From Chloroflexota bacterium (GTDB lineage: Bacteria; Chloroflexota; Anaerolineae; J102): a DNA stretch of 64,000 bases. The notes beneath the pieces were generated by a model, which saw only the letters and a program-made list of their open reading frames with translations, made no database searches and was not told the DNA's origin. The stretch is taken from positions 3,526 to 67,525 of the forward strand of contig JAYRVO010000170.1 of NCBI GenBank assembly GCA_041918515.1. The letters are read 5' to 3'. Within the stretch, counting starts at the first letter, position 1, and every line of letters begins with the position of its first letter. Shown here piece after piece: positions 1 through 64,000 of this stretch. The translations under genes and the position numbers were made by a program.

Positions 1-125
1 TTTGTGTGAACGACAACTCCCTTGTGACCTGCCGGCAAATATCACCTGTTAGAGTAAGGACAGCTTAAGCAGCCAACCAGATGACGCCGGCGTCATCGCC
101 GATTCTAACACAGGAGGCGATGAAA

Positions 126-374
126 ATGACTCTCGAAACCCTTACCCTCATCCTACTGATCACCGGGCTGATCCCCTGGCACATCAGCCGCCGCACCGTA
201 GGACGTCGTCCGCACCTGCGCACCCGCTGGCAGGTCTATGCCATTTTCTGGAGGTTGATCGTGGAGCGTCCTCAGGGGCGCGGCCGTCAGCGAGCCAACT
301 GGCGTCTCACCGTCCCTTTGATCCAGTGTCTGGCCGATGCCGTGTGGACGGCGCTGCGCAAGCTGGTGGCATAG
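126..374 (+). CDS. small hypothetical membrane protein (one predicted TM helix)
   Basis: ORF 81..374 in the six-frame track. GGAGG at 113-117 sits 8 nt before the ATG at 126. There is one hydrophobic helix (LETLTLILLITGLIPW). No recognisable family. Confidence 0.3.
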   Translation: MTLETLTLILLITGLIPWHISRRTVGRRPHLRTRWQVYAIFWRLIVERPQGRGRQRANWRLTVPLIQCLADAVWTALRKLVA

Positions 375-628
375 AGCCGGCAAGCGGGCACCCTACGGCC
401 CCAATCTGCCCTCTCGGTACACTCTCGCTAGCCGGCGCTCAATCAGCGCCGACTGGCTGCTGGCCGAGCGGTCGATATCTGCGCTCCTGGCGAGCCTGGA
501 TAATCTCCGCCTCGATCTCGGCATCTCTCATTGTCTCGCTCCTTGCTGCCGCAGCCGCCTGGCGCAGGCGCGAGACGGCTGCAAGGGCGCGGGCGCGACA
601 CAGGGCAACAACGTTTTCTTCATCCGCA

Positions 629-657
629 TTGACAAGTCTATCCCGCCATGATACACT
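629..657 (+). promoter_or_regulatory. sigma70-like promoter, TTGACA-17-TACACT, upstream of the ATPase gene
   Basis: TTGACA at 629-634, a 17-nt spacer, then TACACT at 652-657. This lies about 47 nt upstream of the ATG at 704. Confidence 0.4.
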
Positions 658-703
658 CACAAAGACTATCTTATTAAGATACGGTCTGATCGAGGAGTAC
701 GCC

Positions 704-2095
704 ATGTTTCGCAATCGTCAACGCGAGTTGGGCTATCTGGAGAGCCGCTACGCCCGGCCAGGGGCTGAATTTGCCGTCCTCTATGGTCGGCGGCGGGTGG
801 GCAAGAGCAGCTTGATCTACGAATGGTGCCGCGAGAAGCCGCACCTGTATTTCTTCGCTGCACGGCTGCCAAGCCAGGCGTTATTGCACGAGTTCGGCCA
901 GCAGTTGGCAGCCGCGTTGGGCCAACCAGAGCGCACCTTCGCCGACTGGGACAGCGCCTTGCTGGCTTTGGCAGAGTTGGGCCGCGAGCGGCGTTTCGTA
1001 GTCGTGATCGATGAGTACCCCTACCTGGCCGATTCCGTGCCGGGCTTTTCGACTCTGCTCCAACGCGCCTGGGATACCGCGCTGCAGCATACACAGCTGT
1101 TCCTCTGCCTGACCGGCTCCACCTACAGCGTGGTGCGGCGGGAAATCCTGGATGGTTCGGCGCCGCTCTATCGCCGCCACACCTGGGCCTACGAACTGCA
1201 GCCGCTGCAGCCGTCCGATCTGCGAGCCTTCTTCCCCAATCTGGACGCCGAACGATTGATCGAGACCTATGCCATCCTGGGTGGGATGCCGCGCAACCTG
1301 CTGTCCTTCGATCCTGAGCTTGGCTTGATGCGCAATATCGCCCGCGAGCTTCTCGATCCGGCCGGCAGCCTGTTCAGCGAGGTGCGTCTGTTGCTGCACG
1401 AGGAACTCAAGGGCGAGGTGGATGCTTTTGCTCGCGTCTTGGGCGCTTTGGCGGCCGGCAACCATCGCCGTCAAGAGGCGGCAGCCGCCGCCAACTTGAC
1501 CCTGGCATCGCTTCAACATTACTTGAACGACCTGGTGACGAACGGGCTGGTCGAGCACCGGCTGCCGCTGAACCGGGATCGTGAGAACGGCCGGCTGGGC
1601 ACATACCACATCCTCGACCCCTTCCTGCGCTTCTGGCACCGCTGGGCCGCCCCGCACCGGGCGCTACTCGAGATCGGCCAGCGGCAGGATGAGACCCTGA
1701 GCGAAATCCGCAACAACCTGCCGTACATCGTGGCGCCGGTATGGGAGTCCCTCGCTCGACAGCATTTGTTGGCGGCCTCGGGCAGGGGGCAGATTCCTTT
1801 TCCGGTGCAGGAGGTGGGGTCGTGGTGGGCGCGTGGGGCGCAGATCGACCTGGTGGGCGTGAACCGGGCAGATCATCGCGTGGTTTTTGGCGAGGCGCGC
1901 TGGCGCAACACACCGGTCACAACGGCCGACCTGAATGCGCTGATGGACAAGGGCCTGCTCTGGCTCCGGGGCGATACAGCCCGCTGGGATGTCCACTACG
2001 CTTTCTTCGCCCGGAACCTGGGGCAGATGGAAGCCGCGGGGATGGACGATGAAAACATCCATCTGTTTACACCTGAGGATGTGACGCTGGCCTGA
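704..2095 (+). CDS. AAA+ ATPase of the archaeal-ATPase/DUF234 family
   Basis: Walker A GRRRVGKSS follows N-terminal MFRNRQRELGYLESRY. A DUF234-like C-terminal region is present (WARGAQIDLVGVNRADHRVVFGEARW). The start was chosen at the in-frame ATG at 704 inside track ORF 326..2095. Confidence 0.75.
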   Translation: MFRNRQRELGYLESRYARPGAEFAVLYGRRRVGKSSLIYEWCREKPHLYFFAARLPSQALLHEFGQQLAAALGQPERTFADWDSALLALAELGRERRFVVVIDEYPYLADSVPGFSTLLQRAWDTALQHTQLFLCLTGSTYSVVRREILDGSAPLYRRHTWAYELQPLQPSDLRAFFPNLDAERLIETYAILGGMPRNLLSFDPELGLMRNIARELLDPAGSLFSEVRLLLHEELKGEVDAFARVLGALAAGNHRRQEAAAAANLTLASLQHYLNDLVTNGLVEHRLPLNRDRENGRLGTYHILDPFLRFWHRWAAPHRALLEIGQRQDETLSEIRNNLPYIVAPVWESLARQHLLAASGRGQIPFPVQEVGSWWARGAQIDLVGVNRADHRVVFGEARWRNTPVTTADLNALMDKGLLWLRGDTARWDVHYAFFARNLGQMEAAGMDDENIHLFTPEDVTLA

Positions 2096-2236
2096 CAGAA
2101 CCTAACCCGGACGAGCCGGAACCAAACTAATCGTTAACCAGGAAGACACCAAGCTGTTCGGTCTCTTCTCCTTCGTGTCTTTGTGCCTTCGTGGTAAATT
2201 TTTTGCTCGCCGTGCAAGAATTTGGCTGGTAAGTTA

Positions 2237-3028
2237 CTAAAGGGTTCCCGAACTGTTAGCTTCCTCGCCCCCCACCACCCCCTCGATCAAAATATCCCCA
2301 AACGGCGTCGCCTGCTCCACCCGCACCTGCCGGCGCTTGAGCAGCTCCAACACCGCCAGCAGACTGACGATGATCTCTACGCGGGACGTGGCCTGACCCA
2401 GAAACTGCCGGAAGTGCACAGCCCTATCCGCCTTGAGCCACTTTTGCAACGCCGCCATCTTGTCCTGCACCGTGATCTGGTGTGGTTCGATGTCGGCCAC
2501 CGGCGTCGGCGGCGCTTCGTAGTCCCGCAACACCTCGAACACGGCCAACCATAGGGTCTGCACGGCCATCCCCGCGGGGTCGAGCCGTTTCTCCAACTTC
2601 GGCGGCGGCGCCAGGCGCACGTAGCCGCGTTGCCCGCTGGCTTCCAGCGTGTGCAGATGTTCGGCCTTCTCTTTGAACAGCTTGTACTCGCGCAACTGTC
2701 GCGCCAGCGCCTCGGCGGGATCCTGTTCCTCTTCTTCGCTCGCTTCGTCGGCTGGCCGCGGCAACAATGCCAGCGATTTGATGTACAACAGCCGCGCCGC
2801 CATCACCAGAAAATCGGCGATGCCATCCGGCCGGCGCTCCTCCAGGGTGGACAGATACGCCAGGTAGCCGCCCGTCACTTGGGTCAAGCTGACGGCGGTG
2901 ATGGGCAACTCCTCCGTCTCGATCAGATGGAGCAGGAGGTCGAGCGGGCCTTCGAAGCGCTCGTCTTCGCCGACATCCAGATGCAGGACGTAGTTGTCGG
3001 CGGGGTGTATCTGCAAGGGGAGGGGCAT
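2237..3028 (-). CDS. scpA: segregation and condensation protein A
   Basis: The kleisin N-terminus PLDLLLHLIETEELPITAVSLTQVT is diagnostic of ScpA. The gene's ATG overlaps the upstream gene's stop as TGACATG. Confidence 0.8.
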   Translation of the reverse strand: MPLPLQIHPADNYVLHLDVGEDERFEGPLDLLLHLIETEELPITAVSLTQVTGGYLAYLSTLEERRPDGIADFLVMAARLLYIKSLALLPRPADEASEEEEQDPAEALARQLREYKLFKEKAEHLHTLEASGQRGYVRLAPPPKLEKRLDPAGMAVQTLWLAVFEVLRDYEAPPTPVADIEPHQITVQDKMAALQKWLKADRAVHFRQFLGQATSRVEIIVSLLAVLELLKRRQVRVEQATPFGDILIEGVVGGEEANSSGTL

Positions 3029-3029
3029 G

Positions 3030-6000
3030 TCAGAACGTCAGGAACGGCTTCCCCGACTGCGCCAGGCGATCGAGCATGGCCTTGGTCTCGGCGAAATCTT
3101 TACCGGCCAGCCGCTCCACCTTGACGCCTGCCGCGCGCAGCTCAGCCTCGACCTCTGGGCTGACGCCGCCCGCACCGCCCACGATGGTGACGTACTCGGC
3201 CTGTTTGGCGTCGTCCAGCGAGAACCCGGCGGTGGGATGGAAGCGGGCGATGTAGTTCATGGCCCCCACCCAGTCTTGCTGCGCCCAACCCTCCGCGCGC
3301 TCCCAGAACAGCAGATAATGGCGGATCGGCTTCTCGGCCGGCGCCACGGCCTCGCCCTTCGCCTCTCGGATTTGCTCGAACAACAGATTCTTCCACTTCC
3401 CCCCTTCCAGCCATTGTTTACCCGGACAAGCGGTGACATTGAGCGGGAACTCCTTATGGCCCCAAACGTTGCCCAACGGGATTCTCAACTCCTGCATCAG
3501 CCAGGCGATGAGGCGGGCAGCGGCGTCGAGCTGCGCCGGCGTGGGCACGACATCCGTGAAATCTCCGGCTACGCACACACCCACTGTGTAGTCGTTGTTC
3601 TTGTAGACGTGATACGAGCTGAGCGCCAGGTCTTGGGTGTGGTAGATTGTGCCGTCGGGGCCGATGTAGTAGTGGTACCCTATCCCCGGCCACTGGTGGG
3701 TGGGGTTGGTGACGTGGTATTGGGCAATGCGTTCGGGCGGAATGTTGGCAGGCGCGGCGCTATGGTGGACGGCCATATGGGTGATCTTGTCCAGCGTGCG
3801 GCTGTTATAACTGCTGTTCGGGTTCTTGGCCAGCTTGTCCACCAATTCCTGCATCGCCGGCTTGACCACCATCTGCGGCGCGCCTGGCTCCGCTGGGGCT
3901 GGCGCGGGGGGGCGAATGGCGCCGTTTTGCATCGCCTCGATTTGCTTTTGCAACGAGGCGATGCTCGCCTGCAATCCCGCCACACTCTTGTTCAGCCGGT
4001 CGCGTTCGTTTTGGAGCGCCTGTTTTTCATTTTGAAGGGCGGTGATTTGGTTTTTGGCCGCTTGCAGATCGCCGGCAAGGGGGACGCCGCCCTGTAATTG
4101 GGCATTTGCCGCAGCCAATTGCTTGCTCAAGTCCTGGTTTTGCGACTGCAACTGGCCCACCTGGGTAGTAGTCGCGACCAATTGCCTGCCCAAATTCTGG
4201 TTTTGCGACTGCAACTGGCCCATCTGGGCATTGATCGCAGTCAGTTGCCTGCTCAAGTCCTGATTTTGTGTCTGCAGTTGACCGATCTGTTGGCGCAAAG
4301 CCTGCGTCACAGCCGTATCGGGACGGTCGCCTTGCAATTGCGCCCTGGCCGCGGCCAACTGCTGTGCCAGATCCTGGTTCTGGGCTTGCAGTTGCGCCAC
4401 CTGCTGGCGTAGCCCCTGCACCAACGCCTGATTACCCGCCTGACCGGGCGCGGGCGGCGCCGACTCGCGCACCGTCTGCACCCGCGCCATCAATAGCTTT
4501 CGCCAATTCTGCCCCTCGCTCCACTGGTTGCCCGGCGAGGCCGTGACGACGAACTCGCGCACCCCCTTCACGTTCTCATCGGTCACATTGTAGGTCTGTT
4601 GCAGCCACGCCACCAACGCCGCCAGGCTGCTCAATTGCACATCGGTGGGAATAGCATCATTGAAATTGCCGGCGACATGGATGCCGATGCCATTGAAGAT
4701 CCACGGCTGATCCTTATCCACGACCTCGGTGATAGCGTTGGTCTGCAAGATGGCGCCGCCGCCATCGATGAAATACTGGCAGACGATGGCGGGCCAATGC
4801 GCCGTGTGCGCTCGTGCCACCCGGTCGGCCCCCACACTCGCCGGCGCGCCGGTGTGGTGGATGACAATGGCGCGGATGTCGCCCTCGCTCCGCCGGATCA
4901 TGTTGCCGTCGCCACGCGGCAACTGTTTGCTCACGTCGCGCAATGCTGGTTGCGGCACGGCGCTCTTCGTGGCCTGCCGCAACGCCGTCTGCAGAGCCGA
5001 GACCTCGGTTTGCAGAGACGCCACCCGCGCGCTCAGCGTCGTCGCCTGCGCGCTCGCGCGGTCCCGCTCTTGCCGGGCCAGGGTCGCCTGTTCGCGCAGC
5101 GCCTCGGTATCTCGGAGCGCCTGTTCGAGTTGCTGGCGCAAGGTCGCCAGCGCGGCATCGTCCACCGGCCCGGCCGCCCCCCCACTCCCGCGCAGCGGCT
5201 CGATTCGCTCGACCAACATCTTCTTCCAGTTTTGGCCGCTCAACCACTGCTTGCCCGGCGATTGCGTGGGTGTAAAACCTTCACTCAAGCCCTTGACCGC
5301 CGTCATTTCCAGCCCATATGCGTCCAGCAGCCAGGCGCACAACGCGGCCAGGGCATCGAGCTGTGCTGGCGCCGGTACAACATCGCTGAAATTGCCCGCC
5401 ACGATGACATTGACGCCTTCCAGCGCCCACGGCGCATTGCTCACCGCCTCGGTCAGGCCGTTGGTCTGATAGATCGCCCCCTCGCTGTCGATGTAGAACT
5501 GGCCGGGCATGGCCGCCATGCCCTTCTGTCGATAAATTTGGGCGATGCGCTCCACCGTGATGGCGCCAGCGATGGCTGTGTGGTGGATGATGACATATTT
5601 GATCTGGCTCTCCGGGCGCGCTACCAATGCCGGCAGATCGCGTGGCAACTGGCTGCTGATGTCCTGGATGTCGGGTCGCGGCGCCGCGCCGCCGAATTGC
5701 TTCAGGCGGTCGCCCAGGCTCTTGACTTGCTGCTGCAAAGCCGAGATCTGCTTACTTGCCTCGAACGCTTGTGACGCCGTCAGCCGCAGCCGCACTTTGC
5801 CCTTTTCGAACTCCTCGACAGCCACACGCTGGAAATACTGCACCGCCATCCCGTTTTCCATGAATGGCTCGGTGATGGGATAGCCGCAAATATCCAGCCC
5901 ATATTTTCGATAGAAGTCCAGGAAGACGCCGCGCACCCAAACCTTCGTCTCCGCGAAGAACTGTTCGGCTGGCAAGGGTGCGGGTTTGACGTTGACCGTC

Positions 6001-7400
6001 GTCCGTAGCACCTGGCTGCCTTTGTCGGCAAACCAGGTGATGTTTTCGTGCACCATGTCCAGGCTGAGCGTGTAGGCGCCGGCCTGGCTTGGCAACCCGA
6101 CTTTGGTCGCCAGCTCGACCGTCTCGCCCGCCTTCACATTGCGCGGCAAAGAGGTGCGATAATCGGCGGCGCCGACCTGATTCCCGTTGCCATCGTACCA
6201 GTGATAGCCCAGTCGCACAGGATTGCCGCCGCTGGCCGCCCATTCCATACTACCGGTATTGCGCACTGTCACCGCCGCCGTCATCTCGCCGCCCGCTTGA
6301 CCTCCAGCCGGCGCTTTCTTCCATTGGATGAGCGCGCCGTAGGTGGCTGTGGCATCGGGCGCCGCCATCCCATCGCTCCGCCAGCGCAATCGCCAATCCA
6401 TCGCCATCTTGAAATCGTCGATCACCCCGCTCTTACCTTCGATATACCACTTATCCAAACGGGGCCAGCGATAAAGAACGAGCGCGCGGATTTGCTGATC
6501 GTTGTTCTTGTTCCAGTAATCGATCTCGCCATAGGCTCGACGCACCCAGCTATTGTTTTCGTTACGCCATTCGTCATCCTGATCGGTTTCGGTGATATAA
6601 ACCGGTAAGCGCCGCATGTCGGCAGGGATCGCCTGCATGAAATCGACATACGTCCGAAAATGATAGTGCCGGTTCTGAAACGGCGCCGCCATCTTCGCCG
6701 GTGAATCGAGCAACGAAGGATCGAAACCGTGTGTATAAGCATGCAGCGTCATGCCATCGCATCCTGCCGGCCCCAGCTGATTCAGCACATCCTGGAAGTA
6801 CTGCACCCAGTCGCCATTTTCGTTGCCAGGATATTTGGTCAGATTGTTCCAGGGGGCGATGGCGCCGGTGAGCACTTGATCGTTTTCGTGTCCTGGTTGC
6901 TTGTGAATGGCATCGCGCGTCATCCGATAGCATTTGACATAACGTTCAGGCGTGATCATCTCACCAGCACTATCTGGCCGGCGAGGTCGTGGGGGATTGG
7001 CGCCCCAATCCCAATCTGCTCCCGGCCACTCGATGGGGTGATTCATCTCATTGCCAATGATCCAGATATGCGCGCCATCAGAATTACGTGCAAAATTGGC
7101 GCAACGCTGGGCAAAATCGGCGTAACGCGCCTCTGGGGGAATGGTGCCCACTCCTCCGTACCCAGCATTCAAGCGCACGATCACGCCCAAGCCCCGATCA
7201 GCAAGACCGCGATAGTTGCCGCCCCGCTGATCATTGGCGTCGAAACCGATGCCTTCCGTGACCAGCACCCAACCTGGAATCCCTTTTTCCAGCATGATGG
7301 ATTCGCCGCCGGGATCGTGCAGCCCGTAAAGGTATTCTGATTCGTTGAGAGGCCCAGCCATAGGCGCGTTCTTGGGGGAAAGTGGAGAAAGGGCAGACAC
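3030..7400 (-). CDS. multidomain peptidoglycan hydrolase: N-terminal GH-A clan glycoside hydrolase, an Ig-like domain, three N-acetylmuramoyl-L-alanine amidase (Amidase_2/PGRP) domains separated by Q/N-rich coiled coils, and a C-terminal domain of unknown function
   Basis: IIGNEMN and VYITETD match the GH-A acid/base and nucleophile motifs. There are three copies of IHHTA..YHYYI/QYFID..VAGNF..CPG.QW (Amidase_2). QLQSQNQDL heptad repeats lie between them. No N-terminal signal peptide is visible. The start is uncertain: GTG at 7400 or ATG at 7361. Confidence 0.7.
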   Translation of the reverse strand: MSALSPLSPKNAPMAGPLNESEYLYGLHDPGGESIMLEKGIPGWVLVTEGIGFDANDQRGGNYRGLADRGLGVIVRLNAGYGGVGTIPPEARYADFAQRCANFARNSDGAHIWIIGNEMNHPIEWPGADWDWGANPPRPRRPDSAGEMITPERYVKCYRMTRDAIHKQPGHENDQVLTGAIAPWNNLTKYPGNENGDWVQYFQDVLNQLGPAGCDGMTLHAYTHGFDPSLLDSPAKMAAPFQNRHYHFRTYVDFMQAIPADMRRLPVYITETDQDDEWRNENNSWVRRAYGEIDYWNKNNDQQIRALVLYRWPRLDKWYIEGKSGVIDDFKMAMDWRLRWRSDGMAAPDATATYGALIQWKKAPAGGQAGGEMTAAVTVRNTGSMEWAASGGNPVRLGYHWYDGNGNQVGAADYRTSLPRNVKAGETVELATKVGLPSQAGAYTLSLDMVHENITWFADKGSQVLRTTVNVKPAPLPAEQFFAETKVWVRGVFLDFYRKYGLDICGYPITEPFMENGMAVQYFQRVAVEEFEKGKVRLRLTASQAFEASKQISALQQQVKSLGDRLKQFGGAAPRPDIQDISSQLPRDLPALVARPESQIKYVIIHHTAIAGAITVERIAQIYRQKGMAAMPGQFYIDSEGAIYQTNGLTEAVSNAPWALEGVNVIVAGNFSDVVPAPAQLDALAALCAWLLDAYGLEMTAVKGLSEGFTPTQSPGKQWLSGQNWKKMLVERIEPLRGSGGAAGPVDDAALATLRQQLEQALRDTEALREQATLARQERDRASAQATTLSARVASLQTEVSALQTALRQATKSAVPQPALRDVSKQLPRGDGNMIRRSEGDIRAIVIHHTGAPASVGADRVARAHTAHWPAIVCQYFIDGGGAILQTNAITEVVDKDQPWIFNGIGIHVAGNFNDAIPTDVQLSSLAALVAWLQQTYNVTDENVKGVREFVVTASPGNQWSEGQNWRKLLMARVQTVRESAPPAPGQAGNQALVQGLRQQVAQLQAQNQDLAQQLAAARAQLQGDRPDTAVTQALRQQIGQLQTQNQDLSRQLTAINAQMGQLQSQNQNLGRQLVATTTQVGQLQSQNQDLSKQLAAANAQLQGGVPLAGDLQAAKNQITALQNEKQALQNERDRLNKSVAGLQASIASLQKQIEAMQNGAIRPPAPAPAEPGAPQMVVKPAMQELVDKLAKNPNSSYNSRTLDKITHMAVHHSAAPANIPPERIAQYHVTNPTHQWPGIGYHYYIGPDGTIYHTQDLALSSYHVYKNNDYTVGVCVAGDFTDVVPTPAQLDAAARLIAWLMQELRIPLGNVWGHKEFPLNVTACPGKQWLEGGKWKNLLFEQIREAKGEAVAPAEKPIRHYLLFWERAEGWAQQDWVGAMNYIARFHPTAGFSLDDAKQAEYVTIVGGAGGVSPEVEAELRAAGVKVERLAGKDFAETKAMLDRLAQSGKPFLTF
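4110..4300. repeat. tandem ~66-bp repeats encoding the coiled-coil linker inside the hydrolase gene
   Basis: About 2.5 near-identical 66-bp units (ttgcgactgcaactggccca.ctggg...) are visible. They translate to QLQSQNQDL-type 22-aa repeats. Confidence 0.8.
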
Positions 7401-7509
7401 CTGTCAGGTCTCGCAGACTTGACAGGTGTTAGGATGCCATCTGTAGTTGCACGGATTATACACACATCGGGCCACATGTCCACCGTTTGCGCAGAGTGTG
7501 AGAGGAGGC

Positions 7510-7515
7510 TATAAT
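7510..7515 (+). promoter_or_regulatory. consensus TATAAT -10 element upstream of aspS
   Basis: GGCTATAATCTG lies about 80 nt upstream of the aspS ATG. The -35 match is only weak (TTTGCG). Confidence 0.35.
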
Positions 7516-7594
7516 CTGAGTCAGGAGAGCCGCGGTCGGACGGTCTCTTTTTTTGTCTTTTGCGTCATTCTCGTTTTTCTGGAGTTTCGCCCCG

Positions 7595-9355
7595 ATGCTG
7601 AAATCCATGCAGTGCGGAAACCTGCGCAAGAGCCATGTCGGGCAACAAGTGACCCTGGGCGGTTGGGTTCATCGCCGCCGGGATCATGGTGGACTCATTT
7701 TCTTCGATCTCCGTGATCGCTCGGGCTTGGTCCAGGTCGTCGTCGGCGCCGACGCCGCTTCGGAAGCCCACCGCGCTGCGGCAGAAATTCGCAGCGAATA
7801 CGTCGTGCAAGTCCACGGCGTTGTCGAACTGCGCCCCGAAGGTCTGATCAACCCCAATCTGGACACAGGCGAGATCGAGATCAACGCTCAGAGGGTCACG
7901 ATTCTCAACCCGGCCCTCCCCACCCCCTTCCCCATCAACGAGGAAGTGGAGGTCAGCGACACCGTGCGGCTGAAGTATCGCTATCTCGATCTGCGTCGCC
8001 AGCGCATGCAGCGCAACCTCATGTTGCGACACCGCATCAATAGCTTCATCCGCAACTATCTCGATCAGAACGACTTTCTAGAGATCGAGACGCCCATCTT
8101 GCTCAAGAGCACACCCGAGGGCGCGCGGGACTTCATCGTCCCCAGCCGCGTGCAACCGGGCAAATTCTATGCCCTGCCGCAGTCGCCCCAGCAGATGAAG
8201 CAATTGCTCATGATCGCCGGCTTCGAGCGTTACTTCCAGATCGCCCGTTGCTTCCGCGACGAAGACTTGCGCGCCGACCGCCAGCTGGAATTCACGCAGC
8301 TCGACCTGGAGATGTCTTTCGTCGAAAGCCAGGACATCCGTGACCTGATCGAAAATCTCATGACTGAGCTTTTCCGCGCGGTCAGCGGCAAAACCATCCA
8401 GCAAAGCCCCTTCCCGGTGCTGACTTATGCCGACGCCATGGCCCGCTACGGCTCTGACAAACCCGATCTGCGCTTTGGCCTCGCCTTTGTCGATCTCACC
8501 GACCTGCTCGCGGCGAGCGGCTTCGGTGTCTTCGCCAACGCCGCCGCTGCAGGCGGCGAAATCAAGGCCATCTGCATCCCCGGCTGCGCCGGCTATTCGC
8601 GCAAACAGATCGACGAATTGACCGAGGAAGCTCAGCGCAAAGGCGCCAAAGGCCTTGTCACGATCAAAGTAGAAGGCGACCAGCTGCACTCGACCATCGC
8701 CAAGTTCCTGACCCCCGTCGAGCTTGATGGCATCCGGGCGCGCTGCCAGGCCCAAGCGGGCGACCTCATCCTCATCGTCGCCGACGCCCCCGCGGTCGTG
8801 GCGGAGGCATTGGGGAGCCTGAGGCTCTTGCTGGGCTACCGCCTGGGCTTGGCCGATCCCAACGTCCTCGCTTGCGCCTGGGTGATTGATTTCCCGCTGT
8901 TGGAGTGGAACGCCGAGGAGAAGCGGTGGGAGGCCAAGCACCATCCTTTCACCAGCGCCCGCGACACCGACTGGCCCCTATTGGACACTGACCCTGGCGC
9001 GGCCCTGGCCAAGGCCTATGACCTCGTCTGCAACGGCATGGAGATCGGCGGCGGCAGCATCAGAATCCACGACCAGGAACAGCAGGCGAAGATGTTCGCC
9101 ACCTTGGGCATCTCGCTGGAAGAGGCGCAGGCCCAATTTGGCCACATGCTCGAAGCCTTCCAATATGGCGCGCCTCCCCACGGCGGCATTGCCCTCGGGT
9201 TGGATCGCATCACCGCCATCCTGTCCGATGAATCCAGCATCCGCGAAGTGATCGCCTTCCCCAAGACAGCCTCGGCCACCGACCTGCTGTTGAACAGCCC
9301 CAGCCCGGTGTCGCCGCGGCAGTTGGCGGAGTTGCATATTGGGGTGATTAGTTGA
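7595..9355 (+). CDS. aspS: aspartyl-tRNA synthetase
   Basis: N-terminal [49 protein letters not shown], the class II motifs ([24 protein letters not shown]) and a GAD insertion domain are all present. GGAG sits 10 nt before the ATG at 7595. Confidence 0.92.
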
Positions 9356-9399
9356 TTGGAGATTGGAGATTGGCGAGGCTCAATCTCCAATCTCCAATC
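9354..9399 (+). terminator. perfect 19-bp-stem hairpin built from GATTGGA/TCCAATC heptamer repeats, immediately after the aspS stop
   Basis: GATTGGAGATTGGAGATTG (9354-9372) pairs perfectly with CAATCTCCAATCTCCAATC (9381-9399) around an 8-nt loop. No U-tract follows it. It belongs to the CAAT-heptamer element family. Confidence 0.5.
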
Positions 9400-9589
9400 T
9401 CTAATGTCCAGAAAATCGAAAAATTGGTGTGTTGGCTGTGACAAAAGTCGCAGCGCGGGGCGGGGGAAAAGGCTAAAATGGGCGATCACTAGGGATGGTT
9501 GCTTCGGAGGCGATGACTTCCTTTCCTCTGTGGGTTGCCTCCGGCAGCCAGGCACTGCGGATCATAATCGTCGATGGCGGAACGCTGGC

Positions 9590-9990
9590 CAGGTTGAGGC
9601 GCAGCCGCACAGGACGCAACCGAGACCCCCACCCGCACCCCCACGCCCACCATCACCCCCACGCACACTCGCACGCCCACTCTGACGCCGACCCCAACTC
9701 GCACGCCCACCCGCACCCCCACCCTGACGCCGACCGACACGCCCACACCAACACCGACCGACACGCCCACACCAACACCGACCGACACGCCCACCCCGAT
9801 ACCGACCGACACACCCACACCAACGCCCACCGACACTGCTTCACCGACGTCGACCGACACATCCACACCTACCCCCACCGATACTGCTACACCGACGCCA
9901 ACCAACACACCCACCAACACCGCCACCCCGACCGATACGCCTACCCCCACCAGCACGCCGCGCATCTTCCGTCATTGGCTGCCGCTACTG
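9590..9990. repeat. imperfect ~27-bp-period tandem repeats (ccgaccgacacgcccacaccaacac); coding frame ambiguous
   Basis: One + frame reads as a Thr/Pro linker ([14 protein letters not shown]...) but has no start codon after an upstream TGA. A second + frame is His-rich (track ORF 9495..10010). The minus frame is a (GV)n ORF. Confidence 0.7.
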
Positions 9991-10011
9991 TTGTCGTGAT
10001 CAGGGTGTGAT

Positions 10012-10039
10012 TTGACTTTTTCACCGGTGATGCTAAGCT
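10012..10039 (+). promoter_or_regulatory. putative promoter TTGACT-16-TAAGCT driving the antitoxin, possibly giving a leaderless mRNA
   Basis: TTGACT lies at 10012-10017 and TAAGCT at 10034-10039. The ATG at 10046 is about 7 nt downstream of the -10 element. Confidence 0.3.
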
Positions 10040-10045
10040 ATCATC

Positions 10046-10315
10046 ATGTCTACACTTACACGCGAGGCGACGATGATTCCGAGCGCCATTCTGCCCCCAC
10101 AGTTCGTAGTCGATGCCACTGGCCGGCGTACAGCAGTGCTTTTGGACGTGCGTTCATGGGAGTTGCTCTCAGATTGGGTCGAGACCGTTACGGACGTCAA
10201 GGTCGCTCATTTGGGTCTGCAGGAACTCGTGGACGCAGGAGGTCGGCCTGAGCAAGCCGGCTGGCTGGAGTGGGATAACATCCGCGACGCGTGGGACGAT
10301 GACAAAGACAGTTAG
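10046..10315 (+). CDS. type II antitoxin (Phd/YefM-like) paired with the downstream RelE/ParE toxin
   Basis: An 89-aa acidic protein (C-terminal DDDKDS) sits immediately upstream of, and overlaps, a RelE/ParE-family gene. There is an alternative start at 10073. Confidence 0.55.
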   Translation: MSTLTREATMIPSAILPPQFVVDATGRRTAVLLDVRSWELLSDWVETVTDVKVAHLGLQELVDAGGRPEQAGWLEWDNIRDAWDDDKDS

Positions 10316-10637
10316 AGCAGGGACGCTTCAGCCACATTACAAAGTGTGGGTGAAACCAGCGGTACACCTTGCCCGAAAACGACTGCCCGGACATATCCGT
10401 CAGCAAATCAAACGGATCATCGATGAACTGAGCCAGGATCCCCGACCTGATGCCAGCATTGATCTCAGCCTACAGTTCACTGCACCGGATGAATGGGAGT
10501 TGCGGCGGATTCGCTTTGCCGATTGGCGAGTCATTTATGCGGTGAGTGATCTCTGGCGCGAGATTGCCGTGTTGAGCATCCAGAAACGCCCGCCTTACGA
10601 TTATGAGGATTTGGAGTTGCTCTTAGCGGAGCTATGA
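10299..10637 (+). CDS. RelE/ParE-family type II toxin
   Basis: The C-terminal motif RIRFADWRVIYAVSDLWREIAVLSIQKR is typical of ParE/RelE. The ATG at 10299 overlaps the antitoxin's 3' end by 17 nt. Confidence 0.65.
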   Translation: MTKTVRAGTLQPHYKVWVKPAVHLARKRLPGHIRQQIKRIIDELSQDPRPDASIDLSLQFTAPDEWELRRIRFADWRVIYAVSDLWREIAVLSIQKRPPYDYEDLELLLAEL

Positions 10638-10720
10638 AGTCTGCCTATCGCGCCCCGGCGCCGCCCACAACCAGAAAGATTGACCGGAGATGGTTAGGCG
10701 GCGCCGGGGATGTGCCAAAG

Positions 10721-11602
10721 TCAGACGCCATAAGCGCGGCGAGCGCCGTCGGTGGTGTTGCGCAGGAGCATGGCGATGGTCATCGGCCCCACGCCGCCCG
10801 GCACCGGAGTGATGGCTCCCGCCACCTCTTTGGCTTCGTCGAAGTGGACATCGCCCACCAGCCGATAGCCGCGAGGATCGTTGGCGTCGTCGATGGCATT
10901 GACGCCAACATCTATGACAACCGCTCCTGGCTTGATCCAATCCCCGCGCACCATCTGCGCCCGGCCCACAGCAGCGATCAGGATCTCAGCTTCGCGCACG
11001 ACCGACGGCAAATCAGTGGTGCGAGAATGGCAAATGGTGACGGTGGCGTTGCGGTGGAGGAGGAGCATGGCCGCGGGCAGGCCGACGATGTTGCTACGGC
11101 CCAGAACGACCGCGCGTTTGCCCTCGATCTTGAAGCCGCTACGGATGATCAGTTCGATGCAGCCGCGCGGGGTGCAGGGGGTGAACAGCGGCTCACGGCG
11201 CTTCATCGACAAGCGGCCGATATTGAGAGGATGGAAGCCATCGACATCTTTCTCGATGCTGATGGCGCCGAGGATGTCCTCTTCGTCCAGATGGCCGGGG
11301 AGGGGAAGCTGAACGAGAATGCCGTGGACGTCGGGGTTGGCGTTGAGATCCTGCACGACCTTTTTTAGATCGGCCTGGCTGATGTCGACGGGCAGGTCGT
11401 AGCCGAACGAGGCGATGCCGACCTCGGCGCAGGCTTTCTTCTTCATGCGCACATAAGTTTGCGAGTCTTTGCGTTCGCCGACCAAAACAGCGGCGAGGCC
11501 GGGGACTTTGCCGATGGCGGCCTGCATTTGTGCAACTTCCGCCTTGATTTCTTCCCGAATCTGGGCGGCGATAGCGGTTCCATTGATAATCTGGGCTGAC
11601 AC
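10721..11602 (-). CDS. folD: bifunctional methylenetetrahydrofolate dehydrogenase/cyclohydrolase
   Basis: The protein matches FolD along its full length, including GRSNIVGLPAAMLL and ITPVPGGVGPMTIAML. The start was moved to the GTG at 11602, which is preceded by AGGAGG at a 5-nt spacing. The track ORF begins at TTG 11617. Confidence 0.88.
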   Translation of the reverse strand: MSAQIINGTAIAAQIREEIKAEVAQMQAAIGKVPGLAAVLVGERKDSQTYVRMKKKACAEVGIASFGYDLPVDISQADLKKVVQDLNANPDVHGILVQLPLPGHLDEEDILGAISIEKDVDGFHPLNIGRLSMKRREPLFTPCTPRGCIELIIRSGFKIEGKRAVVLGRSNIVGLPAAMLLLHRNATVTICHSRTTDLPSVVREAEILIAAVGRAQMVRGDWIKPGAVVIDVGVNAIDDANDPRGYRLVGDVHFDEAKEVAGAITPVPGGVGPMTIAMLLRNTTDGARRAYGV

Positions 11603-11794
11603 GAGTGCCTCCTGCAAATGTTAGATAGGGCGATCGAAGCGACCGCAAGGATTTGGCAACTACTATAGCATAGAGTGGGCGGGGACGCAATTTTCTTTGT
11701 AATTTTTAGCACAATCAATCATGCTAACGCCCACCCGACCAACGCCTGCCTCCGTCCCTTTCTTGCATCCGGCGCGGGTTTGTGCTATTCTGCC

Positions 11795-12033
11795 GGCGTA
11801 GTATCCCTCTTATACGCGTGATGCTCTTGAGACGTTCTGAGCCAACACCTACCCAACGGGAGCCGGGCATGCCCTGGTTGACGCGATAGCCCGTGATTGG
11901 CAAGGCGAAAGTCAGGCGAAGGCTCCCACCTGCGCAAGCAGGTTCAAACTAATCTGAGCACACGGTATCCAGGGGGACTACGAGCCATTATTCTTGAGAC
12001 GACCGACCTTGTGTTGCAAGGCCGGTCTTTTTT
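11795..12033 (+). ncRNA. candidate structured small RNA (~235 nt) of unresolved identity
   Basis: A promoter TTGCAT-17-(TG)cTATTCT is present at 11764-11792. The 5' end (GGCGTAGTATCCC) is complementary to the 3' region (GGGGGACTACG). A GCAA tetraloop hairpin (ACCTGC-GCAA-GCAGGT) and a palindromic GGGCATGCCC lie inside. The transcript would end at an intrinsic terminator. No ORF is present and it is intergenic between folD and the MBL gene. Confidence 0.35.
12001..12033 (+). terminator. rho-independent terminator
   Basis: GACCGACCTTG pairs with CAAGGCCGGTC (11 bp, one mismatch) around a 5-nt loop, followed by TTTTTTG. Confidence 0.6.
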
Positions 12034-12184
12034 GCGCCTGCGCTGGTGCGTTGTACAGATCGGGTGGTGTCATTTTGACACGAACTCTTGATCCCGAATT
12101 TGCTCTGTGTTATGCTTTGAAAGTACAGCGCCTGGTTGCGGGCGCTGATCTTTTGCTGGCAAGGATGTCAGGAGTCAGTGACGC

Positions 12185-13030
12185 ATGGTCGTACGCGAGC
12201 GCATTGCTGATCACGTCTACGTGTTTCGCAGCAGCCAATATGCACAGGTGAACGCCGGGTTGGTGCATACCGATGAAGGGTGTGTGGTGATCGATACCCT
12301 GCCATTTCCGCAGGAGACGCGCGAGGTCCTGGATTTCGTCCAGCGACGCTTGCGTTCGCATGTGCGTTATCTCATTCTGACCCATTCGCATGCGGACCAT
12401 GTCTACGGCGCCTATCTGTTCCCTGGTGCTGAAGTCGTCGGCCATCTGCTCTGTCGCGACCTGATGATCAAGCAGACGCGACCGGCTTTGATCGAGGCGC
12501 GCCAACGCCACGCCGCCCTGGCATCGGTGTATCTGCAACTGCCAACGATGTTGACCGAGAAGGAAGCCACCATCCGTATCGGTAATTTTACTCTCGTGCT
12601 CCATCACTCGCCCGGCCACGCGCCTGATGTGATCACGGTGTATGTCAAGGAGGAGAAGGTGTTATTTGCCAGCGACACCGTGATGCCGGCGCCCTATTTC
12701 ATCAGTGGCAATATCGACGATTTTCGGTGCTCGCTGCGCGAGATTCTCGAACTCGCCCCGGTCGAGGATGTGGTGCAGGGGCACGGAGATGTGTTGTTGC
12801 GTGGCGAGGTGAACACCGTCCTGCAGACCCAGTTGGATTATCTGGACTGTATCGAAAAGTATGTGGCCGAGGTGCTGGCGATGGGCGGCGGCAGGACCGA
12901 GCTGGACGCGCTGGATATGGAGACATGCGGTCTTTCGCGCATTGCGCTCAATGGCTATGTGCAGCAACTACACAAAGCCAATCTTTATTTTCTGTATGGG
13001 CAGGCGCGCAAACAGCAGCGATCTATGTAA
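12185..13030 (+). CDS. MBL-fold metallo-hydrolase
   Basis: The HxHxDH motif THSHADH is present with downstream His and Asp ligands. Confidence 0.75.
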   Translation: MVVRERIADHVYVFRSSQYAQVNAGLVHTDEGCVVIDTLPFPQETREVLDFVQRRLRSHVRYLILTHSHADHVYGAYLFPGAEVVGHLLCRDLMIKQTRPALIEARQRHAALASVYLQLPTMLTEKEATIRIGNFTLVLHHSPGHAPDVITVYVKEEKVLFASDTVMPAPYFISGNIDDFRCSLREILELAPVEDVVQGHGDVLLRGEVNTVLQTQLDYLDCIEKYVAEVLAMGGGRTELDALDMETCGLSRIALNGYVQQLHKANLYFLYGQARKQQRSM

Positions 13031-13048
13031 AAACTCCTTGATTTGCTC

Positions 13049-13153
13049 GTAGTAACGACTTTAGTCGTTCGATGCATGCGAAAGCGACTCAAATCGCTAC
13101 TATGCCCAACGTTATACTCGTTATCCTCGCTTAACGACTAAAGTCGTTACTAC
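13049..13153. repeat. 105-bp palindromic MITE/REP-like element with 21-bp terminal inverted repeats GTAGTAACGACTTTAGTCGTT
   Basis: The left arm at 13049-13069 is the exact reverse complement of the right arm at 13133-13153. Each arm also contains the internal palindrome AACGACTnAAGTCGTT. A second copy lies at 18342-18395. Confidence 0.85.
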
Positions 13154-13280
13154 TACAACCGCATTTGTCATTCTGAGGAGTGAAACGACGAAGAATCTGC
13201 GGTTTTCGCTGGTGTAAGTTGGAGATTCTTCGCTCCCGCTGGTCGCTCAGAATGACACTTCAGGCGATGTGCGGTTGTAG
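13153..13280. repeat. second palindromic element, 128 bp, with termini CTACAACCGCA...TGTCATTCTGAG
   Basis: The left end at 13153-13177 is complementary to 13246-13280, apart from a 10-nt indel. It abuts the first element. Confidence 0.75.
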
Positions 13281-13311
13281 TATTACTATGGTTTTCGCGA
13301 TGGTTTGGTTG

Positions 13312-14616
13312 CTAATCGATCGCTTCGGCTAAGGTGCGTTCGAAGATGTCCAGGCCCTCATCGAGAAGAGGACGGGGGATGTTGAGGGCAGGGACGAAGC
13401 GGATGCCGTTGACGCCGCAGCCGATGAGGAGGAGGCCGTGTGCGAAGGCGCGCTCCTCGATGAGGTTGCGGAGTTGGGGGTTCGGCTCGTTGGTTTCCTG
13501 ATCGGTGACGATTTCGACAGCGGCCATCATGCCTTTGCCGCGCACATCGCCGATCTGGGGATAGGTCTTGAGCATGGCGGTCAGGCGTTCCTTGAGGTAG
13601 GCGCCGCTTTCGGCGGCCATCTGGATCAGGCCGTTTTCCAATAGATCGAGCGTGGCCAGGGCGGCGGCGCAGGCGACCGGGTTGCCGCCAAAGGTGCTGG
13701 CATGGGCGCCGGGCGGCCAGGTCATGATCTCGCTGCGGGCGATGATGGCGCCGAGGGGCAGTCCACTGGCGATACCTTTGGCCAGGCAGAGGATGTCGGG
13801 TTCGACGCCCCAGTGTTCGCAGGCGAAGAGTTTGCCGGTGCGCCCCATGCCCGTTTGCACTTCGTCGAGGACGAGGAGGATGCCGTGTTGGTCGCAGATG
13901 CGACGGAGGCCGGGGAGGAAGTTGGCGGGCGGGACGAGGTAGCCGCCCTCGCCCTGGATCGGTTCGACGACGATGGCGGCCACTTCTTCGGGCGGCACCG
14001 CTGTTTTGAAGAGGCGGTCTTCGATGTAGTCGAGCGCGGCCTGGCCTGGTTCCAGCCCTGGCCAGGGGTTGCGGAAGGTGTTGGGGTAGATGGCGTGCGA
14101 GACGCCGGGTACGAGGGGAGCAAAGCCTCGCCGCTGGATGGTCTTGGAGGCGGTGAGGGAGAGGGCGCCGTAGGTGCGGCCGTGGAAAGCGCCGTAGAAG
14201 GCGAGGAAACGAGTGCGTCCCGTGAAGTAACGGGAGAGTTTCATGGCGGCTTCGATCGATTCGGCGCCGGAATTGGTGAAGAAGACTTTGGTGGGGGTGG
14301 ACATGGGGGCGAGGCGGTTGAGCCGCTCGGCCAATTCGATTTCGGTGGGATAATAGAAGTCGGTGCCCGACATGTGGAGGAATTTGTCGGCCTGGTCTTT
14401 GATGGCTTGCACCACGGCGGGGTGGCTGTGGCCGGTGTTGGTCACGGCGATGCCGGTGGTGAAGTCGATGTAGCGTTTGCCGTCTACATCCCAAACTTCG
14501 GAGCCGTGGCCAGAGGCCATGACGAAGGGGTAGCTGCGGGTGTAAGAAGGGGAGAGGTTGGCATGATCTCTCTTGACATAATCAAACGAGATGAGAGGCG
14601 TTGGCGCCGGGGTCAT
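13312..14616 (-). CDS. class III PLP-dependent aminotransferase (ArgD/GabT-like)
   Basis: The sequence matches class III aminotransferases throughout, including LLVLDEVQTGMGRTGKLFA and a PLP-lysine context. Confidence 0.82.
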   Translation of the reverse strand: MTPAPTPLISFDYVKRDHANLSPSYTRSYPFVMASGHGSEVWDVDGKRYIDFTTGIAVTNTGHSHPAVVQAIKDQADKFLHMSGTDFYYPTEIELAERLNRLAPMSTPTKVFFTNSGAESIEAAMKLSRYFTGRTRFLAFYGAFHGRTYGALSLTASKTIQRRGFAPLVPGVSHAIYPNTFRNPWPGLEPGQAALDYIEDRLFKTAVPPEEVAAIVVEPIQGEGGYLVPPANFLPGLRRICDQHGILLVLDEVQTGMGRTGKLFACEHWGVEPDILCLAKGIASGLPLGAIIARSEIMTWPPGAHASTFGGNPVACAAALATLDLLENGLIQMAAESGAYLKERLTAMLKTYPQIGDVRGKGMMAAVEIVTDQETNEPNPQLRNLIEERAFAHGLLLIGCGVNGIRFVPALNIPRPLLDEGLDIFERTLAEAID

Positions 14617-14655
14617 AGACAGGCTCCGTGACGAGAGAGGGTAAAGAAAACGGGA

Positions 14656-16809
14656 TCAAGGGGTGGGTTCGAGGCGAAGTTGGTGGATGGTGAGGCCGGG
14701 CCGGTCGGGGACGAGAAGGAAGCGGTTGGGGCCGGGTTGGAGGGTGAGGGTAAAACGAGCGGGAGGACCGGCGCTGGCGCCAATCTCCCGACCGGAGGCG
14801 TCGCGGAGGTGGTAGGGGGTGGCGTTGTCAACGGCGGGGGTGGCGATCAGGGTTTGGAGAGCGCCGTCGGGGCTATGGACGATGAGGGTTGCGGATGTCC
14901 CGATCTGGCGCGCGGGGCCGGGCAGGAGTGGTCCCCAATCGTAGCCAAGCTCGAGGAAGGGGAGGCGTTGATCGGGCGGCCAGGTTTCGTAGACGCTGAG
15001 GCGGTCATCGACAAAGATGGGCGGGCGACTTTGGAAGATGGCGGGGATGAGGGCGTCGATCTGGGAGCGTTCGCCGCTGGGTTGCCCGTTGTTTTCGAGT
15101 GGCATCTGATAGCGGTCGATGACGACCCAGCGGATGCCGGTGAAGTCGAAGAGGGTGGGGGCGTAGGCGGCAGGGTCGATAGCGTTGATGTCAGGGGCGC
15201 CGTGACGGAGGTCGGAGAGGAGGGGGAGGCGTTCGGGATAGGTGCGGGGGTCGTTGCGGCTGATGTAGCCGGCAGTGAGGGGTTTGTTGTGGACGGTTTG
15301 GGCCAGCAGGTAGATGGGGCGGTCCCAGGTCATGGGCAGGTTGAGGACGGCGCCGGGGCGTGGGTCGGCGGCAAGGGTGTGGTACCAAGGGGGGATGTCG
15401 GGCTGGCTGATGGGGTAGGGGAGGGGGGCGAATTCGCAGAGGAGGAGGCCGGTCGCCAGGGCGGCGAGCCAGCGGTGGGGGTGGGCCAGGAGGAGGGTGT
15501 ACATGCCCCCACCTGCCAAGATGCCGAGGCAGAGCGTGACGACGAGGTCGTAGCGGGCGACGGTGCGGGCGATGTCGAGGAAGGGGAGGTGGAGGAGGAG
15601 GGCATAGGGGAGGGGGAGGGGCCGGCCGCCGGGGAGGGTGATGATGGCGCCGCCGATGTGGAGGACAGGGCCGAGGGCGAAGAGGGCGAAGAGGAGGGCG
15701 GTGATGGCCCAGAAGCCCAGTCGCACCTTTCGCCGCCAGAGGGCGTAGAGGGCGAGGAGGAGGGGGATGAGGCCGAGGTAGACGGTGTTTTCGGAGGGGC
15801 TGGCGGGGAGGTTGGCGCGGAGGCGGGCGGCCCAGGCGCCCCACCAGGGGTGCTGGCCCGAAGGGATCAGGAAGCCGAGCAGGTCGGCGCTGAGTTGGGT
15901 GATCTGGCCGGGGGGCGGGCGCATGAAGTCGTAGCGCAGGCTTTCGCTCACCATGGGTAGGGTGAGGGGGGCGGTGGCGAGGAGGAAGACGCCGAAGGTG
16001 AGGGCGAGGGTGGGTAGGTGGATGGGGTGGAGTTGGCGGCGCAGGAGGAGCCAGAGGAGGTAGAGGGCGGTGAAGAGGGTGAGGTAGAGGACGAGGTACC
16101 AGTCGCAGAGGCCGCAGAGGATGAGGAAGAGGGCGGCGAGGAGGGCGTCGTGGTAGGGGATCGTGTTTTTGGCGTTGTGTCGAGGGGTGCGGTTGGTGCT
16201 ACGTAGGAGGTAGAGGACGTAGAAGGGGGCGAATTCCAGGCTGAAGACCTGCATGTGGCCCAGAAGGTGGGCGAAGTGGAAGGGGGAAAAGGTGAAGACG
16301 ACGCCGGCGGTGATGCTGGCCAGCCAGAGTCGCCAATCGCAGGGGGCGCCGCCGCGACGCAGGATGTAGGATGTCAGGAGGGTGGCGCCGTAGCCGGCGA
16401 TGGTGAAGCTGAAAAGGACGATGGTGTTGTAGGCCCAGAAGAGGTTGGCGGTCAACTGCACGGGCAGGCTGATCAGGCCGTTGAAGGCGTTGAGGGTCTG
16501 GAACCAGAGGCTGACGCCGGTGGGATGGTAGAGGGCGGGGGTGAAATAGGGGTGGGCGTGCAGGTCGAGGAGGGCCGTGCGCAGCCACCAGAGGTTCCAA
16601 TAGTTTTGCCAGCCGTCGAAGCCGTCGCCGGGGATGGCGCTGCCCAATTGGCGGGCGAGGGGCCAGGTGAGGAGGAGGGTGGCGGCGAGGAAGAAGATCA
16701 GGGTAAGGAGGTGGGGAAGGTGCGAAGATTTCGGCTGCGCGGTTCTTCCGGCCTGCCCTTCGGGCTGAGCCTCAGGACGAAGCCTGACCCCAATAAAAGG
16801 TGGTCCCAT
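14656..16809 (-). CDS. polytopic integral membrane protein, putative GT-C-type glycosyltransferase
   Basis: There are more than 10 predicted TM helices, an N-terminal WPLARQLGSAIPGDGFDGWQNYWNLWWL motif and a large C-terminal soluble domain. The start was moved to the ATG at 16809 (MGPPF) to avoid a 34-bp overlap. Confidence 0.5.
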   Translation of the reverse strand: MGPPFIGVRLRPEAQPEGQAGRTAQPKSSHLPHLLTLIFFLAATLLLTWPLARQLGSAIPGDGFDGWQNYWNLWWLRTALLDLHAHPYFTPALYHPTGVSLWFQTLNAFNGLISLPVQLTANLFWAYNTIVLFSFTIAGYGATLLTSYILRRGGAPCDWRLWLASITAGVVFTFSPFHFAHLLGHMQVFSLEFAPFYVLYLLRSTNRTPRHNAKNTIPYHDALLAALFLILCGLCDWYLVLYLTLFTALYLLWLLLRRQLHPIHLPTLALTFGVFLLATAPLTLPMVSESLRYDFMRPPPGQITQLSADLLGFLIPSGQHPWWGAWAARLRANLPASPSENTVYLGLIPLLLALYALWRRKVRLGFWAITALLFALFALGPVLHIGGAIITLPGGRPLPLPYALLLHLPFLDIARTVARYDLVVTLCLGILAGGGMYTLLLAHPHRWLAALATGLLLCEFAPLPYPISQPDIPPWYHTLAADPRPGAVLNLPMTWDRPIYLLAQTVHNKPLTAGYISRNDPRTYPERLPLLSDLRHGAPDINAIDPAAYAPTLFDFTGIRWVVIDRYQMPLENNGQPSGERSQIDALIPAIFQSRPPIFVDDRLSVYETWPPDQRLPFLELGYDWGPLLPGPARQIGTSATLIVHSPDGALQTLIATPAVDNATPYHLRDASGREIGASAGPPARFTLTLQPGPNRFLLVPDRPGLTIHQLRLEPTP

Positions 16810-16832
16810 GTGCTCTGTGATGCCCTGATGTG

Positions 16833-17462
16833 TCAGTTGCCGAGAGATGCTTCGGTGAGCGCCCATGTTTGGGCATAGGCGGCCTGGCCGCGCGCGAGCA
16901 AGGTCTGCATGCGCGCGGCGGCGGCGGCGGCGAAGTCGGCATCCTGGATGGTTTTCAGGTTGATGCGGACGTTGAGCGCGGCGGCCATCATGCCAGCATG
17001 GGCGCAGAGGATGCCAGCGGCGCCATCGCTGGCGGCGTTGGGGTTGCCTTTGGCCAGCACGGTAGGGCCAAGCTCCAGGACGGCGGCGCAGGCGTCGAGG
17101 GTTTCCAGCGGGGTCAGGGTTGCCTGTTGCAGAGCGGCCTGGATGGAGGCGTTGCGGGCGAGGGTCTGGTCTTGTGTGTCTTTGGGTAGTTTGTAGGCGG
17201 ACATCACCGCCTCATAAGCAGTAGTGTCGCGGGCGATGAGCGCGGTCAGGTGGGAGCGCAGGCTTTCAGTCTGAGCCAGAATCTGCTGCATTTCGGCTTC
17301 GACGCTGGCGTATTTCTTGCGCCCAATCGTCAGGTTGCAGACCATGCTCAGCAGCGCCGCGCCTTGCGCCCCCACTAAGGCGGCGACGGCTCCTCCACCC
17401 GGCGCCGGTTCGCCACTGGCCAACTCGTCGAGGAAATGTTGCACAGACAGATCAACAAGCAT
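16833..17462 (-). CDS. formiminotetrahydrofolate cyclodeaminase-like protein (FTCD C-terminal domain family)
   Basis: LSVQHFLDELASGEPAPGGGAVAALVGAQGAALLSMV matches the FTCD_C family. Confidence 0.75.
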   Translation of the reverse strand: MLVDLSVQHFLDELASGEPAPGGGAVAALVGAQGAALLSMVCNLTIGRKKYASVEAEMQQILAQTESLRSHLTALIARDTTAYEAVMSAYKLPKDTQDQTLARNASIQAALQQATLTPLETLDACAAVLELGPTVLAKGNPNAASDGAAGILCAHAGMMAAALNVRINLKTIQDADFAAAAAARMQTLLARGQAAYAQTWALTEASLGN

Positions 17463-17593
17463 TGCACGACTCCATCGTCAAGGGTGAAACCTAGCGGGTG
17501 ACTGCCTTTTTGGCCATCGCCTCGCCGCCGGTGATAGCCAACATATGTCATTGTAGCAGGAAGGGGCAGGTTGTGCCATCCTACCACAAGGAA

Positions 17594-17602
17594 TGGTATA
17601 AT
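17594..17602 (+). promoter_or_regulatory. extended -10 promoter TGGTATAAT
   Basis: TGGTATAAT lies at 17594-17602, and a GGGAG RBS precedes the ATG at 17660. Confidence 0.35.
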
Positions 17603-17659
17603 CTTTGTTCAGAATGATTGTTGATATCCGTTTCTCATCATGACAGGGAGCTTCGAAGC

Positions 17660-18331
17660 ATGGCTGACGATCCGAATCGACAGTGGGCGCCCAACGACGA
17701 AATGGAGCGTTGGGAGGCCGAACAAGCCGATAGTTCGAGGGTGACTCGTGATAGGGCGCTGGCGAACGATGCCGGTATGTATGAGCCGCCGGCGGATATA
17801 GTGGACGACGAGGACGTCGAGGATTTGTCGGCGCGATCGGGGCCGTGGTATAGCTGGAGCATGGTGCGATTGGCCGTGGTGATCGTATTGGCGGCCATTG
17901 TCTTGATTTTGCTGTTGCGTGCGTGCACTTCGCGCTCGACGCCTGCTCCTGGCGCGCAGACCACCCCCGTTGCGACGCTGTCGGCGCCACAGCCCACGTT
18001 TACATCGACGCTCCCCTCGGTCGGCATGACCACGACGGTGGTCGTGTCGCCTACTGTGGCGGCTGTATCACCTACAGCGGCGGCGCCCGTGGGCGGTAGT
18101 TTTCAGAAGGGCCAGCAGGTGAAGGTGGGGGGCACCGAGGGCGAGGGCATCCGTTTTCGCACGGGGCCAGGGCTGGGCTATACGACCACGGCGATTTTGC
18201 AGGATGACATGATCCTGACAGTGGTCGGCGGCCCCGAGCAGGCCGATGGCTACACCTGGTGGCGTTTGCAGACGGCTCGCAGCAGTGTGGGCTGGGCGAC
18301 TGATGGCAATTTGACGGCTGTGCAACCGTGA
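17660..18331 (+). CDS. membrane-anchored protein with a Thr/Pro/Val-rich linker and a C-terminal bacterial SH3-like domain
   Basis: It has an acidic N-terminus, one TM helix (LAVVIVLAAIVLILLL), a TPAPGAQTTPVATLS linker and an SH3b-like C-terminus (GYTWWRL). Confidence 0.55.
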   Translation: MADDPNRQWAPNDEMERWEAEQADSSRVTRDRALANDAGMYEPPADIVDDEDVEDLSARSGPWYSWSMVRLAVVIVLAAIVLILLLRACTSRSTPAPGAQTTPVATLSAPQPTFTSTLPSVGMTTTVVVSPTVAAVSPTAAAPVGGSFQKGQQVKVGGTEGEGIRFRTGPGLGYTTTAILQDDMILTVVGGPEQADGYTWWRLQTARSSVGWATDGNLTAVQP

Positions 18332-18341
18332 AATCTGCTAC

Positions 18342-18395
18342 GTAGTAACGACTTCAGTCGTTCTTATCTGCATTAACGACTAAAGTCGTTACTAC
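18342..18395. repeat. 54-bp copy of the palindromic element (same 21-bp termini as 13049-13153)
   Basis: GTAGTAACGACTTCAGTCGTT...AACGACTAAAGTCGTTACTAC lies directly after the stop of the upstream gene. Confidence 0.85.
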
Positions 18396-18424
18396 GAAAC
18401 TATCAAGCTATATCGATTATTTAG

Positions 18425-20464
<2,040 letters not shown>

Positions 20465-20485
20465 CGGCTGTACAAGGTCTTGACG

Positions 20486-21013
20486 ATGAAATTTTGCCCG
20501 AATTGTAGCGCTGATCTGGAAACGCAAATTGTGAATGATCTGCCGCGCAGGGTGTGTCCGGCCTGCGGTTACACGTATTGGAACAATCCTCTGCCGGTCG
20601 CGGGCGCGGCTGTGATCGATGCGCGCGGGTATATTCTGCTGGCGCGGCGGTCGGTGGAGCCACGCCAGGGGTATTGGAACCTGCCGGCGGGGTTTTTCGA
20701 GTGGGGCGAATCGGCAGAGACGGCGGCGCGGCGCGAGGTACGCGAGGAGACCGGGCTGGAGGTGGAGATCACCGGCTATCTCGCCAGTTTTGGCGCCGGC
20801 CACGATTTTGATCGCTGGCGCAGCATCACCTATGTCTTTTTCTACGCACGACCCGGGGGTGGCGACTTGGCGGCTGGCGACGATGCCGACGAGGTGGCTT
20901 TCTTCGCGCCGGACGCGCTGCCGGCGGCGATCGCGTTTACTTCCAATCTGGCAGCGTTGGCGCAGTGGCAGGCGGATCGACGGGCGGGGTTGCCGCGAGC
21001 GCTGGGCAGCTAG
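20486..21013 (+). CDS. NUDIX hydrolase with an N-terminal zinc ribbon (NudC-like)
   Basis: CPNC...CPACG zinc ribbon plus the Nudix box GFFEWGESAETAARREVREETGL. Confidence 0.75.
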   Translation: MKFCPNCSADLETQIVNDLPRRVCPACGYTYWNNPLPVAGAAVIDARGYILLARRSVEPRQGYWNLPAGFFEWGESAETAARREVREETGLEVEITGYLASFGAGHDFDRWRSITYVFFYARPGGGDLAAGDDADEVAFFAPDALPAAIAFTSNLAALAQWQADRRAGLPRALGS

Positions 21014-21070
21014 AGGGAGATGTATTCAGGGAAGGGTGAGGGGCGAAGTATGGACGGCGTGGCGGGTCGT

Positions 21071-21487
21071 CTATGCCTCGAATATCGTCAGTTTTTGTTC
21101 TCCGTGCACTGTCACCCGTAATGCTTTATCCAGCACGGCGCACATAAATCCTAACTTCTCATCCTCTGCTGCCTGGAAGTAATGGATCTCGTCCGGCTCG
21201 ACGTAGATGGCATCGCCAAATTGAATAGGATGAACGTCTTCGCCCAGACGCACCACGCCGCGCCCGCGCAGCACCAAGACGACGTGCTCGTAGTTGTGTT
21301 GCTCGAAGTTGCTGCGCGCGCCTGGCTCTAGTTCGAAATAGCGCGCTTCCAGGTTGGTCGATTGGTCGCGACGGCTGATGAAACGCTGCACTGTCACGCC
21401 CGGGTGGCTAGGCCCGTAGTTCTGTGTGGGAACGCCTTCCCAATCCCAGCCGCCCTCTGTACCAATGAAACGATGGATCGTGCCCAT
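21071..21487 (-). CDS. cupin-domain protein
   Basis: Two conserved-barrel motifs are present (HNYEHVVLVLRGRG and GDAIYVEPDEIHYF). Confidence 0.6.
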   Translation of the reverse strand: MGTIHRFIGTEGGWDWEGVPTQNYGPSHPGVTVQRFISRRDQSTNLEARYFELEPGARSNFEQHNYEHVVLVLRGRGVVRLGEDVHPIQFGDAIYVEPDEIHYFQAAEDEKLGFMCAVLDKALRVTVHGEQKLTIFEA

Positions 21488-21582
21488 GTGTCTTCTCCTG
21501 TCGATGTGATATTCTATGAGGAATGTGCCACATCTTAGGGCGCGGTCAGCGCCCTGTCAAATCTTTTCTCCGCAGGAATCTC

Positions 21583-22803
21583 ATGCCCCCAGAAACCATT
21601 GTCATTTGGGGCGCCGGTCGCATCGGCCGCGGTTTCATCGCTGATCTCTTCGATGCTGCCGGTTATGCTCTTGTTCTGATCGACCAGTCGCCGGATTTGA
21701 TTGCTGATCTGCGCGCTGCCGGGCGTTATACGGTGGTTTACGCTGAGGGCGCTGGCCTCCGTCGTGAGCGCGTCATCGGCGACTTCACGGCCTTGACGAC
21801 CGCCCAGGCCGTGGAAGTTGCCGAGGCCATCGCTATGGCCAATGTGTTGGCAGTAGCTGTCTTTCCCCAGCAATTTGCGGCTGTGGCGCAGCAAATGGTC
21901 CCCGGCCTGACCCGAAGGTTGGCGCGTTCCGATGCGGCGCTCGACATTATCGTCTGTGCCAATCTTACCCACGCCGCGGGACAGTTCCGGGCTGCGCTCA
22001 TGGCCGCCCTTCCTCCCGCGCTGAGGTCAGAAGCAGAGCAGCGCCTGGGGGTGGTGGATAGCCTGGTGATGCGCATGGTTGTCGACGCGCCGGCGGAGGA
22101 TCGCCAGCGTGAGCCTCTTTTGGTGTGGACGAACGGTCACGCCGAGTTGCCGGTCGAACGCAGAGCCTTCAAGTCGGCGCCGCCGCATGTTGCCGGCCTG
22201 CGGCTGGTGGATGACATGGCGGCGGAGGAAGCGCGCAAGCTCTATACCTATAACATGTTGCACGCTGTCTTGGCCTACCTGGGCGCGCTGCGCGGGCATG
22301 TTCGGTCGGTGGACTGTTTGACCGATCCCATCGTGCGGGCAGACGCCGAAGGCGCGTTGGCCGAAGTCAGCCAGGCGCTGGGCGCGGAATACGGTTTCAG
22401 CGCGGACGAGATGGCGCGTTGGGTCGCAGGCGTGTTGCAACAAACCGACAATCCCAGCCTGGGCGATCTGGTGGCGCGGCACGGCGCCGATCCAGGGCGG
22501 AAGCTGCGGCGCGCCGACCGCCTGGTGGGGCCGGCGTTGCTCGCGCGCAGACATGGCATCCCACCTGTGCACCTTGCACGGGCCATTGCCGCGGCTTTTC
22601 TCTATCGCAATTCAGCGGATGCGGGCGCGGTTGCTGTGCAAACACGGGTGGCGGCCGTGGGCGTCGTCGCCGCCATCCGCGAGTTGTGCGAGCTAAGGCC
22701 GGACGAGGAGGATATGGCGGGGCTGGTTCTGTCTGCGTATCACGAGCTTCGGCCGCTAGCAGCCTGTTGGAAAAGTGAATTGGACGCGGATTTTCGCGGA
22801 TGA
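21583..22803 (+). CDS. mannitol-dehydrogenase-family (MtlD-like) NAD-dependent dehydrogenase
   Basis: N-terminal Rossmann motif IWGAGRIGRGFI and a mannitol-DH-family C-terminal domain. Confidence 0.6.
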   Translation: MPPETIVIWGAGRIGRGFIADLFDAAGYALVLIDQSPDLIADLRAAGRYTVVYAEGAGLRRERVIGDFTALTTAQAVEVAEAIAMANVLAVAVFPQQFAAVAQQMVPGLTRRLARSDAALDIIVCANLTHAAGQFRAALMAALPPALRSEAEQRLGVVDSLVMRMVVDAPAEDRQREPLLVWTNGHAELPVERRAFKSAPPHVAGLRLVDDMAAEEARKLYTYNMLHAVLAYLGALRGHVRSVDCLTDPIVRADAEGALAEVSQALGAEYGFSADEMARWVAGVLQQTDNPSLGDLVARHGADPGRKLRRADRLVGPALLARRHGIPPVHLARAIAAAFLYRNSADAGAVAVQTRVAAVGVVAAIRELCELRPDEEDMAGLVLSAYHELRPLAACWKSELDADFRG

Positions 22804-22944
22804 ACACGGATATTTCTTTGATTTTGTAGCGTCAATCCGCGTCAATCCGCGTTCATACGCGTCCCCAAAGCTTTGCAAGCGACTTCTCCGACAGCCTGCT
22901 AGCGATCAATACATAGAGATAGCACTTTGTCTGCGCGGTGCAGA

Positions 22945-23550
22945 TCACGTGCGCTTGCTCATGGCATATGCCGAGTATCCCGCCAGGCCGCCGTTCACGA
23001 TCAACCAGGGCAGGGTGAAGCCAATGCCTACCGTGAAGTAACCATAGTGCGAGTCTGTGCTGGGGTTGATATAGAGATAGGTCAGCGCCAGGTAAGTCGT
23101 GACGAAGACAGCCGCGCCGAATATGGCGCCGGTGAGGATCGCCCGCCAGCGGTCGGGCATCGGCCGGGGTAAGAAACGGAAGGCGAGGTCCGCGCAGAGT
23201 CCCGTGACCGGTCCCGTGAGACACCAGGCGAGCACGGCCCAGGCGCCCCGTAGATTGTTGCCCCCGAGATACTCGAAATAATAGGTGAGGGGCAGACCCA
23301 AGACAAAATAGGGCAGGAAGACGGCCGCACCCACGCCGAAGCGCCGCAGGATTAGGATTGGCAAGACGACGACCAGGGTCATGAGATAGGCAGGGATGAC
23401 GAACACGCACCCCCACCGCGGCTCCATCACGAAATTGCCGAAGCACATGACGAGAAAGTGGAGCAGGCCGAAAAGGAGTACGATCTGCCAGGGCCGCCAG
23501 CGCGGAAAGAGCCGCTGAGCGGTGGGCGATAGAGAGAGAGTAGCGTTCAT
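22945..23550 (-). CDS. hypothetical integral membrane protein (5-6 TM helices)
   Basis: Hydrophobic throughout. No confident family assignment. Confidence 0.5.
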   Translation of the reverse strand: MNATLSLSPTAQRLFPRWRPWQIVLLFGLLHFLVMCFGNFVMEPRWGCVFVIPAYLMTLVVVLPILILRRFGVGAAVFLPYFVLGLPLTYYFEYLGGNNLRGAWAVLAWCLTGPVTGLCADLAFRFLPRPMPDRWRAILTGAIFGAAVFVTTYLALTYLYINPSTDSHYGYFTVGIGFTLPWLIVNGGLAGYSAYAMSKRT

Positions 23551-23870
23551 TGGTGCTCTCCTTTGGCTCTATAGGTCTTGAATATGCGTCAGCCCTTGTA
23601 CGGATAAGTTACGCACTGGGCGTTGGAACCCAATTATATGAATGAACACTCATATGATATGAGCACTCCAATGTGTTGTCAAGTACTGTTCACCTGTGCT
23701 TTTTATCTCACGCAAAGGCGCAAAGACGCCAAGAAAACATAAAAACTTTGCGTCTTAGCGGCTTTGCGTGAGCCAATTTTGGGGCAACGTGAACTTCTAC
23801 GAGCGTGGGCCGATGCGCTCATCCCGTGGTATAATAGGTTCATCACCCATCAAGATAGGGGAGGTGATCC

Positions 23871-26567
23871 ATGACGCTACCCATGTTGACCACCAAGCTA
23901 TTTCCTCCGCCCGTGCGCGGGGGACTGGTGCCGCGCCCGCGCCTGATCGAGCGGCTGGACGCGGGGTTACGCGGCGGATGCAAGCTCACCCTTGTCTCCG
24001 CCCCGGCCGGCTACGGCAAAACCACCATGGTTGTCGAGTGGGGATTGAAGATTGCATCTCGTCCCCATCCGCAACCCGGAATTCGCAATCCGCAATTCGC
24101 CTGGCTCTCTCTCGACGAAGGCGACAACGACCCCATGCGGTTCGCCACCTACCTCCTGGCTGCGCTACAGCAGATTGATCCGGCCATCGGCCAGGTCGCC
24201 CAGGTGATGTTGCAAACCCCGCGACCGTCTCCGCCGGAAGCGTTGCTCACGAGCCTGATCAACGACATTGTCGCTGCGCCCACGCCCTTCGTCCTCGTCC
24301 TCGATGATTATCAGTTGATCCAGGCGCCGCCTGTGCATCAGTTCCTGGCTTTCCTCCTGGAGCACGCGCCGCCGCAGATGCACGTGGTCATCACCACCCG
24401 CGAAGACCCACCCCTGCCGCTCGCCCGTTTGCGCGCCCGCGGCCAGATCACCGACATCCGACAGAGCGACCTCAAGTTCACCGAGGAAGAAACAGCCAGC
24501 TTTCTGCGGCAGATGATGCGGCTCGACCTCTCACCCGCCGATGTGACGACCATCCAACAACGCAGCGAGGGCTGGATCGCGGGATTGCAATTGGCGGCGC
24601 ACTCCATGCAACACAGCGCAGATGCCCGGCAGTTCGTGGCCGACTTTGCGGGCAACGATCGCTACATTCTGGATTATCTGGTCGAGGAGGTCTTCCAGCG
24701 GCAGCCGCCCGATGTGCAGGATTTCCTGCTCAAGACATCCATCCTCGACCGGATCACGGCGGGCTTGTGCGACGCGGTGTTGGGTCAGGGAGCCGGGGCG
24801 CAGGCCAGCCAAACCATCCTGGAGAGACTCGACCGCGCTAATCTCTTCATCGTGCGGCTGGATGAGACGCGGCAGTGGTATCGCTATCACCACCTCTTCC
24901 GCGACCTTTTACGTCTCCAGCGCCACATCCAGTGCGGTGGGGTGGACGCGGCCGATCTTCATCGCCGGGCCGGGCGTTGGTTCGAGCAGAACGGCTTCTT
25001 GGATGAGGCGCTGGATCATTTCCTGGCGGCGGAGGACTGGAACGAAGTCGAGCGCCTCATCGGGCTGGCAGCTGCGGATGCCATCAACCATGGCCAGTTC
25101 GCCACTTTGAATCGTTGGCTCGCCGCTCTGCCAGAGGAGCGGCTACGCGGCAGTTCCGAGTTGGCCGGCCTCAAGGGCTGGGCGGTGCTGTCGCTGGGAC
25201 AGTTCGCCGCGGCTGAAACCTGGACGAACCGGGCCAACGATCTCCTCCCCCCCAACGCACCCCCGTTCCATCAGGCGTTCGTGCTGTGCCTGCAAATCTA
25301 TCTCGCCCACATCCGCTCCGACATCCCCCAGGTCATCGCCCTGGCCCAACGCGCCCTGACTCTGTTGGAGGCGGAGGACCCGCACGGCTTGCGGGGCGCA
25401 GCTCTGGCCAACCTGGCCTCGGCGCAGATGATCATGGGCGATATCGCCGCGGCGACGCGCACGCTGTGCGAGGAGATTCGCGTGGGACAAGAGCGCGGTC
25501 ACGCCATCAGCGCGGTCAGCGCCCTGAGCACCCTGGCCGAGCTTGAGCATCGCCAGGGCCGGGCGCGGGAGGCGTTGGCGCTCGATCAGCAGGCGCTTGA
25601 TCTGGCAGTGGATGGACGGGGCCATCCTTTGCCGTTGGCGGGACACGCCCATATTGGGCTTGGTCTGATCTATTTCGATCTCGATGATCTGGCGCACGCG
25701 CGCGAACACCTGGTTCGGGGCCTCGATCTGGGCCGGCAGCTTGGTCCGACATCGGGCGCCATGCAGGGCGCATTCACGTTGGCGCGCATTCAGCAGCTGG
25801 CGGGAGAAACAGAAGTGGCGCGAGCGACCGCGGCGGCCGCGCGGCAGGCGGCGGCCGCGCTCAACCTGCCGCTGGCCGAGACACTGGCCGCCGGGTGGGA
25901 GGCAGATTTTCGTCTGAAGTTGGGCGATGTCGCCGCGGCCGCGCGCTGGGCAGAGGCCGCACATCTGACACCGGCGGATATGCCGACCTTCGCGCGCGAG
26001 GCCGAGTACATCACCTATGCTCGCGTGCTGCTGGCGCAGGATCGGCCAGCCGAGGCGCGGGTGCTACTCGCCAACTTCGAGGGCTATGCGCGTCACGCCG
26101 GCCTCGATGGTACGCTCATCACTGTCTGTGTTCTGCAAGCTTTGGTCGAGCAGGCGCTCGGCCAGAAGGCGCCGGCATTGGCGCGCCTGGGTGAGGCAGT
26201 GCGCCTGGCCGCGGGCGAAGGGTATCGTCGCGCTTTTCTGGATGGCGGCGCGGCGGTGGCCGCTCTCCTGCCCGGCGTGCGTCACCTGGCTCCGGCGTTC
26301 GTGGATGATCTGCGCGGTCGTCTGCGCCCGGAATCCAGTCGCAGCAGGTTCGTCACATTAGCGCAGCCCCTCATCGAGCCGCTCAGCGAGCGCGAGTTGG
26401 AGGTGCTACGACTGGTGGCCGAGGGGCTATCGAACGCCGAGATCGCCGATAAGTTGTTCATCAGCGTGGGCACGGTGAAGACGCATGTGCACAATATCCT
26501 GGGCAAGCTTGAGGCGGAGGGGCGGCCGCGAGCGATGGTGCGGGCGAGGGAGTTGGGGTTGATCTGA
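23871..26567 (+). CDS. MalT-like STAND ATPase with a LuxR-family HTH (transcriptional regulator)
   Basis: P-loop SAPAGYGKTT, a WLSLDEGDN motif as in MalT, TPR-like helical repeats and a C-terminal LuxR HTH (LSERELEVLRLVAEGLSNAEIADKLFISVGTVKTHV). A strong RBS GGAGGTGA and a TATAAT lie upstream. Confidence 0.85.
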   Translation: MTLPMLTTKLFPPPVRGGLVPRPRLIERLDAGLRGGCKLTLVSAPAGYGKTTMVVEWGLKIASRPHPQPGIRNPQFAWLSLDEGDNDPMRFATYLLAALQQIDPAIGQVAQVMLQTPRPSPPEALLTSLINDIVAAPTPFVLVLDDYQLIQAPPVHQFLAFLLEHAPPQMHVVITTREDPPLPLARLRARGQITDIRQSDLKFTEEETASFLRQMMRLDLSPADVTTIQQRSEGWIAGLQLAAHSMQHSADARQFVADFAGNDRYILDYLVEEVFQRQPPDVQDFLLKTSILDRITAGLCDAVLGQGAGAQASQTILERLDRANLFIVRLDETRQWYRYHHLFRDLLRLQRHIQCGGVDAADLHRRAGRWFEQNGFLDEALDHFLAAEDWNEVERLIGLAAADAINHGQFATLNRWLAALPEERLRGSSELAGLKGWAVLSLGQFAAAETWTNRANDLLPPNAPPFHQAFVLCLQIYLAHIRSDIPQVIALAQRALTLLEAEDPHGLRGAALANLASAQMIMGDIAAATRTLCEEIRVGQERGHAISAVSALSTLAELEHRQGRAREALALDQQALDLAVDGRGHPLPLAGHAHIGLGLIYFDLDDLAHAREHLVRGLDLGRQLGPTSGAMQGAFTLARIQQLAGETEVARATAAAARQAAAALNLPLAETLAAGWEADFRLKLGDVAAAARWAEAAHLTPADMPTFAREAEYITYARVLLAQDRPAEARVLLANFEGYARHAGLDGTLITVCVLQALVEQALGQKAPALARLGEAVRLAAGEGYRRAFLDGGAAVAALLPGVRHLAPAFVDDLRGRLRPESSRSRFVTLAQPLIEPLSERELEVLRLVAEGLSNAEIADKLFISVGTVKTHVHNILGKLEAEGRPRAMVRARELGLI
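24063..24095. repeat. partial CAAT-heptamer element (gaattcgcaatccgcaattcgcc) embedded in-frame inside the MalT-like regulator gene
   Basis: It shares GCAATTCGCAAT with the intergenic elements at 62252 and 63409. It encodes the extra residues ..PGIRNPQFA.. between the P-loop and the WLSLDEGDN motif. Confidence 0.7.
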
Positions 26568-26706
26568 TCGAAAGGGGAAAAACAACAGATACACCCCCAA
26601 ATCTATCCCCAGATAGATGACGCGCCACCCGGTTGAGCGCGATCATGGGTGCAGAACCGTGAAATGCACGGGACACACTCTCGATAACCTGGTAAGGAGG
26701 TTTATC

Positions 26707-27318
26707 ATGAAAAGCGCAGCAGGTGTTCTCGATGTTGGGTACACAAACGAGCCGAGGCATGACATCCGGGCGCAGTTGGCTGAATATGTAGCGCAGCAGC
26801 CGGCGTCGAAACAATCCTTCCACAAATGGATGCGGTTTGTGGAGTGGGTCAGCCTGGCACTCCCCGCCGCAGTCTTTGCCATCGCCTTGTATCTCTCCAT
26901 CACCTGGAAGATCGTCTCCGCCCAGACGATTGCCGCGGCATGGCTCTGCTTCCCGCTGAGTTTCACACCCCTTCTGATCCTCATCGGCCTGCATACGATC
27001 GGCCTGCAAGCCTGGCCCCCCACCACGTTCCTGGGCAAGACGATGCGGGTCTACTTCCCGCTCCTCCGCGCACCCAGCAGGACGCAACCCTTGCGGACCG
27101 GCCAGCCGGCCGTGGTGTGGGGCTGGGGCGCCATTGCAGTGGCATTGATCACCGGCGCTTTCTGGGGCGTCTTCGCCTGGGCGGCATGGACCGTCAACCT
27201 GGCGATGCTGACCCCCTTGATCACTTTATTGGGCTATGCGCTGGGCATTGCGATCGCTGGCTCGATCCTATTCGCGATCTTCAGCGATATCTACCGCCGC
27301 ACCACTCGATCCCGGTAA
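26707..27318 (+). CDS. hypothetical membrane protein (about 6 TM helices)
   Basis: Strong RBS AAGGAGG 8 nt before the ATG at 26707. The protein is hydrophobic. Confidence 0.55.
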   Translation: MKSAAGVLDVGYTNEPRHDIRAQLAEYVAQQPASKQSFHKWMRFVEWVSLALPAAVFAIALYLSITWKIVSAQTIAAAWLCFPLSFTPLLILIGLHTIGLQAWPPTTFLGKTMRVYFPLLRAPSRTQPLRTGQPAVVWGWGAIAVALITGAFWGVFAWAAWTVNLAMLTPLITLLGYALGIAIAGSILFAIFSDIYRRTTRSR

Positions 27319-27378
27319 ACGCCCGCCATTTCGTTCGACCTCATTCACTGATTCAGGCCGAGTAGTCCGAGGCGAACC

Positions 27379-27894
27379 ATGCAACAGGTCGAAATTCGGG
27401 TCAAGGGTCGCATCGACGAGCGCTGGTCGGAGTGGCTGGATGGCCTGGCCATCCGCCACACGATCAATGGCGAGACCGTGCTGGACGGCCCCATCCTCGA
27501 TCAAGCGGCCCTGTACGGCTTGATGTCGAAGCTGCGGGATCTGGGGCTGACGCTTTTGACGGTAAATTGCACGGAGCCGGCCCTTCACCGCGAGGAACTG
27601 GTTTTTTGACAGCTGGCTGCGTTCCTGGACGACTTTGTGGCCGCACAGATGACGACGAACCATGTGGCCGGAGCGGCGGTCTCGGTCGTCAAAGATGGCA
27701 AGCTATTCTTTGCCAGGGGCTATGGCTACGCCGACGTGGCGAGTAACCTGCTTTTTCTCTCGTGCTCCTCGCCCTCCCTGCACGAGGCATTCGCCCGCTG
27801 GCTCCGCCAGAGTCGGGGGCGGACGGCGGCGGCAGAGCCACGCATCGCGGGTATGGGGGATGAGGGAATTTCTAATCAAACTGGTGATCAGTGA
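27379..27894 (+). pseudogene. decayed gene: a 76-aa ORF, an in-frame TGA at 27607, then a serine-hydrolase/class C beta-lactamase-like N-terminal fragment that frameshifts and truncates
   Basis: Beyond the stop, the same frame reads AAVSVVKDGKLFFARGYGYADV, which is typical of PBP/beta-lactamase-family N-termini. It then degenerates without an SxSK motif. An AT-rich tract runs from 27880 to 28340. Confidence 0.5.
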
Positions 27895-28343
27895 TAGTGA
27901 ATCCGATCGGTACATGGCGCAAGCGCAACTGCATCAAGGTTTTTGCAAAGTAAGCCATGCCACATCAAAGACGAACGATTTGCTTATACTTTCTTACTAT
28001 TCCCATTTGCACTGTATCTGTACGTCTGATATAAGCATCCCTCGTTGTGCAGTAAGCTTGGTATGGTGGCTTGGCGCAGGGAAAAATTGTTGAGCTGATC
28101 GATTCCCCCTCAGCCTGACAAATAGGGTGTTGTATTTCGTTTCGTAAAACAATAGCCGTTGAGTTATTGACAATGACTTGGTCGTTTCCCCGGCGACTGA
28201 TGGGTGTCATTGTGCATTACTGTGTATCCAAATCTCCCTTTCTGAGGAGGGGGGGCGTTGTTCTTTCGCGTTCGACCGCGTCGGCGCCCCAAGCTCTTCA
28301 TCCACCCCGAAAATGGTAATCCATTGTTTTCAGGAGAACACCC

Positions 28344-31300
28344 ATGAGTTCCCGCCCTGATTTTGGCTGGCATGACCGTGCGACTTTGCCGTTCACCATG
28401 CGGCGTCTTTTTGTCTTGATCGTGATCGTTTTGGCGGCGTTTCTGTTCGTCGATCACACCGCGGTGCGCGCCAACTCCTTCACCGTGAACAGCACGGCCG
28501 ACGTCGTGGATGCAAATCCGGGGGATGGCGTTTGCGAAACGGCCACGCCGGGAGAATGCACTCTGCGAGCAGCCGTCCAGGAAGCCAACGCCTTCGGAGG
28601 GGACGACGAAATCACCCTACCCGCTGGCACGTATACTCTGACGCTCGCCGGCAGCGGAGATGGCGGCGGCGACCTCGATCACGGCAGTTGCTGCGACCGC
28701 GTGACCATCACCGGCGCCGGTTCCGCCGTCACGACCATCAGCGCCGCCGGGCTGGGCGACCGCATCTTCGACATCCAAAACGGTACGCTGACGCTGACCG
28801 GCGTCACACTGACCGGCGGCAATGTCGTCGGCCATGGTGGAGCGATATTGTTCTCCGAAACAAGCGGCGGCGCGGAGTTGAGCGATGTGGTCATCACCGG
28901 CAACAGCGCCACCGCCAGCGGCGGCGGCGTCTATATCGGTACGGGCTCGCTGTCCGTGGTCAACAGCACGATCAGCAACAATCAGGCCGGCGGCGATGGC
29001 GGCGGCATTTTCACGTCCCTCATGACTAACGTCATCCTTGAGAATAGCCAGGTGTCGGGCAACACGGCGGTAGGCGGGGGCAATGGGCTGGGACTAGAAG
29101 GCGGCACTGCGAACGTCACTCTGCTGGACACCAGCACCGCCGACAACATCTCCCTTGCCAGCAACGCGCAGCTGATCCTGGATGGCGCCATCGGCGGCAG
29201 CTTGGACGGGGTCATCGATGGCGTGGGCACAGTGACGAAGATCGGGACAGGCACCTATACGCTGTCGCAATGGAACAACCTCTCCGGGCCGAACCCTGCT
29301 ACCGGGCCGTTCGATATCCAGGCGGGCATCTTACACATCACCCACCCGTTGGCTTTGGGCAATTTCTTCAATGGCGTCACCACGGTCCAAAATGGCGCTA
29401 CGTTGCTCTATGATGGTCAGCCGCAAAATGGGGTCTACTATATGCCCGATTGGCGGCTCACACTGAATGGCGCCGGTGTCAACGGGCAGGGTGCACTACA
29501 CTTCGTGGCGGGGGGAGCTGGCTTCCAAGGGCCGATTACACTGGCTACCGACAGCACCATCAGAGATGATGCGCCCTCTTACAACCCGGATCATCTGCAG
29601 GGCGCCATAACCGGCCCCGGTAGCTTGACCAAGACCGGTTCAGGCCGTATTATGCTCCATACGGGGACAAACACGTACGGCGGCGCCACAATCGTTCAGC
29701 AAGGCGATCTAAACGTTCATGTGAGTGGCGCCATCCCTGCGACCAGCGACGTGACGGTGGCGGCTGGCGCCTCCCTCTCTATCGGTGATTACCCCGATAA
29801 CTTTGCTTTTCCCAGTGGGCCTGTGAACCAGACAGTTGCCACCTTGCAAGGTTCCGGCCAAATCTATTTGGGGGGCCCATTAGGCGCGGGTGCGCTGACC
29901 GTGGGGAACGCCAGCGACTTCACCTTCGACGGAACCTTCGCCGACAGCGGCGGCGTCGGCAGCCTGATCAAGACCGGCGCTGGCGCCATGATCCTGACTC
30001 ATCCGGGCGGCAACTGGGCCGGCAGCCTCACGATCCAACAAGGTGTCGTTCAGACGGAAAACCTGGCTGGAAATGCCAATATCGCATTGGGCGCGGCGTC
30101 ATTGACCGTCAACATGACCGCCGACGGCGTTTACAACGGCGTTATCAGCGGCACGGGCGGCTTGATCAAGACCGGCGCCAACACGCTGACCCTCACCGGC
30201 GCCAACACCTTCAGCGGACTAACGGACGTGCAAGCCGGCCGGTTGAACATCAATGGCACACACGCCGGAAACGTGGCCGTGACCGGCGCTGGCGCTGCCC
30301 TCGGTGGCACGGGCACGATCAATGGCACGGTATCAGTAGCCGCAGCGGGTTTCCTGTCGCCGGGCAACAGCCCTGGCATCCTCAATGTGGGCGACACGAC
30401 CCTGACGGCCGGCTCCACCTTCGAGGTGGAGATCACGGGCAACACGCCAGGGGTCGGCGGCTACGACCAGTTGAACGTCACCGGTTTCGTGGTCATCGAC
30501 ACGGGCGCACCGGGTGTGACCCTGTCGTCCCTCTTCCCGGCGCCGCCCTACACGCCGCAACTCGGCGATCAATACGTCATCATCAACAACGATGACAGCG
30601 ATCTGGTGACCGGGACCTTCGCTGGTTTACCCGAGGGCGCAACCATCAACGCCGACTTTGGCGGCAGCCTCTACTCTGGGGTTATCTCCTACGTGGGCGG
30701 CGACGGCAACGACGTGGTCATCACCGTAATCACGGTGCAGCGCACCTTCGTCGTGAACGCCACTGCGGATACCGACGACGGGACCTGCAACGCGCTCAAT
30801 TGCACATTGCGCGAGGCGATCAACGCTGCCAATGCCCATGTCAACGCTGCCACGCCCGATGCCATCCACTTCAACATCCCTGGCGCCGGCCCGCACACTG
30901 TGCAGCCCACGACAGCCCTGCCCGCCATCACCAACGCCGTCATCATCGATGGCAGCACCGACCCCAATGGCGCCATCGGGCTGGACGGCAGCCTGGCCGG
31001 CGCCGGCGTACCTGGCTTGGCGATCAGCAGCAGCGGCAGCGCGCTGACCGGTCTGGGCATCACCGGTTTCAGCGACGCTGGCGTATCCATGCTGGCGGGT
31101 ACAGGCAATGTTTTCATTGCCAACCGTATTCATACCAACGGCGGCCTCGGCATCGACCTGGGCAACGATGGCGTCACTCGCAACGACTTTCTTGACGCCG
31201 ATGGCGGCCCCAACCAGCGCCAGAATGCGCCCATTCTCCAGCGAGTTTACGCGGCTTTGGGTGGGCTGCGCGTGCAAGGTGTGCTGAATAGCGCCGCCAA

Positions 31301-34300
31301 CACCACGTATCGCGTCGATCTGTACGCCAACACCACGTGCGATCGTTCTTTTTATGGCGAGGGCGAAAGCGTGTTGGGCCAAATCGCTGTCACCACCAAC
31401 GCCCAGGGCAATGGCTATTTCAGCACGCTGTTGCCAACTCAGCCCAACGGTGTGGCCCTGACCGCCACCGCGACACAGAATCCGGGCACAGGGTTGGCGA
31501 ACACCTCGGAATTCAGCCAGTGCGCCGTCGTTGGCCCCAACAACGACACTTGGGCCAATGCCTATCCTGTCTCGCTAACGCCCGTCGCCGTGGGCGAATC
31601 GTCCGGTTCGGCCAGCCAATATATTTCAGCCTCGGGCCAAACCCGCTGGTTCAAGTTCGCCGCCGCACCCAACAGCACCGTCATCATTGACCTTTCCAGC
31701 CTGCCGGCCAACTACGACCTGACCCTCTTCCGCGACATCGCCAAAACCTATGACCGCTTGCGCCAGCCGCAAGACGTCAACGAACTGGCCTTGCTGTCGG
31801 CTGAATTCGCGCCGGAGATGTTCACGCCGGAGATGTTCACACCGGAGATGTTTACGCCGGAGATGTTCACCCCCGAAATGTTCACGCCGGAGATGTTCAC
31901 ACCGGAGATGTTTACGCCGGAGATGTTCACCCCCGAGATGTTTACGCCGGAGATGTTCACCCCCGAGATGTTTACACCGGAGATGTTCACCCCCGAAATG
32001 TTCACGCCAGAGATGTTCACCCCGGAGATGTTTACGCCGGAGATGTTCACCCCCGAAATGTTCACGCCGGAGATGTTCACCCCCGAAATGTTCACGCCGG
32101 ACCGGCGCTACTATGCCGGGGCGTTGGCGCAGAGCGCGGTGGCTGTCAGTGCTTTCGAGGGCACAGCGCCGGAGTCAGCGGTGGCCAACACCTGGAACGA
32201 AAGCGGCGAGTTCTATGTCAACGTGACCGGCCGCAATGGCGCTTATGATCCCACGGCGCCGTTTGACCTGCGGGTGACGGTGCTGGGGGCCGAGTGCAAC
32301 GGCCTCACCGTGCTTGACGCGGCGCCCAACCTGGGCATCTTGCCGAATGGCGGCTATGCCACGCTCTTCCTCGTCGATTCGCAGCGCATGGGCGTTGATT
32401 ACAGCGCCATTGCCTCGCAGTTGAACACCCTGGCGGGACACCCGGCAGTCAATGGCGTCATTGTAGATGTATCGCAATTTAGCGAGATCGCCGCCGCCAA
32501 CGCTCAGGCCGACCAGCTTTATCAGTGCGTCTATGCCAAGAACATCGTCGCCTACGGCATCAAGGCAGTTGTCGATGCCTATCGCGCCGCCAACCCCAGC
32601 TTGCGCTACATCGTGCCGGTTGGCAACGACGATGTGATCCCGTTCTTCCGCTACCCCGATCAGGCGCTGCTGGCGAACGAGAGCGGCTATGTGCCGCCCG
32701 TGCTCGAGACCACCGCTTCGCAGGCTTCGCTGCGCCACGGCTACGGTCTGTCGCAAGACACCTACGGGGCGGCCATCGAGCTACAGCGTCGCAACACCCG
32801 CTTGCCGTTGCCCGAGCTGGCAGTGGGCCGCCTGGTGGAAACTCCAGCCGAAATCAACGCCACCATCGCCGCCTTTTTGGCGAGCAATGGCACGCTGCCC
32901 ACTCCCTCCCGTGCATTGGTCACCGGCTACGATTTCCTGTCCGACGCCGCCACGGCCATCCAGCAGGATTTGACGGCGGGGCTCGGCGTGGGGGGCTCGG
33001 TCACCCCGCTGATCGATGCCGCCACCACGGCCCCGGTCAACGGCTGGACGGCCGATGATCTGCGCACTGCCTTGCTCGAAAGCGGTCGCCACGACCTGAT
33101 TTACTTGGGTGGCCACTTCAGCTCGTTCAGCGCCCTGGCTGCCGACAACAAAACTCGCGTGCTGGCGTCTGAATTGCTGGCCTCCAGCGTGGACATGCGC
33201 AACGCCATCATCTTCAGCAACGGCTGCCACTCCGGCTACAATCTGGTGGCCGGCCACGCCGTGCCCAACGTCTCGATCGAGCCTGATTGGGCGCAAGTGT
33301 TTGCCGCCAAGGGCGCCATCCTGATCGCCGGTACGGGCTATCAGTACGGCGATACGGATTTCACCGAGTATGGCGAGCGCCTGTACTTCCAGTTCAGCCG
33401 TGAGCTGAGGCGGGGCAGTGGCGTTGTTTCGGTGGGTGAGGCGCTGGTGCGCGCCAAGCAGGTCTACCTCAGCGAAACCGCCGAGATGCGGCCTATCCAC
33501 GAGAAGACATTGCTCACCGCCACGCTTTTCGGCCTGCCGATGACCACCGTCGATATGCCGGGCGAGCGCTACAATCCAGCTTCCGGCGTGACGCTGGTCT
33601 CGCTCACGCCGGTGGCAACCAATCCCGGCGCCATGCTGGGCCTGAAGACCTATGATTTGACGGTGACCCCGAATCTGGTGCGGGTGGACAAGCCCCTGCA
33701 GAACATCGTCGATAACAGCCTGACCAACACCGTCTATTACCAGGTTGCCAATTCCGACCGCCTGGTGATTAACCCCGGCGAGCCAGTCTTGCCCCTCGAC
33801 CTGCACAAGCTACGGGCCACTGATACCCTTGTGCGCGGCCTGGGCTTCCGCGGCGGCAGCTACACCGACGTGCTCAATGTGATCCCGCTCACCGGCGCCG
33901 CCACCACCGAACTGCGTGGCATCCACACACCCTTCATCAGCAGTGTCTTCTATCCGGTGACGCCGTGGGATGTCAACTACTTCGATACGCTGGCCAATTC
34001 GGTGGCCGGCGGGTTCATCGGTGTAGGCGCAATTCCGGCGCAATTCCGCTCCAACGGGCCGAGCAGTGTGGATGGAACCATGCGCGTGTACAACAGCATG
34101 AACTTCCGCCTGTTCTACAGCAGCAACACCGCCGCCTACGAGAACCAGACCTACGACATCACCAACATCCCGGCGCTGGCCGGGCCTCCGGCCATCAGCA
34201 AGGTGACGTCCGCAGCCAACGGCGGCGTGCAGGTTGCCTTCCGCGTCACGGTCACCGGCGATCCTTCCGCCGGAATCCAGGCGGTTTGGGTCACCTACAC

Positions 34301-36632
34301 CAGCGACCAGGCACCGTTGGCCGGACAGTGGCAATCGCTGGACTTGTCGCAAGACCCGAACGACTCGCGCGATTGGGTGGGCGTGCTGGACCTGCAAGGA
34401 ACTTCATCTGCGCACTTGCGCTACATGGTGCAGGCAGCCAATGGTGTTGGCCTGGTCTCGTTGAACACCAACAAGGGCGCCTACTTCCTGCCGGATACCG
34501 ATCCGGCCACCCCGTCGGCACGGCCCGAAGACGCTACTCCGCCCGACCCCGTGGAATTGGTCTTGCTCAGCCCAACGTCCAGCGGTGAGTATGGCACCGA
34601 TGTGACTTTCTCGGCCCGCCTTACCCGCAATGGGGCGCCGTTGGTGGGTGAAACGCTGGAGTTCGGGCTCACCAGCCAGCGCCAATCGGCAGTCACGGGC
34701 GCCAACGGCATCGCCACGGTCACGCTAACGGTGATCGGCGACCCCGCAGATGACACCATCCGCGTCACCTATCCGGGCGCCCCCGGTCTGACCCCAGCGG
34801 CGAACGCAGCGCCATTCACGATCCAGCCCATCCCCACCCTCCTGCAAGTGCTGACCCAAACGCCGACCTTCAGCACAGGCGGCCCAGCCGACCTGTCCAT
34901 TGCCCTCACTGACGCCACTGGCCGGCCGCAGCCGTACAAGTCCGTGCTGATCGTCGTCACCAACGGTGGCGGCGGCGTTGCCTTTGCACAGGCTGTGCAA
35001 ACCGATCTCTACGGCAACGCCCATCTGCGCACGGTCAACCTGGCCGACGGCAGCTATCAGGTGCATGCCTACTTTGCCAGCCGCGTCACGTTGCCTGGCA
35101 TTGGCACGGTGGATATGCGCCTGCCGCGCTTCACCCCCATCCAGACGCCGGCCATTGGCCAACCTCCCGTCGTCATTCGCACCAACACGCCGCCGGTGGC
35201 GCGGCCTGGTGGCCCCTACGACGTCAATGAAGGCGGAAGCGTCGTGCTGAATGGCAGCGCCAGCTCGGATGCCGATGCGGGTCAGGTGCTGACCTTTGCC
35301 TGGGATCTCAACCACAACAGCGGCTTCGAGGTGCAAGGCCCCACACCGACGATGTACGCCACCATGCTCAATGGCCCGGCATCCGATACGGTGCGCCTGC
35401 GCGTGTGCGACCCGATCGAGTGCACGATCGCTACGGCCACGCTCAATATCCGCAACGTGCCACCGACGATCATCAGCATCGCCAACAACGGCCCTGCCGA
35501 TCCCAATCAGACGGTTACGATCTCTGTCACCGCCGACGATCCGGTCGATGTGCTGAACTACAGCTTCGACTGCGATAACAACGGCGTCTACGAGATTGGG
35601 CCCCAGGCCAGCTCACAGGCCGGCTGCTCCTATACGATGCCGGGCAACTACACGGTCAGAGTGCGGGTGCAAGATGGCGCCGCTGCGGTCACGGGAACGA
35701 CGATCGTGAACATCAAGGCCAAAGAGCCGCCAACCGTCAACGCCGGCCCCGATCTGGTTGGCTTTGCCGGGGTTTCGCTCGCTTTTGCCGGCTCCTACAC
35801 TAACCCGCAGGGCGCGCCGCCGTACACCTTCACCTGGACCTTCGGCGATGGCGGCACGGCCACCGGCGCCCTCAACCCCCTGCACACTTACAACACTACG
35901 GGCGTGTTTACGGCCAAACTGACCGTGCGCAACGGCTACAACCTCGAAGGCAGCGACACAGCCCGCATCACCATTTTGCCGAACTACCTGACCTACTGCA
36001 TCCTGGCCGGCAACGACATGGTCAAGCTAGATAAAGATAGCACGTTCACCAACTGTCGCATCGGCGCCGCTCAGCAGATCGATGTCAAGGCCAGCAGCAC
36101 ATTCAACAACAGCCCGCTCAGCCCTATGCTTGGCCCCATTTCCTGGCAGCCCCTGAATCTGACCGCTGGGACCCAAAAAATCCAGGTCGAGAAGAACGGG
36201 ACCGAAACGCTTGCTCCGGGCAGCTATGGCAATCTGGAAATGAAAGATGGCGCCACACTCATCCTCACTGACGGCCACTATCGCTTCCAGGAGTTCAAGA
36301 CGCACAAGAACCCTGCACTTGTTTTCAACCTGGGCGGTGGCAGCATCGTGATCGACGTCGTCGGTGATGTCGAGTTTGGCGATGAAGCACGCTTCTCGAT
36401 CAACGGCGGTGATGCCAGCGACGTGCTCTTCCGGTCGATGGGCAACCATCTGAAGCTCAAGAAAGATGGTCAATACCTGGGCACTTTCCTGGCGCCGCAA
36501 GCAAAGATCACTTTGGAGAAGGGCAACACCCTGACCGGGGCGCTGTTCGGCAAAGCGATTGACATTGACAAGGAAAATGCTGTAACCTACCGGCTGGCGA
36601 CCGATGCGTTCGTCATGTTGTACGGCGAGTAA
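28344..36632 (+). CDS. giant secreted multidomain protein (2762 aa): signal peptide, two CSLREA domains, a right-handed beta-helix with polymorphic-membrane-protein-type repeats, about 19 PEMFT repeats, a caspase-like His/Cys peptidase domain, three PKD domains and an ice-binding-like (DUF3494-type) C-terminus
   Basis: Signal peptide MRRLFVLIVIVLAAFLFVDHTAVRA. GECTLRAAVQEAN and NCTLREAINAAN match the CSLREA domain. The GGHFSS...SNGCHSGY His/Cys dyad resembles clostripain/gingipain-like peptidases. PKD motifs are present (WDLNHNSGFE, FTWTFGDGGT). The C-terminal 200 aa resemble the ice-binding-like fold. The RBS is AGGAG. Confidence 0.8.
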   Translation: MSSRPDFGWHDRATLPFTMRRLFVLIVIVLAAFLFVDHTAVRANSFTVNSTADVVDANPGDGVCETATPGECTLRAAVQEANAFGGDDEITLPAGTYTLTLAGSGDGGGDLDHGSCCDRVTITGAGSAVTTISAAGLGDRIFDIQNGTLTLTGVTLTGGNVVGHGGAILFSETSGGAELSDVVITGNSATASGGGVYIGTGSLSVVNSTISNNQAGGDGGGIFTSLMTNVILENSQVSGNTAVGGGNGLGLEGGTANVTLLDTSTADNISLASNAQLILDGAIGGSLDGVIDGVGTVTKIGTGTYTLSQWNNLSGPNPATGPFDIQAGILHITHPLALGNFFNGVTTVQNGATLLYDGQPQNGVYYMPDWRLTLNGAGVNGQGALHFVAGGAGFQGPITLATDSTIRDDAPSYNPDHLQGAITGPGSLTKTGSGRIMLHTGTNTYGGATIVQQGDLNVHVSGAIPATSDVTVAAGASLSIGDYPDNFAFPSGPVNQTVATLQGSGQIYLGGPLGAGALTVGNASDFTFDGTFADSGGVGSLIKTGAGAMILTHPGGNWAGSLTIQQGVVQTENLAGNANIALGAASLTVNMTADGVYNGVISGTGGLIKTGANTLTLTGANTFSGLTDVQAGRLNINGTHAGNVAVTGAGAALGGTGTINGTVSVAAAGFLSPGNSPGILNVGDTTLTAGSTFEVEITGNTPGVGGYDQLNVTGFVVIDTGAPGVTLSSLFPAPPYTPQLGDQYVIINNDDSDLVTGTFAGLPEGATINADFGGSLYSGVISYVGGDGNDVVITVITVQRTFVVNATADTDDGTCNALNCTLREAINAANAHVNAATPDAIHFNIPGAGPHTVQPTTALPAITNAVIIDGSTDPNGAIGLDGSLAGAGVPGLAISSSGSALTGLGITGFSDAGVSMLAGTGNVFIANRIHTNGGLGIDLGNDGVTRNDFLDADGGPNQRQNAPILQRVYAALGGLRVQGVLNSAANTTYRVDLYANTTCDRSFYGEGESVLGQIAVTTNAQGNGYFSTLLPTQPNGVALTATATQNPGTGLANTSEFSQCAVVGPNNDTWANAYPVSLTPVAVGESSGSASQYISASGQTRWFKFAAAPNSTVIIDLSSLPANYDLTLFRDIAKTYDRLRQPQDVNELALLSAEFAPEMFTPEMFTPEMFTPEMFTPEMFTPEMFTPEMFTPEMFTPEMFTPEMFTPEMFTPEMFTPEMFTPEMFTPEMFTPEMFTPEMFTPEMFTPEMFTPDRRYYAGALAQSAVAVSAFEGTAPESAVANTWNESGEFYVNVTGRNGAYDPTAPFDLRVTVLGAECNGLTVLDAAPNLGILPNGGYATLFLVDSQRMGVDYSAIASQLNTLAGHPAVNGVIVDVSQFSEIAAANAQADQLYQCVYAKNIVAYGIKAVVDAYRAANPSLRYIVPVGNDDVIPFFRYPDQALLANESGYVPPVLETTASQASLRHGYGLSQDTYGAAIELQRRNTRLPLPELAVGRLVETPAEINATIAAFLASNGTLPTPSRALVTGYDFLSDAATAIQQDLTAGLGVGGSVTPLIDAATTAPVNGWTADDLRTALLESGRHDLIYLGGHFSSFSALAADNKTRVLASELLASSVDMRNAIIFSNGCHSGYNLVAGHAVPNVSIEPDWAQVFAAKGAILIAGTGYQYGDTDFTEYGERLYFQFSRELRRGSGVVSVGEALVRAKQVYLSETAEMRPIHEKTLLTATLFGLPMTTVDMPGERYNPASGVTLVSLTPVATNPGAMLGLKTYDLTVTPNLVRVDKPLQNIVDNSLTNTVYYQVANSDRLVINPGEPVLPLDLHKLRATDTLVRGLGFRGGSYTDVLNVIPLTGAATTELRGIHTPFISSVFYPVTPWDVNYFDTLANSVAGGFIGVGAIPAQFRSNGPSSVDGTMRVYNSMNFRLFYSSNTAAYENQTYDITNIPALAGPPAISKVTSAANGGVQVAFRVTVTGDPSAGIQAVWVTYTSDQAPLAGQWQSLDLSQDPNDSRDWVGVLDLQGTSSAHLRYMVQAANGVGLVSLNTNKGAYFLPDTDPATPSARPEDATPPDPVELVLLSPTSSGEYGTDVTFSARLTRNGAPLVGETLEFGLTSQRQSAVTGANGIATVTLTVIGDPADDTIRVTYPGAPGLTPAANAAPFTIQPIPTLLQVLTQTPTFSTGGPADLSIALTDATGRPQPYKSVLIVVTNGGGGVAFAQAVQTDLYGNAHLRTVNLADGSYQVHAYFASRVTLPGIGTVDMRLPRFTPIQTPAIGQPPVVIRTNTPPVARPGGPYDVNEGGSVVLNGSASSDADAGQVLTFAWDLNHNSGFEVQGPTPTMYATMLNGPASDTVRLRVCDPIECTIATATLNIRNVPPTIISIANNGPADPNQTVTISVTADDPVDVLNYSFDCDNNGVYEIGPQASSQAGCSYTMPGNYTVRVRVQDGAAAVTGTTIVNIKAKEPPTVNAGPDLVGFAGVSLAFAGSYTNPQGAPPYTFTWTFGDGGTATGALNPLHTYNTTGVFTAKLTVRNGYNLEGSDTARITILPNYLTYCILAGNDMVKLDKDSTFTNCRIGAAQQIDVKASSTFNNSPLSPMLGPISWQPLNLTAGTQKIQVEKNGTETLAPGSYGNLEMKDGATLILTDGHYRFQEFKTHKNPALVFNLGGGSIVIDVVGDVEFGDEARFSINGGDASDVLFRSMGNHLKLKKDGQYLGTFLAPQAKITLEKGNTLTGALFGKAIDIDKENAVTYRLATDAFVMLYGE
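31811..32100 (+). repeat. about 19 tandem copies of the 15-bp unit gccggagatgttcac, encoding (PEMFT)n
   Basis: Visible directly in the sequence. The period is 15 bp with synonymous variation (aca/acg/acc, gaa/gag). Confidence 0.95.
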
Positions 36633-36670
36633 GACATCTATACTGAGTCCAAGGTGGAATCCGCAGGTCA

Positions 36671-36701
36671 GAAACCCGGATTCTGCGAGAATCCGGGTTT
36701 C
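36671..36701 (+). terminator. hairpin terminator after the giant gene (13-bp perfect stem), followed by a second GC-rich hairpin at 36735-36768
   Basis: GAAACCCGGATTC-tgcgag-AATCCGGGTTTC. The second hairpin is GCGGGGCGGGTTT..AAACCCACCCCGT. Confidence 0.55.
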
Positions 36702-36789
36702 TCGCTGCGCTCTTCACTTTGGAATGAGTTTAGAAAAGCGGGGCGGGTTTTAGTCCAAACCCACCCCGTCCACCAGCACGGGATGACAC

Positions 36790-37275
36790 ATGAGCTTGCG
36801 GACCTTTTTCGAGTACCCGACCGAAATAGCCGCCGAACAAGAGGACGCCCTGCTCTTCCTGCCGCAATGGACGGAAGAGCAGTGGCGCAAGCTGTCCACC
36901 TACACCGGCAAGCTGCGCCTGAGTCCTGGCGATGACTTGATCCGCATGGGTGAGTCGGATCGCTCGTTCTATATCGTCACTGCCGGCCAGTTCGAGATTC
37001 TCATTCCCCGCAAAGGATCGAGGCAACTCCAGCGTACACAGATTCGCGAGGCGGGCACGGTCGTGGGCGAACAAGCGTTCATCGACGGCAAATCGCGCTC
37101 GGCCACGGTGCGGGCGCTCACGACTGCCGAGGTGTTGCGCATCAACCCGACCGCATTCGAGGTGCTATCGGCCCGTGAGCCGGATCTGGCCCGTGACATT
37201 TTGCTCGACCTGGCCCGCCTGCTGTCGATCAAGCTGCGCCAGGCCAATACCTTCATCGCCAATTGGGTCAAGTAG
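36790..37275 (+). CDS. cyclic nucleotide-binding (CAP-effector-domain) protein
   Basis: cNMP-binding fold with ...GESDRSFYIVTAGQFEI...GEQAFIDGKSRSATVRALT. Confidence 0.75.
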   Translation: MSLRTFFEYPTEIAAEQEDALLFLPQWTEEQWRKLSTYTGKLRLSPGDDLIRMGESDRSFYIVTAGQFEILIPRKGSRQLQRTQIREAGTVVGEQAFIDGKSRSATVRALTTAEVLRINPTAFEVLSAREPDLARDILLDLARLLSIKLRQANTFIANWVK

Positions 37276-37280
37276 CGGCA

Positions 37281-39935
37281 ATGACGGTCACACAGACGCC
37301 TTTCCCCAATTTCATGCAGTTGCGCGCCGAGTCGCGCGTGCCGTCATGGATGTGGCAGGTCGCACGTATCTTGGGTTTGGTGATAGCGCTGGGGCTCGTT
37401 CTGATGTTGTTCATCGCTCCAGCCATGGGGTTGAAGCTCTTCTGGGGGGTGGCGGTTCCTGTGCTGCCGCTGGTATTCGTGGCCGCCCCCGGCTTGTGGC
37501 GAAATACTTGTCCGATGGCCACGCTCAACCAGCTTCCCCGCCTGTTCAATCTCACGCGCGGGTTGACGCTGCCAAAATGGCTGCAAGAATATGGCTATGT
37601 GATCGGGTTCATCCTGTTTTTCGTGCTGGCTTCCAGCCGCAAGTGGCTATTCAACAGCAACGGTGCAGCCACGGGCATCCTGATGCTGGCAATGCTCGCC
37701 GCCGCCGGCATTGGCGGTTTGTTTTTCAAGGGCAAGAGCGGCTGGTGCAGCAACATTTGCCCGCTGTTGCCCGTACAACGCCTCTACAATCAGACGCCCT
37801 TTTCTTTGATCGGCAATAGCCACTGCGCGCCGTGTGTCGGCTGCACCAAAAACTGCTACGATTTCAACCCGCGCGTCGCCACCCTGGCCGATCATTACGA
37901 CGACGACCCCTACTATCGCAACTACCGGCGCTTCTTTGCCGCCGCCTTTCCTGGCTTCATCATCGCTTTCTTCACCCTGCCCAGTCCACCCACTCTATCC
38001 ATTCCCCTGTTCTATGCCGCATTGGCAGCCTATTTGCTGGCGAGCGTGGGAGTTTATTACGTGGTGGACACCTTCGTGAAGGCGACTCCGTTCAAGATCA
38101 CGACCGGTTTTGGGGCGCTGGCGCTTAACCTGTTTTACTGGTTTGTCATCCCACTGTGGCTGGGCAATGTCACGGGCTTGCTCGGCAGCGCCCCCGGCGC
38201 CCTCCCCCTGATCTGGCTGGCCTGGCTGCTTCGCCTCGGCCTCTTGACCCTGACGCTCATCTGGCTACAACGTTCGTTCGCCAAGGAGCCGATCTTCATC
38301 GCCCAGCTGATGCCGAGTGAGCCCACGCGCGTCTCGGCGGCGGCGGTGCGGGTGCTCGACAAAGCCAGTGAAGGCGCCATCGAAGTAGTCCTGGCCCCGG
38401 ACGAAAGACGCCTGCTAACCGAGCCGAAGCGCACCCTGCTGGAAGTGGCCGAGCGCAACGACGTGCGCATCGAAGCCGGCTGCCGCATGGGCGTGTGCGG
38501 GGCCGATCCCATCGCCGTTCTCAGCGGCGTCGAAAACCTGGGCGACTTGAAAGCGGATGAGAAATCGACGTTGGAACGGTTGGGGTTGGGCGGAAACGCC
38601 CGCATGGCGTGCATGGCGCGTGTGCACGGCCCAGTCACATTCACGCTCGACCTCAAGCAGGCGAAGGAAGCGGCGGCGGCGCCAGCCCAAACTCACGATG
38701 AGAACGTCCACACCGTCGTCATCATCGGCAACGGCGTGGCCGGCGTGACCGCAGCCGACTACGTGCGGCGCTATCATCCAACGTGCGAGATCAACCTGAT
38801 CGGGCGCGAGAGCCATCACTTTTACAACCGCATGGGCATCGCCCGGCTGATCTACGGGCGCTCGGCCATGAACGGACTCTTTTTGCAACCGCACGAATGG
38901 TACGAGCAGAAGCACATTACGGCCTGGCTCAACACATCGGTTCAAGCCATCGATCCCGATCGACACCGGGTCAGCCTGGCCACCGGCGAAGAACTGCCTT
39001 ACGACCGCCTGATTCTGGCCACCGGCAGCAGCAGCTATGTGCCGCCCATCGCCGGCTTCGACCGGCCAGGTTGCTTCGTACTGCGCGAAGCCGACGACGC
39101 CATCGCCCTGCGCGCCTACATCCAAACGCATCGCGCCCGCCACGCCGTAGTGGCCGGCGGCGGACTGCTGGGCCTGGAAGCGGCGTATGCTTTGAAACAG
39201 TTGGGGATGCGCGTGACGGTGCTGGAGCGCTCCGACCGTCTGCTCAAACGCCAACTCGACGTTCGCGGCAGCGCCCTGCTGCGCCAATATCTGGAAGCAC
39301 TGGGCATGGCCTTCGTGCTCGAAGCCGAGTGCGCAGCCGCCGAAGGCAGTCCCGCCGGCGACACCAACCTGGCGGCGGTGAGCTTGAAGGACGGACGCCA
39401 GCTCCCCGCTGAAGTGTTGCTTGTGGCAGCCGGGATTCGCCCCAACACCGATATAGCCCAAGCGATGGGTCTGGCTTGTGAGCAAGGGATCATCGTCGAT
39501 GCCGGCATGCGCGCCAGCCTGCCCGACATCTTTGCCGCCGGAGATGTATGCCAGTTCGAGGGCAAGCTTCCGGGCCTGTGGCCGGTGGCAGTCGAGCAGG
39601 CGAAAGTCGCAGCCATCAACGCCGTTGGCGGCGACCAGGAATACACACCCGTGGTGCCGGTCACCACCCTGAAAGTGGCCGGCGTCGACCTGACATCCAT
39701 CGGCCGCATCGAGGCCAGAGATGCCAACGAACAAACCATTGCCCTCGAAGACGGGGACAATCACTTTTATCGTAAGCTGGTATTGGCTGACAACAAAATC
39801 GCCGGCGCCATCCTGCTGGGCTACCCTCAGCTTGCCCCGGCTGTGACTGCGGCGATCAAGCAGCAGCGCGACGTGGAGCCGCACCTGCAATCGTTGCAGC
39901 GCGGCGACTGGTCTGTGCTCGAGCAAACTGACTGA
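37281..39935 (+). CDS. fusion protein: a NapH/NosR-like polytopic membrane domain with a CxxCxxCxxxC 4Fe-4S motif, a 2Fe-2S ferredoxin-like domain and an FAD/NAD(P)-dependent pyridine nucleotide-disulfide oxidoreductase
   Basis: HCAPCVGCTKNC and CSNICP lie within a region of multiple TM helices. The 2Fe-2S motif is EAGCRMGVCGADPIAV...ARMACMARV. FAD and NAD Rossmann motifs are present (VVIIGNGVAGVTAA and AVVAGGGLLGLEAAYAL). The ATG at 37281 lies 6 nt after the upstream stop. Confidence 0.75.
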   Translation: MTVTQTPFPNFMQLRAESRVPSWMWQVARILGLVIALGLVLMLFIAPAMGLKLFWGVAVPVLPLVFVAAPGLWRNTCPMATLNQLPRLFNLTRGLTLPKWLQEYGYVIGFILFFVLASSRKWLFNSNGAATGILMLAMLAAAGIGGLFFKGKSGWCSNICPLLPVQRLYNQTPFSLIGNSHCAPCVGCTKNCYDFNPRVATLADHYDDDPYYRNYRRFFAAAFPGFIIAFFTLPSPPTLSIPLFYAALAAYLLASVGVYYVVDTFVKATPFKITTGFGALALNLFYWFVIPLWLGNVTGLLGSAPGALPLIWLAWLLRLGLLTLTLIWLQRSFAKEPIFIAQLMPSEPTRVSAAAVRVLDKASEGAIEVVLAPDERRLLTEPKRTLLEVAERNDVRIEAGCRMGVCGADPIAVLSGVENLGDLKADEKSTLERLGLGGNARMACMARVHGPVTFTLDLKQAKEAAAAPAQTHDENVHTVVIIGNGVAGVTAADYVRRYHPTCEINLIGRESHHFYNRMGIARLIYGRSAMNGLFLQPHEWYEQKHITAWLNTSVQAIDPDRHRVSLATGEELPYDRLILATGSSSYVPPIAGFDRPGCFVLREADDAIALRAYIQTHRARHAVVAGGGLLGLEAAYALKQLGMRVTVLERSDRLLKRQLDVRGSALLRQYLEALGMAFVLEAECAAAEGSPAGDTNLAAVSLKDGRQLPAEVLLVAAGIRPNTDIAQAMGLACEQGIIVDAGMRASLPDIFAAGDVCQFEGKLPGLWPVAVEQAKVAAINAVGGDQEYTPVVPVTTLKVAGVDLTSIGRIEARDANEQTIALEDGDNHFYRKLVLADNKIAGAILLGYPQLAPAVTAAIKQQRDVEPHLQSLQRGDWSVLEQTD

Positions 39936-39956
39936 GTTTGGATAGAGAAGATAGCT

Positions 39957-42900
39957 ATGGATACACCCAGCGCCTATATCCCAATTGACCGGCGTCACGC
40001 CCTGGCGCGCGGCGCAACACTACCGGAGCGCGCCGAGGGCGCGGCCCTCTTTGCCGATATCTCCGGCTTCACGCCGCTGACCGAGGCATTGGCGCTCGAA
40101 CTTGGCCCGCGTCGCGGCGCCGAAGAACTCACCGTCCACCTCAACCGCGTCTACGACGCCCTGATTGCCGAATTGGAACGCTACGGCGGCAGCGTGATCG
40201 GCTTCAGCGGCGACGCCATCACTTGCTGGCTGGATGGCGACGATGGCCGTCGCGCCACCGCCGCCGCACTGGCCATGCAACAAGCGATGCGCCGGTTCCA
40301 TGAAGTGCGCACGCACTCCGGGCGCATCGTCTCATTGGGGATGAAAGCGGCTGTGGCGACGGGGCCGGTGCGGCGCTTCGTCGTCGGCGACCCTGAGTAC
40401 TGTCTGGTGGACACAATGGCGGGAGCAACGCTGGAGCGGCTGGCCGCAGGCGAACACCAGGCCGAGCGCGGCGATGTCATCGTCGACGAGGCCACCGCTG
40501 ACAACTTGGGAGCCGGGCTCGTCGTCTCGGCCTGGCGGCAGGAGTCCGAAACCGGCCGCCGTTTCGCCGCCATCAGCGAGCTCAACCTGGCCGTGCCGGA
40601 AACCCCTTGGCCCGATCTTGGCGAAGCGGCTTTGGCGGGCGAGATCACATCATCTTGGGTGCTTCCACCCGTCTACGAGCGGCTGAGCGCCGGATTGGGC
40701 GAATTCCTGGCCGAGCTACGGTCGGCATTCGCCCTCTTCTGCCGCTTCACAGGCATTGACTACGACCGTGATCCAGAGGCGCCACAGAAGCTGGATCGTT
40801 TCGTCCGCGAGGTCGAGCGCATCCTCGCCCGCTTCGACGGTAGCCTGATCCAGCTCACCATCGGCGACAAGGGCAGCTATCTCTACGCCGCGTTCGGCGC
40901 GCCGATCGCCCACGAAGATGACGCCGAGCGTGCCTGCGCCGCCGCGCTAGAAATCCAAGAGCTGGCGACGACGCTGTCCTACATTGACGTGCTGCAAGTG
41001 GGCGTGACGACGGGCCGAATGCGCACGGGCGCCTATGGCAGCCGCACCCGGCGCACCTATGGCGTGCTGGGCGACGCCGTCAACCTGTCGGCGCGGCTGA
41101 TGTCGGCGGCGCGGCCAGGCCAAATCCTGGTCAGCGACGCCGCCCGCGCCGCTGCTGGCGATCGTTTCGCCTGGGAGGTGTTGCCGGCGATCCGCGTCAA
41201 AGGCAAGAGCGAGCCGGTGGCGCTGGCGCGGCTAGTGGGGCTGAAGCGAGCCGAAACTGTGCGCCTGCAGGAGCCAGTCTACCATCTGCCGATGGTGGGC
41301 CGCGCCACAGAACTGGCGCTCGCCGGCCAGCAGATCGAGCGGATGGCCGCCGGCCAAGGCCAGATCATCGCCATCACCGCCGAAGCCGGCATGGGCAAGA
41401 GCCGCCTGGCCGCCGAAGTAATGCGCCTGGCGCGCAACCGGCTACGCGGGCTGGTCGCCCTGGGAGGCGAATGCCAGTCATACGGCGCCACCACCGCCTA
41501 CCTGGTGTGGCAGAACATTTGGCGTGGATTCTTTGATTTGGATGGGGGTCTTTCGCTCGAAGCCCAGGTTGCCGCCATCCACGAACAGCTAGAGCGGCTC
41601 GATCCCAACCTGCTACCGCGCTTGCCCTTGCTCGGCGCCGTGCTCAACCTCGCCATCCCCGACAATGATCTGACACGCGGCCTGGACGCCAAGACCCGTC
41701 GCTCCGCGCTCGAAGACATGCTGGTGCAACTCGTGCGCGCCCGCGCCCGCACAGCGCCTGTGTTGCTCGTGCTGGAAGATTGCCACTGGCTGGACGACCT
41801 CTCGCGTGAGCTGATCGGTGTTGTCGGGCGCGCCATCGCCGGCCTGCCGGTGCTGATGCTACTGGTCTACCGCCCGCCCGATCAAGCCGGCGAGCAGGCG
41901 CCACCCGTTGGCCAATTGCCGCACTTCACCGAAATCGCCCTGACCGAGTTCACCCCCGCCGAAACCGAGCAGCTCGTGGCGCTCAAGCTGGCGCAGTTCT
42001 TCGGCGAGGGCACGGCTGTGCCCTCAGCGCTGCTGGAACGTGTGAGCACGCAGGCCGCCGGCAATCCATTTTACATCGAGGAGCTGCTCAACTATCTGAA
42101 AGATCTCGGCATTGCCCCGACCGACACAGCCGCCATCGCCGCCGTGGATTTGCCCACGAGCATCTATGCGCTGGTGCTCAGCCGCATCGATCAGCTCAAC
42201 GAAAGCCAGCAGTTGACGATCAAGATTGCCAGCGTCATCGGCCGCCTGTTTCGCGCCGCCATGGTCTGGGGCATCTATCCCGATCTGCCTACCGGCGAGG
42301 TGCAGCGCAACCTCGATCTGCTGAACAACCTGGAATTGACTCCCCTCGACACGCCCGACCCCGAGCTGGCCTATCTGTTCAAACACATCACCACGCAGCA
42401 GGTGGCCTACGAGAGCCTGCTCTACGCCACCCGCGAAATGCTGCATGAACAGATTGGCGGCTACATCGAGCGCGCCTACGCCGCCACGCTCGACCAATAC
42501 ATCCACTTGCTGGCCTATCACTACGATCACAGCGCCAACCTGGAGAAAAAGCGACACTACCTGCTGCAGGCTGGCCGGCTGGCGCGCCGCGCCTACGCCA
42601 ACAGCGCCGCCATCATCTACTTCGAAAAAGCGTTGCCACTGCTTGAGGGCCGCACCCTGGTGGATGCGCGGCTGGATTTGGGCAAGGTGCTGGAATTGAC
42701 CGGCGCCTGGGATGTCGCTCGTGACCAGTACGACACGGCGCTGGCCGAGGCAGCCGGTCTCGACGACCGCTCGGCCGTGGCCTGGTGCCAGACGGCCCTG
42801 GGCGAACTGAGCCGCAAGCGCAGCCGCTACGATGAGGCGCTCGACTGGTTCGGGCAAGCGCTGATAACCTTCGATAATCTTGGCGATCAGGCGGGGATGG

Positions 42901-43637
42901 GGCAGTTGTTGCACTACACCGGCACGCTGGCCGCGCAGCAGGGCAATTTTGTGCTCGCCAACCAGCGCTACACCGCCAGCCTGGAGCTGCGGCGGACGCT
43001 GGGCGACCGCGAGAATGAGGCCAACGTCCTCAACAACCTGGGCATTGTGGCCCGCTATCTGGGCAACAATGACGCCGCCCGCGGCTACCATGAGGCGGCG
43101 CTGGTCATTCAGGAGGAGTTGGGCAACCGCTGGACGACCGCAGCGATCCACAACAATCTCGGGCACATGGCGATTGACAGCGGCGACCTGGGCTATGCCC
43201 GCCGCCAGTTGGAGCAGGCGCTACTGGTGTTCCGCGAGATCGGCGAGCGCTGGGCGATCACCAATACGCTGCACAATCTGGCGAACGTGGCGCGCGATGA
43301 GGGGGATGCGTCTGAGGCACGGCGGCTTTATCGGGAAAGTCTGGATGGCTGGCAGATGCTCAACGACCGTTGGGGATTGGCGTACTGGCTGGAGGATGTG
43401 GCGCTGCTTCACGTTCGCCAGCAAGCGCCGACCCGGGCCTTCGAGCTGATCGGCGCGGCCGATGGGCTGCGCGAGGCTGTCGGCAATCCGCGTCCCCCCG
43501 CCTATGCCGGCAAACTTGAGACACGGCTGGCGCCGGCCGCCGCGTTGCTGACCGAGACCGACCGTGCTGCGGCCCTTCTGCGCGGCCGCGGCCTCTCGAT
43601 TGATGCCGCTATCACCCAGGCGTTTGCCGATGGGTAG
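39957..43637 (+). CDS. adenylate/guanylate cyclase with two tandem class III cyclase-homology domains, a STAND (AAA) ATPase and C-terminal TPR repeats
   Basis: CHD1 is LFADISGFTPLTE...FSGDAITCW. CHD2 is LIQLTIGDKGSYLYAAFGAP...GDAVNLSARL. The P-loop is AEAGMGKSRLAAE. TPR-like NLG(I/H)...G motifs recur toward the C-terminus. Confidence 0.85.
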   Translation: MDTPSAYIPIDRRHALARGATLPERAEGAALFADISGFTPLTEALALELGPRRGAEELTVHLNRVYDALIAELERYGGSVIGFSGDAITCWLDGDDGRRATAAALAMQQAMRRFHEVRTHSGRIVSLGMKAAVATGPVRRFVVGDPEYCLVDTMAGATLERLAAGEHQAERGDVIVDEATADNLGAGLVVSAWRQESETGRRFAAISELNLAVPETPWPDLGEAALAGEITSSWVLPPVYERLSAGLGEFLAELRSAFALFCRFTGIDYDRDPEAPQKLDRFVREVERILARFDGSLIQLTIGDKGSYLYAAFGAPIAHEDDAERACAAALEIQELATTLSYIDVLQVGVTTGRMRTGAYGSRTRRTYGVLGDAVNLSARLMSAARPGQILVSDAARAAAGDRFAWEVLPAIRVKGKSEPVALARLVGLKRAETVRLQEPVYHLPMVGRATELALAGQQIERMAAGQGQIIAITAEAGMGKSRLAAEVMRLARNRLRGLVALGGECQSYGATTAYLVWQNIWRGFFDLDGGLSLEAQVAAIHEQLERLDPNLLPRLPLLGAVLNLAIPDNDLTRGLDAKTRRSALEDMLVQLVRARARTAPVLLVLEDCHWLDDLSRELIGVVGRAIAGLPVLMLLVYRPPDQAGEQAPPVGQLPHFTEIALTEFTPAETEQLVALKLAQFFGEGTAVPSALLERVSTQAAGNPFYIEELLNYLKDLGIAPTDTAAIAAVDLPTSIYALVLSRIDQLNESQQLTIKIASVIGRLFRAAMVWGIYPDLPTGEVQRNLDLLNNLELTPLDTPDPELAYLFKHITTQQVAYESLLYATREMLHEQIGGYIERAYAATLDQYIHLLAYHYDHSANLEKKRHYLLQAGRLARRAYANSAAIIYFEKALPLLEGRTLVDARLDLGKVLELTGAWDVARDQYDTALAEAAGLDDRSAVAWCQTALGELSRKRSRYDEALDWFGQALITFDNLGDQAGMGQLLHYTGTLAAQQGNFVLANQRYTASLELRRTLGDRENEANVLNNLGIVARYLGNNDAARGYHEAALVIQEELGNRWTTAAIHNNLGHMAIDSGDLGYARRQLEQALLVFREIGERWAITNTLHNLANVARDEGDASEARRLYRESLDGWQMLNDRWGLAYWLEDVALLHVRQQAPTRAFELIGAADGLREAVGNPRPPAYAGKLETRLAPAAALLTETDRAAALLRGRGLSIDAAITQAFADG

Positions 43638-43670
43638 GCGAAACCTGACACTCGAAAGGAACTTCGGAGG

Positions 43671-45896
43671 ATGACCCTACAACCATCTGCGCCTGTCGGC
43701 ATGATTGCCACTTTGCGCCGGTCGCTGGCGGCCTGGCGACGGCACTGGCGGCTTGGCCTGCTGATCCTGCTGGCCCTGTTCATCCAGCAGCTATTTCAGA
43801 CCTTTTTCGCGTACGCGCTCAAGTTGATCGTAGATTCCGTTCAGAAGGGCACAGCGATGTCGGGGCTGGTGGTGATTCTGTTCGCCCTGGCGTTCGGGTT
43901 CGTCATCAACGCCTTTGCTGCGCTCGGTGGCGATCGACTGGTCGCGCGAGCATCAGGCCTTCTCATGGGCGACTTGCGTCGCCAGCTCTACGAGAAGCTG
44001 CTCGGAATGTCGGCCGCCTTCTATGCGCGCATGCCGCCGGGCGACATCCTTTCGCGCTTCACGAGTGATCTGGATGTGATCCAACTCGGCTTCACGATGG
44101 CGACCTTCAACACCACGCTGTTGCTGCTGGGGCTGATCATCAACTTGCCGGTGATGTTCTCGCTCTCAGGGCTACTCGCCGTGGAGACGTTACTCCTCCT
44201 GCCACTGATCCTCATTTTCGCCCGCTATTTTGTGCCGAGGGCAGGCGAGACGACCTATCTCTTCAAGCAGGCGCAAGGCGCGCTTACAAATACGGTGCAG
44301 GAAACGGTGCGCGCCCAGATGGTCGTCAAGGCGTTTGGCCTGCAGGAGTTCTTGAACCATCGTTTCGGCGGTGCGGTGGCAGACCTGACCGAGGCGACTG
44401 TGCGCTCCAGGTTCGCCATTGCTATCGTCAGCAAGGGATCGGCCCTGCTGCTGCTGCTGATCCAGATCGTGGTGGTGATGACCGGCGCGCTCCTGGCGCT
44501 GCGCGGCGAGATGTCGGCCGGGTCGCTGGTGGCGTTCATCAGCATCCTCGGCGTGGTCACCAACGACACGCTTCAGTTCGCCAAGCTCGTCGTGCCCGCG
44601 CTGATCGACGCCGGCAGCGGCTTCCGCCGCCTTGATGAGATTCTGCAAGCAGCGTCCACCGTGGTTGATCAGCCGGATGCGCGGCCGCTGGCGCGTCTCA
44701 GCAACGAGATCCGCTTTGACCAGGTTGACTTCGGCTATACCCGCGAGCATCTCCACCTGTCACATCTCTCCCTGACGATCCGCCAGGGCCAGGCGGTCGC
44801 ATTTGTCGGCCCGAGCGGCAGCGGCAAGAGCACCGTGCTCGGCCTCTTGCAGCGTTTTTACGAGCCATTGCGAGGACGCGTCCTCCTGGATGACCAGGAC
44901 ATCTGCGCGGCGACCCAGGATTCTTTGCACAGCCAGATCGGCGTGGTCTTTCAAGAGAACTTCCTGTTCAACACCTCTATCCGGGAGAATATCCGCCTGG
45001 CGCGGACGCAGGCGACCGATGACGAGATCGAAAAGGCTGCTCGCGCCGCCGAAATCCATGATCTGATCATGACATTGCCGCACGGCTATGACACAGGCGT
45101 GGGCGAGGCTGGCGGACGACTCTCTGGTGGCCAACGACAGCGCATCGCCATCGCTCGCGCCATCCTGCGCGACCCGGCCATCCTCATTCTCGACGAGGCG
45201 ACCTCCGCGCTGGACCCCGGCACCGAGGCAGCCATCAACGAGACGATCGGCCATCTCACCCGCGGGCGCACCGTCATCTCCGTCACACATCGGCTGGCCT
45301 CGGTAACGGGATTGGATCAGATCTTTGTCATGCAGAAGGGCAAGCTGGTCGAGCAGGGTACGCACCGCTCGTTATTGGAACAGCGCGGTCTCTATTACCA
45401 TCTTTGGCAGAAACAGAGCGGCTTCGAGATCAGCGGCGACGGTCGCTTCGCTCAGGTGGATGCCGTGCGCCTCAAGCGCATGCGTCTTTTCGAGCAGGTT
45501 GAGATGGACAGGCTATCTCATTTCGCCGATCAATTCCACTCGGAATTCTTCGACGCCGGGCGGAATGTCATCGTGCAAGGTGAAGTGGGTGACAAGCTTT
45601 ATTTGATCGTGCGCGGGACCGTCGATGTTCTGGTGTTGGACCAGGAAGGTAAGGAACAGCATATCGAAAGGCTGGAGGACGGCGATCATTTCGGCGAGAT
45701 GGCATTGTTGCTCGATCAGCCGCGCAGCGCCACCATTCGCACGGTGACGCCGAGTCTCTTGCTCAGCCTATCGCGCGAGCAGCTTTTCCTAGTGCTCGAA
45801 CGTTTCCCAGAATGCCGGCCTGCCATCGAGCAACGCATTGCCCAAAGCCAATCCAATCTGGCCGCATTGCAGAGTCGCGCGGCAAAACCGTCATGA
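43671..45896 (+). CDS. ABC exporter (fused TMD and NBD) with a C-terminal cyclic nucleotide-binding domain
   Basis: Six TM helices, Walker A GPSGSGKST, signature LSGGQRQR and Walker B ILILDEATS. A cNMP-binding domain follows (LYLIVRGTVDVL...GEMALLLDQPRSATIRTV). Confidence 0.85.
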   Translation: MTLQPSAPVGMIATLRRSLAAWRRHWRLGLLILLALFIQQLFQTFFAYALKLIVDSVQKGTAMSGLVVILFALAFGFVINAFAALGGDRLVARASGLLMGDLRRQLYEKLLGMSAAFYARMPPGDILSRFTSDLDVIQLGFTMATFNTTLLLLGLIINLPVMFSLSGLLAVETLLLLPLILIFARYFVPRAGETTYLFKQAQGALTNTVQETVRAQMVVKAFGLQEFLNHRFGGAVADLTEATVRSRFAIAIVSKGSALLLLLIQIVVVMTGALLALRGEMSAGSLVAFISILGVVTNDTLQFAKLVVPALIDAGSGFRRLDEILQAASTVVDQPDARPLARLSNEIRFDQVDFGYTREHLHLSHLSLTIRQGQAVAFVGPSGSGKSTVLGLLQRFYEPLRGRVLLDDQDICAATQDSLHSQIGVVFQENFLFNTSIRENIRLARTQATDDEIEKAARAAEIHDLIMTLPHGYDTGVGEAGGRLSGGQRQRIAIARAILRDPAILILDEATSALDPGTEAAINETIGHLTRGRTVISVTHRLASVTGLDQIFVMQKGKLVEQGTHRSLLEQRGLYYHLWQKQSGFEISGDGRFAQVDAVRLKRMRLFEQVEMDRLSHFADQFHSEFFDAGRNVIVQGEVGDKLYLIVRGTVDVLVLDQEGKEQHIERLEDGDHFGEMALLLDQPRSATIRTVTPSLLLSLSREQLFLVLERFPECRPAIEQRIAQSQSNLAALQSRAAKPS

Positions 45897-45951
45897 TCGG
45901 CATAGCCGACCTTGCTAACAAGGTTACGCGGGCTACGTGCAGGAGTAGAAA

Positions 45952-46569
45952 ATGTCTGTGAGCGATCCTGATTTCGAAGGCGCCGTCGCCTACGCGCTTG
46001 GGCGGCTGACCGTCGAACTACCCAACTGCTATGTTTATCATAGCGTGGTTCATACGCGGGACGAAGTGCTGCCGGCCGTCGAGCGTCTGGCCACGGCAAG
46101 CAACATCTCGGGCAGAGACTTCGGCTTGTTACGGGTGGCTGCCGCTTTCCACGATATCGGGTTTATCTACCGCGCCCAAGGCCATGAGATTTGCGGCGTC
46201 CGTATTGCAGCCCAGGTGCTGCCGGGATTCGGCTTCGATGATGAAGCCATCGAGTCTATCCTGGGCATGATCCTGGCCACGCGCCTGCCCCAAAGCCCCC
46301 GCAACCTGATGGAAGAGTTGTTGGCGGATGCCGATCTGGACGCTTTGAGACGAGACGATTTCTTGGAACGCAATGCCGCCCTCGAACAGGAAATGGAGCG
46401 GCTGGGCCGCGGGGTGGAGCCGGCCCAATGGTACGCCGATCAGCTTGCGTTTATGCGCGGCCACAGCTACTTCACCGCCGCGGCCCAAGAACTGTGTGGG
46501 CCAGGAAAGGCGCGCAATCTGCGACGTCTGGAAACGCGGTTGGCGGCCGCGACGAAGTCAAGGAGGTGA
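45952..46569 (+). CDS. HD-domain phosphohydrolase
   Basis: The H..HD motif AAAFHDIGF is present. RBS AGGAG 7 nt upstream. It is the last gene of the co-directional cluster. Confidence 0.65.
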   Translation: MSVSDPDFEGAVAYALGRLTVELPNCYVYHSVVHTRDEVLPAVERLATASNISGRDFGLLRVAAAFHDIGFIYRAQGHEICGVRIAAQVLPGFGFDDEAIESILGMILATRLPQSPRNLMEELLADADLDALRRDDFLERNAALEQEMERLGRGVEPAQWYADQLAFMRGHSYFTAAAQELCGPGKARNLRRLETRLAAATKSRR

Positions 46570-46647
46570 CATGATTTTGCGCGAATTGTGGTGCAGGATT
46601 TCGGCAAGGGGATGCCCAGAGCGTGTGGCGCAGGTGTTCGATGCTTT

Positions 46648-47367
46648 CTACTCGACGCGCCCGATCTCTCCTTCGATCACGACCTGATAGGTTCGGAGCG
46701 GGTCGCGGGCGGGGCCGGCCAATACGGCGCCATTGCTCACGTCGAACTGGGAGCCATGGAGAAAACAGGTGACAGTCTTGCCGTCGAGATCGCCTTCACT
46801 GAGAGGGCCGCCGACGTGCGTGCAGGCGTCTTGCGTGGCATAGAAATGGCCTTCGACGTTGAAGACGGCTACGTTGTTGCTATCGACCTGGACGCGGCGG
46901 ATCTGTCCCGGTGGAATATCAGCGAGGCGGAATTGGTTGGGTTGGAGAGTCGGCGATGGAGCTGCCGCTTGTCCTGCGCTGGTCGTAGCGGGTTCGCTGA
47001 CGGGGATTTTCAGATACACCTGGCCATCGCTCACCACGATCGGGTAGTTGTCCAGTTTGGCGCTGGGGTCCAACAGACATTGCCCAGTAGTCACGCTATA
47101 GGGTAAACCATGCCAGGGGCAGACGAGTGTGTCGTTTGTCAGGCTGCCCGTGGCCACCGGGCCGCCGCGATGCACGCAACTGTTGCGCAAGGCATACCAC
47201 TGGCCTTTGTGATGAAAGACGCCGATAGAGAGGCCCTCTACTTGCACGATCTTGCGCTCTCCATCGGGAATCTCGGCGGCGACGGCAATGCGAACTTCCT
47301 TCAACGTCGCCGGCGGGGCTTCGCCCATCTCGTGGGCAACCGCTTCCTGCGCCATCTCATCCACCAA
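46648..47367 (-). CDS. tandem Rieske [2Fe-2S] domain protein (two NirD-like Rieske modules)
   Basis: CVHRGGP...CPWHG and CTHVGGP...CFLHG. The start is uncertain (47355 or 47328) and overlaps the 3' end of the upstream gene. Confidence 0.75.
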   Translation of the reverse strand: MVDEMAQEAVAHEMGEAPPATLKEVRIAVAAEIPDGERKIVQVEGLSIGVFHHKGQWYALRNSCVHRGGPVATGSLTNDTLVCPWHGLPYSVTTGQCLLDPSAKLDNYPIVVSDGQVYLKIPVSEPATTSAGQAAAPSPTLQPNQFRLADIPPGQIRRVQVDSNNVAVFNVEGHFYATQDACTHVGGPLSEGDLDGKTVTCFLHGSQFDVSNGAVLAGPARDPLRTYQVVIEGEIGRVE

Positions 47368-47963
47368 GTCCTGATCGACGGGCGCTGGGCCTGGAATGTC
47401 TCGGCCTCGCGCTCGTTGCCGTAGGCGCGGGCGAGCAGCTCGAGTAGAACCATCAAAAGCTTGTCCCAGGCTTCCACGGCTCGGAGTTCCAGATCATCGT
47501 CGATCCCGCGCAGCTCGCGAACGAGCGCCTCGCTGATGGCGTGCTGCATCATCCCTACCTGGCCGATGACGTAGCGTTCGGGGATGTAGATGTTGGGATC
47601 AGCACCGTGGGCGGTGTGTGCGCGACCGACGTAATCGACATAACGAGCATATTCGTCATCGAACAGGCCGTTGGCGGTGCGCAGCCAGAAATTGGTCAGA
47701 TGGCGCATGCGCAGTTCGATGTAGTCGTGATTGAGGCTGCCATCCTTTTTGAGGAAGAAGCGGCGCGTGGGTGGATAGCGCAAGAGGTGGGCGTAGAATT
47801 GGGCCACGATCTGGGGCAGATGCTTGACCACCAAGGGGCCGGTCTGGCGAATGATTTGGGTGTCCTCTGTGCTGAAGCCAACGAATTCGGCCATGTAGCG
47901 AAAGTAGCGACCGGCGTCTTCGCCGCCTTGCTTGGAAGAGATCTGCAGTGGGGTGAGGCTCAT
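47301..47963 (-). CDS. protoglobin-family globin (globin-sensor domain) protein
   Basis: YMAEFVGFSTEDTQIIRQTGPLVVKHLPQIVAQFYAHLL...FFLKKDGSLNHDYIELRMRHLTNFWL matches the protoglobin pattern. The Arg-rich C-terminal tail may be an overlap artefact. Confidence 0.65.
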   Translation of the reverse strand: MSLTPLQISSKQGGEDAGRYFRYMAEFVGFSTEDTQIIRQTGPLVVKHLPQIVAQFYAHLLRYPPTRRFFLKKDGSLNHDYIELRMRHLTNFWLRTANGLFDDEYARYVDYVGRAHTAHGADPNIYIPERYVIGQVGMMQHAISEALVRELRGIDDDLELRAVEAWDKLLMVLLELLARAYGNEREAETFQAQRPSIRTWWMRWRRKRLPTRWAKPRRRR

Positions 47964-48049
47964 CGTTAAGTTTTCCTTTCAAGGTTGTCATGATTTCTGT
48001 GTGACTGCCATCGCCGATGCGGCCGGAGAAGGCAGGAAATCTATCGGAT

Positions 48050-49132
48050 TTACAGTCCCATCAACCGTTTCAGAATCGACTGCATGATCCAAACGATCAG
48101 GGGCAAGAGGATCGCGGTCAAGAAGCTCGCCAGCGTGCCCGGTTGCCAGGGCCAGGTGGGAATCTTGGCGATCACGCCCCGTTCGACGAGCAGGGCGTCT
48201 ATGATTTCGCGCAACGGGCCCAACGAAGGCGTCGCCTCGGTCTCGCCCTCTCCGGTTGCATCGATATAGTGGTGGAGCGCTGCAAATGCTGTTTGGAGAC
48301 GATGGTCGATCTCTTCCAGATGTTGTGTCTTGATGTTGTGAATGCGGGTATGGATGTCGAACAGCGTCGTCAAAAACGAAGCCGTGATGCCAGCGAGGAT
48401 GAGAGCGGCGCCGCTGATCCAGGGGATATTGCGCGCGAGCGCCGGATAAAAGATCACGCCGGAATAGATGATGATCAGCCAGCCGATGCCCATGCGCAAA
48501 GTCAGGGCAGAAAAGGCGTAGAGTTGGTTGGCGCGAAATAGATCGAGTTTGGTCGCCTGCCCATAGGTGCGACGGATGAGGCGGAGCTGCCGGAAAGTGA
48601 GGTAGATGGCAACGAAGGCTATTGCCATGCCCAGCATACTTAGGGTCATGTTGACGATGGCGGCGAGCGGCGTGACCATGAATGGCTGGGCTGTCTCGGG
48701 GAACAAGCGCAAGGAGCCAAATGCCAACAGCGCCCCTGCGATATTGCCGAAGAGCACGCCGCGCATCGGCATCACCGTGAACTCGTGGCGAAGTCTGGTG
48801 AAGCCGGCGTCATCTTGGTCGAGGGCAGGACGAAACGCAACGAGCGCCTCGGCAGCAGTATGCTCGATATAATAGACGAATCCCAGGCAGTAGGGCATCC
48901 ACGTATTCACGAGCAGAATGCGCGTATCCAAATGCCAGCGCGGCACGATGCCCTCATGCCAGCAGATGATGTGCACCAATGTCACGGGCACAATCCACAA
49001 CCCGGCCAGCACCACAGGAATCGACACGGGCAGTCTGTCCATCCAGCGCAACAAACGATCGATCCAGCTAGGCGGATAGGGTTTGATCATAGATGGTTGT
49101 GATGGGATTGAGGCGATTTCGTCCGTATTCAT
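48050..49132 (-). CDS. hypothetical polytopic membrane protein
   Basis: A 360-aa ORF with multiple TM helices and no family call. Confidence 0.5.
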   Translation of the reverse strand: MNTDEIASIPSQPSMIKPYPPSWIDRLLRWMDRLPVSIPVVLAGLWIVPVTLVHIICWHEGIVPRWHLDTRILLVNTWMPYCLGFVYYIEHTAAEALVAFRPALDQDDAGFTRLRHEFTVMPMRGVLFGNIAGALLAFGSLRLFPETAQPFMVTPLAAIVNMTLSMLGMAIAFVAIYLTFRQLRLIRRTYGQATKLDLFRANQLYAFSALTLRMGIGWLIIIYSGVIFYPALARNIPWISGAALILAGITASFLTTLFDIHTRIHNIKTQHLEEIDHRLQTAFAALHHYIDATGEGETEATPSLGPLREIIDALLVERGVIAKIPTWPWQPGTLASFLTAILLPLIVWIMQSILKRLMGL

Positions 49133-49160
49133 AGCGCGAAGCGCGCGGGTAGTGGAGAAA

Positions 49161-51200
49161 TCAGTTTGCTCGCTGCTCGAGGCCAGCCAGCCTTGACCGG
49201 ATAGCTTCTACCTCTGCCAGCCATAACGCGGGGCTGGCGTCGCTGGGCATGCGCCAATCGCCGCGCGGCGAGAGAGCCACCGAACCGACTTTGGGGCCAT
49301 CGGGCATGGCCGAGCGTTTGAATTGCTGGCTGAAGAAGCGGCGGTAGAACACCTCCAGCCAGCGCAGGATCACATCGTCGGGATAATCGCCGGCGAAGGC
49401 TTGGCGGGCGAGCACAAAGACCTTGGTAGGGGGAAACTGAAAACGCACGGTTTGGTAGAGGAAGAAATCGTGCAGTTCATAGGGACCAATCGCGTCCTCG
49501 GTTTTTTGCTCCAGCCCGCCGCTCGCGTTCAGCGGCAACAGCTCGGGCGTGATCGGCGTGGCGCAAATGTCGTGCAGGATAGCGGCGGTCTCGCCACTGA
49601 ACTCGGCGTCAGCCACCCATGCCACGAGATAGCGCACGAGCGTTTTGGGCACGCCGGCGTTGACATGATACATGCTCATGTGATCGCCATTGTACGTCAG
49701 CCAGCCCAGCGCCAACTCCGACAGATCACCGGTGCCGACGACGAAGCCGCCGATCTGGTTGGCCACATCCATGAGGATTTGCGTGCGTTCGCGTGCCTGC
49801 GCGTTCTCGTATGTCACGTCGTGCATGTTCTCGTCGTGGCCGATGTCGCGGAAGTGTTGGCGCACGGCTTCGGCGATGGGAATGGTGCGCAGCGTCACGC
49901 CCAGCGCCTCGGCCAGTTTGACCGCGTTGCTCTTGGTGCGGGCGGTAGTGCCGAACCCCGGCATAGTGATGGCGACGATGCCCGCGCGCGGCAGCCCCAG
50001 CTTGTCGAAGGCTTTGGCCGCTACGAGCAAGGCCAGGGTCGAGTCCAGCCCGCCGGAAACGCCGAGAGTGATGGTGCGTGCGCCCGTGTGCCGCAGACGT
50101 TTGGCCAATCCTGTGGCCTGGATGCTGAAGATCTCCCGGCAATGCTCGGCGCGACGAGCGGGATCAGCCGGGACGAAGGGGGTGCGCGAGAGTTGCGGGC
50201 GAATGAGGTCTAGACCTTTAGGGTCTCCGGAGACCCTATAAGTCTCTTCACCTGGGAGCGTAAACGAAATGGCGCGGAATGGGCGTCCGGCGCTCGAGGC
50301 TGAATAGGTGCTGTTCTTCAGGCGCTCGTGCACCAGACGCTGCATATCCACGTCGGCGATGGCCACTTGCGTATCGAAATGAAAACGCTCGGTTTCGGCC
50401 AGGAGGGCGCCGTTTTCGGCGATCAGCGAGTGTCCGGCCCACACCGTGTCAGTAGTCGCTTCACCCGCGCCGGCGCCGGCGTATAAGTATGCGGCCAGAC
50501 AGCGCGCCGACTGCTGCCGCACCAGCTCGCGGCGATACTCGACCTTGCCCAATAACTCGTTGCTGGCCGAAGCATTCAGCAGGAGGGTGGCTCCAGCCAG
50601 GGCCATGTCGCCGCTGGGCGGGTTCACCGCCCACAGGTCTTCACAGATCTCGATGCCGATCGTGCAGCCGGGCATATTTTCGGCTGGAAAGATCAGGTCG
50701 ACGCCGAAAGGCGCGCTCTGATCCCCAACCGGCACCGAATCAACTGCAGCCCAGGCGCCGCCGGTGAACCAACGCTCCTCGTAGAATTCATTGGTTGTGG
50801 GCAGATAGGTCTTGGGGACGATGCCGATGACCCGACCTGCGGCCAGCAAGGCGACGCAGTTGAATAGCTTGCCCCCGACTTCGAGCGGCAAGCCGACCAC
50901 GGCGGCAATATCGTGCTGGGCGGCGGTTTCAGCCAGGGGAATGAGCGCGGCGCGGGCGCGGTCGAGCAGCAGGGATTGGTAGAACAGATCGGCGCAGGAA
51001 TAGCCGGTGAGAGAGAGTTCAGGGAAAAGGGCCAGCCGGCAGCCCCGACCAGCAGCCTGACCCAGCGCGTCGACGATGGTCCGGACGTTGAAGTCCACAT
51101 CGGCCACGCCTAGCTCCGGTGAGATCACGGCGACGCGAACGAAACCGAGCGCGGCGGGGACGAAGATATCTGTTCCGAGTAATAGTGGAGATCGTTTCAT
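49161..51200 (-). CDS. nadE: glutamine-dependent NAD+ synthetase (N-terminal CN-hydrolase domain plus NadE)
   Basis: A nitrilase-family N-terminus ([11 protein letters not shown]) with the NAD-synthase PP-loop ([14 protein letters not shown]). The start was moved to the ATG at 51200 (MKRSPLLLG). Confidence 0.85.
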
Positions 51201-51347
51201 GCGAGTTTTCGGTGGAGAAGAGTAATCGATGTGTTCACGACATATCATACGTCGAATCCGGCGTTGTCGAAAGCGGGCGGCTGAGCAAATGGATGTGATA
51301 TACTCAGCTATCGATATTGGCGTTCGGATACATGGAGGCAAAAGCGG

Positions 51348-52388
51348 TTGATTGTGGATAATAGCAAGTTGGAACCCACAACTCGTTACAAAACCGTGTT
51401 CACCAGCGAACGCGGCCATCGGCATCAACAAGTGGCGCTGGCGGCTGCACCCGCCTTTCTCGACATTACCATGCTGCGCCAGCCCGACCGGACCACCCTG
51501 TTGGCGACCCTGGCCGAGGCCGAGTTTTTCATCTCGGAACGCGTGGGCGTCATCGATGCCGGCATGATCGCGGCGGCGCCAAAACTCAAATTGATTCAGC
51601 GGCTGGGTTCAGCGACGTTCGATATCGACGACGAGGCGGCGAAAGCAGCCGGGGTGATCGTCTGCCGGTGGCCGCTGAGAGGCGCCATCCGTGTGGCCGA
51701 GCATATGATCATGCAGATGCTGGTTCTGAGCAAGAAGTTGCGCGAGACCGAGGCCCTTGCTCTGGAAGCCAGCGAGTGCTGGGGCGAGAGCAAACGCACG
51801 GACGAGGACGCGTTTGCATATAATTGGTCGGGGCGGACGCATGTAGACGGCCTCTGGCAACGCACCATTGGCATCTTGGGTTTTGGCGAGATCGGGGCCG
51901 AGCTTGCCCGCCGCTTGCAGGGTTGGGATGTGACTCTGCTCTATACCAAGCGCCAGCGCCTGCCGGCGCCGCAAGAGCGGGAACTGAACCTGACCTACGT
52001 AGACAAAGACGCCCTCTTTCGCCAGAGCGACGTCGTCGCCAATCTGCTGCCTTATTCCCCCGTCACGGATCATCTGATCGACGCTAGCTACTTTGCTCGC
52101 ATGAAGGACGGCGCTTCTATCGTCAGTTGCGGCAGTGGCAGCGTCATCGACGAAGCTGCGCTCGCCGAGGCCATCCGTTCGGGCAAGCTGGCTGGTTGCG
52201 CGCTCGACACGTTCGAGTGGGAGCCGTTGCAGGCCGATCATTCGCTCCTGGCCCTGGCCAGAGCCGGCTATAACGTCCTCCTGACCCCGCACATTGCCGC
52301 CGGCTCCGCCGCGGGCGAGCGGCTCAATGACTACGCCAATATCGTCAATTTTATTGAGGGCAAGCCTTTGCGCTATCGCGTCGTGTAG
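51348..52388 (+). CDS. D-isomer-specific 2-hydroxyacid dehydrogenase family protein
   Basis: NAD-binding [13 protein letters not shown] and the catalytic domain pattern. TTG start, with GGAGG 9 nt upstream. Confidence 0.7.
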
Positions 52389-52466
52389 GCAGTCAGAAAG
52401 AGAGAGAATGCTTGCCCGCTGCGTTCTCATTGCCCTCGTTTATAATGATAAGCGCCTGCGGCGCCG

Positions 52467-53399
52467 ATGCCATCCTCGCTTTCCCCGTCTCCGTTCTCGT
52501 TCATGCCCCATCTCACCCTGCTTTTCCTCGCAGCCTTCATGATCGGCCAGCCACCCACCCCTCACTCGCAAGCTGGCGAAAGTGCCGGGGACGAACGATT
52601 GGTCGTCATCAACGCCAACTACGAACTTTTCGTCCTTGCACTCGTCTTGCTTTCAATCGTGAACTCGGTTGCACTGAGGTTCACACTGGGGACCGAGCAA
52701 AGACGAGTGATCGTCATCATCAATCTGTGCATCAGCATCTTTTTGATCCTGGATGCCATCATCCGCTTCGTCCGGGCACTGAACAAACGCCGCTTCTTGG
52801 TGACATTGAACGGCTGGCTCTACTTTGTCGGCAGCCTGCCCATCCCTTTCTTCGGCCTCTTCCGCTTGCTGCAAACGGGCTTGATGGCTCGCACGCTGCG
52901 GCGGTCGGATTATTCCATCATGGGCCAGGTGGTGGTCAAGCGCCGGGCGCAGAGCACGCTGCTGATGATCCTCCTCGCCGTCATCCTCGTGCTGGAGCTG
53001 GGCGCCATCCTCATCTTGCGGGTGGAACAAGGGACAGAAGCCGCCAACATCAAAACGGCCTCGGACGCCCTTTGGTGGGGCATCGTCACCGTCGCCACCA
53101 TCGGCTATGGCGACCGCTATCCGGTCAGCAACGAAGGCCGGGTAGTGGGCGTTTTCATGATTGTGGCCGGTGTGGCTTTGTTCAGCGCCATCACCAGCTT
53201 CCTGGCCCAATGGTTCCTCACCCCACGCCGGGCTTCTCGGCGCGCGTCCAGGTTGCCACAAGTCCAGACTCCCAGCCCCGCCGATCAGATTGCCCCCCTC
53301 CGCCAACTCCTGCAAGAGCGCGAGACAGCCAATCAGGAGTGGATGGCCGAGATGGAGGCCAGACTCTCCGCCCTCGAAGACGCCCTCAAGCCCCACTGA
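52467..53399 (+). CDS. potassium channel (6-TM type with a TIGYGD selectivity filter)
   Basis: The pore signature is TVATIGYGD. An S4-like segment carries spaced Arg residues. C-terminal coiled coil. A TATAAT lies at 52440-52445. Confidence 0.8.
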   Translation: MPSSLSPSPFSFMPHLTLLFLAAFMIGQPPTPHSQAGESAGDERLVVINANYELFVLALVLLSIVNSVALRFTLGTEQRRVIVIINLCISIFLILDAIIRFVRALNKRRFLVTLNGWLYFVGSLPIPFFGLFRLLQTGLMARTLRRSDYSIMGQVVVKRRAQSTLLMILLAVILVLELGAILILRVEQGTEAANIKTASDALWWGIVTVATIGYGDRYPVSNEGRVVGVFMIVAGVALFSAITSFLAQWFLTPRRASRRASRLPQVQTPSPADQIAPLRQLLQERETANQEWMAEMEARLSALEDALKPH

Positions 53400-53429
53400 C
53401 GCTCAACCTGGACCTCCGCCCTCAGCCCC

Positions 53430-54188
53430 ATGCCCGCTCTCACCCCCTACTTCCTCATGGCCGTGCTTGTGGCCTTCATGATCGGCCTATCCAAAGGCGG
53501 ACTCGGCGGCACACTGGGCGCGTTGGCGGCGCCGCTGATGGCGCTGGTCATGCCCGCCAACAAAGTCATCGGCCTGCTGCTGCCGGTGCTCATGTTCGCG
53601 GATGTGTTCGCTGTGGCCTTGCATTGGCGGCGATGGGATCGTCGCATCATCATCCTGCTCGTGCCAGCGTCATTGGTCGGGGTCATTGCAGGTACGTTCT
53701 TTCTTACGCACGTCTCGCCTAACACGCTCAAGCTGGTGCTAGGCATCATCACCCTGATTTTCGCCAGCTATAAGTTGTTGGAAAGCCGCATTCATCGCTC
53801 GGTTGGATACCAGCCGCGCGATTGGCATGGCTATGTGGCGGGTGGGGTGGCGGGTTTCTCCTCGACGCTGGCGCACAATGGCGGCCCGCCAGCCAGCATC
53901 TATCTCCTGCTGCAAGACATAACCCCGCGCGCTTTCATCGCTACCTCTGCCCTGTTTTTCATGATTCTGAACTGGCTGAAAGTGCCGTTCTATTGGCGCT
54001 CCGGCCTGTTCAATTTTCCCGACTTACGCACGATTGCTTTGCCGGTGCTGGTGCTCGTGCCCATCGGGGTGTGGGTGGGCCGTTGGATTGGCTTGCGCCT
54101 GAACAAGCGCACCTTCGAGCAGGTCATCGTGGTGCTGCTGCTGTGCTCTGGCATCTTGCTGATCTACCAGGTGGCGACGGCGGCCTAA
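53430..54188 (+). CDS. TauE/SafE-family (DUF81) anion exporter
   Basis: Two internally repeated 4-TM halves, with family motifs GGLGGTLGALAAPLM...NGGPPASIYL. Confidence 0.7.
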   Translation: MPALTPYFLMAVLVAFMIGLSKGGLGGTLGALAAPLMALVMPANKVIGLLLPVLMFADVFAVALHWRRWDRRIIILLVPASLVGVIAGTFFLTHVSPNTLKLVLGIITLIFASYKLLESRIHRSVGYQPRDWHGYVAGGVAGFSSTLAHNGGPPASIYLLLQDITPRAFIATSALFFMILNWLKVPFYWRSGLFNFPDLRTIALPVLVLVPIGVWVGRWIGLRLNKRTFEQVIVVLLLCSGILLIYQVATAA

Positions 54189-54242
54189 CCGCCACGACCC
54201 CCTGCCTTAGCGAGCTGCCTTCAATCGAGCGAGAATTTGACG

Positions 54243-54251
54243 ATGGTATAA
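54243..54251 (+). promoter_or_regulatory. extended -10 promoter TGGTATAAT upstream of the mazEF-like pair
   Basis: ATGGTATAATC lies about 40 nt before the ATG at 54292. Confidence 0.35.
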
Positions 54252-54291
54252 TCAATCGTTATACTATTGGTATGAATATGGGTACCGAATC

Positions 54292-54546
54292 ATGACGCAC
54301 ATCAAGACCGCAGTTTCTCTGGATCAAGTTCTCTTCAAACAAGCCGAAGTTCTTGCTGAAGAGATGCACATCTCGCGCAGCCGTTTGTTTGTGCTTGCCC
54401 TCGAGGATTTCATTCGCCATTACGAAAATCGGCAACTTCTCGCACAGATCGATCGCGCTTATGCAGACACCCCGGACGCTGACGAGCAAAAGCAAGTGAG
54501 TGGGATGAGGCGTTTGCATCGCCAAGCTGTGGAGGGTGGATGGTGA
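54292..54546 (+). CDS. type II antitoxin (ribbon-helix-helix, MazE/CopG-like) of the downstream MazF-family toxin
   Basis: An 84-aa ORF whose stop TGA overlaps the toxin's ATG (ATGGTGA). The N-terminus has an RHH-like pattern. Confidence 0.55.
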   Translation: MTHIKTAVSLDQVLFKQAEVLAEEMHISRSRLFVLALEDFIRHYENRQLLAQIDRAYADTPDADEQKQVSGMRRLHRQAVEGGW

Positions 54547-54896
54547 TCAGCCAGGGCGACGTATACTGGATCGATCTGGGCGAACCACTGGGATCCGCCC
54601 CAGGTTACTTGCACCCGCACGTCGTCATCCAAAACAATGTCTTTAATCGTAGCCGCATCAATACAGTTTTGGTGTGTGCGCTGACTTCCAACCTGAAACG
54701 CGCCGGTGCCCCCGGCAACGTCCTGCTGGAGCCGGGCGAAGCCAATCTCCCCAAACAAAGCGTCGTGATGGTTTCGCAGATGTTCACGGTCGATAAAAGC
54801 CAGCTTGGCGAGTACGTCGGCAAGCTATCACCGAAGCGGGTCCGTCAGGTTTTGGATGGCATTCACCTGTTGGTCGAGCCGCGAGATACTGACTGA
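54540..54896 (+). CDS. MazF/PemK-family endoribonuclease toxin
   Basis: N-terminal ISQGDVYWIDLGEPLGSAPGYLHPHVVIQNNVFN is the PemK/MazF-fold signature. Confidence 0.75.
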   Translation: MVISQGDVYWIDLGEPLGSAPGYLHPHVVIQNNVFNRSRINTVLVCALTSNLKRAGAPGNVLLEPGEANLPKQSVVMVSQMFTVDKSQLGEYVGKLSPKRVRQVLDGIHLLVEPRDTD

Positions 54897-54908
54897 AGGA
54901 GCTAACCC

Positions 54909-56114
54909 ATGACCGCACCCATCGTCCTCGTTGGCGCCCTCGATACCAAAGGCGCCGAATTTCAATTTGTCCGCGAATTGCTGCAAGCGCAGGGACTCGA
55001 CACCGTCCTTGTCGATTTCGGCGTGCTGGGCGACCCGCCTTTCCCGCCCGATGTGAGCAACGACGAGGTAGCCCACGCCGGCGGCAGCAGCATCGCCGAG
55101 CTGCGCAGTAAGGCCGACAAGACCTTTGCCATGCGCACCATGTCCGATGGGCTGGCGAAAGTGGTGACCGATTTGTACGAAGCGGGACGGCTGGGCGGCA
55201 TCCTGGGTATGGCCGGGAGCGGCGGCACCGCCATCGCCACCGCCGGGATGCGAGCCTTGCCCACGGGCGTACCCAAGCTCATGGTTTCGACCATCGCCGC
55301 CGGCGACATCGCCCCGTATGTGGGCACGAAAGACATCACCATGATGCCGTCGGTGGTGGATGTGGCCGGGATCAATCGCTTCAGCCGCCAGATTTACGCC
55401 AATGCCGCCGGAGCCATCGCCGGGATGGTCAAAATCGAAGCGCCCGCCGCCGCTGCCGACAAACCCCTGATCACGGCCAGCATGTTCGGCAACACCACGC
55501 CTTGCGTCAGCCACGCCCAAAAATTGCTCGAAGGCCAGGGCTACGAGGTGCTGATCTTCCACGCCACCGGCGCCGGGGGCAGGACGATGGAATCGCTGAT
55601 CGAGGCCGGTTTCATCACCGCCAATCTCGATCTCACCACCACCGAGCTGGCGGATGAAGTGTGCGGTGGCGTGCTCAGCGCCGGCCCCGACCGGTTATTG
55701 GCCTCGGCCCGCCGCGGCGTCCCCACCGTAATCGCTCCCGGCTGCGTGGACATGGCCAATTTCTGGGCGCGGGGCACAGTGCCGGAGCATTATCGCCACC
55801 GCAACCTGTACGAGTGGAACCCGAACGTGACGCTGATGCGTACGAACGTGGCCGAAAACCAGCGCATCGGCGAGCTCATCGCCGCCGCCGCCAATGTCTC
55901 GACCGGCCCCGTCGCCATCCTGCTCCCGCTCAAGGGCGTGTCGCAACTCGATAGCCCCGGCGGTGCTTTCTGGGACCCGGAGGCCGACGCCGCCTGCTAC
56001 GATGCCATCAAAGCCAACCTGCGGCCCGGCATCCCCGTCATCGAAATGGACAACAACATCAACGATCCGGTTTTTGCCGAGAAGGCGGTGAAGTTGTTGC
56101 TGAGCATGGTATAA
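54909..56114 (+). CDS. UPF0261 (Tm-1-like) nucleotide-binding protein
   Basis: MTAPIVLVGALDTKGAEF...GILGMAGSGGTAIATAGMRALPTGVPKLMVST matches UPF0261/Tm-1 N-domain homologs. Confidence 0.7.
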   Translation: MTAPIVLVGALDTKGAEFQFVRELLQAQGLDTVLVDFGVLGDPPFPPDVSNDEVAHAGGSSIAELRSKADKTFAMRTMSDGLAKVVTDLYEAGRLGGILGMAGSGGTAIATAGMRALPTGVPKLMVSTIAAGDIAPYVGTKDITMMPSVVDVAGINRFSRQIYANAAGAIAGMVKIEAPAAAADKPLITASMFGNTTPCVSHAQKLLEGQGYEVLIFHATGAGGRTMESLIEAGFITANLDLTTTELADEVCGGVLSAGPDRLLASARRGVPTVIAPGCVDMANFWARGTVPEHYRHRNLYEWNPNVTLMRTNVAENQRIGELIAAAANVSTGPVAILLPLKGVSQLDSPGGAFWDPEADAACYDAIKANLRPGIPVIEMDNNINDPVFAEKAVKLLLSMV

Positions 56115-56121
56115 TTGCCCC

Positions 56122-56343
56122 ATGTTGCACCGCCATCTCACCCATCAGCAGTTCACCCTGGCCGCCATCGACGACATCATCGCCCGCGGCAAGCGGCAGG
56201 ATTGGGCGGCGTTGCGCCAAGCGGTGTTGGCGGATCAAGCCCTGCTGGAAAAAGTGCTGCGCGTCTGCCAAGCACACGCGGTCGATCCCTACGCTCAGCG
56301 CTATCATTTCTGGAAGCAGTATGCCGAACGACACCTGGCCTGA
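56122..56343 (+). CDS. small hypothetical protein, possible cognate partner of the downstream nucleotidyltransferase
   Basis: A 73-aa ORF whose 3' end overlaps the next gene by 23 nt. No family call. Confidence 0.35.
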   Translation: MLHRHLTHQQFTLAAIDDIIARGKRQDWAALRQAVLADQALLEKVLRVCQAHAVDPYAQRYHFWKQYAERHLA

Positions 56344-57010
56344 TTGGGAGCAAGTTCTGGCCGCGGCTGCACATCTTCAGCGCATCTTGCCAGGAGCGGT
56401 TCTCGTCGGCGGAAGCGCCGCGGCAGTGTACGCTGCTCATCGCCTGTCCACCGACGCCGACCATGTGTTGACCGATCTCCAGCAACATTTCGATCAGACG
56501 CTGACCGAATTGGAGGCGGTGGCGGGCTGGAAGACTGCTCGCGTCAGGCGTCCAGTGCAGATTCTCGGCAGCCTGGATGGCATCGAAACGGGAGTGAGGC
56601 AACTGATCCGGGATGAGCCGCTCGAAACCGTTCAAATCGAGTACATGGGGCAGGTGCTCACGTTGCCGACAGAAGCGGAAATGCTGCGGATCAAGGGCGT
56701 GCTCATCTTGCGGCGAAATGCGACCCGCGACTATCTCGATTTCGTCGCTCTAGCCGATCACTTGGGTGCTGAGGGAATGATCGAGGCCCTGCGGCCATTT
56801 GACCTTCTTTACCCGCAGCCCAATGACGAATCGGCATTGCAGCAATTGCAGATCCAGCTTGCCAATCCACTGCCCTACGACATCGAAGAGCTAAACCTGG
56901 CCGAATACAAAAACCTGGATCCGCGCTGGTGCAATTGGCAGACCGTCAAGGCCGTGTGCGCCGAATGCGCAACTCTGATCTTTGACTACATTGTTGGTCT
57001 GGATGAGTGA
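56321..57010 (+). CDS. nucleotidyltransferase of the AbiEii/AbiGii toxin family (DUF1814-like)
   Basis: VLVGGSAAAVYAAHRLSTDADHVL fits the GG(T/S)A...HR.S.D.D core of AbiEii-family NTases. Confidence 0.5.
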   Translation: MPNDTWPDWEQVLAAAAHLQRILPGAVLVGGSAAAVYAAHRLSTDADHVLTDLQQHFDQTLTELEAVAGWKTARVRRPVQILGSLDGIETGVRQLIRDEPLETVQIEYMGQVLTLPTEAEMLRIKGVLILRRNATRDYLDFVALADHLGAEGMIEALRPFDLLYPQPNDESALQQLQIQLANPLPYDIEELNLAEYKNLDPRWCNWQTVKAVCAECATLIFDYIVGLDE

Positions 57011-57070
57011 TCTGGAGGCTCGAATCTGCCTGACCTCACTTTTCACTTTCCTCCTTCTGCTCCATCGCGT

Positions 57071-57715
57071 ATGCCCCTATCCACCACCCTCCTCCTCGTC
57101 CGCCACGGCGAGACCACCGACAATGCCGAACGACGCCCGCGCGGACAAGGGCATGGCGCCCTCAATGAGCTGGGCCTGGCTCAAGCCGATGCCATTGGAC
57201 GCCGCCTGGCGAGGGTCGAATTCTCACATCTCTACAGCAGCGACCTGCACCGGGCCGAGCAGACAGCGCGGGCCATCGCCAGTTTGACGGGACACGAGAT
57301 GCGCACTTGCACATGTCTGCGCGAGCGGCATTTCGGCGTCTGGCAGGGCCAGCTCTGGTCGGAGATCAAGACGACGTATCCCGAAACCTGGGCGGCGTAT
57401 CACGCTGGCGACCCGGATATGCAGATGCCGGACGGAGAAAGCACGCGGCAATTGCAGCAGCGCAGCGTCGAATGCCTGGAAGCCATCGCTCGCCAGAATC
57501 CGGGCGAGCAAATCGTCGTGGTCACACACGGCGGCGTCATCAACAGCTTGTTGCGTCACACGCTGGGCATTCCCTTGGGCCAACCGAAGCGATTCGAATC
57601 GCAGAATGCCTCGTTGAACATCTTTCGTTTCGAGGCAGATCGCTGGTTTTTGGAGACATGGGGGGATGTCAGCCATTTGGCGGGGTTGGGGGAGGGGGCG
57701 GGTGGGGAGTCGTAA
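57071..57715 (+). CDS. histidine phosphatase family protein (phosphoglycerate mutase-like)
   Basis: The RHG catalytic motif (LLLVRHGETTDN) with downstream His. Confidence 0.75.
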   Translation: MPLSTTLLLVRHGETTDNAERRPRGQGHGALNELGLAQADAIGRRLARVEFSHLYSSDLHRAEQTARAIASLTGHEMRTCTCLRERHFGVWQGQLWSEIKTTYPETWAAYHAGDPDMQMPDGESTRQLQQRSVECLEAIARQNPGEQIVVVTHGGVINSLLRHTLGIPLGQPKRFESQNASLNIFRFEADRWFLETWGDVSHLAGLGEGAGGES

Positions 57716-57738
57716 CGCGGCTCGCATTCTGGTGGATT

Positions 57739-58264
57739 TTAGAACCGGCTGAGATCATCGACCAGGCGCACATAGAGCTGCCATTGCCGGCCATAGGGAT
57801 CGCTGGCCAACAAAGCTTCTTCTTCGGTGAGTTGCCCCAGAAAGCCGTAGCCCTGTTGGACGCCCTGGAGGATCACTTCTGGGCTTTCGGCCGCTCCCCG
57901 CCGGATCAGGCGCTGCAAATCAGGCCATTCGTAATGAGTCGGCGGTGGCGTAGTAGTCGGCGGACGGGATGGCGAAGGTAATGCCATGATGAGCCTGACC
58001 ATGCAAACAGCCGATCAAGTCCAGCACGAACGCATCCGGCTTTGCATCGACGGTCGTAGTGAAATCCAGATCGAGGCTGAAACGCCCCTGCCCACCCAAG
58101 ATCAGTTTGCGGATCGCTGTGCCACCCTTGAAAGCCAATTGCGCCAGCAAGCCCTCGTCGGCCAGGATGCGCAGCACATAGGTCAGCACGATTTCCCGTT
58201 CAGCAATGTCCAGATCCACGCCAGCGTCCGCTGCATACCATTGCACCCAGCGTTTCTCGATCAT
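57739..58264 (-). pseudogene. AbiEii-family nucleotidyltransferase, apparently frameshifted or truncated
   Basis: The N-terminal 114-aa ORF (57920..58264) carries FKGGTAIRKLILGGQGRFSLDLDF, the AbiEii signature. Translation continues in a second frame (57739..58002). The 175-codon total is short for this family. Confidence 0.45.
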
Positions 58265-59085
58265 CAGTGCACCTCGATATCACCAAACAGCTCCCGTTGT
58301 GGCACGTTGTCCACTACTTGCCAGGTCGCGTTGAATTTTCCTCCGCGCCCCCAGCGGCCGGGTTGGCCAAGATAGCATGTGCTCCTCCCGATCCCATCCA
58401 GCAGCTGCCTGGATGCCTCGTCGTCTATTGGCAGACCAAGCAATTCGGCCAGATAGCCCAGACGCTGAACCAGGGATTGGGAGCGGAAGCGTAGCGCGTA
58501 GTCGGCCAGGCGATGCCAATCCAGCCGACCCCGCCCATGCCAAAGCATTGCCGCCACCTCCGAGATGTCACCGGCATACTGTGGCCGGTCGAGGCAGTCG
58601 AGAAGCGTTTTTTCAGGCTCGGCCATCTGTACACGACTGCCGTAAGCGTCTACCTCGGTTGCACCGAAGAACTTGTGCGGAGGTTGAGTCACCAAGCGGT
58701 ACTCCTTGTCACGCACGATCAGCGGTCCCTGGCGCCGTGCCGTTGTGGCAATGAAAACGGTTGCGGCTGCCTGTGTTGACAAGCCGTGGAAGAAGGCCGC
58801 CGTTGCATAGGAGAAGTAGTAGGGAGAGACCAGCACACTGCCGATGAAAAGGGGATTGGTGTCGGGGAACGCATAATCCCCTCGTTCGGCAGGAACCAAC
58901 TCGTACTTGCCCGCTACGATCGGCGCCAGCCAACGGCCACGCGCGAGCCGGGAGAGCACCTGGCGCGCCTGGTCGTAAGAGACGTTGAGGATCGCCATGG
59001 CTTCTTGAATGGTGACGACGGGCTGCTTCTCCCACTCCAGTTGAAGGATGAGTCGCGATTCTAGCGCAGAAAGAGGGCGTGCCAT
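58264..59085 (-). CDS. AbiEi-family antitoxin/transcriptional regulator (type IV TA system)
   Basis: A wHTH N-terminus (LSALESRLILQLEWEKQPVVTIQEAMAILNVSYDQARQVLSRLARGRW) plus a C-terminal AbiEi domain, immediately upstream of an AbiEii gene. Confidence 0.65.
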   Translation of the reverse strand: MARPLSALESRLILQLEWEKQPVVTIQEAMAILNVSYDQARQVLSRLARGRWLAPIVAGKYELVPAERGDYAFPDTNPLFIGSVLVSPYYFSYATAAFFHGLSTQAAATVFIATTARRQGPLIVRDKEYRLVTQPPHKFFGATEVDAYGSRVQMAEPEKTLLDCLDRPQYAGDISEVAAMLWHGRGRLDWHRLADYALRFRSQSLVQRLGYLAELLGLPIDDEASRQLLDGIGRSTCYLGQPGRWGRGGKFNATWQVVDNVPQRELFGDIEVH

Positions 59086-59103
59086 GGTAACTTTCTCTTA
59101 GAA

Positions 59104-59165
59104 ATAGTGGTATTTGTGACGGATTCAGTCACAAAAATGATTTTTTCTAAGAAGATCATAACTCA
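59104..59165. promoter_or_regulatory. nested inverted repeat (candidate AbiEi operator) in the divergent promoter region
   Basis: CTCTTAGAAA..TTGTGACggattcaGTCACAA..TTTCTAAGAAG. The 7-bp inner arms are perfect, with 8-bp outer arms, about 20 nt upstream of the AbiEi ATG. Confidence 0.5.
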
Positions 59166-59222
59166 AAGCTGCCAGGGGTGCAAGTCACGAGAAGCACCGC
59201 CCTCCGTGCTTCACTCACGCTC

Positions 59223-59251
59223 TTGACTTCACAAAGACACTCTGCTATGCT
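59223..59251 (+). promoter_or_regulatory. sigma70-like promoter TTGACT-17-TATGCT for the downstream hypothetical gene
   Basis: TTGACT at 59223-59228 and TATGCT at 59246-59251. Confidence 0.4.
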
Positions 59252-59320
59252 TGGTGGTAGGAGGTATGACCACATACCACCAAGCACCGAATCGATGCTT
59301 CACCTGTGATTTCAACGGAC

Positions 59321-61315
59321 ATGAACGCGCCATTGCCTCAGCGAGTGCTTTATTACGGAAAGGATGCGCCTTTACCCGATCAGACGCCTCTGGTCGCGGG
59401 GCCGCTACGTTTGGTCTACGAAGCCGGGGATTTGCGCTACATCCGCTGGGGCGACCGGGAAATCCTGCGGCGGATTTATGTGGCCGTGCGAGATCACAAT
59501 TGGGGCACGGCGTTGCCGGTTTTGTCGAACGTCCAGATCGAGCAGGGCCAGGATTGGTTCCGCATCGCCTACGACGTGGACAACCGGCTGGGTGACATCG
59601 ATTTCTGCTGGCATGGCGAAATCCACGGCGAGGCCGATGGCGCCATCCGCTTCAGCATGGACGGCGAGGCGCACTCGACCTTTCGCCGCAACCGCATCGG
59701 CTTCTGCCTGCTGCATCCCGCCGAATGCGCGGGGGCGCCAGCCCGCATCGAGCATGTGAATGGCACAGTGGACGAGGCGCCCTTGCCGCGGCTGATCGCT
59801 CCGCAACTTGTCGTGGCCGGCGAGATCAAGCCTGTGGCCCCGTTCCAGGAAATGGCGGGGCTGGCGCACGAGGTGGGGCTGGGCCGGTGGGTCGAGTTCC
59901 GTTTCGCCGGCGACATCTTCGAGATGGAAGACCAGCGCAATTGGACCGACGCCTCGTTCAAAACTTATTGCACACCCCTGCGCCTGCCCTTTCCCCAAGA
60001 AATCCGGGCGGGGACGAAAGTCAGCCAGGCGGTGACGCTGCGTCTGCGCGCCGAAGCACAGCCTGCAGCCGGCGCATCTCTCTCGTCCGCCCGCTCTGGG
60101 CTATGGCTCGACCTGGCGACCGCGAAACCGGCGGTGGATTTGCCCCGGCTCGGCCTGGGCGTCGCCAGCCACGGGCAGCCGTTGCACGAACGCGAGATCG
60201 AGCGGCTGCGGGCGCTGCACCTTGCCCATTTGCGCGTGGATGTGCGGCTGTCCGAGCCAGACTGGGAAGTCCGATTGCAGCAGGCCGCCCTCGAAGCGCG
60301 GGCATTGGGGGCGCAACTCGAGACCGCCATTTTCCTCTCCGATGACGCCGAAAACGAGCTGGAACGATTGGGGCAGGCGCTGGCCCGGATTCAGCCGCCG
60401 GTGGCGAGCTGGCTGATCTTCCACCAAAACGAAAAATCCACCGGCGAGCGTTGGATTGACCTGGCTCGTCCCGTGCTGCTGGCCTACGACCCCACCGCCC
60501 GCATCGGTTCGGGCACGAACGTGTTTTTCACCGAACTCAACCGGGGTCGCCCGCCCGCCCACGCTCTCGATCTGGTGTGCTACTCGATCAACCCGCAGGT
60601 GCACGCTTTCGACAATCTGTCGCTGATCGAGACGCTGGCCGCGCAGGCGGCCACGATCGAGAGCGCCCGCGCTTTCAGCGACGACAAGCCTTTGGCGGTG
60701 ACGCCCATCACTTTGCGGATGCGCTTCAATCCCAACGCCACCGGCCCGGAACCGGCGCCCGCGGCGGGCGAATTGCCCCCGCAGGTGGACGAGCGGCAGA
60801 TGTCGTTGTTCGGGGCGGGGTGGACGCTGGGCAGCATCAAATATCTGGCCGAGGCCGGGACGCAAAGTCTGACCTATTACGAAACCACCGGCTGGCGGGG
60901 CGTGATGGAAACCGAGGCCGGGTCGCCGTTGCCCGACCGTTTCCCCTCACTGCCCGGCGCTGTCTTCCCGCTCTATCACGTCCTGGCCGATGTGGGCGAG
61001 TTCGCCGGCGGGCAGGTGTTGCCGCTGGCATCGAATTGCCCGATGGTCGTGGAAGGGCTGGCGTTGCGCAAAGCCGGTCGCCAACGGCTACTCGTCGCCA
61101 ATCTCAGCGCCGAGACTGTGCAGATCAACATCGCCGGCAGCGGCGCAACCGGTGGCAACGTGCGCTTTTTGGACGAGACCAACGCCATCGAGGCCATGAC
61201 TCAGCCTGAACGCTTCCGCCAGCAGCCCGGCGAACTTTTGCCTGCCCCCGACGACGTCCTCCGCCTCTCCCTCCGCCCCTTCGCCGTCGCGTGCGTTGAT
61301 TTGAGGGATAAGTAG
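59321..61315 (+). CDS. large hypothetical protein (665 aa), possibly a TIM-barrel/glycosidase-like fold
   Basis: A long ORF with high-GC codon bias and no confident motif. The track ORF starts at GTG 59306. The first in-frame ATG is at 59321. Confidence 0.5.
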   Translation: MNAPLPQRVLYYGKDAPLPDQTPLVAGPLRLVYEAGDLRYIRWGDREILRRIYVAVRDHNWGTALPVLSNVQIEQGQDWFRIAYDVDNRLGDIDFCWHGEIHGEADGAIRFSMDGEAHSTFRRNRIGFCLLHPAECAGAPARIEHVNGTVDEAPLPRLIAPQLVVAGEIKPVAPFQEMAGLAHEVGLGRWVEFRFAGDIFEMEDQRNWTDASFKTYCTPLRLPFPQEIRAGTKVSQAVTLRLRAEAQPAAGASLSSARSGLWLDLATAKPAVDLPRLGLGVASHGQPLHEREIERLRALHLAHLRVDVRLSEPDWEVRLQQAALEARALGAQLETAIFLSDDAENELERLGQALARIQPPVASWLIFHQNEKSTGERWIDLARPVLLAYDPTARIGSGTNVFFTELNRGRPPAHALDLVCYSINPQVHAFDNLSLIETLAAQAATIESARAFSDDKPLAVTPITLRMRFNPNATGPEPAPAAGELPPQVDERQMSLFGAGWTLGSIKYLAEAGTQSLTYYETTGWRGVMETEAGSPLPDRFPSLPGAVFPLYHVLADVGEFAGGQVLPLASNCPMVVEGLALRKAGRQRLLVANLSAETVQINIAGSGATGGNVRFLDETNAIEAMTQPERFRQQPGELLPAPDDVLRLSLRPFAVACVDLRDK

Positions 61316-61339
61316 GCAAGTAGGCAAGTAGACAAGTAG
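61307..61339. repeat. left junction repeat GATAAGTAGGCAAGTAGGCAAGTAGACAAGTAG (octamer GTAGGCAA x2-3); the 12-mer AAGTAGACAAGT recurs at 62225-62236
   Basis: The exact 12-bp direct repeat, extended to 15 bp as GATAAGTAG[G/A]CAAGT, flanks the low-GC segment 61340-62224. Confidence 0.8.
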
Positions 61340-61384
61340 TTGGCACGCCCCTTGCCCAATGAGTCAAACAAAAGGTCGGTAATT

Positions 61385-62059
61385 ATGAACAAGATAACAG
61401 AATTGTTTCAGGGACGCTCAAAAACTTATATAATCATCTTGATGGTGTTAGCAATAGTTGTAATAGTCACCATGTACTGGTTGATAAAAAGTCCAAGTTT
61501 CGAGTCTTTTCTTTCCTTGTTGGTTATTGTTGCAATTGCTGCCGTGTTGAGATCTCTAAAAGATGCTTCAGATATTTTTGCCGTGTCCGAAAAAGATATT
61601 GAAGTTGCTCGTGTACGTGTTGAGCAAAATCCAGATAAAGCAAAACCCGCTTGGGATTTAGCAACGGTAAAATTAGAAGCCTATTTATCAGCAAATCTAA
61701 AGCAAATAAATTGGATTTTCGGTTTAAGTGTCATTGTAATGATTGTTGGGTTTGTATTTTTAGCAATCGCCGTCTTTCTAACTTTACAAAATCCAGAATT
61801 TATTACTCCTGTAATTGTTGCTGGTGTTGGCGGTGCGCTTACTGAATTTATCGGAGCAACATTTCTTGTTTTATATCGTTCAGTAGTTGAACATTCCACC
61901 AACTTCATTAAGTCTTTAGATAAAACAAGTTCAGTCGGTGTTGCTATGCAAATATTGGACAACATATCTGCTGATAAAGATGAAATGGTTCGAGAGAAAA
62001 TTATTGACGCCAAGATTGAAGTAGCAAAACTTCTACTTTCTAACCTTTCAGAAAAATAA
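61385..62059 (+). CDS. orphan low-GC 4-TM membrane protein (horizontally acquired)
   Basis: The ORF is about 36% GC in a 65% GC genome. It has two TM hairpins separated by a ~60-aa soluble segment and ends in an amphipathic helical tail. No family call. Confidence 0.6.
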   Translation: MNKITELFQGRSKTYIIILMVLAIVVIVTMYWLIKSPSFESFLSLLVIVAIAAVLRSLKDASDIFAVSEKDIEVARVRVEQNPDKAKPAWDLATVKLEAYLSANLKQINWIFGLSVIVMIVGFVFLAIAVFLTLQNPEFITPVIVAGVGGALTEFIGATFLVLYRSVVEHSTNFIKSLDKTSSVGVAMQILDNISADKDEMVREKIIDAKIEVAKLLLSNLSEK

Positions 62060-62251
62060 TGTTCTCTTTTGCAGGCTTAGAGTCTTATAATCAAAAGCAT
62101 GCCAACAAAGCGTGCACCCGATGTGTGGGATTCTGCGGCATTTTCAAGCATTTTTCTGGCTTTGGGTTTTTTCTGCTCCCGAACAGCGTCCACGCCCACT
62201 CACACGCAGGTAACGCAAACCGATAAGTAGACAAGTGGCAGGTCGCAGACC

Positions 62252-62315
62252 CTATTTCGCAATTCGCAATTCCCATTTCGCAATTCCCAATCTCCAATAA
62301 CCAATCCCCAATCCC
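62252..62315. repeat. CAAT-heptamer tandem element ending 3 nt before the mevalonate kinase start codon
   Basis: It reads tatttcg|caattcg|caattcc|catttcg|caattcc|caatctc|caataac|caatccc|caatccc. It is closely related to copies at 63409-63464 and 9354-9405. Confidence 0.9.
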
Positions 62316-62318
62316 CCC

Positions 62319-63335
62319 ATGCCCACCCTCATCACCTCTTCCCCCGCCAAAATTATCCTTTGCGGCGACCACGGTGTGAATCGCCAGCAGCCGGCGCTGT
62401 GCACGGCCGTGGACATGCGCACCTTCTGCCGGGTCAGCACACGGTCGGACGAGCACTTCAGCTTCCGGTCGGGCGACCGCTTCGAGGAATGCACGCGGGA
62501 GCAACTGCTGGCTTTCAAAGCGCGCGTCGATGGCCTGCGCGAGGCCAAAGCCCTGGATGAGATTCGCGAGCAGGCGCGGGACTTTTTCGCCACCACGCGC
62601 TACGTATTGTCCTTCGTCGTGGACAAAGTGGGCGGGCCGGGGCTGGACATCGAATGGCGCTCGGATGTGCCGGTCAGTTCGGGGCTTGGCTCCGGCGCGG
62701 CGGCTTCGACATCGATGGCGTTGGCGGCTTTCACCCTGGCCGGACACGAGCCAACGCCGGACGAAGTGATCTGGGCGGCCTGGCAGGGCGACAACATCGC
62801 CCACGGCGGCGTGGCCTCCAGCCTGGACAGCAGCACCATCGTCAAGGGCGGGACGGTGCGTTACACGGTCAAGGATGGCGCCATCCCGCTCGACCTTTCG
62901 GCTTCGCTGCCGTTGGTCGTGGGCCAGTCGTTCGTCGCCGACCGCAGCACGGCCAAGCTCAACACCATCGTGCGCAAGTTCGTCGAGGCCCATCCCCCCA
63001 AGATGCATCTTTTCTGGGACATGGGCTGGCTGGTCGAGAACATCCAAGCCAGCATGGCCGCGGGCGATTTGCCCACACTCGGCCATCTCTTCAATCTACA
63101 TGAGCTGATCCAGGAAAAAATCGGCGCCGTCGCCCCCGAAAACGAGATGCAAATCGAGGCCGCCATCGGCGCTGGAGCGCTGGGGGCCAAAGTCTCGGGC
63201 GCGGGCGGTGGCGGCATCATCATCGCTATCGTCGAGCCAGACAAGCAGCCCGCCGTGATCGCCGCCATCGAAGCTGTCCACGGTCGCGCCTTCGCCGTGA
63301 GCACCGGCGCCCCCGGCACGCGCGTTGAGTCGTGA
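62319..63335 (+). CDS. mvk: GHMP kinase, most likely mevalonate kinase
   Basis: N-terminal PAKIILCGDHGV (compare the PGKVILFGEHAV motif), the GHMP ATP-binding motif PVSSGLGSGAAASTSMA and C-terminal GAKVSGAGGGG. Confidence 0.65.
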   Translation: MPTLITSSPAKIILCGDHGVNRQQPALCTAVDMRTFCRVSTRSDEHFSFRSGDRFEECTREQLLAFKARVDGLREAKALDEIREQARDFFATTRYVLSFVVDKVGGPGLDIEWRSDVPVSSGLGSGAAASTSMALAAFTLAGHEPTPDEVIWAAWQGDNIAHGGVASSLDSSTIVKGGTVRYTVKDGAIPLDLSASLPLVVGQSFVADRSTAKLNTIVRKFVEAHPPKMHLFWDMGWLVENIQASMAAGDLPTLGHLFNLHELIQEKIGAVAPENEMQIEAAIGAGALGAKVSGAGGGGIIIAIVEPDKQPAVIAAIEAVHGRAFAVSTGAPGTRVES

Positions 63336-63408
63336 CAAGCTGACGCCGGTCGAGTACGACCGGTGGTGACGCCGGTCGAGTAAGACCGGTGGTGACAAGG
63401 TGACGCCG

Positions 63409-63464
63409 TTATTTCGCAATTCGCAATTCGCAATCTCCAATAACCAATCTCTAATCTCTACTCC
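63409..63464. repeat. CAAT-heptamer tandem element immediately upstream of the next start codon
   Basis: It reads ttatttcg|caattcg|caattcg|caatctc|caataac|caatctc|taatctc|tactccc. The ATG lies at 63471. Confidence 0.9.
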
Positions 63465-63470
63465 CAAAAC

Positions 63471-64000
63471 CATGCAAAACACAACCTCTATCCCCAAAGG
63501 CAGAATCGTCGATTTGACGCATGTTCTGCAGCCGTTCAAAGAACAATATACATTGGAAGTCGTGCAGCGCGGCAAGCGCACCGGCCCCGAAGGCGACGTG
63601 ATGAGCGTGGTCTACATGTGGTCGCATGTGGGCACGCACGTCGAAGCCCCCTTGCACTTCCTCAGCGACGGCGGCGACACCTCATCGCTGGCCATCGAAA
63701 AACTCATGGGCCCGGCCATCGTCCTCGATTTCCGGCACAAGGCCGTGAATGAACCGATCACGCTGGCGGAAATCCAGGCGGCGGGCGATGTCCAAATCGG
63801 CGACCGGGTGCTGACCATGACCGGACGCCACACCTCGTACCGCACGCCGCAATCGCACGACCGGCCCTACATCACCGAAGAAGCTGTGCGCTGGCTGGTC
63901 GAAGACCGCAAGATCAACTGCCTGGGCACCGATAGCTCTGGCTTCGAAGTGCGCGGGGTCAGCCATCACCCGGATCATCGCCTGCTGAACAATGCCGGTG
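63471..64000 (+). CDS. putative cyclase-family protein (kynurenine formamidase-like), truncated by the window end
   Basis: MQNTTSIPKGRIVDLTHVL...HVGTHVEAPLHF carries the HxGTHxDxPxH cyclase-family motif. It runs to the window edge. Confidence 0.6.

Follow-up and report, generated by a model that had tools for sequence, protein, structure and literature searches.

A single integron gene cassette, very probably inserted outside any integron, in the chromosome of an uncultured Chloroflexota bacterium

An island of low-GC DNA in a Chloroflexota (Caldilineaceae-like) chromosome is very probably one integron gene cassette that was inserted outside any integron. The element occupies positions 61340-62222 (+ strand, 883 nt) of the stretch of DNA analyzed here (hereafter the window), which is 64 kb long and extends 1.8 kb downstream of the cassette. 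This degree of confidence covers what the element is and how it arrived, the function of the protein it encodes being judged separately below, and the kind of event, a cassette inserted outside an integron, is already known. In 200-nt windows the GC content is 0.65-0.68 up to about position 61300, 0.33-0.39 over 61300-62100 and 0.65 again by 62300, and with a 300-nt frame no other part of the window goes below 0.44. The drop from about 65% to about 36% reported in a preliminary description of this DNA is thus borne out (35.1% for the open reading frame (ORF), 38.4% for the complete unit, 65.2% and 62.1% for the flanks). That description had also proposed a mobile cassette with a single gene, for a membrane protein, and horizontal acquisition of this gene is upheld, although the integron class of the element, with its attC site, had not been named.

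The ends of the element are defined by homology. In blastn searches and alignments against the metagenomic contigs L001/L089, L210 and L212, homology begins at 61337-61339 and stops at 62222-62225, and the same two unit ends are found at the nucleotide level in L210 (89% identity), L089/L001 (81%) and L212 (92-96%). The unit runs from TTGGCA to AAACCG, with the junctions ...AAGTAG↓TTGGCA on the left and ...AAACCG↓ATAAGT on the right (arrows mark the crossover), and because it starts with TTGGCA and ends in ...GCAGGTAACGCAAACCG, the inserted DNA is an ORF plus an attC site of about 130 nt. The left boundary is that of a circularly permuted cassette, with G↓TT at the crossover and a start complementary to its own R'' box: the first bases of the unit, (G)TTGGCAC, are the reverse complement of its own R'' at 7 of 8 positions. 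For 51 cassettes of the same attC family, the agreement of the start is 7.53/8 with the cassette's own R'' and only 5.76/8 with the downstream R'.

Outside the window, the same unit resides in metagenomic cassette arrays (81-96% nucleotide identity), in one case beside a full integron integrase. In the L210, L089/L001 and L212 arrays, attC sites bound the cassette unit on both sides; L089 contains five co-oriented attC sites bounding cassettes, and the L210 gene, flanked by attC sites on either side, is 92% identical to that of the window. The integrase (IntI) of L212 scores 447 bits with TIGR02249 (cutoff 265) and is divergent from cassettes that include the cargo gene, and those of L120 and L102 (457 and 465 bits, respectively) are likewise divergently oriented beside these attC sites. 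Cassettes in the source arrays have a GC content of 38-44%, compared with 52-64% for intI and the adjacent chromosome. In their long (about 130 nt), homogeneous attC sites, co-oriented promoterless ORFs, divergent intI and cassette GC content below that of the surroundings, these arrays resemble sedentary chromosomal integrons such as the Vibrio superintegron with its VCR-type attC sites; unlike these, however, their hosts are environmental bacteria, and the copy in the window lies outside any array. Neighboring cassettes in the arrays include type III restriction-modification (R-M) systems, AIPR and R-M methyltransferases, and a PADLOC search of 133 cassette ORFs has R-M methyltransferases among the top families listed, with at least five members.

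The attC site of the window, identified by a covariance-model match and by its inverse core sites, spans 62100-62222 (+ strand) and is truncated at the crossover. It consists of R'' (TGCCAAC, 62100-62106), L'' (62110-62129), a variable center, L' (62195-62216), the spacer AAACC and the G of R' at 62222, the TTRRRY half of R' being replaced by host ATAAGT. Retention of R' only up to the crossover G is as expected from recombination with a non-attC partner. The covariance model, which was built here from 73 metagenomic attC sites and is specific to one attC family, matches 62098-62231 with 103.2 bits (E 5.5e-25). The site is solitary: this is the sole match in the window, no other attC site in the 64 kb exceeds 10.5 bits with this model and filters off, and tblastn, with IntI1 and the fragment from L003 as queries, detected no IntI in the 64-kb window. 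Rfam gave no match over 61000-62600. The attC site of the window belongs to a large, structurally supported family, which is present in at least 120 metagenome contigs. Its array copies open with R'' RYYYAAC and close with R' GTTRRS (consensus R' GTTRRRY), and bottom-strand folds of the L001 copies display an R box, an unpaired spacer and an L stem, with an extrahelical T and G/C on the 3' arm. In the alignment of the 73 sequences, 95.2% of cells are paired (21-37% in slid controls), rising to 99.4% in the L stem, and compensatory changes occur at four L-stem pairs. The window copy folds weakly (-12.8 kcal/mol, worse than shuffled sequences, compared with -24 to -31 for array copies) because it is degraded, and its membership in the family is thus partly based on similarity of primary sequence.

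Direct repeats of 12-15 bp had been thought to bound the insertion. The repeats are real: AAGTAGACAAGT is present in exact copies at 61326-61337 and 62225-62236, flanking the island, and GATAAGTAG[G/A]CAAGT matches at 14 of 15 positions between 61307-61321 and 62222-62236. As previously noticed, the left 12-mer copy is part of an array of 3.8 AAGTAGGC octamers (period 8 and 95% matches in TRF) that overlaps the upstream stop codon TAG at 61313-61315. Statistically the 12-mer is unusual to a modest degree only, with four matches at up to two mismatches where 1.2 are expected, a count reached in 5 of 100 shuffles. Yet the repeat copies do not coincide with the ends of the cassette, from which each of them is offset by 2 nt, and they are in fact the two halves of a pre-existing octamer array. 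The left half (61307-61339) reads G ATAAGTAG GCAAGTAG GCAAGTAG ACAAGTAG and closes with G 61339, the crossover G of the attG-like target site, while the right half (62223-62238), ATAAGTAG ACAAGTGG, is the host sequence that once lay 3' of that G. In-silico removal of exactly 61340-62222 produces one unbroken 8-nt array (5.5 copies, 91% matches), in phase and with no bases duplicated. A target-site duplication is rejected, since the element ends defined by three independent cassette arrays do not abut the repeats and an in-phase array reappears on excision. Tandem arrays with units of 7-8 nt also exist elsewhere in the window, two of them (62243-62316 and 63413-63460) within intergenic spacers.

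The cassette lies between two host genes of the same orientation, both outside the element. The upstream gene (59306-61315, + strand, 65% GC), whose stop codon falls in the first octamer unit, encodes a 669-aa relative of D-apionate lactonase that matches NCBIfam NF049900 with E 8.7e-98 over residues 14-609, below the curated cutoff; it has 247 relatives in the genome_contigs collection, of which the best (61-68% identity) are from Caldilineaceae/Chloroflexota metagenome-assembled genomes (MAGs). The downstream gene (62319-63335, + strand) encodes a mevalonate kinase (TIGR00549, E 3e-43, and GHMP kinase Pfam domains). Without the cassette the host spacer measures about 120 nt. In the Caldilineaceae relatives L009, L011 and L057 the mevalonate kinase gene starts 17-25 nt past the lactonase-like gene, and in L062 the gap is 120 nt. 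The empty site that the preliminary description had anticipated in relatives is therefore found insofar as the flanking genes adjoin each other; the spacers, however, differ in sequence and the lactonase-like proteins are 61-68% identical, so that the relatives show synteny rather than the octamer array before insertion. Since the upstream gene is lactonase-like and directly adjoins the mevalonate kinase gene in cassette-less relatives, the sensor-effector pair formerly suggested between the cargo and an upstream "665-aa unknown" protein is not supported. The toxin-antitoxin and abortive-infection genes said to be adjacent are present, but AbiEi and a truncated AbiEii lie 2.2 kb and MazF/PemK 6.4 kb upstream, and the genes that intervene are ordinary ones. 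A promoter-like site is located at 59223-59251. Scans revealed no promoter-like site on the + strand from the lactonase-like gene to the cassette start codon, the one + strand match inside the cassette (61547-61576) being within the ORF, and no terminator-like site between the lactonase-like and mevalonate kinase genes. The cassette gene is thus probably transcribed by read-through from the promoter of the lactonase gene.

In the proposed route, a promoterless ORF with its attC site would have been inserted into the short spacer between the lactonase-like and mevalonate kinase genes by an integron integrase that acted in trans on the circular form of the cassette and was encoded either elsewhere in the genome or on a transient element. 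The catalyst is inferred, as no integrase is visible in the 64-kb window. The partners in recombination would have been the folded bottom strand of attC and a double-stranded site of the genome at G↓AT, and this target fits the attG consensus 5'-GWT-3', which is cleaved after the G (bioRxiv 10.1101/2022.09.11.507474). The site would by chance have been a unit boundary of the native octamer array, and given that attC x attG chemistry leaves no duplication, the flanking repeats would be the split array itself. With the insertion, R' would have lost its TTRRRY half to host sequence, and mismatches would later have accumulated in the L stem; with both changes, precise excision of the cassette is probably difficult. 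Like known attC x attG insertions and SALIN elements, the locus combines one ORF with one attC site, with no integrase or other att site nearby, has its crossover after the G of a 5'-GWT-3' site with no target duplication, and is placed downstream of a same-orientation host gene from which read-through could express the cargo. It differs from them in being a natural insertion in an uncultured Chloroflexota, whereas the known ones come from E. coli and Vibrio experiments with IntI1 or IntIA, and also in that its target lies inside a short tandem array and its attC site is visibly decayed. Of the right-hand CRGM motif of IntI1 hotspots, only three of four positions are matched (TAGA). Another parallel, cited in Loot et al., is the aadB cassette in RSF1010/pRAY, a complete single cassette located precisely at a secondary, non-att site, where a resident promoter drives its expression; there, however, the recipient is a plasmid and the cargo an antibiotic-resistance enzyme, instead of a chromosome and a membrane protein.

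Alternatively, the locus could be the relic of a resident integron from which the integrase, attI and all other cassettes were deleted, leaving a single cassette. CALIN and SALIN elements can follow integrase loss (PMC4889954), and an internally deleted intI remnant does lie directly upstream of a 79% homologue in L003-L006. In the window, however, the DNA at the left junction is of host origin as far as the crossover G, with no attI-like or intI-derived DNA, tblastn finds no intI fragment, precise cassette removal restores in phase the octamer array of the spacer of about 120 nt, and in relatives just 17-25 nt separate the two host genes, all of which makes a relic very improbable. Even less credit can be given to the model implicit in the preliminary description, in which a single-gene cassette of transposon-like or other non-integron type would have duplicated 12-15 bp of its target as it inserted. 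The exact 12-mer and the 14/15 15-mer that flank the low-GC segment agree with it, but the conserved unit ends 2 nt from each copy, two or three additional octamers are present at the left end and the repeats share the phase of a single array, the ends G↓TT and ...G↓ are those of an integron crossover, and no transposase, second ORF or terminal inverted repeats were found. An assembly chimera, in which a low-GC fragment of another organism was joined into a high-GC metagenome contig, has the extreme composition contrast in its favor, as well as the probable metagenomic origin of the window (every relative retrieved is a MAG), but is just as improbable, because syntenic host gene order continues on both sides, each junction coincides exactly with an integron crossover point, the 12-15 nt that the repeats share fall short of the usual k-mer length in assembly and all other copies found diverge from the cassette by 4-19%.

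The cargo ORF of this integron cassette (61385-62059, + strand), which has a Shine-Dalgarno-like AAGG motif about 10 nt 5' of its ATG, encodes an all-helical four-TM protein. Its two TM hairpins and helical build had been recognized before; its length is 224 aa, not 225, and the AF2 model (pLDDT 83.2) contains five long helices including the two hairpins, next to which the juxtamembrane helices are conserved. The protein is not an orphan, as had been concluded, since residues 104-170, a 2-TM hairpin, match Pfam family PF20712 (CyanoTRADDas_TM) with 57.7 bits (cutoff 24.3; E 1.2e-15). All 144 of the 144 sampled relatives match this family as well, which counts 2,671 representatives of 50%-identity clusters. 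PF20712 is a 2-TM domain named for its association with cyanobacterial TRADD-N proteins, an association of context that the domain model does not require. In contrast to those proteins, the cargo is stand-alone, bears an extra N-terminal TM hairpin, and has no TRADD-N, caspase, STAND or nucleotide-signaling partner: TRADD-N is absent from the most frequent Pfam matches of the 144 relatives and from 10 long relatives, and the single-gene cassette provides no partner for a nucleotide signal (SMODS, SLOG, TIR, etc.). Our literature search retrieved no paper naming PF20712, and the main text of the TRADD-N papers does not include the TM domain. The cargo gene is under purifying selection across cassette copies (dN/dS 0.19 versus L210 and 0.12 versus L089). 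It has 43 homologues, the closest being 75-93% identical, and a 47% homologue is found in a different attC array (L216), so that PF20712 genes form one-gene cassettes in at least two attC families. The neighbors of cargo homologues vary in every context examined.

Regarding function, chances are about even that the cargo has no part in phage defense, being either a membrane protein with another role (e.g., in envelope stress or transport) or a neutral passenger that is not expressed here. Most integron cassettes are of diverse, uncharacterized function (PMC4889954), distant homologues occur in unremarkable chromosomal contexts (e.g., L214, beside groES/groEL), and many relatives bear N-terminal extensions that look extracellular; purifying selection and the recurrence of the gene in variable or defense-rich regions speak against this reading. 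The favored positive assignment, plausible but short of an even chance, is that the cargo would be a membrane-acting conflict or defense protein, either a self-gated pore or depolarizer or a blocker of phage entry. About one third of the tested mobile-integron cassettes with unknown function gave phage resistance, and about one third of the phage-resistance cassettes carry TM helices (bioRxiv 10.1101/2024.07.02.601719). The cargo resembles these BRiCs (Kieffer et al., bioRxiv 10.1101/2024.07.02.601719) in being a small TM-protein cassette with R-M and AIPR sister cassettes, a likeness of cassette type and context. More tentatively still, stand-alone four-TM PF20712 proteins might constitute an unrecognized single-gene anti-phage or anti-mobile-element system, SLATT-like, self-gating, integron-borne and spread across phyla, the cassettes of which integrases would occasionally fix in chromosomes by attC x attG insertion.

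The more specific proposal of an abortive-infection pore, holin- or SLATT-like, that gates itself and depolarizes the membrane on sensing infection is rather unlikely. It would suit the two TM hairpins with conserved juxtamembrane helices, the documented TM-protein defense cassettes (bioRxiv 10.1101/2024.07.02.601719) and the genomic neighborhoods, as close homologues adjoin R-M, AIPR and toxin-antitoxin genes, and R-M or AIPR (abortive-infection-like) genes stand beside the PF20712 gene in two contexts examined. Matches of relatives point weakly in the same direction: Phage_holin_3_6 in 15/144, 8xMP in 9/144 and SLATT_1 in 3/144 (best E 0.0026, 18 bits versus 26.3), all sub-threshold and possibly reflecting TM-composition bias. 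A SLATT-annotated viral protein model is matched at E 0.65. Against it, a partner gene that could supply a signal or an antitoxin is lacking, and the remote-homology and structure searches against defense effectors that had been recommended returned nothing above threshold. The sole PADLOC match of the cargo protein has E 0.37, PHROGs and NCBIfam gave none, structure comparison with PDB and BFVD yielded no significant match and the PDB sequence search nothing meaningful, and SLATT profiles do not match the window protein at E<=1. The likeness to SLATT proteins is thus one of general build, with helical juxtamembrane segments around a TM hairpin.

In all, the locus is a clean natural example of a cassette leaving the integron platform for a minimal GWT site in a chromosome. 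The experimental demonstration of such escape to GWT sites is recent and mostly from Proteobacteria; here, the host belongs to an uncultured Chloroflexota lineage, and both junctions as well as the pre-insertion site can be reconstructed to the base. The case also illustrates that a native tandem repeat, once split, can look like a target-site duplication, and a by-product of its analysis is a very homogeneous family of attC sites of about 130 nt that is abundant in environmental metagenomes. Because the PF20712 family is large and its gene recurs as a one-gene cassette with R-M and AIPR neighbors, the cargo represents a cheap and well-defined candidate for a defense or toxicity screen.

In 200-nt windows, GC content stays at 0.65-0.68 until about position 61300, falls to 0.33-0.39 over 61300-62100 and is again 0.65 by 62300, a depth that no other segment of the window reaches. 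The 12-mer AAGTAGACAAGT is present exactly at both 61326-61337 and 62225-62236, the flanking 15-mers being identical at 14 of 15 positions, and the left copy lies within a tandem array of AAGTAGGC (3.8 copies) that includes the stop codon of the upstream gene. One sizeable ORF is found in the segment (61385-62059, 224 aa), and its product is predicted to be all-helical with two transmembrane (TM) hairpins. The GC drop, the repeats and the two-hairpin ORF of the preliminary description are thus confirmed at these coordinates. Statistically, the 12-mer pair is just mildly unusual against chance level; its weight comes from the cassette and array evidence.

The limits of the unit were obtained from homologous DNA. 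The 224-aa protein has 43 homologues in a set of 5.8 billion proteins, several at 75-93% identity, and the contigs encoding these homologues were retrieved for DNA comparison with the window. In three independent metagenomic contexts (L001/L089, L210 and L212, with 81%, 89% and 92-96% DNA identity, respectively) homology extends from 61337-61339 to 62222-62225, and the unit's final ~130 nt are repeated in these contigs just upstream of it and behind neighbouring genes. The 8.8-kb contig L089 contains five co-oriented copies that bound consecutive ORFs, a type III restriction-modification (R-M) pair among them. Every copy starts with (R)YYYAAC-AAAGCGTGCACC and ends with GCAGGTAACGCAAACC-G|TTRRS, and these ends are the R'' and R' inverse core sites of an integron attC; the window unit (61340-62222, with its attC at 62100-62222) has (G)TTGGCAC as its first and ...AAACCG as its last bases. 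L212 and L213 differ from the window cassette by a ~197-nt insertion or rearrangement close to the gene's 5' end (L212:2385-2582), which shortens the ORF to 179 aa.

The canonical attC fold was tested on an alignment of 73 copies, in which 95.2% of cells are paired versus 21-37% with slid partners as the control; the L stem is 99.4% paired, with four pairs altered on both sides. When array copies are folded as single strands, an unpaired spacer separates an R box from an L stem, and the bottom strand bears extrahelical T and G/C on its 3' arm. Moreover, among 51 cassettes with two attC ends, the first 8 nt match the reverse complement of the cassette's own R'' at 7.53 of 8 positions versus 5.76 for the downstream R', and those of the window cassette match their own R'' at 7 of 8. 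This complementarity is integron-specific: cutting circular cassettes at G|TT is expected to leave such a footprint. The family covariance model has one match in the window (62098-62231, 103 bits, E 5.5e-25), and no further attC site in the window scores above 10.5 bits. The 19-mer GCAGGTAACGCAAACCGTT is found in 120 or more metagenome contigs, with as many as seven copies per contig. The family is very homogeneous (83% mean column identity, n=73 copies) and is spread over at least 120 contigs from numerous environmental samples (L089-L209), in arrays that reach seven sites (e.g., L097:3121-10767, L109:1286-4763 and L116:526-8099). It comprises two central-region subtypes with compensatory L-stem changes (GTGTGGG/CCCACAC vs GCTGGGG/CCCCAGC). 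The metagenome contig L216 (1-9126) contains an array of 12 or more sites from another, distinct attC family (...YTAACAAAGCCTTGCAGCTGACGG...GCTGAAGGCCAGCGTTAGAT).

Full-length integron integrases (IntI) are encoded divergently beside the ~130-nt attC family in L120, L102 and L212 (TIGR02249, 447-465 bits; cutoff 265), the last of which also holds the window's cargo gene. In L003-L006 an internally deleted intI lies immediately upstream of a 79% homologue, and an AIPR gene then follows. Integrons have already been documented in Chloroflexi (PMC4889954). IntI-like sequence is absent from the 64-kb window and one attC is present, so the unit is a lone cassette, or SALIN in the terms of Loot et al. 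In the integron contigs (L102:3106-5348, L120:67-2623, L212:2-2040 and L003:243-4695), intI and the adjoining chromosome have 52-64% GC and the cassettes 38-44%. The cassette pool is AT-rich relative to its hosts, and the low GC of the window segment therefore need not imply a low-GC donor.

The junctions read ...ACAAGTAG|TTGGCAC... on the left and ...CAAACCG|ATAAGTAGACAAGTGG... on the right. They indicate that the genomic partner was cut at G|AT, in line with the consensus of the genomic target site attG (5'-GWT-3', cleaved after G, with a CRGM motif at +6 to +9; bioRxiv 10.1101/2022.09.11.507474), and the CRGM motif is matched at three of four positions. In the proposed mechanism, attC x attG recombination would fix the cassette outside any integron, the non-attC partner having swapped the TTRRRY half of R' for ATAAGT; the junction of the excised circular cassette would read ...GCAAACCG|TTGGCAC. 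A duplication made by the insertion, which exact 12-mers on both sides might suggest, is rejected as the source of the direct repeats. In-silico removal of 61340-62222 yields ATAAGTAG GCAAGTAG GCAAGTAG ACAAGTAG | ATAAGTAG ACAAGTGG, which TRF reads as a single unbroken period-8 array (5.5 copies, 91% matches), and the repeats are hence a native tandem array split in two.

In Caldilineaceae/Chloroflexota MAGs, the D-apionate-lactonase-like (window 59306-61315, +) and mevalonate kinase (62319-63335, +) genes are adjacent, 17-25 nt apart in the relatives L009, L011 and L057, which makes the 1-kb gap of the window derived; with these relatives just 61-68% identical, this is evidence from synteny and not an isogenic empty site. 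Another Chloroflexota relative has a 411-aa ORF of host-like GC between the two genes (L010:2254-3638), which by eye looked like a Gfo/Idh/MocA-type oxidoreductase, and the spacer has thus gained genes more than once. Other 7-8-nt tandem arrays lie at 9354-9410, 23710-23734, 24067-24100, 62243-62316 and 63413-63460, the last two lying in the spacers either side of the mevalonate kinase gene. Short-array units of this genome are GATTGGA, CAATCTC, ACGCAAAG, ATCCGCA, TTCGCAA and CAATCCC, and the equivalent spacer of the relative L062 has ATGACGAA-type tandem units. Right behind the mevalonate kinase gene (63341-63396), a 26-nt unit (TGACGCCGGTCGAGTAAGACCGGTGG), with an inverted repeat in each unit, is present in 2.2 copies at 96% identity.

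The L stem of the window attC carries acquired mismatches, and its fold (-12.8 kcal/mol) is poorer than that of shuffled sequence, array copies reaching -24 to -31. Its 103 bits compare with 116-153 for the attC sites flanking the closest homologues of the cargo gene. Precise re-excision is probably inefficient. A sequence scan revealed no promoter-like site on the + strand ahead of the cassette ORF and no terminator-like site between the three co-oriented genes, and a promoter-like site is present upstream of the lactonase-like gene; the cassette gene is likely expressed by read-through.

The cargo protein was described as an orphan, yet it matches Pfam PF20712 (CyanoTRADDas_TM) at 57.7 bits. 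An exhaustive profile search collected 2,671 representatives of 50%-identity clusters (552 at E<=1e-30). Variable N-terminal regions precede a conserved C-terminal core of ~190 residues, composed of a juxtamembrane helix (PxKAKPAWDLA..LEAY..NL.Q), a 2-TM hairpin and a helix with INSVGMA.QILD. Against two cassette alleles, dN/dS of the gene is 0.12-0.19. A 47% homologue (L216:2521-3126) is a cassette of the different attC family array, and further homologues adjoin toxin-antitoxin genes or an rve transposase and a STAND NTPase; the contexts examined have no conserved partner gene in common.

A membrane-acting defence role, as a self-gated pore or by blocking entry, is put forward tentatively, with a probability no higher than that of a non-defence or silent role. 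Sister cassettes in the metagenomic arrays encode R-M systems and an AIPR protein, and about one third of tested mobile-integron cassettes of unknown function are phage-protective, with TM helices in about one third of the protective ones (bioRxiv 10.1101/2024.07.02.601719). A hairpin that perturbs membranes is hinted at by sub-threshold matches among 144 relatives (Phage_holin_3_6 in 15, 8xMP in 9, SLATT_1 in 3) and by an E 0.65 match to a SLATT-annotated viral model; composition bias could also explain these matches. Searches of PADLOC, PHROGs and NCBIfam with the 224-aa protein returned nothing, that of PDB sequences nothing meaningful, and Foldseek no significant match in PDB or BFVD (models with pLDDT 72.8 and 83.2). 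The sister cassettes include a 4.5-kb Mod+Res type III pair (L089:2766-6946), the AIPR gene (L003:5972-7684) and an R-M methyltransferase (L102:1265-2878); at least 5 of 133 cassette ORFs match PADLOC R-M methyltransferase models.

A sensor-effector pair with the upstream gene is rejected, since its 669-aa product is a relative of D-apionate lactonase. The suggested tie to MazEF and AbiE also falls away: these modules are scattered among ordinary genes, without mechanistic link to the cassette. AbiE (57920-59085, - strand) lies 2.2 kb upstream, with AbiEi intact (273 aa) and AbiEii truncated to a 114-aa ORF that matches just positions 1-47 of a 238-position profile. The 118-aa MazF/PemK toxin (PF02452, E 3e-27) lies 6.4 kb upstream, preceded by an overlapping 84-aa ORF without Pfam match, presumably the antitoxin (both within 54292-54896, + strand). 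Overlapping ORFs of 73 and 229 aa without Pfam match, between UPF0261 and histidine phosphatase genes (56122-57010, +), could be another small two-gene module. Elsewhere in the window are a 15-nt unit repeated 19.7 times (31806-32101; as a 30-nt unit 9.6 times, 91% matches), which probably codes for a pentapeptide-type repeat, ~330 nt of C-rich, ACCCCCACCCGC-like imperfect tandem repeats of 12-48-nt units (9625-9959) and a 63-nt unit in 2.8 copies (4099-4276).

In all, the earlier interpretation holds as to a mobile single-gene cassette for a membrane protein. The event is of a known kind, in which attC x attG recombination fixes an integron cassette away from any integron. The finding provides a base-precise natural example of this in Chloroflexota, and a well-defined, uncharacterised cargo family that merits a defence screen.

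Follow-up and report, generated by a model that had tools for sequence, protein, structure and literature searches.

The window analysed here, a stretch of 64,000 nucleotides from a Chloroflexota bacterium, contained four sites with CAAT-like heptamers in tandem (sites A to D; Table 1), as had been listed in a first-pass annotation of the sequence; sites A, B and C agreed with that description to within 1 nt. A period of 7 was detected at all four sites by Tandem Repeats Finder (TRF). When the whole 64 kb was scanned for self-similarity at lag 7, a strong period-7 signal appeared only at the intergenic sites A, B and C; site D was weaker. The pattern CAATNNNCAATNNNCAAT was matched eight times in the window and was not matched in any of 100 shuffles. 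The arrays consisted of head-to-tail 7-nt units in at least 3-4 copies, which is the definition of heptanucleotide simple-sequence repeats. The closest relatives of the window genes were found in Chloroflexota MAGs.

Table 1. Heptamer arrays, adjoining genes and other features of the window (coordinates counted from its first nucleotide).
Feature	Coordinates	Strand	Remarks
aspS, class II aspartyl-tRNA synthetase	7553-9355	+	stop codon within G-arm of site C
Site C, G-arm, GATTGGA x 2.9	9354-9373	+	overlaps aspS stop TGA (9353-9355) by 2 nt
Site C, loop CGAGGCT of inverted pair	9374-9380	+	from RNA fold
Site C, C-arm, CAATCTC x 3 then TAATGTC	9381-9408	+	pairs with G-arm
ORF without Pfam match	9495-10010		C/A-rich repeats at 9625-9959
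Site D, four GCAAYYC-type units	24071-24098	+	inside MalT-like LuxR regulator ORF (23871-26567)
2762-aa ORF	28344-36632		tandem repeat at 31806-32101
Low-GC insertion	61316-62318		GC 0.39, about 1 kb
ORF in insertion	61385-62059		GC 0.35; PF20712
Non-coding segment, 119 nt	62104-62222		matches L036 1420-1538
Array A, nine imperfect heptamers	62253-62315	+	leads GHMP kinase gene; no Shine-Dalgarno site
GHMP kinase gene (earlier "mvk")	62319-63335	+	assigned from NCBIfam and operon context; led by array A
26-bp repeat units	63341-63396		between kinase stop and array B
Array B, eight heptamers	63410-63465	+	leads cyclase-family gene; no Shine-Dalgarno site
Cyclase-family gene, PF04199	63472-63999	+	Pfam Cyclase; runs past window end; led by array B

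Array A was composed of the units TATTTCG, CAATTCG, CAATTCC, CATTTCG, CAATTCC, CAATCTC, CAATAAC, CAATCCC and CAATCCC. It showed a gradient from the CAATTCG type at its 5' end to the CAATCYC type at its 3' end, with the C-rich strand as the sense strand. The last unit was followed by CCC and then by the ATG at 62319, leaving a gap of 3 nt between array and start codon. Array B was composed of TATTTCG, CAATTCG, CAATTCG, CAATCTC, CAATAAC, CAATCTC, TAATCTC and TACTCCC and was followed by AAAACC and the ATG at 63472, a gap of 6 nt. Both distances had been noted in the first-pass annotation, as had the common unit order of these two 5'-UTR copies. When a single indel of 14 nt (two units) was allowed, 45 of 49 positions were identical and array B reproduced the unit order of array A less two units. 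The 30-nt flanks upstream of the two arrays matched at only 13 of 30 positions. The unit CAATAAC, which was present in both arrays, was rare (6 of 898 units elsewhere). The near-identity of the arrays between unrelated flanks indicates that A and B are copies that arose by local duplication or gene conversion. A search of positions 61000-64000 against Rfam returned no match at E <= 1, and a promoter scan found no sigma-70-like promoter upstream of the arrays on the + strand.

Site C was an inverted pair of arrays at the end of aspS, the identity of which was confirmed and the stop codon of which is overlapped by the first arm. The two arms formed 19 perfect base pairs, in agreement with the perfect 19-bp hairpin described earlier for this gene end, and the RNA fold had a free energy of -40.4 kcal/mol (z = -7.4). 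An intrinsic (Rho-independent) terminator was considered for this site and rejected, since the tail TCTAATGTCCAG had no T-tract and a terminator scan made no call. The aspS orthologue in locus L110 (67% nucleotide identity) also ended inside a heptamer array, the unit of which was GAATTGT where the window has GATTGGA. Upstream of this orthologous aspS (L110 ~2240-2380) a compound array was present, in which (GGTTATT/GGATATT)n was followed by (ACTGATC)n on the aspS sense strand; the (ACTGATC)n part abutted GGAGG and the aspS start. In the window, the ORF at 9495-10010 contained long, imperfect repeats of 12/24/30 bp, rich in C and A, which translate into a low-complexity region rich in Thr and Pro.

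At site D the units GCAACCC, GGAATTC, GCAATCC and GCAATTC encoded part of the regulator segment ...PQPGIRNPQFA.... The fourth copy that had been placed in frame within a regulator gene was found there, but it was marginal, with 74% matches in TRF and no call in the lag-7 scan. With at most one mismatch, GCAATNCGCAATNC was matched in the window at sites A, B and D only (5 matches against 0.78 expected). One homologue of the LuxR regulator was without the eight residues encoded at site D. A coding repeat of another kind was observed in the 2762-aa ORF, where about 20 copies of a 15/30-bp unit stood in tandem with 82-91% matches; it is probably a pentapeptide-type protein repeat.

The gene behind array A had been named mvk. 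This name was not retained, as the GHMP kinase scored below both curated NCBIfam cut-offs for mevalonate kinase (148 against 163 and 142 against 403). In relatives with kinase proteins 72-78% identical to that of the window, the operon order was SorC-type regulator, apionate-lactonase-like gene, kinase, (aldo-keto reductase), cyclase and ribulose-phosphate-epimerase-like gene. The conservation of an operon with these neighbours makes a sugar-acid kinase the more likely identity, and the GHMP kinase is not a proven mevalonate kinase.

The same relatives were used to compare the junctions occupied by arrays A and B. The arrays were missing from the orthologous junctions of these operons. In loci L120 and L122, 11 nt separated the stop of the lactonase gene from the start of the kinase gene, with GGTGA or GAGGGG before the ATG, and in L121 the kinase ATG was preceded by GGAGG; the Shine-Dalgarno-like sites of the kinase orthologues lay 7-9 nt from the ATG. 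The starts of the cyclase orthologues were preceded by AAGGAA or GGAG. In the window, no GGAG, GAGG or AGGA was found upstream of either the kinase or the cyclase start, and many other window genes had canonical Shine-Dalgarno sites. The lactonase-kinase junction of the window contained the low-GC insertion followed by array A, and the kinase-cyclase junction contained two 26-bp hairpin units followed by array B. As the orthologues have no arrays and carry Shine-Dalgarno-like sites, the arrays are lineage-specific gains that displaced ribosome-binding sites. The earlier proposal that the array replaces or abuts the ribosome-binding region therefore agrees with the orthologues, which carry such sites at both positions. 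Since relatives keep the operon with ordinary ribosome-binding sites and the window has G-poor arrays at two sites, the locus provides a clean natural experiment for SD-independent translation. For genome annotation, starts without Shine-Dalgarno sites behind arrays and in-frame arrays inside genes should be treated as real features and not as errors.

The surroundings of arrays A and B showed several further features. The insertion that separates the kinase gene from the apionate-lactonase-like gene contained an ORF with a 'Cyanobacterial TRADD-N associated 2-TM' domain (E = 1e-15) and was flanked by octamer repeats, namely AAGTAGGC x 3.8 at 61310-61339 and AAGTAGACAAGTGG at 62225-62238. The insertion looks like a horizontally acquired cassette that was put into an octamer array. 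The 119-nt non-coding segment was 84% identical to its counterpart in L036, an Anaerolineales MAG, and in both sequences it was located directly 3' of an AT-rich ORF; it had no Rfam match and no stable hairpin. It was evaluated as an attC-like recombination site and rejected, as neither strand folded better than its shuffles. Between the kinase stop and array B the 26-bp unit TGACGCCGGTCGAGTAAGACCGGTGG was repeated 2.2 times, each unit with a CCGGTC...GACCGG hairpin.

The predicted transcript of site A (111 nt, -4.2 kcal/mol) had hardly any pairing in the part that runs from the array to the start codon inclusive, and at site B the array portion of the transcript was unpaired in the fold. The sense strands of arrays A and B folded with -0.8 and -3.2 kcal/mol and the G/U-rich antisense strands with -13.2 and -10.3 kcal/mol, respectively. 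Across loci, array-led starts (-40 to +20) had a mean folding energy of -5.75 kcal/mol compared with -12.26 kcal/mol for 333 other starts (p = 5e-7). The putative leaders, which are structure-free in these models, are compatible with a role in translation initiation.

A G-quadruplex or i-motif structure of the arrays was also considered; as a quadruplex in template DNA or RNA, the G-rich strand (GGGGATT, GGGAATT, GGAGATT) would modulate transcription or translation, which has been suggested for GGGAATC/GGGGAYT repeats. The antisense strand of site A has tracts of GGGGGG, GGGG, GGG and GGG, two of its units are exactly the GGGGATT of Nostoc, and the arrays are placed as in a published repeat family, the G-rich strand of which is the non-coding one over the 50 bp upstream of ORFs (Rehm et al., 2015; PMC4692102). 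We nevertheless consider this explanation highly improbable. Most units (GGAGATT) have GG only, the CAATTCG part is without any G-tracts, and a quadruplex at site A would need loops of 11-17 nt between its GGG tracts. Heptamer families without G-runs share the same niches, and G4-aware folding in ViennaRNA predicted in silico no quadruplex on either strand at site A, B or C.

The likeness to STRR heptamers had been proposed from the window alone, and a wide search found such arrays far beyond it. A scan of one-genome-per-species contigs with CAATCTCCAATNNCCAAT yielded at least 119 stretches. Among the matches listed, 89 came from records titled as Chloroflexota taxa (Anaerolineae, Anaerolineales, Ardenticatenaceae, Caldilineaceae, Promineifilaceae, Leptofilum and unclassified Chloroflexota) and 7 from filamentous or other cyanobacteria; the loci were ascertained via the CAATCTC pattern, and these taxon proportions are indicative and not those of a random sample. 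The 5' motif of arrays A and B, TTTCGCAATTCGCAATTC, was found in at least 120 metagenome contigs with GC contents of 0.34-0.69. To survey arrays irrespective of their sequence, a lag scan was run on the 89 Chloroflexota loci (629 kb), counting arrays more than 250 nt from an ascertained match. It detected 66 arrays of period 7 and 0-13 arrays for each other period from 4 to 12. The unit families were diverse (TACGATT, AACAGTG, CACTCGT, GTTCTTT, AACACGC, ACTGATC and others), and at least 20 other heptamer unit families occurred in the same kinds of positions as the CAAT arrays. Period-7 arrays were depleted in coding-like sequence, with 25 of 68 inside such sequence, which made up 69% of the bases (p = 4e-8). 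In these related genomes, which serve as a proxy, the arrays were many, mostly intergenic and of several families. The CAAT arrays are one family within a general population of heptamer microsatellites, in which the period is shared and not the sequence.

The first-pass annotation had further described a dispersed element as opposed to independent microsatellites. This part did not hold, as A and B are homologous only up to the array edges and the unit families are diverse. That the arrays are small palindromic mobile elements of MITE, REP or RPE type, spreading by transposition or recombination into spacers and genes, is in our judgement very unlikely. Such an element would account for the unit order common to A and B, for the location of array A at the edge of the 1-kb low-GC insertion and for an in-frame inverted pair in a conserved membrane-protein gene of two species, as is seen for Rickettsia palindromic elements. 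However, the match between A and B does not continue into the flanks, the loops of the 19 inverted pairs from other genomes were all different, and neither terminal inverted repeats nor target-site duplications were observed, nor was an associated transposase. Among the at least 120 metagenome matches listed for the 5' half of the composite A/B order, none showed this order in full, and a partial match was present in L209/L241. We know of no dedicated transposase for arrays of the type found in the window. Unit counts of the 19 pairs were variable, the unit composition of arrays in other genomes was free, and site C had only the CAATCTC unit in common with A and B. A conserved element sequence with defined ends, of the MITE, REP or RPE kind, was rejected on account of the varying loops and unit counts and of the homology ending at the array edge. 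Compound microsatellites together with one local copying event fit the shared 7-nt period.

Comparison of orthologous loci gave an impression of the turnover of the arrays. Loci L129 and L167 shared an inverted pair that differed in unit number, and in L202 and L228 arrays persisted upstream of the same gene. Arrays were likewise kept, with a different unit number or type, at the aspS stop of the window and L110 and in L001 and L005. Differences of whole units between orthologous arrays, and tandem repeats that adjoin start codons, are what would be expected of phase-variable contingency loci, in which unit gain or loss toggles downstream expression. This we regard as hardly tenable here. Imperfect units such as these suppress slippage, the arrays are not part of the coding frame, and no promoter was predicted with a spacing that they could change; the neighbouring genes are housekeeping or metabolic. 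An argument of this type has already been raised against phase variation for other heptamer repeats (PMC4692102). The persistence of arrays at orthologous sites, together with the in-frame gene copies, could exceed passive tolerance.

The relation between (CAATNNN)n arrays and start codons, a comparison suggested by the first-pass annotation, was analyzed in the proxy loci. The orientation test included 104 C-rich arrays (Chloroflexota loci and the window) and used, on each strand, the first downstream ATG that opened a coding-like ORF (90 aa or longer). An ATG within 20 nt of the array was found on the C-rich strand in 20 cases and on the G-rich strand in 3 (p = 5e-4), and within 35 nt in 28 and 5 cases, respectively (p = 7e-5); these counts are approximate and some of the starts are probably false, since the gene calls in the loci were crude (ORF length and GC3). 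The orientation bias was significant at both distances, and the difference between the strands faded beyond ~50 nt from the array. Of the inverted pairs, 19 had the G-arm first and the C-arm second and one had the opposite order (p = 4e-5), irrespective of the direction of the flanking genes. As the G-then-C order is identical when read on either strand, the C-rich arm faces whichever start codon follows.

Not all comparisons showed a bias. For the near-palindromic CAATTCG family in the metagenome contigs, the orientation bias was not significant (11 against 6 within 20 nt), which is the expected outcome if strand asymmetry is what matters. The CAATTCG result fits the model, yet it shows that start-proximal placement is not universal. 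The placement of G-rich arrays behind stop codons, on the coding strand, that is reported for Xanthomonas and Nostoc did hold at the aspS stop of the window; across loci it was not significant (9 against 5 within 10 nt). Among period-7 arrays near starts and away from ascertained matches, the sense strand had less G than C in 9 cases against 3, which was not significant either. Shine-Dalgarno sites were found at 25% of array-led starts and at 30% of background starts, the latter being crude calls. As spacers are short, the nearness of arrays to start codons may be largely geometric, and the orientation bias is the only clean signal.

This signal bears on the question whether the arrays are neutral slippage products, with an orientation bias that stems from strand-specific mutation tied to transcription or replication and not from selection on mRNA. 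The excess of heptamers whatever their sequence and the lineage-specific presence or absence of arrays speak for this view, and no function has been demonstrated in any described system (PMC4692102). We find this explanation quite unlikely, as the bias is tied to the distance from the start codon and the arm order of the inverted pairs is 19:1 regardless of flanking gene direction. In addition, the loss of Shine-Dalgarno sites with the ORFs kept implies that the leader still works.

At the other end, the arrays could be dedicated post-transcriptional sites, at which an RNA-binding protein (S1, cold-shock or CsrA-like) would bind the CAAUNNN units multivalently and set downstream translation. 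Arrays that end 3-6 nt from the ATG where no Shine-Dalgarno site is present would suit this, as would the orientation bias toward start codons, the AAT core as the conserved part of the units and the persistence at orthologous genes (L202/L228 and the aspS stop). A precedent has been proposed for the TAACTGA repeats of Beggiatoaceae (PMC4679880). Against it, many unrelated heptamers occupy equivalent positions, so that no single recognition sequence is evident. The same operon exists in relatives without arrays, the downstream genes are functionally unrelated (sugar-acid kinase, cyclase and the aspS neighbour), and the window offers no candidate for a binder linked to the arrays. Such dedicated sites seem unlikely to us.

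The reading to which we lean, with somewhat more belief than doubt, is that the arrays are compound heptanucleotide microsatellites that arise by slippage and copying and are kept by selection at the level of mRNA, and that they displaced the Shine-Dalgarno sites of two genes. The arrays would belong to a genome-wide population of repeats with a 7-nt period in the intergenic spacers of Anaerolineae, Ardenticatenia and Caldilineae-type Chloroflexota. Their origin and turnover may be explained by replication slippage together with local copying or gene conversion, with A and B as one copy pair. The orientation statistics and the folding results suggest that selection on mRNA would then filter which arrays persist. 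For the strand-asymmetric CAATCYC/GGAGATT arrays beside starts, the surviving orientation would be the one that places the G-poor strand in the transcript. This strand cannot self-pair, and a structure-free leader would result; the G/U-rich strand folds. With the Shine-Dalgarno site displaced at the two window genes, initiation there must be SD-independent; it may rely on a landing site that is rich in C, A and U and free of structure, of the ribosomal-protein-S1 kind. In inverted pairs, the order G-arm then C-arm would satisfy both orientation rules. At gene 3' ends these pairs fold into hairpins of very high predicted stability, which may protect the upstream message in the manner of REP hairpins, or may simply be tolerated.

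A bolder extension can be formulated for filamentous Chloroflexota, although we hold it to be quite unlikely. The G-free CAAUCYC arrays would be a transferable module for SD-independent initiation, a landing pad for the ribosome or S1 that is able to overwrite Shine-Dalgarno sites and to be copied between cistron junctions, as A and B suggest, and inverted arrays would correspond to palindromes of the RPE type that proteins tolerate when in frame. If this were true, heptamer microsatellites would be an evolvable layer of translational control, one shared with cyanobacteria and Beggiatoaceae, and not junk.

Several known repeat systems resemble the arrays of the window. The STRR heptamers of cyanobacteria (STRR1 CCCCAGT, STRR2 TTGGTCA and STRR3 CAACAGT), first described from Calothrix and Anabaena, are tandem 7-nt units that are dispersed and mostly intergenic, with several families per genome. 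To our knowledge, no function is known for STRR sequences. A likeness is that arrays similar to AACAGTG/CAACAGT adjoin CAATCTC arrays in Chloroflexota loci. Unlike STRR1-3, the window units are CAATTCG, CAATCYC and CAATAAC, and the host belongs to the Chloroflexota and is not a heterocystous cyanobacterium.

REP/BIME sequences of enterobacteria and the Rickettsia palindromic elements are stable extragenic hairpins at gene 3' ends, with in-frame copies in genes. The hairpin of site C resembles them, as does an inverted GGAGATT/CAATCTC pair that was observed in L001 (~4990-5100) and L005 (~6690-6790) in frame in the ORF of a conserved multi-pass membrane protein; this in-frame pair is like a Rickettsia palindromic element. 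L001 and L005, which represent two species, shared 77% nucleotide identity, and their length differences were multiples of 3. Unlike REP, BIME and Rickettsia palindromic elements, the arms here are microsatellite arrays with a free number of units, unrelated loops and no conserved element sequence.

The repeats GGGAATC of Xanthomonas and GGGGA(C/T)T of Nostoc PCC 7120 are over-represented in non-coding DNA (Rehm et al., 2015; PMC4692102). Up to 50 bp upstream of ORFs, their G-rich strand is the non-coding one; where repeats overlap stop codons or lie within 50 bp after a stop, it is the coding one. Inverted pairs occur and no function was found (PMC4692102). Arrays A and B follow the start-upstream rule, as do the loci (20 against 3 within 20 nt). 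With regard to the unit itself, two GGGGATT and two GGGAATT were present among the nine units of site A and none at sites B and C. In contrast to the repeats of Rehm et al., most units are GGAGATT or GCGAATT without G3 tracts, and no G4 was predicted.

The direct repeats of TAACTGA in marine Beggiatoaceae, some cyanobacteria and Bacteroidetes are found in forward orientation, end a few nt from starts and mostly lack a ribosome-binding site; they were proposed to act in translation, and strains differ in 7-nt steps (MacGregor, 2015; PMC4679880). Arrays A and B are likewise in forward orientation, 3 and 6 nt from the ATG and without a ribosome-binding site, with SD-like sites in the orthologues. 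The unit and the phylum differ; ACTGATC, which is one base off a rotation of TAACTGA, was present in L110 and L011. Within the Chloroflexota, satellites derived from a heptamer, (GATAGRA)n, are scattered in the genome of Chloroflexus aurantiacus (Subirana and Messeguer, 2019; PMC6749651). They are from the same phylum, but from another class (Chloroflexia) and of another unit, and the survey did not include an analysis of start-codon placement (PMC6749651). This survey was the only report on heptamer repeats in Chloroflexi/Anaerolineae found in the literature searched. The breadth in Anaerolineae, Ardenticatenia and Caldilineae-type Chloroflexota, the 19:1 arm order and the ortholog-based evidence for SD replacement were not found in that literature. 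The geometry and the translation hypothesis are already published for GGGGAYT/GGGAATC (PMC4692102) and TAACTGA (PMC4679880), respectively. The arrays of the window are real and extend a known type of repeat, with a putative function in translation, to a further lineage; independent observations of start-adjacent heptamers now come from cyanobacteria, Xanthomonas, Beggiatoaceae and many Chloroflexota.
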